A DNA stretch of 64,000 nucleotides from Bacilli bacterium (GTDB taxonomy: Bacteria; Bacillota_I; Bacilli_A; RF39; UBA660), in the NCBI GenBank assembly GCA_017435255.1, contig JAFSFI010000010.1, forward strand, positions 9,460 through 73,459. Direction: 5' to 3'. The notes under the pieces were generated by a model. That model had not been told where the DNA came from. It did not search any database and was given only the letters and a program-made list of their open reading frames with translations. The position numbers were made by a program, and so were the translations under genes. The number at the start of each line of letters is the position of its first letter. Within the stretch, counting starts at the first letter, position 1. Shown here in pieces: positions 1 to 64,000 of this stretch.

Positions 1-449
1 AAGCATTTATAGAATACCTGGAAAACAATATTGCTGAATTTGATAGTATTGAAGATGTAGTTATTGAAGAGGAAGATGCAGACTTAGAAGAAATAAACGA
101 TATTAAGAGGTTATTAACTATCAAAAGAGCAAAGCAAAAGGAAGTTATGAACTTGTTTATGGCAGAAAAGATAGATTATAACCAATTCAAATATATGAGT
201 GAAGAACTAGATAATATAATTCAAGCAAATGAAACTAGACTATCTCGTTTAGAGCAAGACTATACAAAGAAACCTGATATAAATAAAGCAGAGATTTCTA
301 GGTATATAGTTGACCATTGGAAACTTTTAACTGATAAGGAAAAACTAAACTTCTTAAATGAGTTCATAGAGAGTATAACAATAGTTAATCGTGATACTGA
401 TAGACAGAATGGCAAGGCGGAAATTTTGAGTGTAAAGTTCTACTGTTGA
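1..449 (+). CDS. large serine recombinase, C-terminal part (5' end lies upstream of the window)
   Basis: Frame 3 is open from base 3 to the TGA at 447-449; the ORF track starts it only at an internal Met (147). The acidic/coiled-coil tail ...HWKLLTDKEKLNFLNEFIESITIV... resembles C-terminal regions of phage/ICE large serine recombinases. Confidence 0.5.
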   Translation, partial: AFIEYLENNIAEFDSIEDVVIEEEDADLEEINDIKRLLTIKRAKQKEVMNLFMAEKIDYNQFKYMSEELDNIIQANETRLSRLEQDYTKKPDINKAEISRYIVDHWKLLTDKEKLNFLNEFIESITIVNRDTDRQNGKAEILSVKFYC

Positions 450-500
450 AGTGTTGTAAAACAGTGAAATTATGGTATAATTATATTAGGGAGTGATATA

Positions 501-992
501 ATGGATAGTCTAACAGAACAATGGAGATTGGAAAGTACTGAAATGGTAAGAAGAGCAGAAGAACAATTTGCTTCAACTTCTCCTAACAAGGTTTTTACAA
601 CAGTTGATAGTGTTGGTGCTATTAGCGCTTATGTTTTTGGAGAAGATGGTATTGTTAGTGTTGAACCATGTCATGATCATCAAACTGCGGGTAAGTTTGC
701 ATTAAGATTAATGTATCCAGAAGCGGATAAAATAAAAGCGGTATATGCACAAATGAATAATATTGATGTATCAGAAGTAAGAACAAATGATGAACATTTT
801 GTAGGGTTTGCTTTACATTTATTTGGTACAAAAGACAATGGTTGGGATGTAACACATGCTTCTTGGAATGGTACTTATAGTGGATACGAAGGAATTCTTT
901 ATGATAGCAAGCAAGAAGCAGTTAATGCATTATGGTCTGATGATGTGTTTGCCTGCAAACCAAATTATGGAAAAGATACTGCAAAGAAGTAA
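501..992 (+). CDS. hypothetical protein (probably cargo of the left-edge element)
   Basis: 163-aa ORF preceded by GGGAG about 7 nt upstream and followed directly by a terminator. Visibly less AT-rich than its surroundings. No recognisable motif. Confidence 0.5.
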   Translation: MDSLTEQWRLESTEMVRRAEEQFASTSPNKVFTTVDSVGAISAYVFGEDGIVSVEPCHDHQTAGKFALRLMYPEADKIKAVYAQMNNIDVSEVRTNDEHFVGFALHLFGTKDNGWDVTHASWNGTYSGYEGILYDSKQEAVNALWSDDVFACKPNYGKDTAKK

Positions 993-994
993 AA

Positions 995-1020
995 AAGATT
1001 GAAAAATCAATCTTTTTTTT
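995..1020. terminator. bidirectional rho-independent terminator
   Basis: Perfect 8-bp stem AAGATTGA/TCAATCTT with an AAAA loop, an A-run on the left and a T-run on the right. Confidence 0.6.
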
Positions 1021-1031
1021 GTTATGTTAAT

Positions 1032-1625
1032 TTAGTATATACTTTCTGCTAAATCATGAGTTACCATTATTACGGTTTTTCCCTCATTCCTAATTATCTT
1101 ATATACATCGTCTGATAGTGCTAATCTAGTTTGATAATCTAAAGCTGAGAAAGGTTCATCTAGTAGTAATATATCTGGATCTGTTGCTAACGTTCTAATC
1201 AGTGCCACTCTTTGCTTCATTCCACCAGATAATGAAGAAGGATATTTATCTATGAATTCTCCTAAACCGTACATATTCAACATCTCTATTACTCGGTTTC
1301 TTTTTTCTGGGGTTAGTTCTTTTGAAATTTCAAGGCCTATCAAACAGTTATCTAATATAGTTCTCCAAGGAAATAACGAATCACTTTGTAGCATATATCC
1401 AATTTTAACGTTATAGTTATCAAAAACTATTTTACCTGACGTAGATGTACTTAGGTTAGATAGAATAGATAGTAAGGAAGACTTCCCACAACCAGACGGC
1501 CCAACAATGGATAAAAATTCTTTGTCGTATATATCAAGATTAATATCCTTTATGGCTTCCATTTCTCCAGATAAGTCATGATATACTTTTTTAATGTGTT
1601 CTATTTTTAAAATGGTTTTGTTCAT
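1032..1625 (-). CDS. ABC transporter ATP-binding protein (NitT/TauT-type importer), C-terminally truncated
   Basis: Walker A GPSGCGKSS, Q-loop MLQ, signature LSGGMKQR, Walker B ILLLDEP and H-loop VTHD are present. The ORF stops at ...VTHDLAESIY*, just after the H-loop, where family members normally continue (..Y-L-S-D-R..) for roughly 50 more residues. Confidence 0.8.
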   Translation of the reverse strand: MNKTILKIEHIKKVYHDLSGEMEAIKDINLDIYDKEFLSIVGPSGCGKSSLLSILSNLSTSTSGKIVFDNYNVKIGYMLQSDSLFPWRTILDNCLIGLEISKELTPEKRNRVIEMLNMYGLGEFIDKYPSSLSGGMKQRVALIRTLATDPDILLLDEPFSALDYQTRLALSDDVYKIIRNEGKTVIMVTHDLAESIY

Positions 1626-1626
1626 T

Positions 1627-2400
1627 TTAATCCTTAATATATATTAATGAATTATAATCAACAGGTTCTTTAATAGCACCACTAGCTATCATAATTTTTT
1701 GTAAGTGATTAAATGATTCTTCAGTAAATGTAGTTGTCTTTGGCCAAGTATCTTGTTTTTTATAACGGTATACCGCATCAACTAAATCATTTAAAGCTGT
1801 ATCAGGGAAAAAGTCTAATATTGCTTCTGCTATTGCTTCACTATCATTGTTATGTACAAAATCTAGTCCTTTTTGTATTGCTTTAGTAAAGTTTTTTATT
1901 AATTCGGGGTTATTTTCTAAATAACTAATTCTTGCACTGTAAGATGTATATGGCACAATTCCTCCTAATTCTCCGATTGATGCCACCACATAACCATATC
2001 CCTGCTTTTCAATCTCCAAAGCTGTAGGTTCAAACAGTGTAACGAAATCCCCGACACCACCAATAAATGCTCCGCTCATAGCCGCAAATTCTATACTCGT
2101 ATCAATAGTTAAATCTTTTCTAGGATCAATTCCGGATTCTCTGAGAGCCCATTCAAAAGTCATTTCGGGCATCCCGGCTGCACGTCCGCCTACTACATAT
2201 TTACCTTTTAAATCTTCTAGAGTAAAGTCTTCTATTTTTTCTCTAGAGACTAAAAACGTTCCGTCTTTTTGAGTTAACTGAGCAAAAGTTTTGAGATAAT
2301 CTTTTTCGCCACCATTATAGACATAAATTGTAGCCTCACTTCCGCAAAAAGCAATATCCATATCACCTGAGAGAATTGCTGCTGTCACTTTGTCGGCACC
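1627..2400 (-). pseudogene. NitT/TauT-family ABC substrate-binding protein gene, 3' fragment of a split gene
   Basis: The reading frame extends upstream of the track's start to (TT)GADKVTAAILSGDMDIAFCGSEA... It is colinear and co-oriented with the N-terminal fragment at 5161-5383. The stop lies 1 nt from the ATPase start. Confidence 0.8.
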
Positions 2401-2402
2401 AG

Positions 2403-2421
2403 TGGTTAAAATTTAGTGATA
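2403..2421. repeat. left terminal inverted repeat of the mini-element (attP-arm-like)
   Basis: TGGTTAAAATTTAGTGATA matches the reverse complement of 5142-5160 (TGGTTCAAATTAAGTGATA) at 17 of 19 positions. Confidence 0.75.
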
Positions 2422-2426
2422 CCAAA

Positions 2427-2452
2427 ACAATTACATGATATAATGTAATTGT
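2427..2452. promoter_or_regulatory. perfect 10-bp inverted repeat overlapping a TATAAT box (candidate operator/promoter for the element cargo genes)
   Basis: ACAATTACAT-gatata-ATGTAATTGT, with TATAAT at 2439-2444, about 25 nt upstream of the acyltransferase start. Confidence 0.4.
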
Positions 2453-2468
2453 TGATTAGGAGGATATT

Positions 2469-3071
2469 ATGAAAATAGATGCAGTTTTATATAGAATTTT
2501 AAGACCAGTAATAAAAGGCTTGTTTATGTTTTTATATAGACCTAATATAATAGGAAAAGAAAATATACCTAAAAAAGGAGCTGTAGTTGTGTGCGGTAAT
2601 CATACGCACAATTGGGATTCTCCTTTATTGATGTGTAGTACAAAAAGAACAATTCACTTTTTAGCAAAGGATGAACTTTTTAAGGGAATAGGTAAATACT
2701 TCTTTAGTGGAATGGCCTGTATTCCGGTTAATCGAAGACAAAAAGATCGTAATGCGTTAGAGAGCGCAATTAAAGTATTAGAAGAAGATAAGTTGATAGG
2801 AATTTTTCCCGAAGGAACATTTAATAAAACAGATGATGTAATAATGCCCTTCAAATATGGAGCAGTTTCTATGGCGTATAAAACAAATAGTACAATAGTA
2901 CCTTTTTCAATCACAGGAAAGTACAAACTATTTAAAAAAAATAGCATTACAATTTGTTTTGGGAAACCATATAAAATAAAAACAGATGACTTAACTGATG
3001 CTAACAATGAATTAATGGAAAAAGTAAAAAAATTAATTATTAAAAATAGGAAAAGTGATAAACATGAATAA
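2469..3071 (+). CDS. 1-acyl-sn-glycerol-3-phosphate acyltransferase family protein (PlsC-like), element cargo
   Basis: HxxxxD acyltransferase motif (GNHTHNWDSP) and FPEGT motif. RBS AGGAGG upstream. Confidence 0.8.
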   Translation: MKIDAVLYRILRPVIKGLFMFLYRPNIIGKENIPKKGAVVVCGNHTHNWDSPLLMCSTKRTIHFLAKDELFKGIGKYFFSGMACIPVNRRQKDRNALESAIKVLEEDKLIGIFPEGTFNKTDDVIMPFKYGAVSMAYKTNSTIVPFSITGKYKLFKKNSITICFGKPYKIKTDDLTDANNELMEKVKKLIIKNRKSDKHE

Positions 3072-3933
3072 AATAATAGATGTTTTTAGAAAAATTGCGT
3101 GTTTATTTTTGTCAGTAATTTTGTTTTTTGTAATATGCTTTTATTTGATTTTGACCGCTGTTCCTAAAATAGTTGTCAAAGAGAATGTACAAATTTTATT
3201 AAAAGAAATTACTACAGAAACTTTAATTTACAATGGTCAAAACAGTTTTATTGAAGAACTAAATAGTGAAATAAAATATATCAATCCAGAAAAAGATTTG
3301 TTAAGTGGTATACTTAATAAAGACAATTTCAGAGAGATTATTTCTAACTATTATGCAGAAATGACAGAGGCTCTTCTTTATAATAAAAAGGAGCCAAAAC
3401 TTAATTCAAAAGAAATTATTAAAGTTATTAAAATAAATTTTGATGAGGTTGTATCTTCTTCTGGATTAGTTCTTTCCGTTGAGGAAAAAGAAAAAATAAT
3501 GGAATATATAAATGATAATGCAGATAGAATAATAGAAATGGTACCAACGGCTCCAGAATTGTTTGATAAAATTGGGCAAGATAATGTAGATGCATTAAGA
3601 AGTTTGGTTGGTCCTATGTTGAAGGTTGTTCTTATTATAATTATGTTAATAATAGTGGCGTTTATTGCATTAGTTAGTTGGTCTACTTATAAATTTGCAG
3701 CATGGAGTGGTGGAACCACAATAGTATCGGGGCTAACTATTATGGTCATGTCTTCGCTATTGTATGATATAGCAGTAAATTATACAAAGCTAATTATATC
3801 TTCATCGCTCAGAAATTTAATAGAAAATAATATTTTAAAAACTATAACAACAACAGGTACAATCGCAATTGTAATTGGTGCTATACAAATTTTGTATTAT
3901 TTTTTAATGAAAAAAAGAAATTTAAAGTATTAG
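3064..3933 (+). CDS. membrane protein, function unknown (element cargo)
   Basis: N-terminal TM helix and a C-terminal cluster of TM helices. The ATG at 3064 has better RBS spacing than the GTG at 3055. Confidence 0.55.
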   Translation: MNKIIDVFRKIACLFLSVILFFVICFYLILTAVPKIVVKENVQILLKEITTETLIYNGQNSFIEELNSEIKYINPEKDLLSGILNKDNFREIISNYYAEMTEALLYNKKEPKLNSKEIIKVIKINFDEVVSSSGLVLSVEEKEKIMEYINDNADRIIEMVPTAPELFDKIGQDNVDALRSLVGPMLKVVLIIIMLIIVAFIALVSWSTYKFAAWSGGTTIVSGLTIMVMSSLLYDIAVNYTKLIISSSLRNLIENNILKTITTTGTIAIVIGAIQILYYFLMKKRNLKY

Positions 3934-3952
3934 AATTCTAATACTTTTTTTT
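3925..3952 (+). terminator. rho-independent terminator
   Basis: Palindromic stem AAGTATTAGAA/TTCTAATACTT followed by a T-run. It overlaps the stop codon. Confidence 0.55.
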
Positions 3953-3980
3953 GCGCATATTTTTTATAGAGGTTGATAGC

Positions 3981-5141
3981 TTGAATAATGATTATAATGT
4001 TGGTGTCTATATTCGATTATCTAAAGAAGATTCAGATAAATCTTTAAATCGCGAAAGTGAAAGTATAAAAAACCAACGAAAATTGATTTATAATTACTTA
4101 AAAGAAAATAAATTAAATTTATATAAAGAATATGTTGATGATGGTTATACAGGAACCAATTTTGATAGGCCAGGATTTAATTCGTTGATAAAAGACATTC
4201 AAGATGGAAAAATTAATATGATAATTACAAAAGACTTATCAAGATTGGGTAGAGACTATATTAAAACAGGATATTATGTAGAGGAATATTTTCCGATGAA
4301 AAAAGTTCGATATGTCTCACTTTTAGACGGGGTTGATACATATAAAAATACCAATAATAATGATATAGCGCCTTTTAAAGCTTTATTTAATGATATGGTG
4401 TCCAAGGATACTTCAAAAAAAATCAAATCTATTTTGAAGACAAAAAAGGAACGCGGATTGTTTCTAGGAAGTAGAGCTCCTTATGGTTATAAAAAAGATC
4501 CATTAAACAAAAACAAATTAATAATAGATGAAAAGACATCTAAAATAGTTAAAAAAATATTTAAATTATCATTAGATGGTAAAAGTAATCAAGCTATAGC
4601 AGAACATTTAAATAAACAAGGAGTTTCTTCACCTAGTAATTCAGAATGGTCTTCCTCGAGTGTTTATAATATTCTAAATAATAAAGAATATACAGGATGT
4701 TTAGTAAGCAACGTATGGACCAGTATAAGTTATAAAAATAAAACTAGAATTAAAAGAAGTCAAAGCGAATGGATTATTATACATAATACACATGAAAAAA
4801 TTATAGATAAAAAAATATTTGATTTAATAAAAAAGAAGAAAAATCAAAAGAGAAAAAAGACCTTTAAAATGAAAGAAAATTTATTGTTAGACGGAAAAAT
4901 TTACTGTGAAGATTGTGGCAGTAAGATGGGGATTAGTTATTTAAAAAATAGAGGTTATTATGTATTAAATTGCAACAAATATAAGAAAAACGCTAAAAAA
5001 TGTTTTTCTCATTATATAAAATACAAAGATTTAGAAAATAGATTTTTAGAGTATATTGATACTAAAGAAAAATTGGAAGATTACAAAGTATACGTTAATT
5101 CAAACAGAAAATTAAGAATAGTACAAATAATTGACGAGTGA
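3981..5141 (+). CDS. serine recombinase (large-serine-recombinase type, short form)
   Basis: Resolvase catalytic domain (VGVYIRLSKED... with the catalytic Ser in RLS; ...ITKDLSRLGRD), a recombinase domain, and a Cys-rich zinc ribbon (CEDCGS...CNKYKKNAKKCFSH). The likely start is TTG at 3981, after an AGAGG RBS. Confidence 0.8.
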   Translation: MNNDYNVGVYIRLSKEDSDKSLNRESESIKNQRKLIYNYLKENKLNLYKEYVDDGYTGTNFDRPGFNSLIKDIQDGKINMIITKDLSRLGRDYIKTGYYVEEYFPMKKVRYVSLLDGVDTYKNTNNNDIAPFKALFNDMVSKDTSKKIKSILKTKKERGLFLGSRAPYGYKKDPLNKNKLIIDEKTSKIVKKIFKLSLDGKSNQAIAEHLNKQGVSSPSNSEWSSSSVYNILNNKEYTGCLVSNVWTSISYKNKTRIKRSQSEWIIIHNTHEKIIDKKIFDLIKKKKNQKRKKTFKMKENLLLDGKIYCEDCGSKMGISYLKNRGYYVLNCNKYKKNAKKCFSHYIKYKDLENRFLEYIDTKEKLEDYKVYVNSNRKLRIVQIIDE

Positions 5142-5160
5142 TATCACTTAATTTGAACCA
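5142..5160. repeat. right terminal inverted repeat of the mini-element
   Basis: TATCACTTAATTTGAACCA is the partner of 2403-2421. Confidence 0.75.
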
Positions 5161-5383
5161 CACCTGGTACTAAAGTGAGATCAATATCAATTCCATATTC
5201 TTCAAAATAACCATTTGCTATTGCAACATATTGTGGTGCATAAAAAATTGTATGTGCAACCTCCGCAACTTTGACTTTAGTAAGACCATTATCATCATCC
5301 TTTTTGAAAGAATTAAATAATATAGCTGATACACAAATAAAAATTATTATAATTGCTGCAATAGTAATTATTTTCTTTTTCAT
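5161..5383 (-). pseudogene. NitT/TauT-family ABC substrate-binding protein gene, 5' fragment of a split gene
   Basis: Signal/anchor peptide MKKKIITIAAIIIIFICVSA, then ...FYAPQYVAIANGYFEEYGIDIDLTLVPG. The frame then runs into element DNA (VVQIK*). RBS AGGAGG upstream. Confidence 0.8.
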
Positions 5384-5576
5384 AAAATCCTCCTTTTAAT
5401 AATTACACTTTATTATACGTATACTGTTAAAATTTGTTACGGAGAGAACCCATACAATATTATAGGTTATTGGTTTAATGGGAATAACTGTTTTTATAAA
5501 ATAGCCTCCCAATATTTAATAATTCTTTTTTTTGTTTTCAAAATAAGGTATAATTGATATAGAAAGTAGGTATAGA

Positions 5577-7670
5577 ATGAAAATAGACGATTTGAATAAA
5601 GAACAACAAAAGGCAGTATTAAAAACAGAGGGACCTACGCTTATTCTTGCAGGAGCAGGAAGTGGAAAAACCAGAGTTTTAACCACTAAAATAGCCTATT
5701 TGATAGAGGAAATAGGAATTAATCCGTATAATATTTTAGCTATAACTTTTACTAATAAAGCCGCGAAAGAAATGAATGATAGATTGTATCATATGATAGG
5801 TGATGTATCAAAAAAAATCCAGGTTTCTACATTTCATTCATTTGGTTTAAAGATACTAAGAGAAAATTGTAATGAATTAGGATATCAATCAAACTTTGTT
5901 ATCATGGATAGTGAAGACACTCTTAGCGTTATTAAAAAGATATTAAAAGGACTAAATTTAGATCCTAAACAATATAATCCTAGTGTTATAAGAAATAAGA
6001 TTAGTGGTTGTAAAAACGAACTTATGACACCTAATGATTATGAGAAATATGCAATAAGCGATTTTGAAGAGATAGTTTTAAAAGTATACAAAAAATACGA
6101 AGAAATGTTGTTTAAAAATAATGCTATAGATTTTGATGATTTATTAATTTTGCCGATTAAATTATTTAAAGAGAAACCAAGCATATTACAAAGATACCAG
6201 GAAAGATTTCAATACATACTAATAGATGAGTATCAAGATACAAACGAAGCTCAATATATTTTAACTAGAATGATTAGTTCTAAATATAAAAACATTTGCT
6301 GTGTAGGCGACAACGATCAATCAATATATAGTTTTAGAGGAGCTAATTATCGTAATATTTTAAATTTTGAAAAAGATTATAACGATGCAGAAGTTATAAT
6401 GTTAGAACAAAATTATAGGTCAACCTCTAATATTTTAGACGCTGCTAATAATGTAATAAAAAACAATAGAGAAAGAAAAGAGAAAAATCTTTGGTCTAAC
6501 AAAGGTGAAGGAGATAAAATATCTTACTTTAGAGCATTTAACGAAAGAGATGAAGCGTTGTATGTTGTTAGGGAAATAAAAAAACTTCTTAATAAAGGAA
6601 TCGAATATAAAGATGTGGCAGTATTATATAGAACTAATGCTCAGTCAAGAAATATGGAGGAAGAATTGTTAAAAGAAAATCTTCCATATCGTGTAGTAGG
6701 AAGTTTTTATTTCTATAGTAGAAAAGAGATTAAAGATTTAATCGCGTATTTACGATTAATTCATAATCAAAACGATAATGTGAGTTTACTAAGAGTTATT
6801 AATACTCCGAAACGAGGAATAGGATTAAAAACGATTGAAAACTTAACTAATAAAGCCGATATAAACGGAACAAGTATATTTGATTCAATAGAATCTGGTA
6901 AAGAGTTAGAATTTAAAAAATTAATTTTAGATTTGAAGAAGATTAGTGAAGAACTAACCTTAACTGAATTAGTAGATAAAATTCTAGATGTTACTGGTAT
7001 TAAAAAGGACTATGAAGACGAACATACTTTAGAAGCAGATGTTAGGATAGAAAACTTAGAGGAATTTAAAACTATTACTAAAACTTTTGAAGAAAGAGAA
7101 GGCGTGATTTCATTAGAGGATTTCTTGTTAGAAATTAGTTTAGTAAGTGATGTTAATGAATACAAAGATGACAAAAATCGTATTAGTTTAATGACAGTCC
7201 ATTCAGTAAAAGGATTAGAGTTCGATTATGTATTTGTAATTGGGTTAGAAGAAGGAATCTTCCCGCATATAAATTCGCTCATGGATAATGCTGAACTTGA
7301 AGAAGAAAGACGACTTTGTTATGTAGCTATTACTAGAGCTAAGGAAAAACTTCATATAGTAAATGCTAGAACCAGAACAATATATGGAAAAGAATCAAGT
7401 AACCCGCCAAGTAGATTTATTAAAGAAATAAATGATGATTTGTTGATTAAAGAATTTAAGGAGGATCCTGAAAACATACAAAAAATGGCAAAAGAGGAGT
7501 TTTTCTATAAAGAGGATATTGATTATAAAATAGGGGATTTTGTATATCATGAAGTATTTGGTCACGGAAAAATTGTAGAAGTGACAAACACACTTATTAG
7601 CATTGCATTTAAACATCCTCACGGAATAAAAAAATTAATGAAAAACCATAAAAGTATTAAAAAAATATAG
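5577..7670 (+). CDS. pcrA: ATP-dependent DNA helicase PcrA (UvrD family)
   Basis: LNKEQQKAV, Walker A AGAGSGKT, DEYQDTN and VHSVKGLEF motifs. Lies upstream of ligA, as in Bacilli. Confidence 0.92.
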   Translation: MKIDDLNKEQQKAVLKTEGPTLILAGAGSGKTRVLTTKIAYLIEEIGINPYNILAITFTNKAAKEMNDRLYHMIGDVSKKIQVSTFHSFGLKILRENCNELGYQSNFVIMDSEDTLSVIKKILKGLNLDPKQYNPSVIRNKISGCKNELMTPNDYEKYAISDFEEIVLKVYKKYEEMLFKNNAIDFDDLLILPIKLFKEKPSILQRYQERFQYILIDEYQDTNEAQYILTRMISSKYKNICCVGDNDQSIYSFRGANYRNILNFEKDYNDAEVIMLEQNYRSTSNILDAANNVIKNNRERKEKNLWSNKGEGDKISYFRAFNERDEALYVVREIKKLLNKGIEYKDVAVLYRTNAQSRNMEEELLKENLPYRVVGSFYFYSRKEIKDLIAYLRLIHNQNDNVSLLRVINTPKRGIGLKTIENLTNKADINGTSIFDSIESGKELEFKKLILDLKKISEELTLTELVDKILDVTGIKKDYEDEHTLEADVRIENLEEFKTITKTFEEREGVISLEDFLLEISLVSDVNEYKDDKNRISLMTVHSVKGLEFDYVFVIGLEEGIFPHINSLMDNAELEEERRLCYVAITRAKEKLHIVNARTRTIYGKESSNPPSRFIKEINDDLLIKEFKEDPENIQKMAKEEFFYKEDIDYKIGDFVYHEVFGHGKIVEVTNTLISIAFKHPHGIKKLMKNHKSIKKI

Positions 7671-7680
7671 GAGGGTATTT

Positions 7681-8592
7681 ATGGATAAAAATAAAACTTT
7701 AGTGATTATGGCTGCTGGAATGGGTAGCAGATTTGGGGGGTTAAAGCAAATTGAACCAATTGGACCAAATGGAGAATTTATTATTGACTATTCAATATAC
7801 GACGCTATTAAAGCTGGATTTAATCGCGTAGTATTCATCATTAAAGAAGAAAATTTTGATATATTTAAAGGAACTGTAGGAAATAGAGTTAGTGGCCACA
7901 TCAAAGTGGATTATGTTTTCCAAAAAATAGATAATATACCAGAAGGATTTACTGTTCCAGAAGGAAGGGTTAAACCGTGGGGAACATCACATGCAATAAT
8001 GAGTTGTTGTGGTATTGTTAATGAAGATTTCATAGTAATAAATTCAGATGATTTCTACGGAAGGGATGCTTTTGTTAAAGCAAGTAAGTTCTTAGAAGAT
8101 AGAGACAAAGAAAAATTAAATGAATATGCAATTATTGGTTATAATGTTGCGCATACTTTAACGGAAAACGGCTCAGTAAAAAGAGGTGTTTGTGAAGAAG
8201 AAAATGGTTATTTAACTTCTATTATTGAGAGTAGCATTGAAAAAGTAGATGGCAAAATTATAGCGTCTCCACTTGATGGAAGAGCACCTTTCGAAGTTGA
8301 AGCAGATTCACCTGTGTCTATGAACTGCTTTGCATTTACTAAAGATATACTAGACTATATGAAAGAAAATTTTGCCAAATTTTTAAATGATAATAAAGAT
8401 AATTTAGATAAATGTGAATATTTACTTCCAGATTCTGTATTTAGTAAGATGAAAGAAGGAACTAAAGTAAGAGTGGTTCCGACTACTGCCAAATGGTTTG
8501 GAGTAACTTACAAAGAAGATAAACCGACTGTAGTTAATGCAATTAGGAATATGATTGATAGTGGAGAATATCCAGAAAATTTATGGAAATAA
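7681..8592 (+). CDS. sugar-phosphate nucleotidyltransferase family protein
   Basis: N-terminal MAAGMGSRFGGLKQ nucleotide-binding loop typical of NTP-transferase folds. Substrate unknown. Confidence 0.6.
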   Translation: MDKNKTLVIMAAGMGSRFGGLKQIEPIGPNGEFIIDYSIYDAIKAGFNRVVFIIKEENFDIFKGTVGNRVSGHIKVDYVFQKIDNIPEGFTVPEGRVKPWGTSHAIMSCCGIVNEDFIVINSDDFYGRDAFVKASKFLEDRDKEKLNEYAIIGYNVAHTLTENGSVKRGVCEEENGYLTSIIESSIEKVDGKIIASPLDGRAPFEVEADSPVSMNCFAFTKDILDYMKENFAKFLNDNKDNLDKCEYLLPDSVFSKMKEGTKVRVVPTTAKWFGVTYKEDKPTVVNAIRNMIDSGEYPENLWK

Positions 8593-8617
8593 AGTACTAA
8601 ATTTTAGTACTTTTTTT
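8593..8617 (+). terminator. rho-independent terminator
   Basis: Stem AGTACTAA/TTAGTACT plus a T-run. Confidence 0.5.
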
Positions 8618-8635
8618 ATGTAAATGTATCTTTAA

Positions 8636-10648
<2,013 letters not shown>

Positions 10649-10839
10649 AAATTTGGATAAAATAATACTGGTGAAGATATGAGACATAGTAAAAATGTAT
10701 ATAGAAAAATATATAGTTTAGGAAAAAAGTATTATAAAAAAGCAAATGATTTTAATAACGAAAAAAACAAACATTAGGCAACTTCAATATACCTAATATC
10801 TAGATATGAATATCATAAGACTAGATAGGAGGAAAATAA

Positions 10840-11199
10840 ATGTTCGGTGGATGTTGTCATGATAGACAAAATGAATTTAATCAAACTTTTGTAGGTGAAA
10901 ATGATATCAATATGGATATTGATGTGAATATGGCTGGAGGAAACATCAACATGGGAGCTGCTCAAGGCATGATGATGGCTCCTTCAATGATGGGAACAGT
11001 ACAATCTCCGATTATTGAACCAATGCAAGAAAGAGTTGTTCATAGAACAATTTTGCATGATGTGCCTCATGTATGTCCTCAAAGAACTAAAATAGTTAAT
11101 CATCATGTATTTAGACATACTTATAGACCAACACATACTTGTTGCGAGGAAAATACATGTACGAATGTTCAATGCGGTTCTTGTTGCCAATTTAGATAA
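10840..11199 (+). CDS. CotD-like inner spore coat protein (Cys/His-rich)
   Basis: ...VVHRTILHDVPHVCPQRTKIVNHHVFRHTYRPTHTCC... resembles the VHPT/VPH..P..T..VNH..F.H repeat pattern of B. subtilis CotD. Strong RBS AGGAGG. Confidence 0.5.
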   Translation: MFGGCCHDRQNEFNQTFVGENDINMDIDVNMAGGNINMGAAQGMMMAPSMMGTVQSPIIEPMQERVVHRTILHDVPHVCPQRTKIVNHHVFRHTYRPTHTCCEENTCTNVQCGSCCQFR

Positions 11200-11200
11200 A

Positions 11201-11224
11201 AAAGTTCCTATTGGAACTTTTTTT
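11201..11224 (+). terminator. rho-independent terminator
   Basis: Stem AAAGTTCC/GGAACTTT, TATT loop, T-run. Confidence 0.65.
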
Positions 11225-11277
11225 ATTAACTAAATATATGTTACAATCTTATTAGAAATAACTTAGGTGGTGATATA

Positions 11278-12051
11278 ATGATTAAATATAGTGATGAAGA
11301 GGGATTTATAAAAGCAAAGGGAATAAAATTTAGAGAAGGACAAGACAAAAATATAGTTTTGCCTAAAGTAGCTGTTGGGGTATTTTCAAGACATCTATTT
11401 AATGATGTGATAGAGAAATTTAGTTGTAAAGAAGTAGGCTATATTTCGACAGCTAACATGGAAAAAAATGTTTATATTTTAAGATATAAAAATGATGAGA
11501 TAACCTTTTTTATGGCAGGTGTAAGTGGACCATGGATTAGTGCAGATATAGAAGAATTAAGTGCGCAAGGTGTAAAAAAGTTTGTTATATTTGGAAATTG
11601 CGGAGTACTAGATGCAAATATAGAGGATTGTTCTATTATAATCCCTACTATGGCTTTTAGAGATGAAGGTACTAGTTATCATTATTTATCAGATACTGAT
11701 ACTATTGATTTAAACCCTAAATATATTGATGCTTTTATTGAAGTATTAAATAATTATAATTTTGCTTATACTAAGGGCTATACTTGGACTACCGATGCGT
11801 TTTACAGAGAGACCAAAGAAAAAATAAATTGTTTTAAACAAAAAGGTGCTGTGTGTGTTGAGATGGAAGGAGCAGTTATTGCCTCTGTTTGCAAAAGAAA
11901 TAAACTAGACTATTTTACCTTTTATTATGCTGGAGATAATTTAGATAGTACGGAATGGGATGAAAGAAGTTTGTCTGGTTTATCCAATTTAGATAAGAAA
12001 AAGCAAGTGATGCTTTTAGCTTTGGATTTGGCTTTGAAGATCAATAACTAA
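11278..12051 (+). CDS. nucleoside phosphorylase family protein (PNP/UDP_1 fold)
   Basis: ...GAVCVEMEGAVIASV... motif and overall layout of uridine/purine nucleoside phosphorylases. Confidence 0.6.
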   Translation: MIKYSDEEGFIKAKGIKFREGQDKNIVLPKVAVGVFSRHLFNDVIEKFSCKEVGYISTANMEKNVYILRYKNDEITFFMAGVSGPWISADIEELSAQGVKKFVIFGNCGVLDANIEDCSIIIPTMAFRDEGTSYHYLSDTDTIDLNPKYIDAFIEVLNNYNFAYTKGYTWTTDAFYRETKEKINCFKQKGAVCVEMEGAVIASVCKRNKLDYFTFYYAGDNLDSTEWDERSLSGLSNLDKKKQVMLLALDLALKINN

Positions 12052-12085
12052 CAAAAATTACATTGTAAAAAGGGAGGCTATTAAA

Positions 12086-12466
12086 ATGAAAGTATTAACT
12101 GTTAAGAATCCTTGGGCATCCTTGATTGTTGAAGGCTATAAGAAATATGAATTTAGAAGTTGGAAAACCAATTATAGAGGTAAAATATTAATCCACGCCG
12201 GATTAAATATAGAAAAAGATATGCTTCTTAGATTTGACAATTATAATTTGAATTGTGTCAACGGTGCGATTATTGGAGAAGCTGATTTGGTTGATTGTAT
12301 TTTAGTTGATAAAAAACTTAATGAGGATTTAAGAAATATAGATCCAGTTGTATATGGTAAGAGTAATCATGTAGAAACTTATGCATGGAAATTAGAAAAC
12401 ATTAAAAAGTATAAAAAGCCAATTTTTATTAAAGGAAAATTAGGCCTTTGGAATTATGAAAAATAA
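12086..12466 (+). CDS. ASCH domain protein
   Basis: MKVLTVKNPWASLIVEGYKKYEFRSW... is a typical ASCH/PUA-like N terminus. Confidence 0.6.
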   Translation: MKVLTVKNPWASLIVEGYKKYEFRSWKTNYRGKILIHAGLNIEKDMLLRFDNYNLNCVNGAIIGEADLVDCILVDKKLNEDLRNIDPVVYGKSNHVETYAWKLENIKKYKKPIFIKGKLGLWNYEK

Positions 12467-12496
12467 AAACTACGTTATATTAAGCGTAGTTTTATT
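12466..12496. terminator. bidirectional terminator between convergent genes
   Basis: Stem AAAACTACG/CGTAGTTTT. Confidence 0.5.
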
Positions 12497-12519
12497 ATGT
12501 AAACACAGTTGTGTTAAAA

Positions 12520-12720
12520 TTACTTTTCAAAATCATCAAATAAAAGACCAACATTAATGATTCCAGCTAAACCTATAACTGTATAGATTACTCTTGATAC
12601 AACTTCTTCCGCTCCACCAAATAGTGATGCGACTAAATCAAACTCGAATAATCCAACAAGTCCCCAGTTTAACGCACCTATAATCGTTAATACCAGTGCA
12701 ACTTTTTGTAATGTTTGCAT
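12520..12720 (-). CDS. DUF378-family small membrane protein
   Basis: LTIIGALNWGLVGLFEFDLVASLFGG signature. The ATG at 12720 follows AGGAGG; the longer track ORF (to 12762) lacks an RBS. Confidence 0.7.
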   Translation of the reverse strand: MQTLQKVALVLTIIGALNWGLVGLFEFDLVASLFGGAEEVVSRVIYTVIGLAGIINVGLLFDDFEK

Positions 12721-12839
12721 ATTATTCCTCCTTTTTGTCTCGCTCACTATTATGATAGACAATTATTTTAAAATTATTCACGAATAATAGATAAATAGTT
12801 CCATATAATTAAATGAAAATAAAAATTATGGGGTGAAAA

Positions 12840-13844
12840 ATGAAAAAATTAATTATTTTGGGTACAATAATAATAATGTTATTTGTGACTGGATGTGGAA
12901 AAAAAGATGCAGGAGATATTATTAAAGACTTAGATAAAAAAGTTAGTTCAGCTACATCATATCAGGTTGAAGGTAGACTACAAATAACAAATAATGATGA
13001 TACATATAATTATGATGTTACAGTATCATATCAAAAACCAAATAAATATCGTGTAAGTTTAGTTAATACTTCTAATGATCATGAGCAAATAATTTTAAAA
13101 AATGATGAAGGAGTTTATGTTGTAACGCCTTCATTAAATAAAAGTTTTAAATTTCAAAGTGATTGGCCAAATAACAATTCACAGGTTTATTTATTAAATT
13201 CTATAATTAGTGACGTTAACAATGATGGTGATAGGATTTTTGAAGAAAATAAAGAAGGATATATGATCACTACAAAAGTTACTTATCCTAATAATACAAA
13301 CTTAATAAAGCAAAAAATAACAATGGATAAGAATTTAATGTTCAAAACAATAGAGGTTTTAGATTCTAATGATATACCTCAGATGGTGATGAAGTTTAAT
13401 TCTATAGATTTAAAAGCAAATTTTGATGATGATTTTTTTGACTTAGATAGTATTATTGAGCAGATAGATACAAACGTAGAAGAAAAAACAGAGGAATCAA
13501 ACGCTATTGATGATATTATATATCCTTTATATATACCGATGGGAACTTCCTTGGTAGATAAAGAAAAGGTAGCTAAAACAGATGGTGAGAGAATTATTTT
13601 AACATTTGATGGAGAGAAACCATTTTTATTGGTAGAAGAAACAGTAAGTATAGAAGAAGAATTTTCTGTGATACCTACTTATGGCGATCCATTATTGCTA
13701 GCAGATACAGTTGCAGCATTATCCTCAAATTCAATTTCATGGGTTAGTAATGGTATAGAATATTACATTGTATCTGATGCGATGAGTCAAGTAGAGTTAA
13801 TAGAAATTGCAAGTTCTATAAACACTGTCGCAACTATAAAATAA
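12840..13844 (+). CDS. lipoprotein (LolA-like / DUF4367-like fold suspected)
   Basis: Lipobox LFVTGC after a signal peptide. Confidence 0.55.
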   Translation: MKKLIILGTIIIMLFVTGCGKKDAGDIIKDLDKKVSSATSYQVEGRLQITNNDDTYNYDVTVSYQKPNKYRVSLVNTSNDHEQIILKNDEGVYVVTPSLNKSFKFQSDWPNNNSQVYLLNSIISDVNNDGDRIFEENKEGYMITTKVTYPNNTNLIKQKITMDKNLMFKTIEVLDSNDIPQMVMKFNSIDLKANFDDDFFDLDSIIEQIDTNVEEKTEESNAIDDIIYPLYIPMGTSLVDKEKVAKTDGERIILTFDGEKPFLLVEETVSIEEEFSVIPTYGDPLLLADTVAALSSNSISWVSNGIEYYIVSDAMSQVELIEIASSINTVATIK

Positions 13845-13869
13845 ACACTTTTGTGTTTATTTTTTTTTA
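13843..13869 (+). terminator. rho-independent terminator
   Basis: AAACAC-tttt-GTGTTT plus a long T-run. Confidence 0.55.
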
Positions 13870-13903
13870 ATAGGGTGATATAATTTTAACTAGGTGATTA
13901 ATT

Positions 13904-14446
13904 ATGGCAAAAAAAGAAGTAAAAAAAGTGAAAAAGAATAAAAAAACTATTGGAAAGACACCTGCTCATTACGACAGTGAAGTTGTTAGAATAGTAAAAA
14001 TTGCTGTGTCTATCATTATTACTTTTGCTATTGTTTATTTTATTACAGAATTTATAAACGAACAAAGAAATAAAGCTGACAAGCAAGAAGTAGAAATTCA
14101 AAATGTAGAAATTTTAATGGGGGAAACATTTGAAAAAAAAGATAGTGAATATATAATTGTTTATTATGATTTTGAAGATAAAATGTACTCTGAATTATAT
14201 TCAATGTTAGTTGAAAATTATAATTCTGTTAAGTCAGATATTCCTATGTATAAAGTTGATTTATCTACTAACTTTAGTAAAAAATATATGGCAGGGGATG
14301 AAGAAGTTTCTAATATAAATCCAACGTCATTATCCAACTTAAAAGTAAAGGGAGATACTTTAATTAGAATTAAAGATAAGACTGTAATTAAATATGTTGA
14401 AGGAAAAGACAACATTAAGAACTATATAAATGAGATAATTAAATAA
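13904..14446 (+). CDS. membrane-anchored hypothetical protein
   Basis: Lys-rich N terminus, one TM helix, and a soluble C-terminal domain. Confidence 0.5.
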   Translation: MAKKEVKKVKKNKKTIGKTPAHYDSEVVRIVKIAVSIIITFAIVYFITEFINEQRNKADKQEVEIQNVEILMGETFEKKDSEYIIVYYDFEDKMYSELYSMLVENYNSVKSDIPMYKVDLSTNFSKKYMAGDEEVSNINPTSLSNLKVKGDTLIRIKDKTVIKYVEGKDNIKNYINEIIK

Positions 14447-14470
14447 GATGTCATAAAGACATCTTTTTTT
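14446..14470 (+). terminator. rho-independent terminator
   Basis: AGATGTC-ataaa-GACATCT plus a T-run. Confidence 0.65.
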
Positions 14471-14533
14471 GTTTTTTATTTTTTATAACTATGTTAGAAT
14501 ATAAAATATAGATAATAACATAGAGGTGTACTT

Positions 14534-15811
14534 ATGGCTAATATAAAGAAAGAAAACAAAAAAGTAATAAATAAGAAATACAAAGTAAAAGAGACTAAAA
14601 AAAATAAAAATTCTAAAAAGGTTAAAGGGAATTTTAATACTATAGAAGTTATTGCAGTTATGATTATTACTGCATTGTTTGGCGTTTTTATTGGGAGTGT
14701 AGCAACTTACTTTGCAATAAATAGTAGATATAGGGTTAATAATAAAAATATAAAAGAACTTATATCGGTTTATGATGAAGTGGTAGAAGGTTATTATGGT
14801 GAAATAAATGATGAAGAATTGTTAGAAGCGGGAATTAAAGGAATGATAGATTATTTAGAAGACCCATATTCAAGTTATTTGGATTCAGAAGTGTCCAAAG
14901 AGTTTAATGAAACAATAGAAGGTGAATATGTTGGTTTAGGTGCTGAAATTTCTCAAAATTTTGAAACCAAACAATTAACGGTTGTAACAGTGTTTAAAAA
15001 TAGCCCTGCAGAAAAAAGTGGTCTTAAGGTACATGATGTAATTTATAAAGTAGATAATAAACCAGTAGAGGAACTATCTTTAAATGAAATTACTGAAATA
15101 ATAAAGAATGGTGATATTGGTACTACGGTAAAACTTAATGTTAAAAGAGAAGGAAAAGATATTGTTGTAGAGTTTCAAAGAGGTAAAGTTGAACTTACAT
15201 CAGTTACAGGAGAAATAATAGAAAAAAGCAACAAAAAAATAGGATTCGTACGAATTGATGTTTTTGCTAAAAATTCATACAAACAATTCGAAAGTGTTAT
15301 TAATGATTTAAAACAACAAGGAATGGAATCGCTTATTATTGATGTCCGCGATAACAGTGGGGGATATTTGACTACTGTTAAATCTATAGCAGATATGTTT
15401 CTAGATAAAAACGAAGTTATATTCATAGTAAAAGATAAAAACGGAGAAGAAAAACAATTGTCCACTAAGAAAAAATCTATAGATGTTCCTGTAGTAGTAT
15501 TAATAAATGGAGGTAGTGCTTCTGCTTCTGAAATTTTGGCGGCAGCTTTAAATGAAAATTTAGGTGCAGATTTAGTTGGGCTAAAAACCTATGGTAAAGG
15601 TTCTGTTCAAACAACAAAAACATTAAACAGTGGAGCCATTATTAAATACACTATTCAAGAATGGTTAACACCAGCAGGAAAAAGTATAGAAGATAATGGT
15701 GTTTCTCCTACCGTAGAGATAGAGCTTAGTGAAGCTTATTATAATGAACCAACAAAAGAAAATGACAATCAATTACAAAAAGCTCTCGAAATTTTATTGT
15801 TACAAAAATAA
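14534..15811 (+). CDS. S41 carboxy-terminal processing protease (CtpA/CtpB-like)
   Basis: TM anchor, PDZ region, DVRDNSGGY and NGGSASASEI catalytic-serine motifs. Confidence 0.85.
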   Translation: MANIKKENKKVINKKYKVKETKKNKNSKKVKGNFNTIEVIAVMIITALFGVFIGSVATYFAINSRYRVNNKNIKELISVYDEVVEGYYGEINDEELLEAGIKGMIDYLEDPYSSYLDSEVSKEFNETIEGEYVGLGAEISQNFETKQLTVVTVFKNSPAEKSGLKVHDVIYKVDNKPVEELSLNEITEIIKNGDIGTTVKLNVKREGKDIVVEFQRGKVELTSVTGEIIEKSNKKIGFVRIDVFAKNSYKQFESVINDLKQQGMESLIIDVRDNSGGYLTTVKSIADMFLDKNEVIFIVKDKNGEEKQLSTKKKSIDVPVVVLINGGSASASEILAAALNENLGADLVGLKTYGKGSVQTTKTLNSGAIIKYTIQEWLTPAGKSIEDNGVSPTVEIELSEAYYNEPTKENDNQLQKALEILLLQK

Positions 15812-15895
15812 TCCTAAAAGAGTTGTTTTTTCTTCCAAAGGTTTATGTAATTTGTTACAATAATTCTATAATAAAATAAAAAGGTGGTGAAAAAT

Positions 15896-16567
15896 ATGAG
15901 AAACAAAATAACGTGTATGTTAGCTATGATTATAACACTTCTTATGCTTTTAAGCCCAATAGAAGCAAGTGCAGATCAATTGTTTTTTGATAGTACAGCC
16001 TATTCTAAATATGTGAGTGTAGGTTCTGAATTCATTTATTCAGTTAATGTAGGTAAACACTATCCTCACAAATTTAATGGAGTAGTTACATTTGATAATA
16101 GTATTCTAGAAGTTGTTAAAGTGGAAAGTGTTTATGTTGGCGATGATGATGTGACTTCGGGAGAGCAAGGGACTATAACATATAGTGTTAGTGGCAACCA
16201 ATTAATTATTGATTTTAATCCTGCAAAGCAAGAAAATGTTTTGGTGACATTTAAAGTTAAAGGATATCCAAGTGATGGGGCTACTACTGTTAAGGTAAAA
16301 TCAAATGATAATAGATGGTTTGGTGAGCCTTCGGATACAATGACTGTAATTAAACCGAGTGAATGTCCTGGTTGCCCTACTTGTGAAAAGGATGAAACGG
16401 AATGTCCTGTTTGCGAAAAATGTGAGGCTGTAAAAGAAGAGAAAAACGAAAACAAAAACAACGATACTGACAACAACAAAGATAATATACTTCTTTATTC
16501 TGCGCTAGGTGCATGTGGAGTTTTATCAATAGCAGTTTTAGTGTTAGCGTTTAGAAAAAATAAATAA
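15896..16567 (+). CDS. surface protein with cohesin-like domain, Cys-rich linker and C-terminal TM anchor
   Basis: Signal peptide; FDNSILEVVKVE cohesin-like motif; CPGCPTCEKDETECPVCEKCEA; C-terminal hydrophobic helix followed by RKNK. Confidence 0.5.
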   Translation: MRNKITCMLAMIITLLMLLSPIEASADQLFFDSTAYSKYVSVGSEFIYSVNVGKHYPHKFNGVVTFDNSILEVVKVESVYVGDDDVTSGEQGTITYSVSGNQLIIDFNPAKQENVLVTFKVKGYPSDGATTVKVKSNDNRWFGEPSDTMTVIKPSECPGCPTCEKDETECPVCEKCEAVKEEKNENKNNDTDNNKDNILLYSALGACGVLSIAVLVLAFRKNK

Positions 16568-16574
16568 TTATATA

Positions 16575-16606
16575 GCGCGTTTTCTATAAAGAAAGCGCGT
16601 TTTTTT
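16575..16606 (+). terminator. rho-independent terminator
   Basis: GC-rich stem GCGCGTTTTC/GAAAGCGCG plus a T-run. Confidence 0.7.
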
Positions 16607-16645
16607 ATTTTGGTAATAAAAACTAATAAAAACTTCAAAAAAAAC

Positions 16646-16675
16646 TTGTCAAAACACGCATAGATGTGATATACT
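16646..16675 (+). promoter_or_regulatory. sigma-A-type promoter of the S10 operon
   Basis: TTGTCA, 18-nt spacer, TATACT. It is followed by a 5' UTR of roughly 120 nt that is less AT-rich (a possible r-protein leader). Confidence 0.55.
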
Positions 16676-16798
16676 TTTGTTTGTGTGGCATGCTTAGATG
16701 TGTGAGGTTGCTGATACGCCAGGTTAAGTTGGTATAAAAAATCAGGTTATTCATACGGAGCAAGTCTATACTAGATATAGGCGAAGGGAGGACATAAA

Positions 16799-17104
16799 AT
16801 GTCAAACAAAGTTCGTGTTAAACTTCAAGCATATGATCATAGAGTGCTTGATAACGCTACAACTAAGATAGTTGAAACAATCAAAAGAACAGGTGGAGAA
16901 ATTAGTGGGCCAGTACCACTACCAACTGAAATTGAAAAAATCACTATTTTAAGAGCTGTTCACAAATACAAAGATAGTCGTGAGCAATTCGAAATGCGTA
17001 CACATAAGAGGTTAATCGATATCAAAAATCCAAGTAAGGAAACAATCGATGCATTAACTCACTTAGACATACCAAGTGGTGTTGATATTAAAATTAAATT
17101 ATAG
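16799..17104 (+). CDS. rpsJ: 30S ribosomal protein S10
   Basis: Sequence (..RLIDI..) and first position in the S10 operon. Confidence 0.97.
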
Positions 17105-17119
17105 TAGGAGGAAACGAAT

Positions 17120-17872
17120 ATGAAAGGAATCTTAGGGAAAAAGATCGGAATGACTCAAGTGTTTACTGAAAATGGTAAATTAATTCCGGTTACTGTTATT
17201 GAAGTAGAACCAAATGTTGTTACTCAAATCAAAACAGTTGAAAAAGATGGTTATGACGCTATTCAACTTGGCGCAGTTACTATTAAAGAGAAATCTAGTA
17301 ACAAAGCTAAGATAGGTCATACAAACAAAGCTAATACAGCTCCTAAGCGCTTCTTAAGAGAAATCAGAGGTGTTAACGTTAATGATTACACATTAGGGCA
17401 AGTTATTAGTGCAGATATTTTCACAAAAGGTGAAATCGTTGACGTTAGTGGAATCAGCAAAGGTAAAGGGTTCCAAGGTGTTATTAAACGTCACAACCAA
17501 AGCCGTGGTCCTATGGGACATGGTTCTCAATACCATAGAGGAGTAGGTTCAATGGGTACTTTACTTCCTATGCACGTATTAAAAGGTAAGAAATTACCAG
17601 GTCATATGGGTAATGTTGCTACAACTATTCAAAACTTAGAAGTTGTATCAATCGACTTAGAAAACAATGTTATCTTAATTAAAGGTAACGTACCAGGTCC
17701 AAAAAAATCTTTAGTTATGATTAAGACTTCAGTAAAAAAAGGTGAAAAAGTAAATGAGATGGAAGAACTTATCTCTTACGAAGTAATCGAAGAAGAAGCA
17801 ACTGTAGAAAATACTGCTGAAGAAGCAGTAGAAGAAGTTGTTGCAACTGAAGAAGTTAGTACTGAAGAATAA
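17120..17872 (+). CDS. rplC: 50S ribosomal protein L3 with an acidic C-terminal extension
   Basis: [15 protein letters not shown]... and operon position. It carries an extra Glu-rich tail of about 40 aa. Confidence 0.95.
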
Positions 17873-17914
17873 TCATCACATAGAAATTGCAAGACTAAAA
17901 ATTAAATGTGATGA
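17873..17914 (+). promoter_or_regulatory. intercistronic stem-loop abutting the rplD Shine-Dalgarno
   Basis: Perfect 9-bp stem TCATCACAT/ATGTGATGA with a 24-nt loop and no T-run. The 3' arm ends immediately before AAAGGAGG. Confidence 0.4.
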
Positions 17915-17929
17915 AAGGAGGAATTAGAG

Positions 17930-18547
17930 ATGAAACAAAAACTTTTAAATATTAAAGGTGAAGAAGTTAAGGACATTAAAATAAATAAAGAAGTGTTTGG
18001 TATTGAACCAAATAACAAAGTTTTACATGATGCAATCATTTTAACAAGAGCGTCATTAAGACAAGGTACTCATAAGACAAAAGTTCGTTCAGAAGTTAGC
18101 GGTGGTGGAAGAAAGCCATGGCGTCAAAAAGGTACAGGTCGTGCTCGTCAAGGGTCAATCAGAGCTGTACAATGGGTTGGTGGAGGAATAGCATTCGGAC
18201 CTCAACCAAGAGATTATAGTAAGAAAATGAATCGTAAGGAAAGAAGGTTAGCGTTAAAGAGTGCTTTAGCTGTTAAAGCAAGTGACTTCATAATTCTTGA
18301 TGAATTAAAAGTTGCTACACCAAAAACTAAAGAAATGCTAGCTATCCTTACAACATTAAAAGTAAATAATGTAAAAACATTAATCGTAGTTAATGAATTA
18401 GATGAAAACATTATCTTAGCTACAAGGAATTTAGACAATGTTACATTGTTAGAAGCTAATGAAATAAATGTATTAGATTTAATTGCTAACGAAAAAGTTG
18501 TTATTACAGAAGAAGCAATCAAGAAAATTGAGGAGGTGCTAGCATAA
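17930..18547 (+). CDS. rplD: 50S ribosomal protein L4
   Basis: [19 protein letters not shown] motif. Confidence 0.97.
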
Positions 18548-18828
18548 TGAATACAAAATATTTAGAAATTATTAAAGCACCAGTTATTACTGAAAAAAGT
18601 AGTGCATTAGCTCAAGAAGGAAAATATGCTTTTAAAGTAGATCCAAAAGCTAATAAAACTGAAATTAAAGAAGCTATTGAAAAAATATTTAAAGTTAAAG
18701 TAGAAAGCATTTCTACAATTAATGCTAAAACAAAGAAAAGAAGAGTAGGACGTTATACTGGTTTAACAAATCGTTACAAAAAAGCTATTGTTAAATTAGC
18801 AGAAGGTCAAACTATCGATCTTAATTAG
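18547..18828 (+). CDS. rplW: 50S ribosomal protein L23
   Basis: Operon position and sequence. Confidence 0.95.
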
Positions 18829-18844
18829 AGGAGGGTAACATAAA

Positions 18845-19675
18845 ATGGCAATTAGAAATTTTAAACCAACTACTAATGCTAGACGTAAGATGTCTACATT
18901 AATAAACGAAGAGATCACTACAAGCACTCCTGAAAAAAGTTTGGTAGTTACTTTAAAGAAAAATGGTGGTCGTAATAACCAAGGAAGAATTACTGTAAGA
19001 CATCACGGTGGTGGAGAAAAAAGAAAATACAGACTTATTGATTTCAAAAGAGATAAAAGAGATATTCCTGGTAAAGTAGCAACAATCGAATATGATCCAA
19101 ACAGAAGTGCAAATATTGCATTAATTAATTATAGAGATGGAGAAAAAAGATACATAATTGCTCCAAAAGGATTAACAGTAGGTATGGAAATTATGGCTGG
19201 TGAAACCGCTGATATCAAAGTTGGCAACAGCTTACCGCTATTAAGCATACCAGTTGGTACTGTAATTCATAATATAGAATTAAAACCTGGAAAAGGTGGA
19301 GAATTAGCAAGAAGTGCTGGAGCAAGTGCACAAATTCTTGGTAGAGAAGGAAGATATGTAATGATTCGTCTATCAAGTGGAGAACAAAGATTAGTTCTTG
19401 GTACTTGTTATGCAACTATCGGTGCAGTAGGAAATGAAGATTACGAATTAGTAAAACTTGGAAAAGCTGGACGTAGTCGTCACTTAGGTATTAGACCTAC
19501 AGTACGTGGTTCTGTTATGAACCCTAACGATCACCCACACGGTGGTGGTGAAGGACGTGCACCAATCGGTAGAAAAGGACCAGTTACTCCTTGGGGTAAA
19601 CCTGCTCTTGGTTACAAAACACGTAAGAGAAAAGCGTCTGATAAACTTATTGTGCGTCGTCGCAATAGTAATTAA
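18845..19675 (+). CDS. rplB: 50S ribosomal protein L2
   Basis: ...[14 protein letters not shown]... motif. Confidence 0.97.
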
Positions 19676-19692
19676 GGAGGATAGAGTTAATT

Positions 19693-19962
19693 ATGGCTAG
19701 AAGTTTAAAAAAAGGACCTTATGTATTCGATAGATTACTAAAAAAGGTACAAGAATTAAATAAAAGCGGAAAAAAAGAAGTATTAAAAACATGGTCACGC
19801 CGTTCAACAATATATCCTGATTTTATTGGACACACATTCGCAGTACATAACGGTAAAGAATTTATTCCAGTTTATGTAACTGAAGATATGGTTGGACATA
19901 AACTTGGAGAATTTGCTTTAACTCGTAAATTCGGTGGTCATGGCGAAAACAAAAAGAAATAA
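19693..19962 (+). CDS. rpsS: 30S ribosomal protein S19
   Basis: [11 protein letters not shown]... Confidence 0.97.
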
Positions 19963-19981
19963 TGACTAGGAGGAAATGAAA

Positions 19982-20314
19982 ATGGAAGCAAAGGCAATCG
20001 CAAAAACTCTTAGAGTATCACCAATTAAAGCAAGATTAGTTGTTGATTTAATTCGTGGTAAAGATGTTAATGTTGCATTAAACATATTAAATAATATGAA
20101 TAAAAAGCCAGCTAGGCTTACAAAGAAAGTTTTAGATTCAGCAATTGCAAATGCGGTTAATAATTTAAAACTAGATGCAAATACTCTATATGTTAAAGAA
20201 GCAAGAGTAGATGCAGGTCCTGTGATGAAAAGACACATGTATGATTCACGTAGTCATATAGGACACAACGATAAGAGAACTAGTCACATTATTATCACTG
20301 TGGCTAGCAAATAA
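19982..20314 (+). CDS. rplV: 50S ribosomal protein L22
   Basis: MEAKAIAKTLRVSP... The ATG at 19982 lies 7 nt from TAGGAGGA; the track's ATG at 19976 is too close to the RBS. Confidence 0.95.
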   Translation: MEAKAIAKTLRVSPIKARLVVDLIRGKDVNVALNILNNMNKKPARLTKKVLDSAIANAVNNLKLDANTLYVKEARVDAGPVMKRHMYDSRSHIGHNDKRTSHIIITVASK

Positions 20315-20331
20315 TCTGATAGGAGGTTAGT

Positions 20332-20985
20332 ATGGGACAAAAGGTCAGTCCAATAGGACTTAGAATCGGTATCAACAAATCTTGGGAAGCTAACTGGTAT
20401 GCTGCTGGTAAAGATTTTTCTAAATACTTAGAAAATGATATTCAAATTCGTAAGTATGTTACTAAGAATTTAAAAGATGCGGCTGTTAGTAAGGTTGAAA
20501 TCGAAAGAAATAATAAAAGAACAGAAGTTATTATTCACACTGCTAAACCAGGTGTTATCATCGGTCGTGGTGGAGAAGAAATAGAGAAAATTAAAAAAGC
20601 TATGTCTAAAATGGTTGGTGAAGATGTTCAAATCTCAATCGTAGACGTAAAAAAACCTGACGTTGATGCAGCATTAGTTGCAGCAAGCATTGCCAATCAA
20701 ATCGAAAATAGAGCATCATTTAGAATGGCTCAAAAAAGAGCGATTAGAAATGCTATGAAAGCAGGAGCTAAAGGAATTAAAACTTTAGTATCTGGACGTT
20801 TAGGTGGAGCTGATATAGCTCGTGGTGAAGGATATTCAGAAGGAACAATTCCACTACACACATTAAGAGCTGATATAGATTATGCACATGCTGAAGCTGA
20901 TACTACATTTGGTAAAATCGGTGTTAAAGTATGGATCTATAAAGGGGAAATTCTTGAAGATAAAAAGGCTAAAGGAGGTAATTAA
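20332..20985 (+). CDS. rpsC: 30S ribosomal protein S3
   Basis: [13 protein letters not shown]... Confidence 0.97.
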
Positions 20986-20987
20986 TT

Positions 20988-21422
20988 ATGGCATTAATTC
21001 CATCAAGAACTAAATATCGTCGTGTTCATAGATTACCTTACGAAGGCAAAGCAAAAGGTAATAAAGAGTTACATTTTGGTACTTATGGATTGATGGCAAT
21101 GGAAGGTGCTTGGATTACAACAAATCAAATCGAAGCAGCTCGTGTAGCGATGACTCGTTACATGAAACGTGGAGGAAAAGTATGGATTAACATTTTCCCA
21201 CATATGCCATTGACTAAAAAACCATTAGGAACACGTCAAGGAAAAGGTAAAGGTAATGTAGAAGCATGGGTAGCTGTAGTTAAATCAGGAAAAATCATGT
21301 TTGAAGTTGCTGGGGTATCTGAAGAAATCGCAAGAGAAGCTTTAAGACTTGCAGCACACAAATTACCAATCAAAACAAAATTCGTAATGAAAGAAAATGG
21401 TGGTGATATAAATGAAGGTTAA
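20988..21422 (+). CDS. rplP: 50S ribosomal protein L16
   Basis: Operon position and sequence. Confidence 0.96.
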
Positions 21423-21606
21423 TGAAATAAGAAATCTAACCACTGAAGAAATTATCGCAAAGATTAAAGAATCAAAAGAAGAATTATTTAATTTACGTTT
21501 CCAACAAGCAACAGGTAATTTAGAAAAACCTTCAAGAATCAAAGACTTAAGACATCAAGTAGCAAGACTTAAAACAGTATTGCGCGAACGTGAAATGAGT
21601 AAATAG
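21412..21606 (+). CDS. rpmC: 50S ribosomal protein L29
   Basis: Operon position; ...[12 protein letters not shown]... Confidence 0.95.
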
Positions 21607-21616
21607 GAGGGTTAAT

Positions 21617-21874
21617 ATGGAAAAAGTAAGAAAAGAATTAGTTGGAAAAGTAGTAAGTGCTAAAAACAATAAGACAATTACTGTTTTAGTAGAAACATAT
21701 AAAAAACATCCATTGTACGGTAAAAGAGTAAAATACTCTAAAAAATACGCTGTACACGATGAAACAAATAAAGCTAAAGAAGGAGATGTAGTTAGAATAG
21801 TGGAAACAAAACCAATATCAGCTACAAAAAGATTCTATTTAGCAGAAATAGTAAAAGAAGCAGTTATTTTATAA
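21617..21874 (+). CDS. rpsQ: 30S ribosomal protein S17
   Basis: Operon position and sequence. Confidence 0.95.
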
Positions 21875-21896
21875 CTTAGGTGAAGGAGGATTAATT

Positions 21897-22265
21897 ATGC
21901 TTCAACAAGAAAGTCGTTTAAAAGTTGCTGACAACTCAGGTGCAAGAGAACTATTAGTAATCAGAGTACTTGGTGGAAGCAAAGTAAAAACTGGTAATAT
22001 CGGTGACATAGTTGTTGGTACAATTAAAAAAGCCACACCTAATGGAACTGTACCAAAAGGAAAAGTAGTTAAAGCTGTTATCGTAAGAAGTAAACAAGGT
22101 GTTAGAAGAGAAGATGGATCATACATCAAGTTCGATGACAATGCATGTGTTATCATTAAAGATGACAAGAGTCCAGTAGGAACTCGTATCTTTGGACCAG
22201 TAGCACGTGAACTTCGTGAAAAAGATTTTATGAAAATAGTATCTTTAGCTAAAGAAGTGCTATAA
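21897..22265 (+). CDS. rplN: 50S ribosomal protein L14
   Basis: [16 protein letters not shown]... Confidence 0.97.
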
Positions 22266-22275
22266 GGAGGATATT

Positions 22276-22584
22276 ATGAATTTAAAAGTAGGAGATAAAG
22301 TAGTAGTTATCGCTGGATCTAGTAAGGGTAAAGAAGGAAAAATCTTAAGAACTCTTAAAAATGAAAATAAAGTAATAGTTGAAGGATGTAATATCATCAA
22401 AAAACATAAAAAAGGTAATGGACAAGAAACAGGTGGAATTCTTGAAGTAGAAGCACCTATCCATGCTTCAAATGTTATGATACTAGATCCTAAAACAAAA
22501 AAAGGTACTAGAATCGGGCATACAACTGATAAAAATAATAAAAAAATAAGAATAGCTAAAAAATCTAGCGAAAAGATTGATTAG
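22276..22584 (+). CDS. rplX: 50S ribosomal protein L24
   Basis: [21 protein letters not shown] motif. Confidence 0.95.
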
Positions 22585-22601
22585 TGGAAGGAGGGTATTA
22601 T

Positions 22602-23141
22602 ATGAACCGCCTAAAAGAAAAGTATTTAAATGAAATAGTTCCAAGTTTAACAAGTAAATATAATTATAAGACTGTAATGGAAGTTCCTAAACTAGAGAAA
22701 GTAGTAATCAATATCGGTGTAGGAGATGCAACTACTAATTCTAAATTATTAGAAGCAGCAGTTAAAGAACTAGAGTTAATTTCGGGACAAAAACCTGTTA
22801 TTACTAAAGCTAAAAAGTCTATTGCAGGATTTAAATTAAGAGAAGGACAATCAATTGGATGTAAAGTTACATTAAGAGGAGAAAACATGTTTAACTTTAT
22901 CGATAAGTTAATATCTATTGGATTACCTCGTGTACGTGACTTTAGAGGTGTATCTCCAAAAGCATTTGATGGTAGAGGAAATTACACATTAGGAATTAAA
23001 GAGCAATTGATTTTCTCAGAAATAGAATATGACAATGTAGTAAAAGTTAGAGGTATGGATATCGTATTTGTAACAACTGCAAAATCAAACGAAGAAGCTT
23101 ATGATTTATTAAATGAACTTGGTGTTCCATTTAGAAAGTAA
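22602..23141 (+). CDS. rplE: 50S ribosomal protein L5
   Basis: MNRLKEKY... after GGAAGGAGGG. The GTG at 22584 in the track lies inside the RBS region. Confidence 0.95.
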
Positions 23142-23155
23142 TCGGAGGGTAAATA

Positions 23156-23341
23156 ATGGCAAAGAAAAGTATGATTGTTAAAGCTAACAAAAAGCAAAAA
23201 TTCAAAGTTCGTGAATATACACGTTGTAAAAGATGTGGAAGACCTCATGCTGTATTAAGTAAATTTGGGATCTGCCGTATTTGCTTTAGAGAATTAGCTT
23301 ATAAAGGACAAATACCAGGTGTTAGAAAGTCAAGCTGGTAA
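23156..23341 (+). CDS. rpsN: 30S ribosomal protein S14 type Z (zinc-binding)
   Basis: 61 aa with CKRCGR...CRIC. Confidence 0.96.
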
Positions 23342-23361
23342 TTGGGAAGGAGGAATATAAA

Positions 23362-23763
23362 ATGGCTGTAGTAACTGATACAATTGCAGATATGCTTACT
23401 CGTATTCGTAATGCTAACGCAATGCGTTATATCGAAGTTTCAGTACCTGCTTCTAAATTGAAAGAAGAACTTGCAAGAATTTTAAAAGAAGAAGGATTTA
23501 TAGAAGATTATAAAATCGTTAAAAAGGATGTTCAAGGAACAATCGTTTTAACACTTAAATATGGAAAAAATAAAGAAAGAGTAATTACTGGATTAAAACG
23601 TATTTCTAAACCAGGATTAAGAGTTTATGTTAAGAGTGATGAAGTACCTAAAGTACTTAACGGATTAGGAATTGCAATTATTTCTACATCTAAAGGAATC
23701 ATGACAGACAAACAAGCTCGCAAAGAAAACCTTGGTGGAGAAGTATTAGCTTATATTTGGTAA
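23362..23763 (+). CDS. rpsH: 30S ribosomal protein S8
   Basis: ...[13 protein letters not shown]... Confidence 0.97.
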
Positions 23764-23787
23764 TCTAAAGTGTAAGGAGGACCTAAA

Positions 23788-24318
23788 ATGAGTCGTATAG
23801 GAAATAGAAAACTTGTAATACCTGACGGTGTTACAGTTGCAGAAGAAAATGGTATCGTTACTGTAAAAGGACCTAAGGGAGAACTTACTACTTCATTAGT
23901 AAAAGGGATTACTTTAAAAGTAGAAGAAAACACTTTAGAAGTACTAAGAGAAAGTGATGATATTAAAGCAATGCATGGTACAATCAATGCTAACATCAAT
24001 AATATGATGATTGGCGTAAGCAAAGGTTATGAAAAACAATTAGAAATAATTGGTGTAGGTTACCGTTTTGCATTAAAAGGAAATCAAATAGTGATCAGTG
24101 CAGGATATTCACATCCAGTTGAAATGGAAATACCTGCAGGACTTACTGTTGAAGTTCCAACAAATACAGAACTTACTGTTAAAGGAATCGATAAGGTTTT
24201 AGTAGGTGAGTTCGCAGCTAACATTCGTAAAGTAAGAAAACCTGAACCATATAAAGGTAAAGGAATCCGTTATAAAGATGAACATGTTCGTCGTAAAGAA
24301 GGAAAGAAAGCTGCTTAA
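23788..24318 (+). CDS. rplF: 50S ribosomal protein L6
   Basis: [12 protein letters not shown]... Confidence 0.96.
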
Positions 24319-24343
24319 AATATAAGATAAGGAGAAGTTACTT

Positions 24344-24706
24344 ATGATAAGAAAAGTATCAAGAAATGTTATGCGTAAAGCTAGACACGAAAGAGTAAGA
24401 GCAAAAGTTCATGGAACTAGCGCTGTGCCAAGACTTAATGTGTTTAGATCAAATTCAAATATTTTTGCACAAATTATTGATGATGAAGCTGGTATAACTT
24501 TAGTTTCTGCATCATCACTTGATAAAGATTTGAAATTAGAAAACGGAAGTAACATAGAAGCTGCTACTAAAGTAGGTGAATTAGTTGCTGAAAAAGCTAA
24601 AAAAGCAAAAATCACTGAAGTAGTATTTGATAGAGGTGGATATCTTTATCATGGACGTGTTAAAGCTTTAGCTGAAGCTGCACGTAATAAAGGATTAGAA
24701 TTCTAA
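24344..24706 (+). CDS. rplR: 50S ribosomal protein L18
   Basis: Operon position; ...[16 protein letters not shown]... Confidence 0.96.
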
Positions 24707-24720
24707 GAGGAGGGTAATTT

Positions 24721-25230
24721 ATGCAAAATAGAAATAATGACCCAAAAGCAAAGCTTTTTGAAGAACAAGTTATCGAAGTAAAAAGCGTTGTAAAAGTTAA
24801 CAAAGGTGGTAGGCAAAGACGTTTTTCTGCTACAGTTGTTGTAGGGGACAGAAAAGGTAAAGTTGGATTAGGTATGGGTAAAGCTAATGAAGTACCTGAT
24901 GCAATCAAAAAAGCAATTCAAGCTGCAAATAAAAATATGATTAAAGTACACCTAACTGATAATAGAACGATTGCCCACGATGTAATAGGTACTAGAGGAG
25001 CTGCTAAAGTTATGTTAAAACCAGCTGCTGCCGGTACTGGAGTTATTGCTGGTGGAGCAGTTCGTGCTGTATTAGAACTTGCTGGAATTCGTGACATTTT
25101 ATCAAAATCACTTGGATCAAGAACTAAAAATAACATGGCTAACGCTACAATGGATGCACTAAAACAATTAAAAACACCTGAACACACTGCTGAATTAAGA
25201 GGAAAAACAGTAGAGGAGATTTTAGGATAA
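24721..25230 (+). CDS. rpsE: 30S ribosomal protein S5
   Basis: ...[21 protein letters not shown]... Confidence 0.96.
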
Positions 25231-25673
25231 TGAAATTACATGAATTAGAAAAAAACATTGGTGCAACAAGTTCAAGAAAAAGAGTAGGTCGTGGACCAGG
25301 TTCAGGTTTAGGTAAAACAAGTGGTAAAGGACAAAAAGGTCAAAATTCTAGAAGTGGTGGAGGAGTAAAAGCTACATTTGAAGGTGGACAATTACCTTTA
25401 TATAGAAGATTACCAAAAAGAGGATTCTCAAACTTCAAATTTAAAACTACTTATGCAGTAGTAAATGTTGGAGATTTGAACAGATTCGAAGATGGTACTT
25501 TAGTTACTCCAGCGCTACTTAAAGAAGTAGGATTAGCAAGTAAAGAGTTAGATGGAATTAAAATTTTAGGAAACGGAAGCTTAGAAAAGAAATTAACTAT
25601 TCAAGCTCATAAAGTTTCAAAAAGCGCAGTAGAAAAGATAGAAGCATCTGGAAGTAAAATTGAGGTGATCTAA
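25230..25673 (+). CDS. rplO: 50S ribosomal protein L15
   Basis: ...[17 protein letters not shown]... Its ATG overlaps the rpsE stop (TAATG). Confidence 0.96.
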
Positions 25674-25674
25674 T

Positions 25675-26940
25675 ATGTTTCAACCATTGAAACAATTAAT
25701 GTCACCTATCAATAAAGATTTAAGACAAAGAATCTTGTTCACATTAGGTGCATTATTGATATTTGTTGTAGGTACTGGAATTCAAATTCCAGGTACAGCA
25801 GATGTCACTGGGAGTTTAGGTTTTTTAGAATTAATTAATGTTATGGGTGGAGGAGCTCTTAAGCAATTTTCAATATTTGCATTAGGAGTTATGCCTTACA
25901 TCACAGCATCAATTATTACACAATTATTACAAATGGATATTATTCCATACTTTAGTGAGTTAAAAAATCAAGGACCTGTTGGTCGTCAAAAGATAAATCA
26001 AATCAATAGATATATGGGTATTATATTTGCCTTTATCGAAGGGCTAGCATTTGCTTTTGCGTTCTTAGGTGCTGGCAAGTCAACATTAGATTATATGTAT
26101 GTTGCTACAATTATGACTGCAGGTACCGCATTCCTATTATGGTTAGGTGATCAAATAACTCAAAAAGGTATAGGTAATGGTATATCATTAATTATTATGG
26201 CAGGTATTATCTCGACATTACCAACAATGTTTGTTACTGCTTTCAATGAATTGGTTTTTGAAAGAGGATTAGCACTACCATTAGGTATTGCCGCATTTGT
26301 TGGATTTGTAATAATTTATTTCTTAATAATTATAGGAGTAATATTTGTAGAAAATTCAGAGCGTAAAATTACTATCCAATATGCAAATAAAACAAGTAGT
26401 GCATTTGGAAGTAATCAATCATTTATGCCTATGAAAGTGAATTCAGCAGGAGTTGTACCAGTTATCTTTGCATCAAGCTTACTTGCAATACCAGCAACGA
26501 TAGCTCAATTTGTAAAGAATGAAGCATTTACTAATTTTGTAAATACTTATTTAAACTATACAACACCAGTAGGATTCTTAATATTTGTAGTATTAATTTA
26601 TTTCTTTGCATATTTCTATACGTTCTTGCAATTAAAACCAGATGAATTAGCAAAGAACTTACAAGATAATGGTGGATTTATCCCAGGAGTTCGTCCTGGA
26701 AAAGATACTGAAAAATATATTGGAAGTATTTTATCTAAATTAACTATTGTTGGTGGTTTATTCTTAGTTATAATTTCTGGGTTACCAATTATTTTTAGTA
26801 ACATAACCAAGTTGCCAGCAAGTGTAACAATTGGTGGAACTAGTTTACTTATCGTGGTTGGTGTTGCCTTAGAAACTTATAAACAATTAGAGGGTAGTTT
26901 GGTTACTAGAACATATAAGAAGGGATATAGTAGAAGATAA
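25675..26940 (+). CDS. secY: preprotein translocase subunit SecY
   Basis: Ten-TM protein at the canonical spc-operon position. Confidence 0.96.
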   Translation: MFQPLKQLMSPINKDLRQRILFTLGALLIFVVGTGIQIPGTADVTGSLGFLELINVMGGGALKQFSIFALGVMPYITASIITQLLQMDIIPYFSELKNQGPVGRQKINQINRYMGIIFAFIEGLAFAFAFLGAGKSTLDYMYVATIMTAGTAFLLWLGDQITQKGIGNGISLIIMAGIISTLPTMFVTAFNELVFERGLALPLGIAAFVGFVIIYFLIIIGVIFVENSERKITIQYANKTSSAFGSNQSFMPMKVNSAGVVPVIFASSLLAIPATIAQFVKNEAFTNFVNTYLNYTTPVGFLIFVVLIYFFAYFYTFLQLKPDELAKNLQDNGGFIPGVRPGKDTEKYIGSILSKLTIVGGLFLVIISGLPIIFSNITKLPASVTIGGTSLLIVVGVALETYKQLEGSLVTRTYKKGYSRR

Positions 26941-26941
26941 T

Positions 26942-27619
26942 ATGAAAAATTTAATACTAATTGCTGCACCTGGTGCAGGTAAAGGAACTTTGGCAAAAGA
27001 CTTAAAGGAAAAATATGGCTATACACACATTTCCACTGGAGATTTGTTAAGAGAAGCTGCAGCTAAAGGTGATGAACTTGGTAACAAGATTCACGAAACT
27101 TTAACTAAAGGAGAATTTGTTAGTGATGACATTGTTCTTGCTGCTTTAAAAAACAGACTAATGAATGATGACTGTGAAAATGGATATATTTTAGATGGAT
27201 ATCCAAGAACAGTGAAACAAGCTGAAATGTATGACGATATAGTTAAAGAAATAAATAAAGATTTAGGAATGGTAATCGTTCTTGATATTGATAAAGAGTT
27301 GTTAATAGAAAGAATTACTGGTAGAAGATTATGCCGTGGATGTGATGCTATTTACAATATTTATAATCCTGAACTTTCGCCAAAAGATGAACATACTTGT
27401 GACAAGTGTGGCGGTGAATTATATCAAAGAAGTGATGATAATTTGGAATCGCTTGAAACTAGATATAATACTTATATAGAAAAAACACAACCATTAATTG
27501 ATTATTATAATAATAAAAATTGTTTATATAGAGTAAGCAGTAACGAAGGTTCAAAGGTTACTTTGAAACGCGTTATTGAATTGCTTGAAACACAAGGTGA
27601 TAGTGTTGATAAAAATTAA
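26942..27619 (+). CDS. adk: adenylate kinase (zinc-lid type)
   Basis: P-loop GAPGAGKGT. The lid carries CRGC...CDKCG. Confidence 0.96.
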   Translation: MKNLILIAAPGAGKGTLAKDLKEKYGYTHISTGDLLREAAAKGDELGNKIHETLTKGEFVSDDIVLAALKNRLMNDDCENGYILDGYPRTVKQAEMYDDIVKEINKDLGMVIVLDIDKELLIERITGRRLCRGCDAIYNIYNPELSPKDEHTCDKCGGELYQRSDDNLESLETRYNTYIEKTQPLIDYYNNKNCLYRVSSNEGSKVTLKRVIELLETQGDSVDKN

Positions 27620-28352
27620 AAGTGATCGAGAAATCGAATTGCTTGAAAAAGCAGGTCATATTGTTTATTTGACCCATCAATATTTAAAACCTTATATTAA
27701 AGAAGGTATAACAACAAAAGAGTTAGATACTTTAGCAGAAAAATTTATTTTAAGCCAAGGTGCTACTCCATCTTTTAAAGGATATAACGGATTTCCGGGA
27801 TCCATATGTACTAGTATAAACAATCAAGTAGTACATGGGATCCCAGGGAAGACAAAACTTAAAAAAGGTGATATAATATCAATCGATATTGGGGCTTGTT
27901 ATAAAGGTTATCATGGTGACTCTGCTTGGAGCTATCCAGTTGGAGAAATTAACAATGATAAAAAATATCTTCTAGATCATACAGAAAAATCCTTATATGA
28001 AGGATTAAAACAAGTAAAACCAGGCAATAGAATAGGTGATATAGGTCATGCTATTGAAGAATATGCTAATAAATATCATTTAGGAGTTGTTCTAGAACTT
28101 GTTGGACATGGTGTAGGTAGCAATTTACACGAAGAACCAGATGTACCCAATTATGGTAGGGCTGGAACTGGGCCAATTCTTAAAGAAGGAATGGTAATTG
28201 CTATTGAACCGATGTTAAATTTAGGAAGCCCTAATATATACATGTTAGAAGATGGATGGACAATTGAAACAGATGACTACAGTCCGTCAGCTCATTTTGA
28301 ACATACTGTAGTAGTAACCAAAGATGGATACAAAATATTAACGGGAGAGTGA
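27606..28352 (+). CDS. map: type I methionine aminopeptidase
   Basis: (M)[12 protein letters not shown]... with metal ligands (..HG.., ..EP.., ..H..). The start is TTG at 27606 (or GTG at 27603), after AAGGTGA. Confidence 0.9.
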
Positions 28353-28356
28353 AGAG

Positions 28357-28572
28357 ATGGCTAAAGACGATACAATTGAGATCGAAGGAAAAGTTCAAGA
28401 AGTATTACCTGGAGGTAAGTTTAAAGTAGAACTTGAAAATGGACACATTGTGGAAGCTCACGTTTCTGGTAAAATCCGAATGAATTACATTCGCATCTTA
28501 CCGGGGGATACCGTAATGCTAGAACTATCGCCTTATGATTTAACACGTGGGCGTATAACCTATAGGAAATAA
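28357..28572 (+). CDS. infA: translation initiation factor IF-1
   Basis: [13 protein letters not shown]... Confidence 0.96.
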
Positions 28573-28586
28573 TAGGAGGGATAATA

Positions 28587-28700
28587 ATGAAAGTAAAAGC
28601 ATCAGCAAAGAAAATTTGTGATAAATGCAAAGTTATTAAACGTAATGGTAAAATTAGAATTATTTGTGAAAATCCAAAACACAAACAAAGACAAGGTTAA
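28587..28700 (+). CDS. rpmJ: 50S ribosomal protein L36
   Basis: Not in the ORF track (37 aa). Hand translation gives [37 protein letters not shown] after AGGAGGG. Confidence 0.93.
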
Positions 28701-28718
28701 TGAAAGGAAGTGTATTCT

Positions 28719-29084
28719 ATGGCACGTATTAAAGGTGTAGATATACCAAACGATAAACATGTTGAAATTTCACTGACATATATTTATGGTATAGGTAGAA
28801 ATTTATCTAAGAAGATTTTGGCAGATGCAGGTGTTGAACCTACTAAAAAAGTTAAAGACTTAGATAACGATGAATTAAACAAAGTTCGTGATGAAGTTGG
28901 TAAATACGTAGTTGAAGGAGATTTAAGAAGAGATGTTAATATGAATATCAAAACTAAAATGGAAATCAATTCTTACCAAGGAACTCGTCATAAAAAAGGT
29001 TTACCTGTAAGAGGGCAATCAACTAGAAGTAACGCACGTACTCGTAAGGGAAAAGGTAAAACAATCGCCAATAAAAAGAAATAA
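28719..29084 (+). CDS. rpsM: 30S ribosomal protein S13
   Basis: [10 protein letters not shown]...; the ATG at 28719 is preferred over the GTG at 28710. Confidence 0.96.
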
Positions 29085-29114
29085 TAAAAAATAGTTAAAA
29101 AGGAGGTCAAACTT

Positions 29115-29498
29115 ATGGCTTATAAAACTAGAAAAAGAAAAGTTAAAAAGAATGTTCCTGAAGGTGTAGCACACATTCATTCAACATTTAATAATACAAT
29201 TACTACTATAACTGATAAAGATGGTAATGCAATTTCTTGGGCTTCAAGTGGAGCAATCGGTTTCAAAGGTAGTAAAAAATCAACTCCATTCGCAGCTGGT
29301 ATGGCAGCAGAAGCAGCAGGTAAAGCGGCATTTGATTCTGGAATGAGAAAAGTTGAGGTTTATGTTAAAGGTTTAGGACCAGGACGTGAAACAGCTATTA
29401 GATCACTTCAAACAGCAGGATTAGAAGTAACTGCTATTAACGATGTGACACCAATACCACACAACGGATGTCGTCCACCAAAACGTCCACGTGGTTAA
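29115..29498 (+). CDS. rpsK: 30S ribosomal protein S11
   Basis: ...[13 protein letters not shown]... Confidence 0.96.
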
Positions 29499-29520
29499 TT
29501 AAAATAAAGGAGGTAGTTTC

Positions 29521-30471
29521 ATGATAGAATTTGAAAAACCAAACTATAAAATAACTGATTATGTAGAAAGTAATTTCTACGGGAAATTTGAAATTGAACC
29601 ATTAGAAAGAGGATTTGGGACTACATTAGGTAATGCCTTAAGACGTGTAATGTTGTCATCTCTTCCTGGTTCAGCAATTAGTAGTGTGAAAATTGAAGGG
29701 GCACTACACGAATTCCAAACATTAGATGGTGTTTTAGAAGATGTTACAACAATAATCTTAAATTTAAAGAAAGTTGTAATTAAAAACCATTCTAATGACA
29801 GTAAAGTAATTAGACTTAACGTTACTAAAGAAGGGCCAGTTACTGCTGGTGATATCGAGCGCGATGCTGATATAGAAATCATTAATCCAGATTTAGTACT
29901 TTGTAATGTTGCTAGAGGTGGAAAATTTATAGCAGAAATGACTGTATCTAATGGTAGAGGTTATGTAAGAAGCGAAGAAAACAAGAAGTTATTAGATATT
30001 AAAAAAGTTGGAGTTATTCCAATAGATTCAATTTTCTCTCCAATTGATCGTGTATCTTATGAAGTTGAGAGTGCACGTGTAGGACAAGATGAAAGTTATG
30101 ATAAATTAATAATGAATGTATGGACTAACGGTTCAACAAAACCAGAAGAAGCAATCGCACTTGCAGCTAGAATATTAATTGAACATTTTAATATTTTAAC
30201 TAACTTAAGTAATATTGCTGATATGACTGGAATGATGATTGAAAAAACTGAAGATCCAAAAGTAAAAGCATTAGAAACTACAATTGAAGATCTTGATTTC
30301 TCAGTACGTGCGTATAATTGCTTAAAGAGAGCAGGAATTCATACATTGCAAGATTTAGTTAATAGATCTGAAAATGATATGATGAAAATACGTAACTTAG
30401 GTAAGAAATCACTAAAAGAAGTATTAGATAAAGTAAAAGAATTAGGTTTACTTTTACGTGAAGAAGATTAG
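29521..30471 (+). CDS. rpoA: DNA-directed RNA polymerase subunit alpha
   Basis: N-terminal and C-terminal domain motifs (...LDFSVRAYNCLKRAGI...). Confidence 0.96.
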   Translation: MIEFEKPNYKITDYVESNFYGKFEIEPLERGFGTTLGNALRRVMLSSLPGSAISSVKIEGALHEFQTLDGVLEDVTTIILNLKKVVIKNHSNDSKVIRLNVTKEGPVTAGDIERDADIEIINPDLVLCNVARGGKFIAEMTVSNGRGYVRSEENKKLLDIKKVGVIPIDSIFSPIDRVSYEVESARVGQDESYDKLIMNVWTNGSTKPEEAIALAARILIEHFNILTNLSNIADMTGMMIEKTEDPKVKALETTIEDLDFSVRAYNCLKRAGIHTLQDLVNRSENDMMKIRNLGKKSLKEVLDKVKELGLLLREED

Positions 30472-30486
30472 TAAGGAGGAATCAAC

Positions 30487-30831
30487 ATGGCATATAGAAA
30501 ACTAGGTGTTGATAATAAACACAGAAGAAGCATGCTTGCAAATCTTACTAAAGATGTTATCATGAACGGAAGTGTTAAAACTACAGATACAAGAGCTAAA
30601 GAAGTTCGTAAATTTGTTGATAAAATGATAACTTATGGTAAAGATGGTGGATTGGTTGCTAGAAGAAAAGCGTTAGCTTTCCTTCGCAATGATACTGCCG
30701 CTGTTAAGAAAGTATTTGATGAACTTGCGCCAAAGTATGCAAATAGAAACGGTGGATACACAAGAATATTAAAAATGGATGAACGTAGAGGAGACGATGC
30801 GTTAATCGTTGTTTTAGAATTAGTAGACTAG
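30487..30831 (+). CDS. rplQ: 50S ribosomal protein L17
   Basis: MAYRKLGVDNKHRRSMLANL... Confidence 0.96.
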   Translation: MAYRKLGVDNKHRRSMLANLTKDVIMNGSVKTTDTRAKEVRKFVDKMITYGKDGGLVARRKALAFLRNDTAAVKKVFDELAPKYANRNGGYTRILKMDERRGDDALIVVLELVD

Positions 30832-30849
30832 TAATAGTCTTCTTTTTTT
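30825..30849 (+). terminator. rho-independent terminator ending the alpha operon
   Basis: AGACTA-gtaa-TAGTCT plus a T-run. Confidence 0.6.
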
Positions 30850-30917
30850 GTATTTTTTTGTAGACTTATGTAATATTTTTTTGTATAATTTATGTAGAAT
30901 AGAAGAGGTGTTTGAAA

Positions 30918-32663
30918 ATGAAGTGTAAAAGAATAATTGCTATTGTATTAGCAGTAGTAGCTGTTGCTATGGTGGGGTTTGGAATTTATACGATGAATTC
31001 TAGTAAGTACATTTTTAAAAAAGCATTATCAGGAGTCTTTAGTTATGCTATAGATTCATATGATGAAATGACTGATGAACTTGATGAATTAGATAAATAT
31101 AAAAAGTACAAACTTAATACATCCAACTCATTAATTATGCAAGGGGAAGAAATTGCATCTATCAGTGGAGACATGTATATCGATGTTGATAAAAACAATC
31201 TATATGCTAATATAGATAGCAAAATAATGTCTGAAAGTTTTATTGGCTTAGAAATGCTAGTTGAAGAAGAAAAAATGTATATAAAAGTAAAAGAAGTAAT
31301 GGATAAATTTAACTATGAAGAATTTACTGATTCAGATATGAGTGAATTGATGTCAGAAGAATTAGAAGGTTTAACTGATGATGAGTTTAAACTTTTAATG
31401 AATCATTTAAAGGATAGTATCCTAAAAGATATAGGAAACAAAGATTTAGAAAAAACTTCAAAGACAATTAAACTTGGTGATAAAAATTATAAAACAAGCA
31501 AAGTGTCTTTAAAACTAACAGAAAAGAGATTATTAGATATTGTCGATAATTTTTTAAGTGCAATTAGCGGAGATAAAAAAGCAATTCAAATTTTACAAAA
31601 ATATGATAAAACTATAACAAAAGAGTCAATTGAAAAATTAGCAAAAAGTATAAAAGAAAGCAATGCTAAACCATCAACAGATGAGATATTTACTCTTTCA
31701 TTCTACGTTGAAGGATTAGGCGGATTAAAAAGAGTAGAAATATCAACTCCAGCAGGTGATGTTGATAGTGTTGCAGCTAGCGTTTCAGCAACTTTAGATA
31801 TATTCAAAAATAAACATAAACAAAATACGTATTTATTAGCACTAAGAGTCAGTGAAATAGAGATAGCTACATTAAAAGTTGAATACACAACCAAAACTAA
31901 AGCAAACATATTGGCTAAATTATCTGAATATGAAATTAGCGGTACATATGAAAATACTGAAAAGAAAGAATCTTGTAAATTAAGTTTCATTGAATCTGGA
32001 GAAACTTTGGGTACTATCAGTTATAATAGTGTAGAAGTTACTAAAGATAAAGAATATTCATTAGAATTTGAATTAGAAATTCCTGGTGAGATGTCAGTAA
32101 GCTCAGACAGCAAACTTTATATAGGCGAGAATATGCCATCAATAGATACTGAAGATGCAGTAAGTATTGATGAATTAACTGATGAAGAAATGGATGAAAT
32201 TGCTGATTATATTGATGAAAAATTAGAATCAATAGGATTACCTACAGGCGATGACTATTTTGGTACAGATGATAACTATTGGGATGGCGACAGTAGTTTT
32301 GATGATGAAGCATATGATACTTCATATTACGAGGAAATATCGGCTAATGAAGTTAAAGACTTGATGAACTCAGAAGAACCAACAGTTTTGTGGTTCGGTA
32401 GTCAGGATTGTACATATTGTGCAAAATATGCTGAAGCATTAGAAGAAGCATATTGGGATTATTTTTCTGATATTTATTACATAGATGTTACAAGTTTGAC
32501 TGACTCTGACAGAGAAATATTAAAAGGTTTAGATAGTAAGTTGAATGTTACATCAACCCCTACTACTTTCGTTTTTCAAAATGGAGAAATAAAAGAAGTA
32601 AAAACAGGTCAAATGACTAAAGATGAATTATATTCATTTTTAGATAAAAATGGTGTAGAGTAA
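30918..32663 (+). CDS. membrane-anchored protein with C-terminal thioredoxin-like domain
   Basis: N-terminal TM helix, a long unassigned domain, an acidic linker, then ...VLWFGSQDCTYCAKYAEALEE... (CxxC thioredoxin fold). The ATG at 30918 lies 7 nt after AGAGGTG. Confidence 0.6.
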   Translation: MKCKRIIAIVLAVVAVAMVGFGIYTMNSSKYIFKKALSGVFSYAIDSYDEMTDELDELDKYKKYKLNTSNSLIMQGEEIASISGDMYIDVDKNNLYANIDSKIMSESFIGLEMLVEEEKMYIKVKEVMDKFNYEEFTDSDMSELMSEELEGLTDDEFKLLMNHLKDSILKDIGNKDLEKTSKTIKLGDKNYKTSKVSLKLTEKRLLDIVDNFLSAISGDKKAIQILQKYDKTITKESIEKLAKSIKESNAKPSTDEIFTLSFYVEGLGGLKRVEISTPAGDVDSVAASVSATLDIFKNKHKQNTYLLALRVSEIEIATLKVEYTTKTKANILAKLSEYEISGTYENTEKKESCKLSFIESGETLGTISYNSVEVTKDKEYSLEFELEIPGEMSVSSDSKLYIGENMPSIDTEDAVSIDELTDEEMDEIADYIDEKLESIGLPTGDDYFGTDDNYWDGDSSFDDEAYDTSYYEEISANEVKDLMNSEEPTVLWFGSQDCTYCAKYAEALEEAYWDYFSDIYYIDVTSLTDSDREILKGLDSKLNVTSTPTTFVFQNGEIKEVKTGQMTKDELYSFLDKNGVE

Positions 32664-32715
32664 AGGTCTAGCAAAGGCCTTTTTTCTATGCTATAATAAA
32701 ATTGGTGATGGTATA

Positions 32716-33480
32716 ATGAAGGCTTTGATAACGGGGGCGTCATCTGGTATTGGATATCAAATGGCCAAATATTTAAGTGACTTGGGTCACGATTTAGTTT
32801 TAGTAGCAAGAAATAAGGAAAAATTGCAAAAAATTCAAGAAGAATTAAAAACAGACGTAAAAATAGTTGTAGCTGATTTATCAAACGAAAACAAAGTTAA
32901 AGAAGTTTATGTTTTATGCAAAAATGAAGACATCGATATATTGATAAATAATGCAGGATTTGGTGATTGTGGACATTTTTATGAGACGGATTTAAACAAA
33001 GAAATGGAAATGATAGATTTAAATATTAAAGCAGTACACATTCTAACTAAATTATTTTTCCGCGATATGAAGAAAAAAAACAAAGGATATATTCTAAATG
33101 TTGCTTCATCCGCCGCATTTTTGCCTGGACCTTTAATGGCTACATACTATAGTACTAAGGCATATGTGTTAAGACTTACTACTGCTCTCCATGAAGAATT
33201 AAGAAGAGAGAAATTGGATGTTTCAGTCTCATGTTTATGCCCAGGTCCTGTTGATACTAACTTTAATAAAGTTGCTAATGTTAAATTTTCAGTAAAACCA
33301 TTAGACGGTGATTTCGTTGCTAGATATGCAATAGACAAAATGTTTAATAAAAAATTAATCATTATACCAGGATTTAAAATGAAATATGCTAATTTTTTTA
33401 GTAGATTTTGCTCCACTAAACTATTAGCAAAAATTACATATAATATCCAAAAGAAAAAGATAGTAAAAAGGGGAATATAG
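32716..33480 (+). CDS. SDR-family oxidoreductase
   Basis: MKALITGASSGIGY Rossmann motif; NNAG; YSTKAY (YxxxK). Confidence 0.85.
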   Translation: MKALITGASSGIGYQMAKYLSDLGHDLVLVARNKEKLQKIQEELKTDVKIVVADLSNENKVKEVYVLCKNEDIDILINNAGFGDCGHFYETDLNKEMEMIDLNIKAVHILTKLFFRDMKKKNKGYILNVASSAAFLPGPLMATYYSTKAYVLRLTTALHEELRREKLDVSVSCLCPGPVDTNFNKVANVKFSVKPLDGDFVARYAIDKMFNKKLIIIPGFKMKYANFFSRFCSTKLLAKITYNIQKKKIVKRGI

Positions 33481-33482
33481 TT

Positions 33483-34517
33483 ATGAGTGTTGCGGATTAT
33501 AAATGTCCTAATTGTTCATCTACTTTAAAATTTAATCCTAAAACACAAAAATGGAATTGTGAATATTGTAATTCACAGTTTGGACTAAATGATTTGAATA
33601 GTAATGATCTAAAATATCAAAATGTAGAACAAAACAAAAAAATAGATATTTATTCATGCAGTAATTGTGGAGCCGAGATTATAACTGATTCGAATACATC
33701 AGCTACTTTTTGTGTGTATTGCAAAAGTACGGCAATTATAAAAAATAGGCTAGTAAATGAACTTGAACCAAATAAAATCATTCCTTTTGCTACAACTCGT
33801 GAAGAAGCAATAAATGCATTCAAAAAAATGTGTTCTAAAAGAATTTTAGTGCCAAAAGCATTTAAAGATCAAAAGAACATTGAAGAAATAAAAGGAGTTT
33901 ATATTCCTTTTTGGTTATTTGATGTTAATTGTTCTGGTAGTTTATTGTATAAAGCTCAAAAAGAAGATTCTAGGGAAGATCAAAATTATAAAGTTATTAC
34001 AACCAAATATTATAAAGTAGAAAGAGAAGGTACGATATATTTTAACAATATACCTGTAGATGGGTCGGTAAATTTTGATGATGCAGCAATGAACTCAATT
34101 GAACCATTTGATTATACTGGATTAAAAGATTTTAATTATGGATACTTGTCTGGTTTCTATGCAGAAAAATATGGGCTGACTGATGCTGATGTTGGTCACA
34201 TTGCTATGGAAAGAGCAAAGAGTTCCTTTATAGATTATTTAGATAATGATATTAATGGTTATACAAGCAAAACACTTAAAGAGGAAAATATTGATAATAG
34301 AATTATAAATGTTCAATATGTATTACTACCAGTATGGTTATTAAACATTAAATACAAAGAGGAATTTAGAACATTTGCTATGAATGGACAAACCGGTAAA
34401 ATGGCAGGTAATTTACCGATAGATAAGTTAAAAATGTTTATTTTAGCTGTTATTATATTTATACTCTTGTTTGTAGCAGTTGTTTTAGGCTTCTATTCAG
34501 TTGGGTGGTGTTTATAA
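33483..34517 (+). CDS. double zinc-ribbon protein with C-terminal TM anchor
   Basis: CPNC...CEYC and CSNC...CVYC near the N terminus. C-terminal hydrophobic helix. Confidence 0.55.
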   Translation: MSVADYKCPNCSSTLKFNPKTQKWNCEYCNSQFGLNDLNSNDLKYQNVEQNKKIDIYSCSNCGAEIITDSNTSATFCVYCKSTAIIKNRLVNELEPNKIIPFATTREEAINAFKKMCSKRILVPKAFKDQKNIEEIKGVYIPFWLFDVNCSGSLLYKAQKEDSREDQNYKVITTKYYKVEREGTIYFNNIPVDGSVNFDDAAMNSIEPFDYTGLKDFNYGYLSGFYAEKYGLTDADVGHIAMERAKSSFIDYLDNDINGYTSKTLKEENIDNRIINVQYVLLPVWLLNIKYKEEFRTFAMNGQTGKMAGNLPIDKLKMFILAVIIFILLFVAVVLGFYSVGWCL

Positions 34518-34891
34518 TGAAAAAATTTGGTTTGATTATTTTGTTATTAACAAGTATATTTCACTTAACAACAGTTCATGCTTATTTTGATAATAATGTT
34601 ATTACACAAAATGATGTAAACGAAATTATCGATTCAGGACAAATGGATTCTGTTGATGTAACACAAAAGTTTGTTTGTTTTGAAAAAATTCCATATTTTT
34701 TAATAGCTGTTATTTGTTTTGCTATTACAGTTGTAATTTTATTTGTAATTAATTCTTCTTATAAAAAGATTAAATTATCTTCATATGCCAATAAATATAT
34801 TAATGAAAACAATACAATGATAACAAGAAGAAAAGATCAATATATAAGAACTAGAACTATTAGGACCAGAAGAGGAGTAAATAATATCTAA
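34517..34891 (+). CDS. small secreted/membrane protein
   Basis: MKKFGLIILLLTSIFHLTTVHA signal peptide plus one TM helix. Its ATG overlaps the upstream stop (TAATG). Confidence 0.5.
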   Translation: MKKFGLIILLLTSIFHLTTVHAYFDNNVITQNDVNEIIDSGQMDSVDVTQKFVCFEKIPYFLIAVICFAITVVILFVINSSYKKIKLSSYANKYINENNTMITRRKDQYIRTRTIRTRRGVNNI

Positions 34892-34905
34892 CAAAAAACT
34901 ATCCA

Positions 34906-35145
34906 CAATTGGATGAAGTTCCCATTATGGTTGACACACATGAAAAAACATGTGTTAGAATAAGTCGCTATAAGGAGGCGCTTTTTTCTATGACTAAGAA
35001 GGACAAAAGATGTACATGGATTAATCTTGCATTCCGACCAAGGGTTTCTAATATCCATCTTATGAATACAAAGATATCTGCGGGGCAAACAGAATAATAA
35101 TGTTCATAATCCTAAAAGACTTACCTGTAGAGAACTCATCAATTG
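34906..35145 (+). ncRNA. candidate structured RNA, unclassified (strand uncertain)
   Basis: Less AT-rich non-coding block. CAATTGGATGAAGTTC (34906-34921) pairs with GAACTCATCAATTG (35132-35145), giving 14 bp with two bulges. There is an internal perfect 7-bp hairpin ACACATG-a6-CATGTGT (34936-34955). The ORFs on both strands have an implausible composition. Confidence 0.3.
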
Positions 35146-35337
35146 AAAATTTTCGCTTGAATATAAAAAGAGAAACTAACGGAAGTTATAATATAAATAG
35201 AATTAGACTTAATTAAAAAGACATGAAATAGTTTTTTTATTATGCGTAAATAAAATTGGTTATATCATCCTTTTTATTTAGCTTTTTTTATAAAAAACAT
35301 TTTGATATGTTATAATTATATTAGGATAGTGGTATGT

Positions 35338-38145
35338 ATGAAGTATAAAAAATTATTAGAAGTATTTTTGATTGTTTTAATGTTTGTTATTATGATTGCA
35401 CTTATAGTTTGCACATCTGTGTTTAACAAATTTCAAAATAGTGGTAAGTTAATTATTAATGAGATTATGGCATCAAATAAAACCTCTATTAAAGATAAAA
35501 ACGGTAATTACTACGATTATATAGAACTATATAATGGGTATAATTATGATATTAATTTAGAAGGTTATTATTTATCTGATGATAACTATGAAACAAAAAA
35601 ATGGTCTTTCCCCGATATAACTATAAAATCAAAATCATATTTGGTAGTGTTTGCTTCTGGATTGAATTACTATGATAAAGATGAAATTCACACTAATTTC
35701 AAATTAAATACAAATGGTGAAGTTGTAACGCTATCCGATACAAACGCTAAAGCAATAAGCAAGATTTATTATTCAAATACTGCTAGTGATACAGCATACG
35801 GATATAACGGGAAAAAATATGTTTATTATTATTTGGGCAGTCCTAATAAATCAAACAGTGGAAGCTATTCAAAGGAACCAATTAATTTAGAAAATAGTAC
35901 AGAGGATATTAGAATAACAGAATATATGTTAGAAAATATAAGCGCTGTAAAAAGCAAAGATGGTTCGTATTATAGTGTTATAGAACTATATAACAATGAA
36001 AAACACGATATAAATCTAGAAGGTTATTTTTTAAGTGACAACATAGATAATATTACTAAATATACTTTTCCAAAAGTGACAATAAAAGCTAAATCTTATT
36101 TAGTTATATATGCGTCTTCGAAAGATACACATATAGATGGAGAACTTCATACCAATTTTGAATTAAATAATAAAGATAATATTTTAATTCTAAGTGATAA
36201 TCGAAAAAAACAAATAGATAAAGTTGATTTAAAAAATACAGGTGTTAATCTTTCATATGGATATTATAGTGACTCTTGGCAACTATATAGTACAAATACT
36301 TTTGGAGAAGAAAATAGCTCCAGTTATATTAAAAATATGAATGTCGCAAAATCTATTCAAATAAACGAAGTATCAGCGGTAGGAGTAGAAGGGGTTGAAC
36401 TGAAAAATTTAACGAATAATGATATTAATTTAAGTAATTATTCTATAGGAGATAAAAGTGGAACAATGACCAGTCTTCCTGACATAGTTTTAAAGGCCAA
36501 TTCCTTTATTACTCTTTATGGAAGTGATTATTATTCTTATCATAATGGAATAATCTATCTGGGGTTCCATATCAATAATAGTAATGAAGAAATTTACCTT
36601 TATAAGGATAACATTTTAATAGATTATTTTGAAGTAGGTAGAATGGTTAATGGTGGAAGTAGTGGTATAAATAATAAAAATGAAAAAGTGTATTATAAAA
36701 TGCCTACTTTTGGCAAAGAAAATAGTGCAGATTATTATTATGGTTATTCTAGTGAACCTAAATTTTCTATAAATGGTGGTTATGTTGAAAAAGGGACCAA
36801 AGTAACTCTTTCATCAGAAACCGGTAATAATATTTATTATACTTTGGATGGCTCTTTTCCTACTGTTAATTCTCAAAAGTACTCAGGACCTATTACTATA
36901 AATAAAACAACAGTAATTAAAGCAATTGCATATAAAGAAGGGAATATTGAGTCAGAAATTATTTCAAGAACATTTATTGTAGGGAGAAAACATGATGTAG
37001 CAATTGTATCGATTTCTACAAATGATTCTAACTTTTTTGGTGCAAATGGAATTTTAACTAATTACCAACAAGATACTACTAGAAAAATTAGTTTTGAATT
37101 TTATGAAAGAGATGGAAGTCTAGGTACTAGTTTTTTGGGAGATACTAAATTATCTGGAATGGATTCTAGGGAACAACCACAAAAGAGTATGACTATATAT
37201 TTAAGGAAACAATATGGAAAACAGGAAGTAACATATCCTTTCTTTGAAGATAGTGAAACCAATACTTATTCTTCCCTCTTGTTGCGTAACGCTGGTGAGG
37301 ACCCTAAAAGAATTCGCATTATGGATGCAGTGTTAACTAGAACATTGAAGGGTCAAATGGATATAGATATGCAAGATTATAGACCGGTAGTAGTTTATAT
37401 AAATGGTGTTTATTATGGCTTATATAATTTAAGAGATAAATTGAATGGCGACTATGTTCAAAGCAAGTATGGTATTAATAAAGATAATATTGATTTAATT
37501 AAATATACTACTGCTACAAAGGGTGATGTTACTGCCTATAACGATTTAATTAACTATGTTAGAAATAACGATCCTGCAAATAGTTACGCCTATGAATATT
37601 TAAAAACACAGATAGATATGCAGGAATTATGTAACTATTGGGTAGTTCAAACTTATTATGGTAATACTGATTTAGGAAACATTCGCTATTGGAGAGATAA
37701 AAATAATGGAAAATGGAGATATATGATATATGATTTAGATTGGTCCATGTGGAATAGTAATTTGAGTGTTGGATATACAACAAAGGATTCTGGCATTCCT
37801 GCGGCTACATATTTATCCTCTTCAATTTATTTAGTGAGAAGACTTTCCCGTAATAGTGAGTTTAGAGATATGTATTTAAAAACATTTGCATATCACTTAG
37901 AAAACACCTTTAATCCAATAAGAATGAATTCAATTGTAGATGAGCTTGCCAAAGAAATCGAAAGCGAAATGCCTTATCATATTCAAAGATGGGGATACCC
38001 ATCTAGTATTAATACCTGGTATTATAATCTTAATAGTTTTAAGAATATGATTAATGCAAGATATTACAAGGTTTTAAATAGACTAAAAGGTGATTTTGAT
38101 TTGTCTAATGAAGAATATAATTATTATTTTGGGGCGGTGAAGTAA
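35338..38145 (+). CDS. CotH-family atypical kinase with three lamin-tail (LTD) domains and a Fn3_assoc-like domain
   Basis: TM anchor. Three repeats of ...INEIM...YIELYN...L.GYYLSD...KW.FP...; the motif GNNIYYTLDGSFPT; and a CotH core LLLRNAGEDPKRIRIMDAV...VVVYINGVYYGLYNLRDK...YDLDWS. Confidence 0.8.
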   Translation: MKYKKLLEVFLIVLMFVIMIALIVCTSVFNKFQNSGKLIINEIMASNKTSIKDKNGNYYDYIELYNGYNYDINLEGYYLSDDNYETKKWSFPDITIKSKSYLVVFASGLNYYDKDEIHTNFKLNTNGEVVTLSDTNAKAISKIYYSNTASDTAYGYNGKKYVYYYLGSPNKSNSGSYSKEPINLENSTEDIRITEYMLENISAVKSKDGSYYSVIELYNNEKHDINLEGYFLSDNIDNITKYTFPKVTIKAKSYLVIYASSKDTHIDGELHTNFELNNKDNILILSDNRKKQIDKVDLKNTGVNLSYGYYSDSWQLYSTNTFGEENSSSYIKNMNVAKSIQINEVSAVGVEGVELKNLTNNDINLSNYSIGDKSGTMTSLPDIVLKANSFITLYGSDYYSYHNGIIYLGFHINNSNEEIYLYKDNILIDYFEVGRMVNGGSSGINNKNEKVYYKMPTFGKENSADYYYGYSSEPKFSINGGYVEKGTKVTLSSETGNNIYYTLDGSFPTVNSQKYSGPITINKTTVIKAIAYKEGNIESEIISRTFIVGRKHDVAIVSISTNDSNFFGANGILTNYQQDTTRKISFEFYERDGSLGTSFLGDTKLSGMDSREQPQKSMTIYLRKQYGKQEVTYPFFEDSETNTYSSLLLRNAGEDPKRIRIMDAVLTRTLKGQMDIDMQDYRPVVVYINGVYYGLYNLRDKLNGDYVQSKYGINKDNIDLIKYTTATKGDVTAYNDLINYVRNNDPANSYAYEYLKTQIDMQELCNYWVVQTYYGNTDLGNIRYWRDKNNGKWRYMIYDLDWSMWNSNLSVGYTTKDSGIPAATYLSSSIYLVRRLSRNSEFRDMYLKTFAYHLENTFNPIRMNSIVDELAKEIESEMPYHIQRWGYPSSINTWYYNLNSFKNMINARYYKVLNRLKGDFDLSNEEYNYYFGAVK

Positions 38146-38146
38146 T

Positions 38147-39154
38147 ATGAAAAAAATATTTATGATCATATGCTTATTTGTACTAGTCATATTACTTTTA
38201 GAATTTTTTCCTAATTTAAAAGGAGAATATATTATGACCGACAAACTATATATCAGTGAAATGATGGCAAGTAACTACGCAACTATAAAAGATGATGATG
38301 GAGATTATAGTGATTATATAGAAATATATAATGGATATAATAATTCGATTAGTTTGAAAAATTATTATTTGTCTGACTCTGAATTTGAAACAAATAAATG
38401 GTCATTTCCAGATATAGAAATTCAGGGCCATGAATATTTGATTGTTTATGCATCTGGAAAAGACAAATGTGATTTAGAAAGCAGGATTTGTCACACCAAT
38501 TTCAAATTAAGTAGCAAAGGTGAAGTCTTAACTTTGACAGATAATAATGGAAACATTATCAGCAAAATTACTTATCCAAAAATGGATACTGATGTATCAT
38601 TTAGTTATAAAGATAGACAATACATTCTTTTTAACGATGGAACCCCAGGAAAAAAGAATAAAGGAGAAAAATTCAAAACATCAAATATTGATTATAGTAA
38701 GATAAAAATAAATGAATATATGACTGATAATAAAAGAAGTTATTATGATTTATACGGAAATTATTTCGACTGGGTAGAGTTATACAATGATTCAGAGCAA
38801 GACATTACATTAAAAAATATGTTTATAACTGATAATGAATCTAACCTAAAAAAGTTCAAAATAAAGGAAACTATAATTTCTAAAAAAGGATATTTAATAG
38901 TACATATGCCAGGAAAAAAAGTGGGTTTTGATGAAGGTATATATACTGATTTTGGTTTATCTAGTGATGATAAAAAAATAATTATATCTGATGGAAAAAA
39001 GATAATAGATGAAGTAGAAATAGTCGAATTAAAACAGGATGTTAGTTATGGTAAGAAAAACGATAGATGGCAATACTTTACTACACCAACACCTGGATAT
39101 GAAAATAATACATCATCTTTTGATGGTATAGGAGGAAAAAATGGGAACGCTTAA
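38147..39154 (+). CDS. lamin-tail-domain (LTD) protein, two repeats
   Basis: TM/signal, then two LTD repeats paralogous to those in the upstream gene. Confidence 0.7.
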   Translation: MKKIFMIICLFVLVILLLEFFPNLKGEYIMTDKLYISEMMASNYATIKDDDGDYSDYIEIYNGYNNSISLKNYYLSDSEFETNKWSFPDIEIQGHEYLIVYASGKDKCDLESRICHTNFKLSSKGEVLTLTDNNGNIISKITYPKMDTDVSFSYKDRQYILFNDGTPGKKNKGEKFKTSNIDYSKIKINEYMTDNKRSYYDLYGNYFDWVELYNDSEQDITLKNMFITDNESNLKKFKIKETIISKKGYLIVHMPGKKVGFDEGIYTDFGLSSDDKKIIISDGKKIIDEVEIVELKQDVSYGKKNDRWQYFTTPTPGYENNTSSFDGIGGKNGNA

Positions 39155-39815
39155 AACATTTAGACATGAGTACAAGTATGTATTGCCATATGGTGAAATG
39201 CTTTCTCTTAGGACTAAATTCAACGAGTTATTGGAAATTGATAGATCTTATGATGGATATATGATTAGAAGCTTATATTTTGATTCAGTAAATGATGATG
39301 ATTACTATGATAAATTAGGTGGAGAATTAGAAAGAAAAAAAATTAGATTAAGAATATATGAACCTGATGGAGAACTTGTGAAATTAGAATTAAAAGCTAA
39401 GCATGATTATCACCAGTTAAAAGAATCATTAATAATAAATAAAGAAGATGCTAAGGAATTAATTAAAGGCAATTATGGATCGCTATTAAATTATAAAGAT
39501 GATTTGGCAAATAGATTATATGTCATAATGATGAAAGGCTATTATAGACCTAAAGTTATTATAGAGTATCAAAGAATAGCGTATAAAACAAATACAACAA
39601 CTAGAATAACTTTAGATTTCAATATAAAAAAAAGTAATGATTATGATTCGTTTTTTAACAAAAATATAAATTATGTAGGAATTACTGATGCGAAGGACAT
39701 AGTATTAGAAGTAAAATTTGATAGATTTTTAGAACCGTATATATCAAACTTTTTGGGAAAATATATGTCTAGATGTCAATCGATAAGCAAATATGTAATG
39801 GCTAGAAACATATAG
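39141..39815 (+). CDS. VTC-domain (polyphosphate-polymerase-like, CYTH-related) protein
   Basis: FRHEYKYVL...IRSLYFDS...ERKKIRLRIYE...VKLELKAK pattern of the VTC domain. Confidence 0.75.
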   Translation: MGTLKTFRHEYKYVLPYGEMLSLRTKFNELLEIDRSYDGYMIRSLYFDSVNDDDYYDKLGGELERKKIRLRIYEPDGELVKLELKAKHDYHQLKESLIINKEDAKELIKGNYGSLLNYKDDLANRLYVIMMKGYYRPKVIIEYQRIAYKTNTTTRITLDFNIKKSNDYDSFFNKNINYVGITDAKDIVLEVKFDRFLEPYISNFLGKYMSRCQSISKYVMARNI

Positions 39816-39826
39816 GAGGAGTAAAA

Positions 39827-40489
39827 ATGAAAAAAATATTAGAAGCATTAGCGGCAATGCAGGTAAAAATGCCAATACAAACAGTATTATTAATTTTATT
39901 AATCGCTTTTATAATATCATTAATAATATATATTACGTATAAATATACGTATTCAGGGGTTATGTACAATCCTAGATTTAATGTATCACTTATTATGATA
40001 ACAATGATTACAACAATAGTAATGGTAGTAATCGGAAGTAATATTTCAGTATCACTAGGTATGGTTGGTGCTTTATCGACAATTAGATTTAGGACAGCGG
40101 TAAAAGATCCAAGAGATACGGCATTTATTTTTTGGGGAGTAGTATCTGGACTTGCTTGTGGTACACAAAACTATACAATTGTTATAGCGGGTTCAATAGT
40201 AATTTGTTTAATATTATTTATATTTAAGAAGGCAGTTTCGAAGGATAGTAGATATGTCTTAATCATAAAGGGGGCCAAATTAAATTTATCTAGTGTTGAA
40301 AAAGTATTGAATAGCTGTTTAAAAGGGTATATTTGTAAAGGAAAATATATAAATATAGATAATATTGAATTAGTGTATGATGTTAAGTTTATTAAAAAAA
40401 TGAATAATAAAGTAATTGATGAATTATCTAAAGTTGAAGGCGTTAAGACAATTAATTTTGTTGCTAGTAATACTGACACTATGGGATAA
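39827..40489 (+). CDS. DUF4956-family membrane protein
   Basis: ...GALSTIRFRTAVKDPRDTAFIFWGVVSGLACG... signature. Confidence 0.75.
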   Translation: MKKILEALAAMQVKMPIQTVLLILLIAFIISLIIYITYKYTYSGVMYNPRFNVSLIMITMITTIVMVVIGSNISVSLGMVGALSTIRFRTAVKDPRDTAFIFWGVVSGLACGTQNYTIVIAGSIVICLILFIFKKAVSKDSRYVLIIKGAKLNLSSVEKVLNSCLKGYICKGKYINIDNIELVYDVKFIKKMNNKVIDELSKVEGVKTINFVASNTDTMG

Positions 40490-40491
40490 AA

Positions 40492-40520
40492 AAAGTAGGA
40501 ATAAAATCCTACTTTTATTT
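40492..40520. terminator. bidirectional terminator
   Basis: AAAGTAGGA-ataaaa-TCCTACTTT between convergent genes. Confidence 0.65.
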
Positions 40521-41453
40521 GTTTATCGTAACGCTCTCATAAAATAATGGTAATAGTATATAATTGTTATTTTGTAAATATTCGATTGCTTGTGGTAATA
40601 TTGATAAAGTAATATTATTATAATCATGGAATAGAACGACTTCAATATCTTGATTTATGCTATTTACAAAATAGTTCCATGCCTGTGTAGTTGATTTTAA
40701 GTCCCCACCATCACCATCTTGTGCCGACCAATCAACCCAACCATAACCATTATTTCTTAATTCTTGAATTATGCTAGACTTTAATCTTCCTGCCGTACTA
40801 GAACCACCGGGGAATCTAACTATATTAGTAGTTACTCCTGTATGTTCTTTAATTAATTCTTCTTGTTTTTTAACTTGTGTCATAAATGAATTAGTGCTAC
40901 TATATAGCCCATAGAAAATACCATGTGAATAAGTGTGATTAGCAATGGTATGTCCATCATCAACTATTTTTTTGTATGTTTCCATACAACTAGCATTAGG
41001 GTTGTCGTAGCATTTACTTTTTCCAGAACCTATAGTAAAGAATGTTGCTTTAACATTATAGTTTCTTAAAACTTCAAGATATTTGTCAGTTAAATAGTAA
41101 GGTCCATCATCAAACGTTAGATATGCAATTTTATAGGTAGTTTGCCCACTTAATATTTTTTGTTCTAATTCACTAGCAAGTTTAAACACTTCTTGTTTAG
41201 TTACTTCGGTTTTATGAACGGTATTATTTAACTCATCAATCTTTTTATTTAATTCATTATTTGAATTTATAATTTCATTATAATCATTTGTTTTAATATT
41301 TAATTTATTAATTAATTTTTTGTTTAGTTTTTGTTCATTTTCTAGTGATTTTTTGTTAGAGAAGATGAAAAATGTCATTACACCAATTGAAGATATTAAT
41401 AAGATTATTATTAAGATAAAGCCAAAATTATTTTTTCTTTTGTGTTTAGCCAT
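40515..41453 (-). CDS. polysaccharide deacetylase (NodB domain) with TM anchor and coiled coil
   Basis: YLTFDDGPY and HTYSH motifs. N-terminal TM helix. Confidence 0.85.
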   Translation of the reverse strand: MAKHKRKNNFGFILIIILLISSIGVMTFFIFSNKKSLENEQKLNKKLINKLNIKTNDYNEIINSNNELNKKIDELNNTVHKTEVTKQEVFKLASELEQKILSGQTTYKIAYLTFDDGPYYLTDKYLEVLRNYNVKATFFTIGSGKSKCYDNPNASCMETYKKIVDDGHTIANHTYSHGIFYGLYSSTNSFMTQVKKQEELIKEHTGVTTNIVRFPGGSSTAGRLKSSIIQELRNNGYGWVDWSAQDGDGGDLKSTTQAWNYFVNSINQDIEVVLFHDYNNITLSILPQAIEYLQNNNYILLPLFYESVTINK

Positions 41454-41689
41454 AAATTATAGGTATTTATTTCTTCCTTTAATTCTTCTTCTAGTACTTT
41501 AATATTTTCATTTAATGTAACATTATTTTTTTCTTCATTTTTATTATTAGAATCAATCATGTTTATTTTTTCCTGCAAATGGATGTTAGCGTTTTTTGCT
41601 TCCAGATAGTTTAAATAAGATATTGCATATATGGCGGAAGTAATTAAAACCATACCTGCTAGGAAAATTATTACTGCTATTTTTCTCAT
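41411..41689 (-). CDS. small TM plus coiled-coil protein
   Basis: TM helix then an Asn/Glu/Lys-rich coiled coil. Overlaps the deacetylase start by 43 nt, out of frame. Confidence 0.4.
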   Translation of the reverse strand: MRKIAVIIFLAGMVLITSAIYAISYLNYLEAKNANIHLQEKINMIDSNNKNEEKNNVTLNENIKVLEEELKEEINTYNLWLNTKEKIILALS

Positions 41690-41751
41690 TTTACATCATC
41701 TCAAGATCATAATACATCAAATGTTCAAATTTTTCAATTAAAAATCCACAA

Positions 41752-42693
41752 TTATTGTGGATAGTTTTTATATTTTATTCCTTGATAAGAATCCCTTCTA
41801 ACCATTTCTTTATCTATTTCATTTAATACACCAAACTTTTTAATTAACCAAAACGGTTCTATTAAATCATCGGGGTTAGGATCGCCGGTAACTCTATTTA
41901 TGACAATATCTTCTCTTAATACTTCTAATTGTGAACACACAATATCCACATACTCTTCTTTTGATAGTACATGAAACTTTTCTTTTTCATACAAATTAGC
42001 AAGGACTGTATTTTTTAAAATATGGAGCATATGAATTTTTATTCCCTGTATATCTTTGCTAGATAAATATTTTGCTGTTTTAATCATCATATCTTTTGTT
42101 TCATAAGGTAATCCATTAATTATATGTACAACAACATTTATATTTCTTTTTCTTAATTTCTCTAACATTTCTTCAAAACATTTTAAGTCATGCCCTCTAT
42201 TAATCAGTTTTGATGTAGTATCGTGTATTGTTTGAAGACCTAGTTCTATGGTTAAATATGTTTTTTTATTTAATTCTTCTAAATATTCTAGGCATTCATC
42301 TGTAATGCTATCAGGTCTAGTTGCAATATTTAGTCCTACTACATTTTCTAAATTAAGAACCGATTCATATTTTTCTTTTAATACATCTACCGGAGCGTAG
42401 GTGTTTGTATTTGCTTGAAAATATGCGATATACTTACTATCTGGCCATTTTTTAAGCATAATTTGTTTAACTTCATTAAATTGTTCTACTAAATTTTTTT
42501 CTTTGTTACCAGCATAATCACCACTGCCAAGCTTAGAGCAATAAATGCATCCTCCAAATCCTTTAGTACCGTCCTTGTTAGGGCATGAAAAGCCAGCATT
42601 TAAACTGACCTTAAATACTTTAGAATTAAATTTTTGTTTATAAAAATAATCCAATGTATAATATCTTTTATTTGAGTTACTATATTTAAACAT
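41752..42693 (-). CDS. radical SAM protein, TIGR01212 (YtqA-like) family
   Basis: ...VSLNAGFSCPNKDGTKGFGGCIYCS... cluster and family-typical N terminus. Confidence 0.8.
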   Translation of the reverse strand: MFKYSNSNKRYYTLDYFYKQKFNSKVFKVSLNAGFSCPNKDGTKGFGGCIYCSKLGSGDYAGNKEKNLVEQFNEVKQIMLKKWPDSKYIAYFQANTNTYAPVDVLKEKYESVLNLENVVGLNIATRPDSITDECLEYLEELNKKTYLTIELGLQTIHDTTSKLINRGHDLKCFEEMLEKLRKRNINVVVHIINGLPYETKDMMIKTAKYLSSKDIQGIKIHMLHILKNTVLANLYEKEKFHVLSKEEYVDIVCSQLEVLREDIVINRVTGDPNPDDLIEPFWLIKKFGVLNEIDKEMVRRDSYQGIKYKNYPQ

Positions 42694-42757
42694 CTGTGAT
42701 ACTCCTTTAAAACATTAAAAATATTATATCAAAGATTAACTTATAAATAAAGGACTG

Positions 42758-43225
42758 CTAGTTTAACAGATAAATCCCTATATTCAAATAAATGGCAAAG
42801 CAGCACCAAATCAAGTAAGGTGTTTGCAGTAATCCTGCCCATTTATTTATTTTATAAAATTTTTCTATCATAACGACAATTAATACTATTAGCAATAATA
42901 ACCAGAAAATAGAAAATAATCTCCATTTAAATGCAAAAAAGAAAATGCTCCATAATCCATTAACTAATAATTGAGAAAAATAAACTACATAAACTGAATC
43001 TTCGGTATAACTATTGCTTTCAAGTATAAGATAAAAACTTATTCCCATTAAAATATAGAGAATAGTCCATACAACCGGAAATAACCAACCAGGAGGAGCT
43101 AACGGTGGCTGAATTAAAACACCATAATCCTTAAAAGGCATAGAAATTAGTCCAGATATTGTTCCAACAGAAAGAGGAATTAATAAACTTATAATTAATC
43201 TCTTGAAATTAACTTTTTTAATAAT
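42758..43225 (-). CDS. tspO: TspO/MBR tryptophan-rich sensory protein (apparent non-canonical ATT start)
   Basis: PPGWLFPVVWTILYILMG motif. The frame stays open upstream of the track's Met (43141) and encodes a TM1-like KKVNFKRLIISLLIPLSVGTISGLIS. The only start candidates after the in-frame TAA are ATT ATT, right behind GGGGTGA. Confidence 0.65.
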   Translation of the reverse strand: MIKKVNFKRLIISLLIPLSVGTISGLISMPFKDYGVLIQPPLAPPGWLFPVVWTILYILMGISFYLILESNSYTEDSVYVVYFSQLLVNGLWSIFFFAFKWRLFSIFWLLLLIVLIVVMIEKFYKINKWAGLLQTPYLIWCCFAIYLNIGIYLLN

Positions 43226-43343
43226 ATCACCCCATTATTTTTTATGCTCTAAATACTCATAATATTAGTTTTATTTACAAAAACAATCTTTATATTTATA
43301 AAGTTTCGTGATATAATTATTTAAAATAGAAAGGGTGACGTTT

Positions 43344-45755
43344 ATGTATGATTTAGGCAATCAATTTCATATAGATTTAAACAATTTACAGATGAAAAAC
43401 GCTCAAATTGTACAGGGTAATAAGTTTAGAATTTCTGTTTTAACAGATAGATTAATACGATTAGAATACAATAAAAATGGACAATTCAATGATTTAGCAA
43501 CAGCATTAGTTATGTGTAGAATTTTTGATAGACCAGAATGCAATATTAGGCAAGACAACAACTTTTTAGAGATAGCAACTAAATATTTCAAATTAGAGTA
43601 TTCTAAAGAGATGCCATTTAAAGGTACTGGTGTTAATCCGATAAAAAATTTAAAAATAACATTGAACGGAACTCAACAATATTGGTATTATGGTCATCCT
43701 GAAGTTAGAAATTATTATGGATCTAATAATTTTTTGGGAAATAATCAAGAGGGAGCAAAAAACAAGGGGTTATACTCTTTAGATGGTTTTGTTAGTTTTG
43801 ACGATAGTAACACATTAAGATTAGATGCTTTTGGTACAATCAATAGTCCCAACTCTGATAGCGTAGATATTTATGTATTTATGTATGGAAAAGATTTTGG
43901 TCTTGCTATGCAGGATTATTTTAAATTAACTGGTATGCCATCTTTTATACCTAGATATGCTTTGGGTAATTGGTGGTGTAGGGAAAAACCTTATTCACAA
44001 GAAAATGTTTTAGAATTAGCTAATAAGTTTGATTCTATAGATGTTCCTCTTTCTGTAATTTTGCTAGACAAAGATTGGCATAAAAGAGATGTGTATAACA
44101 AGCAACTTACTAATACAGGATTTAGTTTTAATAATAATCTATTTCCGAATCCAAGCGAAATGGTTACTGAATTACACAAACGAAATATAAATATTGGATT
44201 ATCAGTAGATCCTATTGAGGGAGTTTATCCTTTTGAAAATTATTATGCACATGTTTGTAGGTATTTAGGAATGAATGCTGGCACAATAATAAGGTTTGAT
44301 CCATTAAATCCAAGGTTTTTAGATATTTATTTTAAAGTGTTAATTCATCCTTTGGAATCATTTGGTATTGATTTCTTTTGGAATGATTATAGCAATATAA
44401 ACGATTTAAATATATTATGGATTTTGAACCACTATCATTATTTAGATTCAGGAAAGTATTCAGTAAAACGAAATATGTTAATAGCTAGAAACTCCTTAAT
44501 TGCTGCGCATAGATATTCAGTGTTGTACTCCGGAAAAACTAATGCTAGTTGGGATAACTTTAAATTAATTCCCTTTTTTAACTTATCTTCCTCTAATATA
44601 GGAGTTTGTTGGTGGAGTCATGATATAGCTGGATTTAGTGGTGGAATTGAAGAAGCTGAACTATATATAAGATCTGTGCAACTTGGAACATTTAGTCCAA
44701 TATTGAGATTTCATTCGGCGGGGGGAAAATACTATAAACGCGCACCATGGTCTTGGGATAAAAAAACTTATGAAATTACTAGTGATTTTTTGAGACTTAG
44801 GCATATGTTAATACCATATTTATATACAGAAGCATATAAATATTCATCTAATGGCACAATAGTATTTCAACCGTTATATTACCTAATACCTAAAATATAC
44901 GATGATCTTTTATATCGTAACGAATATTTTTATGGCAGTGAACTGTTAATCGCTCCTATTACTACTAGAAAAGATCCAATTATGAACAGAACTATCCATA
45001 GATTTTATTTGCCAGATGGAATATGGTATGATTTTTTAACTGGGAAAAAATTTGTTGGCAATAAAAAGTATGTAGCATTTTATAAAGAAGAGGAATATCC
45101 TGTCTTCGCACGAAAAGGATCAATTATCCCTCTTTCTTTGAAAAGCAATTTTAATAACACGGGCAACCCAACGGAATTAGAAATTCAGGTATTTCCGGGA
45201 GCTAATAACACTTATGAACTATATGAAGATGATGGTATTTCTCATGAATATAAATCTGGCGCTTTCTTTAAAACAATAATTGATTATAATTATTTGCCTA
45301 ATAACTATACTTTAATAATTAGAAATAATAAAGAAAGCAAGGGTGGGTTAATACCAAACTTTAGAAATTATAGGATAAGATTCAGAAACACAAAACAACC
45401 AGAAGAGATTATTTGTAGACTAGATAATGATGTGATTCCTTTTAATGGATATATTGAAAACAATGATTTTATAGTAGAAGTAAATAATATAGATGTATTT
45501 AGGCAATTAACTATTAATTGCAAAGGGACAGACATTGAAATAGATGCTGTCAGATTAGTTAACGAAGATATAGATGATATTTTGTTCGATTTGCAAATAG
45601 AAACTATCCTAAAAGAAAAAATTAGTGATGCTATATTTAGTAATGATACAATTAAAGAAAAAAGAATAGCCTTAAGAAAATTAAAACGAGATGGACTAGA
45701 TAAATCTTTTATAAAATTATTTTTAAATTTACTTGAATATATTGAACAAATTTAA
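43344..45755 (+). CDS. glycoside hydrolase family 31 (alpha-glucosidase/xylosidase-like)
   Basis: ...GIDFFWNDYS... and ...CWWSHDIAGF... catalytic-region motifs. No signal peptide. Confidence 0.8.
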   Translation: MYDLGNQFHIDLNNLQMKNAQIVQGNKFRISVLTDRLIRLEYNKNGQFNDLATALVMCRIFDRPECNIRQDNNFLEIATKYFKLEYSKEMPFKGTGVNPIKNLKITLNGTQQYWYYGHPEVRNYYGSNNFLGNNQEGAKNKGLYSLDGFVSFDDSNTLRLDAFGTINSPNSDSVDIYVFMYGKDFGLAMQDYFKLTGMPSFIPRYALGNWWCREKPYSQENVLELANKFDSIDVPLSVILLDKDWHKRDVYNKQLTNTGFSFNNNLFPNPSEMVTELHKRNINIGLSVDPIEGVYPFENYYAHVCRYLGMNAGTIIRFDPLNPRFLDIYFKVLIHPLESFGIDFFWNDYSNINDLNILWILNHYHYLDSGKYSVKRNMLIARNSLIAAHRYSVLYSGKTNASWDNFKLIPFFNLSSSNIGVCWWSHDIAGFSGGIEEAELYIRSVQLGTFSPILRFHSAGGKYYKRAPWSWDKKTYEITSDFLRLRHMLIPYLYTEAYKYSSNGTIVFQPLYYLIPKIYDDLLYRNEYFYGSELLIAPITTRKDPIMNRTIHRFYLPDGIWYDFLTGKKFVGNKKYVAFYKEEEYPVFARKGSIIPLSLKSNFNNTGNPTELEIQVFPGANNTYELYEDDGISHEYKSGAFFKTIIDYNYLPNNYTLIIRNNKESKGGLIPNFRNYRIRFRNTKQPEEIICRLDNDVIPFNGYIENNDFIVEVNNIDVFRQLTINCKGTDIEIDAVRLVNEDIDDILFDLQIETILKEKISDAIFSNDTIKEKRIALRKLKRDGLDKSFIKLFLNLLEYIEQI

Positions 45756-45799
45756 TATACTATATAATATATTTTAATTGTTTTAAGAAGTAGTAATAA

Positions 45800-45972
45800 A
45801 GTTAATTATTTTAAGAGAAATAGTGATTGGTGCAAACTATAATAATTATTTTATGAACTTGTCTTAATTAATAGCAATTCGCAGAAATGCGTTACAAAGT
45901 TGAGTGCATAGTTTACTATGAATTAAGGTGGTACCACGTATATTAAGCGTCCTTATAAGAGGACGTTTTTTT
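45800..45972 (+). promoter_or_regulatory. T-box leader (Leu specifier) with terminator
   Basis: AGAGA and AGTGA..GGTGCAAAC stem I elements. ATGAACTTG contains CUU/UUG (both Leu). T-box AATTAAGGTGGTACCACG (45921-45938). Terminator CGTCCT-tataag-AGGACG plus T7. Confidence 0.8.
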
Positions 45973-45991
45973 ATTTGAAAGGAGAATTAAT

Positions 45992-46417
45992 ATGATTTGG
46001 TTTATTTTAACTACTATAGTGACGTACATTATATATTACATATTCATAATTAGAAAATATGATGAAAAAGGAAATAAGATAGTAAAAGAAAAAAAGAATA
46101 AAGGAAAAAGTAAAAGGGAAAAAGAAGTTGATCAGGCTAGATATCCTACTGAAGTAGAGTTATTTATATATAAATACAGAGTTGATCTGAAGAAAATAAA
46201 TTTTAGAGGATTTCTTAAACTCCTGGGGTTTGTGTGTAGCTTAGACATTGCTATAATAGTAACAATATTAAGTATGTTAAAAACAGATAATACTTGGATA
46301 TTATTAGGAGTAGGAGTGCTTCTTGTCGTTCCCGTAATACTAATAAGTTATTCTTTATTAGGTAGATATTTTACAAAGAAAGGATTGACTAAAAAATGTA
46401 CAACTTCAAAGAAATAG
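45992..46417 (+). CDS. small three-TM membrane protein, first gene behind the Leu T-box
   Basis: Strong RBS AAAGGAG 8 nt upstream, three hydrophobic helices, and a Lys-rich loop. Overlaps the leuS start by 22 nt. Confidence 0.6.
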
Positions 46418-48786
46418 AAAAAAAATGGCAAAGTTATTGGGACGAGAATCATACTTTTAAAACAGATGTATATGATTTTTCTAAGCCTAAATTTTATGCG
46501 TTAGATATGTTTCCGTATCCATCAGGAGTAGGACTTCATGCTGGGCATCCAGAAGGATATACCGCTACTGATATCATATCTAGAATGAAAAGAATGCAAG
46601 GATACAACGTGTTACATCCAATGGGATGGGATGCTTTTGGACTTCCTGCAGAACAATATGCAATAAATACTGGAAACCATCCTGATGGTTTTACACAAGC
46701 AAATATAAATACTTTTAAAGAACAATTAAAAAGCTTAGGATTTTCTTACGATTGGGACAAAGAGTTATCTACTAGTGATCCTAAATTTTATAAATGGACA
46801 CAATGGATATTTAAACAATTATATTTAGACGGTTATGCTAAATGTGTTGATATGCCGGTTAATTGGTGTGAAGAATTAGGGACAGTATTATCTAACGATG
46901 AAGTGATTGATGGGAAAAGCGAACGTGGTGGATACCCAGTTATTAGGAAAAACATGAAACAATGGGTTATGGATATTCCAAGTTATGCAGAAAAATTAAT
47001 TTCTGGTTTGGATAATATTGATTGGCCAGAATCTACTAAAGAAATGCAAAAAAATTGGATTGGTAAATCAATTGGAGCCTTAGTAACTTTTAAAGTAGAT
47101 AGAATGGAAGAGACTTTTGAAGTATTCACTACTAGATGTGATACTTTGTTTGGGGCTACTTACTGTGTATTATCACCAGAACATAAATTAGTGGATATTA
47201 TTACTACAGATGAACAAAAGACATTAGTGGCTGCATATAAGAAGGTATGCGCTACTAAATCCGAATTAGAGCGTACAGAATTAAATAAAGATAAAACAGG
47301 GGTATTTACAGGTAGTTATGCGGTTAACCCAGTAAACGGAGCAAAAATACCTATTTGGATTGCCGACTATGTTTTAGCGTCGTATGGTACTGGAGCTATA
47401 ATGGCTGTTCCTGCCCATGATGAGAGGGATTACGAATTTGCGAAGAAGTTTAATATACCAATTATAGAAGTTTTAGAAGGTGGAGATATTACAAAAGAAG
47501 CCTATACGGATGATGGATTGCATGTTAATTCGGGATTCTTAGATGGTTTAGGTAAACAAGAGGCTATTGATAAAATGATATTATGGTTAGAAGAAAATAA
47601 GCGCGGTACTAAGAAGGTAAATTATAGATTAAGGGAGTGGATTTTTGCACGTCAAAGATACTGGGGAGAACCGGTGCCAATAGTACACATGGAAGACGGA
47701 ACCATGGAAGTATTGGAAGATAGTGAATTGCCTTTAGTATTACCTAAGATGGATGATTATAAAGGTAAAGGTGGCAAAGCACCACTTGATTTTGCAATAG
47801 ATTGGAAAAATGTAGAAATAGGTGGTAAAAGAGGTGTTAGAGAAACCTCTACTATGCCTGGCTCTGCTGGATCTAGTTGGTATTTTATAAGATATATTGA
47901 TCCACATAACAATGATTGTTTAGCTGACAAAGAATTAATGAAACATTGGTTACCTGTGGACTTATATATTGGTGGCCCAGAACATAGTACTGGTCATTTG
48001 TTATATTCAAGATTCTGGAACAACTACTTATACGACAAAGGAATTGTTCCTGTTGCAGAACCATTCCAAAAATTGGTACACCAAGGGATGATTTTAGGTG
48101 CTAATGGTATAAAAATGGGAAAAAGATTCCCAGAATATGTGGTAAACCCTACAGATATAGTTAATTCTCATGGTGCAGATTCATTAAGGTTGTATGAAAT
48201 GTTTATGGGACCACTTGATGCAGATAAACCATGGAGCAATACTGGTATAGATGGTGCTAAGAAATTTTTGGATAGAGTTTATAGAGTTTTTGAAGAAGGT
48301 AAGATTCAAGATAAAGAAAATAAAAACCTTGAAAAAATCTATCACCAAACAGTAAAAAAAGTAACAGAAGATTATGAGTCGTTAGGATTTAATACTGCAA
48401 TTGCTCAAATGATGATTTTTATCAACGCTGTGTATAAAGAAGAATTATTACCAAAAGAATATGCTGAAGGTTTTGTAAAATTGTTAAGTCCAATATGTCC
48501 TCATTTAGGAGAAGAATTATGGAATATGCTAGGTCATGATAGTACAATAGCATATGAAATTTGGCCTACATATGAAGAGTCAGTATTAAAAGAAAATACA
48601 AAAACTCTTGCTGTTCAAGTAAATGGAAAGGTTCGTTCTACAATTTTAGTAAATGCAGATGATAATGATGAAATTATAAGGGAAAAAGCGTTGAAAGAAG
48701 AAAATGTTATTAGGCATGTTGATGGTAAAGAAATAGTAAAATTTATAATAATTAAAGATAAAATTGTTAATATTGTGGTAAAGTAA
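46396..48786 (+). CDS. leuS: leucine--tRNA ligase
   Basis: [15 protein letters not shown]..., HAGHPEGY (HIGH) and KMGKR (KMSKS-like). Confidence 0.96.
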
Positions 48787-48831
48787 CACTTTTCGACATT
48801 TGTAAATATTAAAATATCTTTGGTGACTAAT

Positions 48832-49005
48832 ATGAAAGTAAAAATATTTGATGAAATGCACGAGAAAGATTTAGAAGTTAGCATCAACGATTTTTTAGAA
48901 GAAATAGGCGAAAGCTTGGTTGATATAAAATACCAGGTGTCTATTTCCATGTTTAGTGAGGAACAAATATATTGTTTTTCCGCTATGGTGTTATATAAAA
49001 AATAA
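48832..49005 (+). CDS. Cse60-like sporulation protein
   Basis: MKVKIFDEMHEKDLE..INDFL...DIKYQVS...EQIYCFSAMVLY matches my recollection of the Cse60/YteV family. Confidence 0.55.
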   Translation: MKVKIFDEMHEKDLEVSINDFLEEIGESLVDIKYQVSISMFSEEQIYCFSAMVLYKK

Positions 49006-49007
49006 AA

Positions 49008-49045
49008 AAGTACTCTTTAGAATAATTCTTAAGAGTATTTTTTTG
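49008..49045 (+). terminator. rho-independent terminator
   Basis: GTACTCTT..AGAAT/ATTCT..AAGAGTAT stem plus a T-run. Confidence 0.6.
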
Positions 49046-49197
49046 AATTTATATAATTATTATGATAAAATATAAAAAGTAAAGATAATAGTTTATTAAA
49101 ATAGGAATTTCAGTGATTGCATATATAAGTTATGAAAGATATAATGTATGCATGGCCAATGAAGGGTTTTAATACAATTGAATAGGAAGGTGAAGAG

Positions 49198-51759
49198 ATG
49201 TTAGAGATTAAAAAAATTACAAAGATTTATGAGACAGATGGATTTAAGCAAAAAGCATTAAATAAAGTAAGCATTAATTTCAGAAAAAATGAGTTTGCAT
49301 CTATTCTTGGACCAAGTGGTAGTGGTAAAACGACATTACTTAACATTATAGGTGGTCTTGATAGATATGATAATGGAGATTTAGTTATTAATGAAGTAAG
49401 CACCAAGGAATATAAAGATAGCCATTGGGATAGTTATCGTAACCACAGAGTAGGATTTGTGTTTCAAAGTTATAATTTAATTACACATCAGACAATTCTA
49501 CAAAATGTTGAATTAGCTTTAACTTTGTCAGGAGTATCAAAGACTGAAAGGAAAAGAAGAGCAAAGAAAGTTTTAAAAAGTGTTGGATTGGAAAATCATA
49601 TAAATAAACTTCCAAATCAATTATCTGGTGGTCAGATGCAAAGAGTTGCTATTGCTAGAGCATTAATTAATGATCCAGATATATTGTTAGCTGATGAACC
49701 TACGGGTGCATTGGATTCAGAAACAAGCAAACAAATAATGGAATTATTAAAAGAAGTTGCTAAAGAAAAACTGGTTATTATGGTTACGCACAATCCTGAA
49801 TTAGCTCAAGAATACTCATCTAGAATAATAAAACTTAAAGATGGTGCTGTAATTGATGACACAGATCCTTATAACGGCAAAGAAAATACTAAAGAGAAAG
49901 TAGAAATAGAGAAGAAAAAATCCGAAAAAACATCTATGAATTTAAAGACAGCATTATCATTATCTTTAAATAACTTATTAACTAAGAAAGGAAGAACAAT
50001 TCTTACTGCTTTTGCAGGGAGTATAGGTATTATTGGTATTGCACTTATTTTGTCATTATCTAGTGGTTTGAATAATTACATAGAAAAAGTAGAAGAAGAT
50101 ACATTATCTCTTTATCCTTTAACTTTAGAGAAAACAACTATGGATAGTTCAACGTTTATGACAACTTTGATGGAATCAGCTAAAGAAAAAAATAATAAAA
50201 AGGATAAAGTGTATTCAAATAACATTATGACTAATATGTTGTCAGCTATGGCTCAAGAGCAAAATATTAATGATTTGAGAAGTTTTAAAGCATATCTTGA
50301 AAGTGATAAGTCTAATGTTAATGAATTTGTTAGTGATATAAGATATATTTATGATTTAAATATTAATTTATATAAATCAAACTATGAAGAATCAATTGTT
50401 CAGGTTAATCCTAGTACTGTTTTTGAGAACCTTGGATTAAGTAGTGATATGAGTAGTTCATTCAATATGATGGGAATGAGCGAAGTTAATTCATGGCTAG
50501 AGTTGTCTGATAAAGACGATATGTTAGAAAATCAATATGAAGTTGTAGCGGGTAATATGCCAGAAAAATATAACGAAGTTGTTCTTGTGTTGGATAAGAA
50601 TAATCAAATAAGTGATTATGCGTTATATTCTTTAGGTTTATTAGATCAAAGTGAATTGAAAAATAGTTTGGAAAAAATCATGAAGGGTGAGACAATTGAA
50701 ACTAAAGAAGTATTTGAATATGAATATGATGAAATTATTGGACTTACATATAAGTTGATATTAAATACTGATTATTATCAAAAAACAGGCGGTATTTGGG
50801 TTGATAAAAGAGAAGATATGAGTTACATGAAGTCTATCTTAGCAAATGCTGAAGATATAAAAGTTGTTGGCATTGTAAGAATTAGCGAAGATTCACAAGT
50901 TACAACAACTGGTGTAATTGGGTATACTAAGGAATTAACGGAGTATACAATAAATAAAATTAATGCAACTGAAATTGCAAAAGAGCAACTTGCTAATCAA
51001 AATATAAATGTATTTACAGGATTAGAGTTTTCTGATAATGCGTCATTTGATATAAATAGTTTAACGGTAGAACAACAACAATATTTATCATCTCTTTCAC
51101 AAGAAGAACTAACTAAAGTAATTTCTGAATATACAGAAAATGCTTCTGCAACATATGATAGTAATTTAAGAAAACTTGGAATTGTAGATTTAAATGATCC
51201 TTATATGATTGAATTATATCCAAAAGATTTCGAATCAAAAGAAGAGATAGTTTCTATTATTGATAATTATAATAAAGAAAAAGAAGAGTCTGAACAATTA
51301 GTTTATACTGATATCGTAGGAGTTATGATGGATTCTGTTACGACTATCATTAATGCTATAAGCTATATATTGATGGCTTTTGTAAGTATTTCATTGATAG
51401 TTTCTTCTATAATGATTGCTATTATTACGTATATTTCAGTCATTGAAAGAACAAAAGAAATAGGAATTTTAAGAGCTATAGGTGCAAGTAAGAAAGACGT
51501 ATCTCGTGTGTTTAATGCCGAAACTTTAATTGAAGGTTTATTTGCAGGAGTTTTAGGTATTGTAGTTACCCTATTACTAAATATTCCAATAAATATTATT
51601 ATTTATGAAATAACAGGACTAAAAGGATTATCTAAACTCCCTTGGGCTGGTGCAATAGTGCTTGTTATTATTTCAGTAACCTTAACTTTTGTTGCAGGTT
51701 TAATACCATCTAGAATGGCCAGCAAAAAAGATCCTGTTATTGCATTAAGAACTGAATAA
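49198..51759 (+). CDS. fused ABC ATP-binding/permease protein (MacB/FtsX type)
   Basis: Walker A GPSGSGKTT, LSGGQMQR, LLADEPTGALD, then a TM helix, a large extracytoplasmic domain, and a C-terminal FtsX-like three-TM module. Confidence 0.88.
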   Translation: MLEIKKITKIYETDGFKQKALNKVSINFRKNEFASILGPSGSGKTTLLNIIGGLDRYDNGDLVINEVSTKEYKDSHWDSYRNHRVGFVFQSYNLITHQTILQNVELALTLSGVSKTERKRRAKKVLKSVGLENHINKLPNQLSGGQMQRVAIARALINDPDILLADEPTGALDSETSKQIMELLKEVAKEKLVIMVTHNPELAQEYSSRIIKLKDGAVIDDTDPYNGKENTKEKVEIEKKKSEKTSMNLKTALSLSLNNLLTKKGRTILTAFAGSIGIIGIALILSLSSGLNNYIEKVEEDTLSLYPLTLEKTTMDSSTFMTTLMESAKEKNNKKDKVYSNNIMTNMLSAMAQEQNINDLRSFKAYLESDKSNVNEFVSDIRYIYDLNINLYKSNYEESIVQVNPSTVFENLGLSSDMSSSFNMMGMSEVNSWLELSDKDDMLENQYEVVAGNMPEKYNEVVLVLDKNNQISDYALYSLGLLDQSELKNSLEKIMKGETIETKEVFEYEYDEIIGLTYKLILNTDYYQKTGGIWVDKREDMSYMKSILANAEDIKVVGIVRISEDSQVTTTGVIGYTKELTEYTINKINATEIAKEQLANQNINVFTGLEFSDNASFDINSLTVEQQQYLSSLSQEELTKVISEYTENASATYDSNLRKLGIVDLNDPYMIELYPKDFESKEEIVSIIDNYNKEKEESEQLVYTDIVGVMMDSVTTIINAISYILMAFVSISLIVSSIMIAIITYISVIERTKEIGILRAIGASKKDVSRVFNAETLIEGLFAGVLGIVVTLLLNIPINIIIYEITGLKGLSKLPWAGAIVLVIISVTLTFVAGLIPSRMASKKDPVIALRTE

Positions 51760-51776
51760 AATATTTAAAATGTGTC

Positions 51777-51810
51777 AAAAGAACAATAAAAATATTGTTC
51801 TTTTGTTTAT
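51777..51810 (+). terminator. rho-independent terminator
   Basis: AAAAGAACAATA-aaaa-TATTGTTCTTTT. Confidence 0.65.
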
Positions 51811-51860
51811 AAATTCCCAATTTGTGTTATTATATTGATAAGGACGAAAGATGTGATAGG

Positions 51861-53516
51861 ATGAAATTGAAAAAGAATACGTTTATGCAAGGAGCATTTA
51901 TTGCTTCTATGGGAATTGTTATAAGTAAAATCTTAGGGATTATGTATGTAATTCCTTTTTATGCTATTATTGGAGAACAAGGCGGAGCCTTATATGGGTA
52001 TGCATATAATATTTATTCTATTTTTTTGAGTCTATCAACTGCTGGAGTTCCTCTTGCTGTTAGTAAGATTATCAGTGAATATAATGCCCTAGGTTATTAT
52101 AAAGAAAAAGAACGTGCTTTTAAAATAGCTAAGAGGTTACTTACAATTATAGGTGTTATATGCTTTCTTGTTTTATTTATATTTGCTCGCGAAATTGCAA
52201 TGTTAATTATAGGTAATGTAGAAGGTGGCAATACCCTTTCGGATGTAACAGCGGTTATTAGGGTTATTTCTTTTTCTATCTTAGTTGTTCCAATTTTAAG
52301 TGTATATCGAGGATATTTACAAGGCCACAAATATATAACGCCAACATCTGTAAGTCAAATTTTAGAACAAATCGTAAGGGTTACAATTATAATTGTTGGT
52401 AGTTACTTATCGCTTAGGTTATTTAATTTAGGATTACCAACTGCGGTAGGGGTAGCGTTGTTTGGTGCTACGGTTGGTTCTCTTTGCTCATATTTATACT
52501 TGGTTAACAAAGTGTTTAAAAATAAAAAACAATTAAATATTGATGCTAATCAAGAAGAAAGAGCCTCTGTTACTACAAAGGAAATTATAATGAAAATTTT
52601 GTGTTATTCTCTTCCTTTTGTTTTTGGTGATTTGTTTAAATCTCTATATAATTCTGTAGACACCTTTTTATTAATTCGTACTTTAGTAAATGGGTTAGGA
52701 TTTGCTGCTATTGATGCAGAATCAATCATGAGCGTAATATCTACTTGGGGTAATAAATTAAACATGATTGTTATTGCTGTAGGAACAGGATTTACAGTAA
52801 GTATTATTCCTAATATTACATATAGTCTAGTAAAAAAAGATTATAAAGATATTAAAAAGAAAATAAATAAAACGTTTAAAATTACTTTGTTTGTAACATT
52901 ACCAATGGTTGTTGGATTGAGCTTCTTATCAGAACCAGTATGGCAAGTATTTTATGGTGCTAGTAAATATGGTCCTAAAGTATTTAGTTTTTCAATTTTT
53001 ACTGCATTATTAACGGTAACATTGTCCTTGTGTACAACGATTCTATTAACCCTAAAAGATTACAAGATAATGTTTACTACTCTTATAATCGGTTTAATCA
53101 CTAATGCCATATTAGACGTTCCATTAATATACTTGTTTAATTATTTGAAATTACCACCATACTATGGTGCAACAGCTGCTACTATATTAGGAAATTTAGT
53201 TTCAATTATAATAGTAATAGTATTCTTATATAAGAAATACGATATTGATTTCTTCAAATCTTATAAATTGTTTTTTAAAATAATTTCAAGTATTGCCCTT
53301 ATGTTATTGGGATTAACTTTGTTAAAATATATAGTTCCTTTTAGCAATGATAGGATTGTTTCATTATTTATTACCATTTTGTATTCGTTGGTAGGAGCAG
53401 CAATATATTTTTGTGTTACATTCAAAACTAAAGCTATTCACGAAGTTTTTGGGAATAATATATTTGATGTTATTAAAAAGAAATTGAAATTAAATAATCT
53501 AAAAAAAGCAAATTAA
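51861..53516 (+). CDS. MOP-superfamily flippase (polysaccharide biosynthesis protein, YtgP/SpoVB-like)
   Basis: Polytopic; ...FMQGAFIASMGIVISKILGIMYVIPFY... is a typical N terminus. Confidence 0.75.
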   Translation: MKLKKNTFMQGAFIASMGIVISKILGIMYVIPFYAIIGEQGGALYGYAYNIYSIFLSLSTAGVPLAVSKIISEYNALGYYKEKERAFKIAKRLLTIIGVICFLVLFIFAREIAMLIIGNVEGGNTLSDVTAVIRVISFSILVVPILSVYRGYLQGHKYITPTSVSQILEQIVRVTIIIVGSYLSLRLFNLGLPTAVGVALFGATVGSLCSYLYLVNKVFKNKKQLNIDANQEERASVTTKEIIMKILCYSLPFVFGDLFKSLYNSVDTFLLIRTLVNGLGFAAIDAESIMSVISTWGNKLNMIVIAVGTGFTVSIIPNITYSLVKKDYKDIKKKINKTFKITLFVTLPMVVGLSFLSEPVWQVFYGASKYGPKVFSFSIFTALLTVTLSLCTTILLTLKDYKIMFTTLIIGLITNAILDVPLIYLFNYLKLPPYYGATAATILGNLVSIIIVIVFLYKKYDIDFFKSYKLFFKIISSIALMLLGLTLLKYIVPFSNDRIVSLFITILYSLVGAAIYFCVTFKTKAIHEVFGNNIFDVIKKKLKLNNLKKAN

Positions 53517-53528
53517 ATTTGCTTTTTT
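53502..53528. terminator. bidirectional terminator
   Basis: AAAGCAAAT-taa-ATTTGCTTT between convergent genes. Confidence 0.6.
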
Positions 53529-53778
53529 ATATTATGTAATTATCAGAATCATAAGAAGAGTTGAAATCAGATCCAATAGAATTCACTCCGTAAGGAGTTG
53601 GTCTATTATTAAATTCTAATCTTCTTATTCGTCTTTCTAATCTGTTTATTTGTTGTTCTATGTTAGAAATTCTATTGTTTATATTTCTTAGTTCTCTAGA
53701 ACATTGACAATTAGATTGATTTTGAAAATTACTCCCAGGATTTCCTGGGAAAAAGCCAAATGGCATTTGTTCGTTCAT
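53527..53778 (-). CDS. small Asn/Gln-rich coiled-coil protein
   Basis: The ATG at 53778 follows AGGAG. Sequence is MNEQMPFGFFPGNPG...NRISNIEQQINRLERRIRRLE... Confidence 0.45.
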   Translation of the reverse strand: MNEQMPFGFFPGNPGSNFQNQSNCQCSRELRNINNRISNIEQQINRLERRIRRLEFNNRPTPYGVNSIGSDFNSSYDSDNYII

Positions 53779-53852
53779 AATTAATCTCCTTTGCATTCGT
53801 ATTATTATATGCATAAATATAAAATAGTGTTATAATTAAATTGGTGAATAAT

Positions 53853-54479
53853 ATGAGACTTAGAAATGTCAAAAATAAAGAATTAATATTAGATTCATGT
53901 GATATTTTAATCAGGGAACCCAAGGACTTAAAAGGAAAGTGGAAAGAATATTTTGGGAACAACAAACCTATATATATTGAAATAGGCATGGGCAAAGGTG
54001 ATTTTATTATTCAAAACGCGTTAAAATATCCCAATATAAATTTTATTGGAATAGAAAAGTACGATAGTGTTTTGGTAAGAGCTATTGAAAAATTGCCTGA
54101 TAATATTTCTAATTTAAAGTTTGTTAGAATGGATGCTAAAGAGATTGACGAAGTTTTTGATAAAGAAGTGGAACGACTTTATTTAAATTTTTCTGATCCG
54201 TGGCCAAAAGATAGGCACTATAAAAGAAGATTAACTAGCTATGTATTTCTAAATAAGTATGATGCCATTTTTAGCTCAAAAAAAGAAATACATCAGAAGA
54301 CCGACAACAGGAATTTGTTTGAATTTTCCTTAGTTAGTTTAATTGAAAATGGATACAAAATTGAAGATGTATGTTTAGATTTGCACAACAGTAATAGAAC
54401 AAATATAATTATGAGTGAATATGAGAAAAAGTTTGTTGCGAAAAACAACACTATCTATTATCTAGTTGCAAAAAAATAG
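53853..54479 (+). CDS. trmB: tRNA (guanine-N7)-methyltransferase
   Basis: MRLRNVK..., ...IEIGMGKGDF..., ...NFSDPWPKDRHYKRRL... Confidence 0.9.
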   Translation: MRLRNVKNKELILDSCDILIREPKDLKGKWKEYFGNNKPIYIEIGMGKGDFIIQNALKYPNINFIGIEKYDSVLVRAIEKLPDNISNLKFVRMDAKEIDEVFDKEVERLYLNFSDPWPKDRHYKRRLTSYVFLNKYDAIFSSKKEIHQKTDNRNLFEFSLVSLIENGYKIEDVCLDLHNSNRTNIIMSEYEKKFVAKNNTIYYLVAKK

Positions 54480-54559
54480 TGTCCAATTTACAAAAAAAGT
54501 GATAAAATTATATTAAAGACAATAAATGTTTGTTATAATTAATGTAGAGTAGGTGAATT

Positions 54560-55228
54560 ATGAAGAAAATTTTTCTTTTACTCTGTCTTGTTGTTTTATT
54601 AACAGGATGCAATGTTGAACAAGTTAAATATAAAGATATAGATTCAATTATAGATAGCGTTTTAAGCAAAGAAATTGAATTATCCAACTCATATTTTGAT
54701 GGATATAAATATTATCTTCCCAGAGGTTTAAGCCTTGCTAGCAAAAAAGGTTATAATTCCAAGTTGGTAAGCGGAAAAAACACATACTATTTGTTTGTGG
54801 ATGTGATAGCTTATTATAATAATGTGGATTTAAAGTTTGAAGTAAGCGATAATTATTTTTCTAAAAAATTGAATTACAATAACAAAACTGGGTATATAGA
54901 AATAACACAACAAGGCGATATGTATTTTTTAGAGATTATGTATAATTATGCTAAAATAGAAATGATAGTAAACGAAAACGATTTAAACAAAGCTATAATC
55001 AATTCTTGTTATATTTTATCGTCTATTCAGTTTAATGATAAAGTTATAGAAACTTTAATCGGAGAAAATGCTTTAGATTATAAAGAGACTATATTTGATA
55101 TCTTTGGGCCACATGGTGATTCTGACAACTTTTTAGAATATGAGGAGGAATATCAATATAAAGGGGATATAGAAGAAGAATTAAAAGAGAAAGATTCTGA
55201 TGTTTTAGATACTAAAACAAGCGATTAG
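54560..55228 (+). CDS. lipoprotein, function unknown
   Basis: Lipobox LLTGC. Confidence 0.55.
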   Translation: MKKIFLLLCLVVLLTGCNVEQVKYKDIDSIIDSVLSKEIELSNSYFDGYKYYLPRGLSLASKKGYNSKLVSGKNTYYLFVDVIAYYNNVDLKFEVSDNYFSKKLNYNNKTGYIEITQQGDMYFLEIMYNYAKIEMIVNENDLNKAIINSCYILSSIQFNDKVIETLIGENALDYKETIFDIFGPHGDSDNFLEYEEEYQYKGDIEEELKEKDSDVLDTKTSD

Positions 55229-55241
55229 AGAGGTGTTACAG

Positions 55242-56141
55242 ATGGGTGTATTTGATAAAATAAAAAATATATTTTTTGAAGAAGAATATGTAGAGGTTGA
55301 AGAAGAAATAAAAAAACCAAAAAAGGCGGAACCTAAAAAAGAAAAAATAACAGTGGCGAAAAAAATAGATTTACCTGAAATAAAAAAAGAACGTGTTAAG
55401 CCAGAACCAAAAGAAGAAATTGAAGAAGTAGAGGAAGAAGCTATAGAAGAAGTTGAAGAGGCAAAACAAGAAAATAAATTTAAATTCCCTATGACCTTTG
55501 AAGAAGAAGACTTTAAACAAGATGAAGTTTTAGTTGAAAAGGTGCAACCAAAAGAAGAACCTAAAAAAGAGGAAAAACCAAAATATATTTATGAAAACGA
55601 AAGGGTTCCACTATATGAAGGTCGCGAAGAAAAAAAAGAAAAACCAGCATTCAAGCCAACGCCTATCATTTCTCCTATATATGGGATTTTAGATAAGAAT
55701 TATAAAAAAGAGGAGATCGTTACTAAAAAACCAATCATTTTATCTAGTAGTTCATCAAGAAAAATGGACTTAGATAGGGTTAGAGAAAAAGCTTATGGTG
55801 ATTTAGCTAGTGACATTACTGCATCAATGCAAGAAGAAAAAGTAGATGAGCTTGTAGTACACGGAGAAGAAAAGGAAAATACTTTTTATGATTTAAATAT
55901 TGGTTCTCCTGCTGTAGAAAGAGTTACTGTGGGGGATGCAGAAGAATATTTTAATGATTTGGGATTAGAATATAATGTAGATTATAAAGATAATAGTATG
56001 GAGAAAGCGACGGGAAGAAGAACAGCTAAACTAGAAGAGAAAGAGGAAAAAGAAGATAAAGAAACAAGCGATGAGACGGTTTCTTTAGAAAATAATTTAT
56101 TTGATTTAATTGAATCAATGTATGAAGATAAGGAGGAATAA
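55242..56141 (+). CDS. Glu/Lys-rich protein with N-terminal amphipathic helix
   Basis: MGVFDKIKNIFFEEE..., followed by a long EK-rich low-complexity stretch and an ISPIYGIL motif. Confidence 0.5.
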   Translation: MGVFDKIKNIFFEEEYVEVEEEIKKPKKAEPKKEKITVAKKIDLPEIKKERVKPEPKEEIEEVEEEAIEEVEEAKQENKFKFPMTFEEEDFKQDEVLVEKVQPKEEPKKEEKPKYIYENERVPLYEGREEKKEKPAFKPTPIISPIYGILDKNYKKEEIVTKKPIILSSSSSRKMDLDRVREKAYGDLASDITASMQEEKVDELVVHGEEKENTFYDLNIGSPAVERVTVGDAEEYFNDLGLEYNVDYKDNSMEKATGRRTAKLEEKEEKEDKETSDETVSLENNLFDLIESMYEDKEE

Positions 56142-56143
56142 TT

Positions 56144-56449
56144 ATGTTAGGAGATGTATTGCCAATATTGCTTTATATTTTAGGTTCTATTCTGCTAGTT
56201 GTATTAATAATATTAGGTATAAAATTAATTCAAACAGTTGATAGAGCAAATGCATTACTTGATGATTTAGAAGAAAAATCAAAATCATTAGACGGAATAT
56301 TTACTGTAGTTGATAATTTTTCTAATGCGATTGCTGTTGTTGGTGATAGAGTTGTTGATGGCATTGCCGGCATGGTATCTAGTTTCTTTCACAAAAGAAA
56401 AAAGAAAAAAATAAAAGAAGAGGAGAAGGTTGAATATGAAGAAGAATAA
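56144..56449 (+). CDS. DUF948 (YtxG-like) membrane protein
   Basis: TM helix then ...TVDRANALLDDLEEKSKSLDGIF... Confidence 0.65.
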   Translation: MLGDVLPILLYILGSILLVVLIILGIKLIQTVDRANALLDDLEEKSKSLDGIFTVVDNFSNAIAVVGDRVVDGIAGMVSSFFHKRKKKKIKEEEKVEYEEE

Positions 56450-56864
56450 AGATAAAAATAAAAAGAAAAAAGGTTTTGGAAAATTCTTGCTTGGTGCTGC
56501 AGTTGGAGCTGGACTTGGAATCTTATTTGCGCCTAAAAAAGGTAGCGAAACTAGACGTGAGTTAAAAGAAAAATTAGATGAATTAGCTAACAAGGTAAAA
56601 GGTATCGATTTAGAAGATGTTAAAGAATCTATTGAAACAAAAATAGCAGAAATAAAAGAAGAACTATCTGCTCTTGATAAAGAAAAAGCTTTGAAAATTG
56701 CTAAAGAAAAAGGTAAAGCAATCAAAAAGAAAAGTGAAGAATTAGTAGATCTAGCAGTAAAAAAAGGTACTCCAGTATTACAAAAAGCAGCAGAAGAAGT
56801 AAGAGAAAAAGCAATTGAAGTAGTTAAAGAAGTATTAAATAAGCTAGAAAAGAAGGAAAAATAA
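56436..56864 (+). CDS. YtxH-domain protein
   Basis: ...FLLGAAVGAGLGILFAPKKGSETRRELKEKL... Confidence 0.7.
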   Translation: MKKNKDKNKKKKGFGKFLLGAAVGAGLGILFAPKKGSETRRELKEKLDELANKVKGIDLEDVKESIETKIAEIKEELSALDKEKALKIAKEKGKAIKKKSEELVDLAVKKGTPVLQKAAEEVREKAIEVVKEVLNKLEKKEK

Positions 56865-56885
56865 GAGTTGTATAAACTCTTTTTC
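56863..56885 (+). terminator. rho-independent terminator
   Basis: AAGAGTT-gtata-AACTCTT plus a T-run. Confidence 0.55.
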
Positions 56886-56904
56886 TATGCTAGAATATGA
56901 TATA

Positions 56905-57105
56905 TAAATGGCGATGAAAAATTTTAGTAATTGTCTATTGTTAATTTAAGAGAATTAGTGGTTGGTGAAAACTAATAATAATAGAACAATGAAGTACACA
57001 TTTGGAGCTATATCGTTACTCGCGTTAAGAGAAAAGTGCATAATACTATTATGAAATAAGGTGGTACCGCGGTTTTTCGCCCTTAGTTTATAATAGTTTT
57101 TTTAT
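56905..57105 (+). promoter_or_regulatory. T-box leader (Tyr specifier UAC) with terminator
   Basis: AGAGA/AGTGG..GGTGAAAAC stem I. ATGAAG-TAC-A specifier (56995-56997). T-box AAATAAGGTGGTACCGCGG (57054-57072). The terminator arms 57045-57060 and 57083-57098 are followed by T7. Confidence 0.85.
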
Positions 57106-57115
57106 TAGGAGGGTT

Positions 57116-57760
57116 ATGAATATAAATAAATATATAGATCATACAAATTTAAAACCTTACGCAAGCAAAAATGATATTGAAAAACTGTGTGATGAGGCAA
57201 TAAAAAACAATTTTGCATCTGTATGCGTCAATCCATATTATGTAGGATTGGCACATGAGTTACTAATAAGATCTTGTGTAAAAGTATGTACTGTAGTTGG
57301 TTTCCCTTTGGGTCAAAATACTCTTGCAGTCAAATCTTTTGAGGCAAAACTGGCATTAGAAGAGGGTGCAGATGAAATTGACATGGTTATAAATATTTCT
57401 GCACTTAAAGATCAAAATTATAATTATGTTCTAGAAGAAATAAAAGCAATAAGGGATATAACAAAGGATAACATTTTGAAAGTTATTATTGAAACTTGCT
57501 ATTTAAATAAAGAAGAAATTATCAAAGCAACAGAAATATGTAATGTGGCTAGAGTAGACTTTATTAAAACATCTACAGGATATGGTATAGAAGGTGCTAA
57601 ATTAGAAGATGTTGAATTAATTTTAAAACACAAGGGTGAAAAAGTAGAAGTAAAAGCTAGCGGTGGAATTAAAAACTATGAACAAGCAAAAGTATTTATA
57701 GGTAAAGGTGTAACTAGAATAGGAACTAGTAATGGAATAGAAATAATGGAGGGAATATAA
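57116..57760 (+). CDS. deoC: deoxyribose-phosphate aldolase
   Basis: IDHTNLKP..., VCVNPYYV, FIKTSTGY (Schiff-base Lys), VKASGGI. Confidence 0.9.
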   Translation: MNINKYIDHTNLKPYASKNDIEKLCDEAIKNNFASVCVNPYYVGLAHELLIRSCVKVCTVVGFPLGQNTLAVKSFEAKLALEEGADEIDMVINISALKDQNYNYVLEEIKAIRDITKDNILKVIIETCYLNKEEIIKATEICNVARVDFIKTSTGYGIEGAKLEDVELILKHKGEKVEVKASGGIKNYEQAKVFIGKGVTRIGTSNGIEIMEGI

Positions 57761-57761
57761 T

Positions 57762-58991
57762 ATGAAATTATATGATGATTTAATGTGGAGAGGACTTATC
57801 AAGGATGTAGCGGGAGAAGACCTAGAAAAAAAATTAAATGGAGAACCTATAACTTTCTATTGGGGTACAGACCCAACTGCAGATAGTTTGCATATAGGGC
57901 ATTATTCATCTTTGGTAACAGCTAAAAGACTAATGAAAGCGGGTCATAATCCAATTCTTTTATGTGGTGGTGCTACTGGTAGAATCGGAGACCCAAGACC
58001 AACTGCGGAAAGAGAAATTTTAGATTATGAAGTAATTGAAAATAACATAAAAGGAATTCGTTCTCAAATAGAAAGATTGTTTGAAGGAAAAGCGGAACTA
58101 GTTGATAACTATGATTGGACTAAAGAGTATTCATTTCTAGAGTTTTTAAGAGATATTGGAAAATATATTAATGTAAATTATATGATTAATAAAGATATTA
58201 TTTCTAGAAGACTTGAGACAGGTATTACATATGCAGAGTTTTCATATATGCTATTACAAGGATATGATTTTTTACATTTATATGAAACAAAGAATTGTAT
58301 AATGCAAGTTGAAGGATCTGACCAATGGGGAAATATTACTACTGGTATAGAATTAATCAAGAAAAAATTAGGGAAAGAAGCATATGCGTTTACTATGCCA
58401 TTAATATTAGATGCTAATGGCAATAAATTTGGTAAATCAGAAGGGAATGCTTTGTGGTTAGATAAAAACAAAACAACTCCATACGAAATATACCAATATT
58501 TAATAAATACAGATGACTCTAAGGTTTTAGAATATTTAAAAGTATTTACTTTTTTATCAAAAGAAGAAATAGAAAAAATAATGGAAGAACAAAATGAAAA
58601 ACCAGAATTACGTGCAGCACAAAAAGCTCTTGCTTATGAAGTGGTTAAGGATATTCATGGTAAAGAAGAGGCTGATAAAGCGATAACAATTTCAAAAGCA
58701 TTATTTACAGGAAATGTAAAAGAATTATCGGCAGATGAAATAGAAATGGCATTTCAAGGAATTCCAACTATAGAAGTTAATGAAGAAAAAAGTTTGATAG
58801 ATGTTTTAGTAAACAATTCTATTACATCATCGCGTAGAGAGACTAGAGAATTCTTAAATAATGGTGCAATTAGTGTTAATGGGGATATAATTAAAGATGA
58901 AAATTTATTAATAACTAAAGATATTGCGATTGATAATAAAGTAATTGTTATAAGAAGAGGTAAAAAGAAATATTATTTATTAAAATTTTAA
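57762..58991 (+). CDS. tyrS: tyrosine--tRNA ligase
   Basis: ...DPTADSLHIGH... (HIGH), KFGKS (KMSKS), and a C-terminal S4 domain. Confidence 0.95.
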   Translation: MKLYDDLMWRGLIKDVAGEDLEKKLNGEPITFYWGTDPTADSLHIGHYSSLVTAKRLMKAGHNPILLCGGATGRIGDPRPTAEREILDYEVIENNIKGIRSQIERLFEGKAELVDNYDWTKEYSFLEFLRDIGKYINVNYMINKDIISRRLETGITYAEFSYMLLQGYDFLHLYETKNCIMQVEGSDQWGNITTGIELIKKKLGKEAYAFTMPLILDANGNKFGKSEGNALWLDKNKTTPYEIYQYLINTDDSKVLEYLKVFTFLSKEEIEKIMEEQNEKPELRAAQKALAYEVVKDIHGKEEADKAITISKALFTGNVKELSADEIEMAFQGIPTIEVNEEKSLIDVLVNNSITSSRRETREFLNNGAISVNGDIIKDENLLITKDIAIDNKVIVIRRGKKKYYLLKF

Positions 58992-59017
58992 AAGACATTA
59001 AATAATGTCTTTTTTTT
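58992..59017. terminator. bidirectional terminator
   Basis: AAGACATT-aaat-AATGTCTT with an A-run on one side and a T-run on the other. Confidence 0.65.
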
Positions 59018-59486
59018 ATTTGAAAATTGATAATTTTTTTACATAGTGATTAGTAATTTTTCTTTTTGATATATAAATATCTTTTTTGTTGTATATTTCG
59101 TGTAAGCTTATAATCGAGTTATTTATGCTATCTATTTGTTCGATGGTTAAATCTTTCTTATTATAAAAATATTTTTTAAATAATCTTGGGTTCATATGTG
59201 TAATATTCTTGAATGTTTCTGAAAAATATTCTAGTGAATAAAAACCGCTTCGAATTGCTATATTTGTTAAGTTGTTATTATTGTTTTTTAAAAACATTAT
59301 TGAATTATAAACTCTGATCGAATTTATGTACTCTACTAGAGTTAATCCTATTTCTTTTTTAAATAATTTCATAATGTAATATCTGTTATAGAAAAAGCGC
59401 TTTTCTAATTCGTCAATGGAAATTTTATTAGAAATATTATCGCTTATATAAATTAAAATATCACATATTAAAGTATTCGAATGCAT
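59016..59486 (-). CDS. small AraC-family (MarA/SoxS-sized) transcriptional regulator
   Basis: Two HTH units (...ISIDELEKRFFYNRYYIMKLFKKEIG... and ...NIAIRSGFYSLEYFSETFKNITHMNP...). 156 aa with no sensor domain. Confidence 0.75.
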   Translation of the reverse strand: MHSNTLICDILIYISDNISNKISIDELEKRFFYNRYYIMKLFKKEIGLTLVEYINSIRVYNSIMFLKNNNNNLTNIAIRSGFYSLEYFSETFKNITHMNPRLFKKYFYNKKDLTIEQIDSINNSIISLHEIYNKKDIYISKRKITNHYVKKLSIFK

Positions 59487-59598
59487 AACATCACCAACAA
59501 TATAATACTACCAAAGTATACAAAAATCAAATTATACCACTATTGTTTAAATTTTTCTAAAATATAATGGTATATTAAAAGTGCAAAGGAGGAATAAT

Positions 59599-60879
59599 AT
59601 GAATTTTGCAAGATGGGAAACTAAAGAAAATATGGAAAAATTAGTGCCTTTAATTCCTGTTAATAAAGAATCTCAAATTGAGAAAAGTGGATTGCCAATA
59701 TTTTATGATGAAAAAAAATTATATATCACTAACAGATTAAATCATACATTAGTTGTTGGTACTACAGGAAGTGGAAAGACGCAAGTAGTAACATTACCTA
59801 TATTAGAATTATCAAAACGTTCAGGAGAGTCAGTAATTATTCACGATACTAAAAATGAAATCTATGAGTATACAAGTGAAAAATTTAAAAATCAAGGTTA
59901 CAACATTATAAGAATAAATCTTGATGACGCTAGAGATTGTAACAAATGGAATCCTTTAGAATTACCTTATAGACTTTATACAGATGGAAATAAAGATAAA
60001 GCGCAAGAACTAATAGAAGAGATTGGGTTTTATTTATTAAACGAATTGAGTGAAAAAAATCAAGATCCTTTTTGGATAAATTCTGCAATCAATTATTTTA
60101 CAGGACTTTGTCTTTATCAGTTTGAAAGTCATAAATCATCAAATTTAAAAACAATAATTGAATTAGATGCATACATAAGAGAAAATAGAAAAGATTTTAT
60201 AAAAAATATAGATAAGAATTCCAATGTATATCTTAACTTAAGAGGGGTTTTAGAGGCGCCAACAGAAACTTGTGGAAGTATATTATCTGTATTCTCCCAA
60301 AAAATTAAAAGATATATTTCTAGAGAAAATTTGATGAACGTTTTATCTACTACAGATTTTGATTTAGCTGCCATAGGAAAAGAAAAAACAATAATTTATA
60401 TTGTATCAGGTAACTCTAATAACTCGGATAGATTATTACCACTTTTCGTTAGTCAAGTATATTATGCTAAAGATGAATATTCAAAAAATGAAGGGAAAAT
60501 CAATGTTATTATAGATGATTTCTATGAGTTGTATCCTATTAAAAATTTTGCTAAGGTTCTAGGATATTCTAGAGGTATAAATATTAATTTTGTGCTAATG
60601 ATAAGAGGTTTCAATGATTTAAAAAATATTTATGGTAAAGAAGAAACAGAGATCATAAAAATTTGTTTTGCTAATATAGTGTATTTGTTATCTCAAGATA
60701 TGGACACATTAGAAGAAATTAGTAATTTGTGCGGAAAAACTTGTGATGATGGAATTGTAAAACCATTAATTTCTGTAGAGGAATTAAAAACATTGAGACC
60801 ATTTGAAGCAGTTATATTGATGATAAGAATGATGCCGTTTAAAACAAAATTGTTACCATATTTTCAAATGAAATTATAA
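59599..60879 (+). CDS. VirD4/TraG-like (type IV coupling protein family) P-loop ATPase lacking TM helices
   Basis: HTLVVGTTGSGKTQ Walker A, ...SVIIHDTKNEIY..., ...NKWNPL..., DPFW, a Walker-B-like VIIDDFYEL, and ...GININFVLMIRGFNDLKNIYG... The N terminus is hydrophilic. The ATG at 59599 follows AAAGGAGG. Confidence 0.7.
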   Translation: MNFARWETKENMEKLVPLIPVNKESQIEKSGLPIFYDEKKLYITNRLNHTLVVGTTGSGKTQVVTLPILELSKRSGESVIIHDTKNEIYEYTSEKFKNQGYNIIRINLDDARDCNKWNPLELPYRLYTDGNKDKAQELIEEIGFYLLNELSEKNQDPFWINSAINYFTGLCLYQFESHKSSNLKTIIELDAYIRENRKDFIKNIDKNSNVYLNLRGVLEAPTETCGSILSVFSQKIKRYISRENLMNVLSTTDFDLAAIGKEKTIIYIVSGNSNNSDRLLPLFVSQVYYAKDEYSKNEGKINVIIDDFYELYPIKNFAKVLGYSRGININFVLMIRGFNDLKNIYGKEETEIIKICFANIVYLLSQDMDTLEEISNLCGKTCDDGIVKPLISVEELKTLRPFEAVILMIRMMPFKTKLLPYFQMKL

Positions 60880-60903
60880 AAAGACATTTATATGTCTTTT
60901 TTT
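60879..60903 (+). terminator. rho-independent terminator
   Basis: AAAGACAT-ttat-ATGTCTTT plus a T-run. Confidence 0.6.
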
Positions 60904-60908
60904 GTTAT

Positions 60909-60937
60909 TTGATTTACTTTGATAATTTAAGTATAAT
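60909..60937 (+). promoter_or_regulatory. sigma-A-type promoter for the ADP-ribosyltransferase gene
   Basis: TTGATT, 17-nt spacer, TATAAT. Confidence 0.55.
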
Positions 60938-60954
60938 TATATTGATTGTAGGTG

Positions 60955-64000: not shown

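What the first reader, a model, noticed from the sequence alone, without database searches (positions are those of the whole stretch)
2397..5164. A 2.76-kb serine-recombinase mini-element splits an ABC binding-protein gene; precise excision would rebuild the ORF in frame
Split gene: on the minus strand, 5383..5161 encodes the signal peptide and N-terminal part of a NitT/TauT-type binding protein (...IDLTLVPG), and 2400..1627 encodes the rest (GADKVTAAILSGDMDIAFCG...). Insert: the intervening DNA carries a PlsC-like acyltransferase, a membrane protein and a 386-aa serine recombinase whose stop lies 20 nt from the right junction. Junctions: both share CACC, and the element ends are 19-nt inverted repeats (17 of 19 identical). 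The host flanks form their own imperfect palindrome (CACTTT at 2386-2391, AAAGTG at 5172-5177). In the reconstructed attP-like and attB-like sites the centre of symmetry falls on the same CC dinucleotide of the CACC core, which is the geometry expected for a serine-integrase 2-bp crossover. Excision product: removing the element plus one core copy gives TTA GTA CCA GGT GCC GAC AAA GTG, which reads LVPGADKV in frame. Interpretation: the genome looks like an endospore former (CotD-like, Cse60-like, CotH). The insert could therefore be a reversible gene switch like the skin/SPbeta-type intervening elements or active lysogeny, reduced to a recombinase plus two cargo genes. It could also be a simple insertional knockout.
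Basis: partly seen in the sequence, partly recalled or inferred. Interest (0 to 1): 0.8.

Follow-up and report, generated by a model that had tools for sequence, protein, structure and literature searches.

The report
Old recombinase insert splitting a transporter gene
A 2.8-kb DNA insert with its own cut-and-paste enzyme splits a nutrient-transporter gene in several related uncultured gut bacteria, and both gene halves and the enzyme have stayed intact, which suggests the cell still cuts the insert out to rebuild the gene.

Summary
Removing window 2401-5164 rebuilds a 330-aa NMT1/SsuA-type binding-protein gene that aligns gap-free with intact orthologues.

It is not a fresh insertion. The same split, at the same Gly codon, occurs in at least five diverged lineages. 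The recombinase, acyltransferase and host genes show equal synonymous divergence and congruent trees. Both gene halves evolve at dN/dS 0.03-0.2, like intact copies, and the recombinase at about 0.15. By contrast, a second serine-recombinase element in the neighbouring ATPase gene is 94-97% identical in DNA across distant hosts, so it is truly mobile.

The 386-aa recombinase belongs to the TnpX/TndX clade and lacks the coiled-coil motif that sets integrase directionality. This motif was lost at least five times in the family. Two more coiled-coil-less relatives sit at the same codon with different cargo: a germinant-receptor operon and an M23 peptidase. Relatives encode SigG, SigK and YabG.

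Best reading: a vertically inherited, immobilised intervening element that is cut out without a directionality factor to restore the gene, probably in a terminal cell such as the sporulating mother cell. Excision itself is unproven. No empty-site or circle junction was found in assemblies.

The parts
1627..2400 (-). 3' part of the NMT1/SsuA-type substrate-binding protein gene (codons 74/75-330 plus stop)
   Evidence: Pfam NMT1, profile positions 33-216. Aligns gap-free with intact orthologues after joining. dN/dS is 0.025-0.08 between split lineages.
2375..2424 (.). attL: host half-site, CACC core (2397-2400; inferred crossover CC at 2399-2400) and left arm of the element (GTGGTTAAAATTTAGTGATAC)
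   Evidence: Junction defined by blastn against the intact locus L006. The arm is conserved in L007 and L010 and recognisable in L011, L055, L036, L102 and L105. The inverted repeat exceeds chance.
2416..2444 (+). Promoter-like site for the acyltransferase operon (GTGATA-17-TGaTATAAT). Its -35 hexamer is the outer motif of the attL arm.
   Evidence: One of five sites tied at the top score, 10 of 12 hexamer matches. The extended -10 TGnTATAAT is conserved in six lineages.
2469..3071 (+). 200-aa PlsC-like acyltransferase (cargo)
   Evidence: PF01553 E=1e-28. TIGR00530 scores 92 bits, below the cut-off of 103. 72-90% identical to orthologues inside and outside the element. Its tree is congruent with the host tree.
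3064..3933 (+). 289-aa membrane protein, overlapping the acyltransferase gene (cargo, fast evolving)
   Evidence: No Pfam or NCBIfam family. 26-69% identity among lineages, dN/dS 0.26-0.76. Always paired with the acyltransferase, also in element-free loci.
3924..3952 (+). Hairpin plus T-run (terminator-like) between the membrane-protein gene and the recombinase gene
   Evidence: Free energy -8.8 to -12.5 kcal/mol, z -3.2 to -5.2. Conserved, with changes in both stem arms between the window and L011 (read by eye, not counted).
3955..3964 (+). Invariant motif GCATATTTT(T) just upstream of the recombinase ribosome-binding site
   Evidence: Identical in the window, L007, L010, L011 and L055 although dS is 0.8 or more. 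Function unknown. The CATA core resembles mother-cell sigma -10 boxes, but the spacing to any -35 element does not fit (PMC3789822).
3981..5141 (+). 386-aa large serine recombinase without the coiled-coil motif (TTG start)
   Evidence: Resolvase, Recombinase and Zn_ribbon domains. Catalytic domain closest to TnpX, E=7e-28, and to TndX at 40%. R12, S14, R63, R88 and R91 invariant in 64 homologues. 0 residues in the coiled-coil region against 64-113 in longer homologues. AlphaFold2 model (pLDDT 82) has no coiled coil and matches the SPbeta, phiC31, Bxb1 and LI integrases. dN/dS 0.13-0.23.
5139..5188 (.). attR: right arm of the element (TGATATCACTTAATTTGAACCACA), CACC core (5161-5164; crossover CC at 5163-5164) and host half-site
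5161..5383 (-). 5' part of the binding-protein gene (codons 1-74: N-terminal membrane anchor plus first beta-alpha unit)
   Evidence: Pfam NMT1, profile positions 5-25. Intact in all seven split lineages examined. dN/dS 0.10-0.33, against 0.18-0.21 between intact lineages.
5412..5440 (-). Housekeeping-type promoter-like site of the binding-protein operon (GTAACA-17-TATAAT). It reads through the 5' half and then antisense into the recombinase gene.
   Evidence: Tied top-scoring site, 10 of 12 hexamer matches. The TATAAT is retained at the orthologous position in L006, L007 and L008.
1..1043 (+). Right end of a second, unrelated serine-recombinase element that splits the ATPase gene of the same operon at codon 196/197 (complete copy: L001 3146-7063)
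   Evidence: Its 510-aa recombinase is 96-98% identical, and its core DNA 94-97% identical, in hosts whose binding proteins are only 64-83% identical to the window's.
1044..1625 (-). 5' part (codons 1-196) of the ABC ATPase gene
   Evidence: PF00005. The 3' part lies beyond the second element in L001, and joining them restores ...DLAEAISLSDR....

Best explanation
This is a gene-intervening element that has become a fixed, vertically inherited part of the chromosome in a clade of uncultured gut Bacilli. Relatives of these bacteria carry sporulation genes.

Proposed mechanism. The recombinase binds the two imperfect inverted-repeat arms at attL and attR. It cuts at the shared CC dinucleotide, which is the complement of the GG of the invariant Gly74 codon. 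It releases a 2.76-kb circle and leaves an uninterrupted binding-protein gene behind its own housekeeping-type promoter. Because the enzyme has lost the coiled-coil motif, it should need no directionality factor for attL x attR recombination. For the same reason it should be poor at reintegration between separate DNA molecules.

Consequences. Excision is effectively one-way. The element survives only in cells that do not excise it. The population pattern (element fixed, interrupted gene under full purifying selection, no empty-site strains) fits excision in cells that leave no descendants. The sporulating mother cell is the most likely such cell.

Shown here: the anatomy, the conservation, the selection, the co-divergence with the host, the loss of the coiled coil, and one natural scar-free restoration.

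Inferred: that excision still happens, that it is independent of a directionality factor, and when it happens.
For: (1) The same split at the same codon, with the same gene order, occurs in L007, L010, L011, L055 and, as far as its contig reaches, L036. Their recombinases are 80, 73-74, 69 and 63% identical to the window's (L036 ends before the recombinase gene).

(2) Synonymous divergence of element genes equals that of host genes. For window versus L007: rec 0.83, PlsC 0.88, membrane protein 0.68; PcrA 0.88, LigA 0.89, SBP-C 0.70, ATPase 0.91. Recombinase, PlsC and host trees are congruent.

(3) Between split lineages, dN/dS of SBP-C is 0.025-0.08, with no stop codon or frameshift in any lineage representative compared (L008, a second strain of the L007 species, is the exception). 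PcrA gives 0.03-0.06 and intact-intact SBP pairs 0.07-0.085.

(4) The recombinase is under purifying selection (0.13-0.23). The att arms are about 85% identical between the window and L007, where neutral sites are about 50%.

(5) L006 is sister to split L010 (bootstrap 88-97%) and nested among split lineages. It has an intact, scar-free gene.

(6) Internal control: the ATPase-inserted element in the same operon is 94-97% identical in DNA across hosts whose flanking DNA is 78-84% identical. A truly mobile element therefore looks different.

(7) The coiled coil is absent. It was lost at least five times in the family tree. Two of the other coiled-coil-less lineages (L102, L105) sit at the same Gly codon with the same CC crossover, intact halves and different cargo.

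(8) An engineered coiled-coil deletion of the LI integrase excises attL x attR without a directionality factor and integrates poorly (PMC3783163 section 13; PMC5499577 section 17). TnpX-type enzymes need no directionality factor (PMC5704250).

(9) Relatives encode SigG and SigK above the NCBIfam cut-offs, plus YabG and SpoVG. The L105 element carries a germinant-receptor operon.
Against: There is no direct sign of excision.
- No intact allele more than 85% identical exists among 5.8 billion protein clusters.
- The empty-site and circle-junction patterns gave 0 hits in JGI metagenome contigs. Rare or terminal excision would not be assembled, so this is weak evidence either way.
- The L010 recombinase has a premature TGA at codon 240.
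- L008 carries a nonsense cluster and a frameshift in the two gene halves. The system is therefore decaying, or mis-assembled, in some strains.
- The interrupted gene is not a known sporulation gene and has a housekeeping-type promoter.
- No mother-cell sigma promoter could be assigned to the recombinase gene.
- In the window's own genome a second element also splits the ATPase gene, so rebuilding the transporter needs two excisions.
- The window itself contains no sporulation gene.
- dS is saturated beyond the window-L007 pair.
Confidence: 0.55

Rival explanations
1. The element is maintained and excises, but in growing cells rather than during sporulation. A low constitutive level of recombinase, from read-through of the leaky terminator, removes the element in a small fraction of cells. 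These cells gain the transporter and lose the cargo. They form a short-lived subpopulation that cannot persist or transmit, because the cargo is needed later (acyltransferase pair, M23 peptidase, germinant receptor).
For: The binding-protein promoter is housekeeping-type. The recombinase gene sits behind a terminator in the acyltransferase operon with no separate recognisable promoter. Cargo in L105 (Ger receptor) and L102 (M23 peptidase, weak SpoIIQ similarity) would matter for spore formation or germination rather than for growth. A coiled-coil-less enzyme is expected to be weakly active on attL x attR at all times.
Against: Viable excised lineages should appear as empty-site strains, and none is assembled. 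One-way loss in dividing cells is hard to reconcile with fixation of the element over dS of 0.8 or more, unless excised cells are always dead ends.
Confidence: 0.2
2. This is an ordinary insertional knockout by a site-specific mobile element. Related elements have entered the same conserved attB independently in each species. The halves look intact because each insertion is recent, or because element-free members of each species keep the gene under selection.
For: Large serine recombinases are site-specific, so a shared site alone does not prove shared ancestry. The operon is a hotspot: 24 of 89 loci have the ATPase gene interrupted at codons ~141, ~163 or ~197. Recombinases at 52-54% identity occupy the same site in hosts whose PcrA is only about 60% identical, which is more similar than strict co-divergence predicts. 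Some strains show decay.
Against: Element and host dS values are equal, and the trees are congruent. The exact recombinase occurs in 8 contigs, always at this site. No empty site was found for these species. There is no mobilisation gene. No relative above 46% identity was found in IMG/VR and none above 41% in the phage and plasmid collections. The truly mobile neighbour element behaves differently.
Confidence: 0.12
3. This is an immobilised relic that no longer excises. The recombinase is kept for another role, such as binding the attL arm that overlaps the -35 of the acyltransferase promoter and so regulating the cargo operon. The transporter gene is dead or dying.
For: The outer attL motif GTGATA is the -35 hexamer of the cargo promoter. 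L010 and L008 carry lesions. The ATPase gene is also interrupted in the window. Loss of the coiled coil could be simple degeneration.
Against: A dead gene would not keep dN/dS at 0.03-0.08 over dS 0.7-1.4, with no stop in any of the seven split lineage representatives examined (L008, a second strain of one of them, is the exception). A pure DNA-binding role would not keep the catalytic Ser and Arg residues invariant. The attR arm, which lies near no promoter, is conserved as well. L006 shows that precise restoration has happened.
Confidence: 0.1

Closest known systems
skin element in sigK with SpoIVCA/CisA (Bacillus subtilis, Clostridioides difficile), and SPbeta in spsM with SprA/SprB
   Same: A large serine recombinase encoded inside an element that interrupts a coding sequence. 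Precise excision at a short shared core rebuilds the gene. The recombinase and target gene are conserved across species while the cargo varies. The element is inherited through the germ line. The hosts belong to spore-forming Firmicutes. (Background: PMC5595907, PMC4191935 and PMC5025042, listed.)
   Different: Those elements are 14-134 kb prophage remnants, interrupt mother-cell sporulation genes and need a directionality factor (SprB, or the skinCd factor). Here the element is 2.3-5 kb, the target is an ABC importer binding protein with a housekeeping-type promoter, no directionality-factor candidate exists and the recombinase lacks the coiled coil. Excision is not demonstrated.
gin element in gerE of Bacillus cereus (GirC plus GirX)
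   Same: A non-phage gene-intervening element with a serine recombinase. Its att site has inverted repeats around a short core inside the coding sequence (PMC5595907).
   Different: gin has 31 genes and three recombinases, needs the directionality factor GirX, is identical between strains (recent horizontal transfer) and splits a sporulation regulator. The present element has three genes, co-diverges with its host and has no directionality factor.
Tn4451/Tn4453 and Tn5397 (TnpX, TndX large resolvases)
   Same: These are the closest characterised recombinases: TnpX catalytic domain E=7e-28 and TndX 40% identity over 82% of the protein. They are small non-phage elements that excise as circles, and the recombinase alone suffices for excision (PMC5704250; references listed).
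   Different: Those are mobile, carry Mob or conjugation functions, use a GA crossover and insert at many sites. Their enzymes are 533-707 aa (lengths from memory, not checked here). Here the crossover is CC, there is a single site and no transfer genes, inheritance is vertical, and the enzyme is 386 aa without a coiled coil.
Engineered coiled-coil deletion of the Listeria innocua (LI/A118-type) integrase
   Same: The domain make-up is the same as in the natural protein here: catalytic domain, recombinase domain and zinc ribbon without the coiled coil. The mutant excises attL x attR in E. coli without a directionality factor and is inefficient at intermolecular attP x attB recombination (PMC3783163; PMC5499577).
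   Different: It is a laboratory construct from a distant integrase (about 20% identity by Foldseek). Its in vitro activity is low and promiscuous. Whether the natural short enzymes behave alike is untested.
fdxN element with XisF in heterocystous cyanobacteria
   Same: A serine-recombinase intervening element that is excised in a terminally differentiated cell to rebuild a gene. The XisF model of NCBIfam is among the best hits (96 bits, below the cut-off of 375).
   Different: A different phylum and cell type, a 55-kb element, and accessory factors XisH and XisI are required (established knowledge, not tested here).

Membership tests
Large serine recombinases (LSR) | N-terminal resolvase catalytic domain with a Ser nucleophile and conserved Arg residues | tested here: met
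   PF00239 E=1e-19. YIRLS14 aligns with the TnpX active-site segment. R12, S14, R63, R88 and R91 are invariant in 64 homologues.
Large serine recombinases (LSR) | Recombinase domain followed by a zinc-ribbon domain with four Cys | tested here: met
   PF07508 and PF13408. C309, C312 and C341 are invariant and C331 nearly invariant. AlphaFold2 model with pLDDT above 85 in these domains. Foldseek probability 1.0 to the SPbeta, phiC31, Bxb1 and LI integrases.
Large serine recombinases (LSR) | Coiled-coil motif inserted in the zinc-ribbon domain (controls directionality; the region directionality factors act on) | tested here: not met
   0 residues in the region, where homologues have 64-113. The model goes from helix 348-358 straight to the terminal beta hairpin 368-382.
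Large serine recombinases (LSR) | att sites made of imperfect inverted-repeat half-sites around a central 2-bp crossover shared by attL and attR | tested here: met
   attP 20/24 and attB 13/24 symmetric about the same CC. The repeat exceeds chance. The same CC is used in L102 and L105. Cleavage position is inferred, not measured.
Sporulation-type gene-intervening elements (skin, SPbeta, vfbin, gin) | The element interrupts a coding sequence, and precise excision restores a functional ORF | tested here: met
   In silico join. Gap-free alignment with intact orthologues. Natural scar-free intact gene in L006, nested among split lineages.
Sporulation-type gene-intervening elements (skin, SPbeta, vfbin, gin) | Same target gene and recombinase conserved across species, with variable cargo | tested here: met
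   Seven split lineages. Cargo is PlsC plus membrane protein, or an M23 peptidase, or GerA/C/B.
Sporulation-type gene-intervening elements (skin, SPbeta, vfbin, gin) | A recombination directionality factor is required for excision | tested here: not met
   The non-coding gaps in the element are 68, 47 and 23 nt, so there is no spare ORF. A 27-33-aa leader ORF exists only in L011 and L055. The motif that directionality factors act on is absent.
Sporulation-type gene-intervening elements (skin, SPbeta, vfbin, gin) | The interrupted gene is a mother-cell sporulation gene | tested here: not met
   It is an NMT1/SsuA/TauA-like ABC binding protein of unknown substrate with a housekeeping-type promoter.
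Sporulation-type gene-intervening elements (skin, SPbeta, vfbin, gin) | The host forms endospores | tested here: inconclusive
   Relatives have SigG (380 bits against a cut-off of 372), SigK (308 against 252), YabG (299 against 270), SpoVG and Ger(x)C. RF39-type Bacilli are predicted to sporulate (PMC10868615). The window itself has no diagnostic gene.
Sporulation-type gene-intervening elements (skin, SPbeta, vfbin, gin) | Excision confined to the terminally differentiated mother cell | not testable with these tools
   This needs reads, PCR or cultures. The assembly-level searches were negative.
Tn4451/Tn5397-type transposons (TnpX/TndX) | Recombinase of the TnpX/TndX clade | tested here: met
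   Best PDB match is TnpX. Best annotated plasmid hits are tndX, at 40% identity.
Tn4451/Tn5397-type transposons (TnpX/TndX) | GA crossover dinucleotide | tested here: not met
   The shared core is CACC with CC at its centre. GA is listed for Tn4451 in PMC5704250.
Tn4451/Tn5397-type transposons (TnpX/TndX) | Mobilisation or conjugation genes and horizontal spread to several sites | tested here: not met
   No Mob or oriT-type gene. A single site in 8 contigs. Co-divergence with the host.
Active lysogeny / phage regulatory switch (comK-type) | The element is a prophage that excises and reintegrates without lysis | tested here: not met
   No phage gene in the element. Closest IMG/VR relatives reach 46% identity at most, and none is flanked by the binding-protein gene. 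Reversibility itself cannot be tested here.

The most novel reading that the evidence does not exclude
Loss of the coiled-coil motif is a recurrent signature of serine-integrase domestication. Mobile elements that settle inside a useful gene are converted, again and again, into excision-only intervening sequences that need no directionality factor. In this order of gut spore-formers, one three-gene ABC importer operon is subject to such programmed DNA removal at up to four sites. The dividing or germ-line genome and the terminal-cell genome would then differ, as in skin/sigK, but outside the sporulation regulon and with a new class of natural short recombinases.
Probability: 0.35. Interest if true: 0.85.

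Novelty: new variant of a known kind. Interest (0 to 1): 0.72.

Why it matters
If excision is confirmed, four things follow.

1. Programmed gene reconstitution by intervening elements would extend beyond the handful of sporulation and heterocyst genes known so far. It would reach a nutrient importer in abundant, uncultured gut Bacilli.

2. It would provide natural large serine recombinases that lack the coiled coil. About one in ten related clusters is this short. The directionality model built on LI, phiC31 and SPbeta integrases predicts that such enzymes excise without a cofactor and integrate poorly. These proteins are a ready-made natural test of that model, and compact candidates for excision-only tools.

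3. The pair of elements in one operon is a clean comparison for how a mobile element becomes a host feature. One element co-diverges with its host. The other is nearly identical across hosts.

4. For genome annotation, the two 'pseudogene' halves should not be read as loss of the transporter.

Tried and rejected
- Empty-site and circle-junction patterns in JGI metagenome contigs gave 0 hits each. This says little about rare events.
- No riboswitch lies upstream of the binding-protein gene that could name the substrate. NCBIfam and PDB profile searches give only below-cut-off SsuA, TauA, SaoX and THI5-type similarity.
- The four small ORFs after the membrane-protein gene in L006 are not recombinase remnants (tblastn; Pfam).
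- Genetic code 4 was rejected as an explanation for the in-frame TGA in L010. No other gene on that contig has an in-frame TGA, and the window uses TGA as a stop in 3 of 59 ORFs. One of the two TGAs is simply the natural stop inside the attR motif.
- The invariant GCATATTTT motif could not be assigned to a SigE or SigK promoter, because the spacing to an ATA or AC element is 11-12 nt rather than 16-18.
- No att-arm remnants were found next to the relocated acyltransferase pair in L100, L098, L096 or L006. L094 keeps only a terminator plus GCGGCATAAATT.
- CotH was rejected as a sporulation marker. It is a domain of a 947-aa surface protein in a VTC/DUF4956 cluster.
- IMG/VR scans with single proteins P0139 and P0163 found nothing. 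The profile scan found only distant phage relatives, none next to the binding-protein gene.
- Inversion or double inversion as the origin of the gene order was rejected. The orientations of the two gene halves fit only excision followed by reinsertion.

Full report
**1. The observation**

On the minus strand, window 5383..5161 encodes the first 74 codons of an NMT1/SsuA-type ABC substrate-binding protein. This part comprises the N-terminal membrane anchor and the start of the fold. Window 2400..1627 encodes the rest.

Both junctions carry CACC (2397-2400 and 5161-5164). Deleting 2401-5164 (2764 bp) gives a 330-aa ORF. This ORF aligns without a gap to fourteen orthologue sequences, twelve of them full-length intact proteins of 328-331 aa. 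The junction lies in the invariant stretch G74-A75-D76-K77-V78-T79.

The insert carries three genes:
- a PF01553 acyltransferase (2469-3071);
- an overlapping 289-aa membrane protein with no known family (3064-3933);
- a 386-aa Resolvase+Recombinase+Zn_ribbon protein (3981-5141).

The terminal repeat matches 18 of 20 bases, against 0.02 matches expected by chance. The rebuilt attP is 20/24 symmetric about a CC dinucleotide, and the rebuilt attB is 13/24 symmetric about the same CC.

**2. It is not a recent insertion**

The exact recombinase occurs on 8 metagenome contigs, always in this arrangement. A homologue search found a family of short (384-414 aa) recombinases at 62-80% identity.

The three whose contigs I fetched (L007, L010, L011) show the same architecture: SBP 3' half, then acyltransferase, membrane protein and recombinase, then SBP 5' half, then pcrA. 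So do two species representatives from the genome collection. L055 shows all of it. L036 shows it as far as its contig reaches, ending inside the membrane-protein gene.

Most other relatives have pcrA directly next to an intact binding-protein gene.

**3. Co-divergence and selection**

Nei-Gojobori estimates give the same synonymous divergence for element and host genes. For window versus L007:

| Gene | dS |
|---|---|
| rec | 0.83 |
| PlsC | 0.88 |
| membrane protein | 0.68 |
| PcrA | 0.88 |
| LigA | 0.89 |
| SBP-C | 0.70 |
| ATPase | 0.91 |

- Neighbour-joining trees of PcrA+LigA, of the recombinase and of PlsC are congruent.
- Between split lineages, the 3' half of the gene has dN/dS 0.025-0.08 and the 5' half 0.10-0.33. 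These values match intact-intact pairs (0.07-0.085 and 0.18-0.21) and PcrA (0.03-0.06).
- No lineage representative compared has a stop codon or frameshift in either half.
- The recombinase evolves at 0.13-0.23.
- The att arms are about 85% identical between the window and L007, where neutral sites are about 50% identical.
- A gene that had been dead since the common ancestor of these lineages could not look like this.

**4. An internal control**

The window begins inside a second serine-recombinase element, which splits the ATPase gene of the same operon at codon 196/197. The complete copy is in L001, and joining its flanks restores ...DLAEAISLSDR....

Its 510-aa recombinase, which has a full coiled coil, is 96-98% identical in L087 and L096. 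Its core DNA is 94-97% identical there, while the flanking host DNA is 78-84% identical and the hosts' binding proteins are only 64-83% identical to the window's.

That is what a currently mobile element looks like. The binding-protein element does not look like that.

**5. Natural restoration**

L006 is sister to split L010 (bootstrap 88-97%) and lies inside a clade whose other members are split. It has an intact, scar-free gene.

L012 and L013 are also intact. L013 is sister to split L055 (69-97%).

Precise removal of the element has therefore happened in evolution. In each case the acyltransferase plus membrane-protein pair was kept elsewhere:
- between the binding-protein gene and pcrA in L006 and L096;
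- in an ileS...serS locus in L100 (the same assembly as L013) and in L098;
- near murC in L094.

The PlsC tree follows the host tree. The so-called cargo is thus a vertically inherited host gene pair whose location changes. How it moves is unexplained.

**6. The recombinase**

- Its catalytic domain is closest to TnpX (E=7e-28). The best annotated relatives are tndX genes at 40% identity.
- The catalytic Ser and Arg residues and the zinc-ribbon cysteines are invariant or nearly so.
- Compared with homologues of 445-542 aa, it lacks the whole coiled-coil segment: 0 residues against 64-113.
- An AlphaFold2 model (pLDDT 82) runs from helix 348-358 straight into the terminal beta hairpin. It matches solved large serine integrases.
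- In the LI integrase, deleting this motif allows attL x attR excision in E. coli without a directionality factor and makes intermolecular attP x attB recombination inefficient (PMC3783163 section 13; PMC5499577 section 17).
- TnpX-type enzymes work without such a factor in any case (PMC5704250).
- The element has no room for a further gene. Its non-coding gaps are 68, 47 and 23 nt.

I infer an excision-competent, cofactor-independent enzyme that integrates poorly. This fits the immobility described in section 3.

**7. A recurrent pattern**

In a tree of 64 family members, coiled-coil-less forms appear in at least five separate places. Several have coiled-coil-bearing sisters; P0175 with P0163, for example, has 98% bootstrap support.

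I could fetch two of the other short lineages:
- P0175 (L102-L104, 52% identity). The element is 2.3 kb and carries an M23 peptidase.
- P0155 (L105, 54% identity). The element is 5.0 kb and carries a GerA / Ger(x)C / germination-permease operon.

Both sit at the same Gly codon (...ILTAG|GADKV and ...ILTSG|GADKV) with the same CC crossover and intact gene halves.

In a different recombinase family, L014 has a 1.9-kb element that splits the ATPase gene at codon 197. It holds only a 372-aa recombinase, which ends about 45 residues after its last cysteine cluster, plus a PAP2 protein.

About 14 of the 150 nearest 50%-identity clusters are 430 aa or shorter. I found no paper that describes natural coiled-coil-less large serine recombinases or an intervening element in an ABC transporter gene.

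**8. Regulation and host**

- The acyltransferase operon has a conserved extended -10 element. Its -35 hexamer, GTGATA, is the outer motif of the attL arm.
- A conserved hairpin plus T-run separates the membrane-protein gene from the recombinase gene.
- This is followed by an invariant GCATATTTT motif and a ribosome-binding site.
- I could not assign a sigma factor to it.
- L011 and L055 have an extra 27-33-aa leader ORF that overlaps the recombinase start codon.
- The binding-protein promoter is housekeeping-type, and no riboswitch is present.
- The hosts are uncultured gut Bacilli, deposited under names such as 'Tenericutes', 'Clostridium sp. CAG:710' and 'Mycoplasma sp. CAG:877'.
- Relatives encode SigG, an uninterrupted SigK, YabG, SpoVG, SpoIIIAH and germinant receptors. 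RF39-type Bacilli are predicted to sporulate (PMC10868615).
- The window itself has no diagnostic sporulation gene, and its CotH hit is a surface-protein domain.

**9. Interpretation**

The pattern has four parts: the element is fixed, the interrupted gene is under full purifying selection, the recombinase and att sites are conserved, and no empty-site strains are seen. This is the pattern of skin/sigK and of the cyanobacterial nif elements, where excision occurs in cells that leave no descendants.

I therefore favour a maintained intervening element that excises one-way and without a cofactor, most likely in the mother cell (overall confidence 0.55). Stochastic excision in growing cells is the main alternative for timing (0.2).

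A plain knockout by repeated site-specific insertion (0.12) and a non-excising relic (0.1) fit the selection and co-divergence data poorly.

**10. Caveats**

- Excision is not demonstrated. No intact allele above 85% identity exists in the protein collection, and neither junction pattern occurs in JGI contigs.
- The L010 recombinase has a premature TGA.
- L008 is 99.93% identical to L007 over 8.3 kb. It differs at only six positions, all inside the two gene halves and all inactivating. This could be real decay or an assembly artefact.
- In the window's genome the ATPase gene is also split, so a working transporter needs two excisions.
- dS is saturated beyond the closest pair.
- The trees are neighbour-joining trees on a few genes.
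- The deep relationship between the three groups of elements that occupy the binding-protein site could reflect ancient residence or repeated colonisation.

Noticed in passing
window 1-1043 (complete copy: L001 3146-7063): A second serine-recombinase element splits the ATPase gene of the same operon at codon 196/197. It carries a 510-aa recombinase with a coiled coil, a ClpP-like protease and ORFs of 90, 106, 45 and 163 aa. Its core is 94-97% identical in DNA in L096 and L087, whose hosts are much more divergent, so it is currently mobile. Its cargo differs between hosts; L096 has an acetyltransferase, APH, DUF4145 and peptidase S51.
   Followed up: yes
loci L005-L105 (ATPase gene next to the binding-protein gene): The ATPase gene of this operon is interrupted in 24 of 89 loci. 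Most breaks are at codon ~141, others at ~160-167 and ~194-197, and a serine recombinase is often found in the insert. With the binding-protein site, that makes at least four integration sites in one three-gene operon.
   Followed up: partly
L014 11583-13447: A 1.9-kb mini-element splits the ATPase gene at codon 197. It holds only a 372-aa serine recombinase, which ends about 45 residues after its last cysteine cluster (apparently no coiled coil), and a 208-aa PAP2-family membrane protein. This is a second, unrelated case of a short recombinase with lipid-related cargo.
   Followed up: partly
L008 versus L007 (L007 coordinates 6357-6362 and 9350-9355): Two contigs that are 99.93% identical over 8.3 kb differ at only six positions, in two tight clusters. 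Both clusters lie inside the split gene and both are inactivating: GGT AGT GAA becomes GTT AAT TAA, and a 2-nt loss creates a poly-A frameshift. This is either targeted decay or an assembly artefact.
   Followed up: partly
L010 8001-9176: The recombinase gene has one premature TGA at codon 240, where the other family members have Cys. The source annotation translated the contig with code 4, but no other gene on the contig has an in-frame TGA. None of the 22 genes on the contig ends in TGA.
   Followed up: yes
L094 8001-9445; L098 8001-9463; L100 4574-6036; L006 and L096: The acyltransferase plus membrane-protein pair is inherited vertically but lies at four different chromosomal places in close relatives. 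L094 keeps a terminator plus GCGGCATAAATT after the pair. This resembles the motif that precedes the recombinase gene in the window.
   Followed up: partly
L011 about 6485-6570; the corresponding region of L055: A 27-33-aa ORF (...EEYGD...) lies between the conserved GCATATTTT motif and the recombinase gene, and its stop overlaps the recombinase start (ATGA). It is absent from the window, L007 and L010. It could be a leader peptide or a small cofactor.
   Followed up: no
L105 8272-11965; L102 8185-9006: At the same binding-protein site, the cargo in other lineages is a complete germinant-receptor operon (GerXA-like, Ger(x)C, germination permease) or an M23 peptidase with weak SpoIIQ similarity. 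These genes matter for spores rather than for growth.
   Followed up: partly
window 35302-40489: A cluster made of a 947-aa LTD / CHB_HEX_C / Fn3-associated / CotH-kinase protein, a second LTD protein, a VTC-domain protein and a DUF4956 protein. The CotH domain here is not a spore-coat marker.
   Followed up: partly
window 45777-45957 and 56905-57087: Two T-box leaders. One lies upstream of the small ORF that precedes leuS. The other lies upstream of the deoC-like gene and tyrS.
   Followed up: no
window 59581-61722: A VirD4/TraG-type coupling protein (432 aa) is followed by an ADP-ribosyltransferase exoenzyme-like protein (256 aa), wedged between tyrS and rpsD. This may be a remnant of a conjugative element.
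   Followed up: no
L094 11692-13555: A diversity-generating retroelement (bAvd-like gene plus reverse transcriptase) lies just downstream of the relocated acyltransferase pair, next to an uninterrupted sigK.
   Followed up: no
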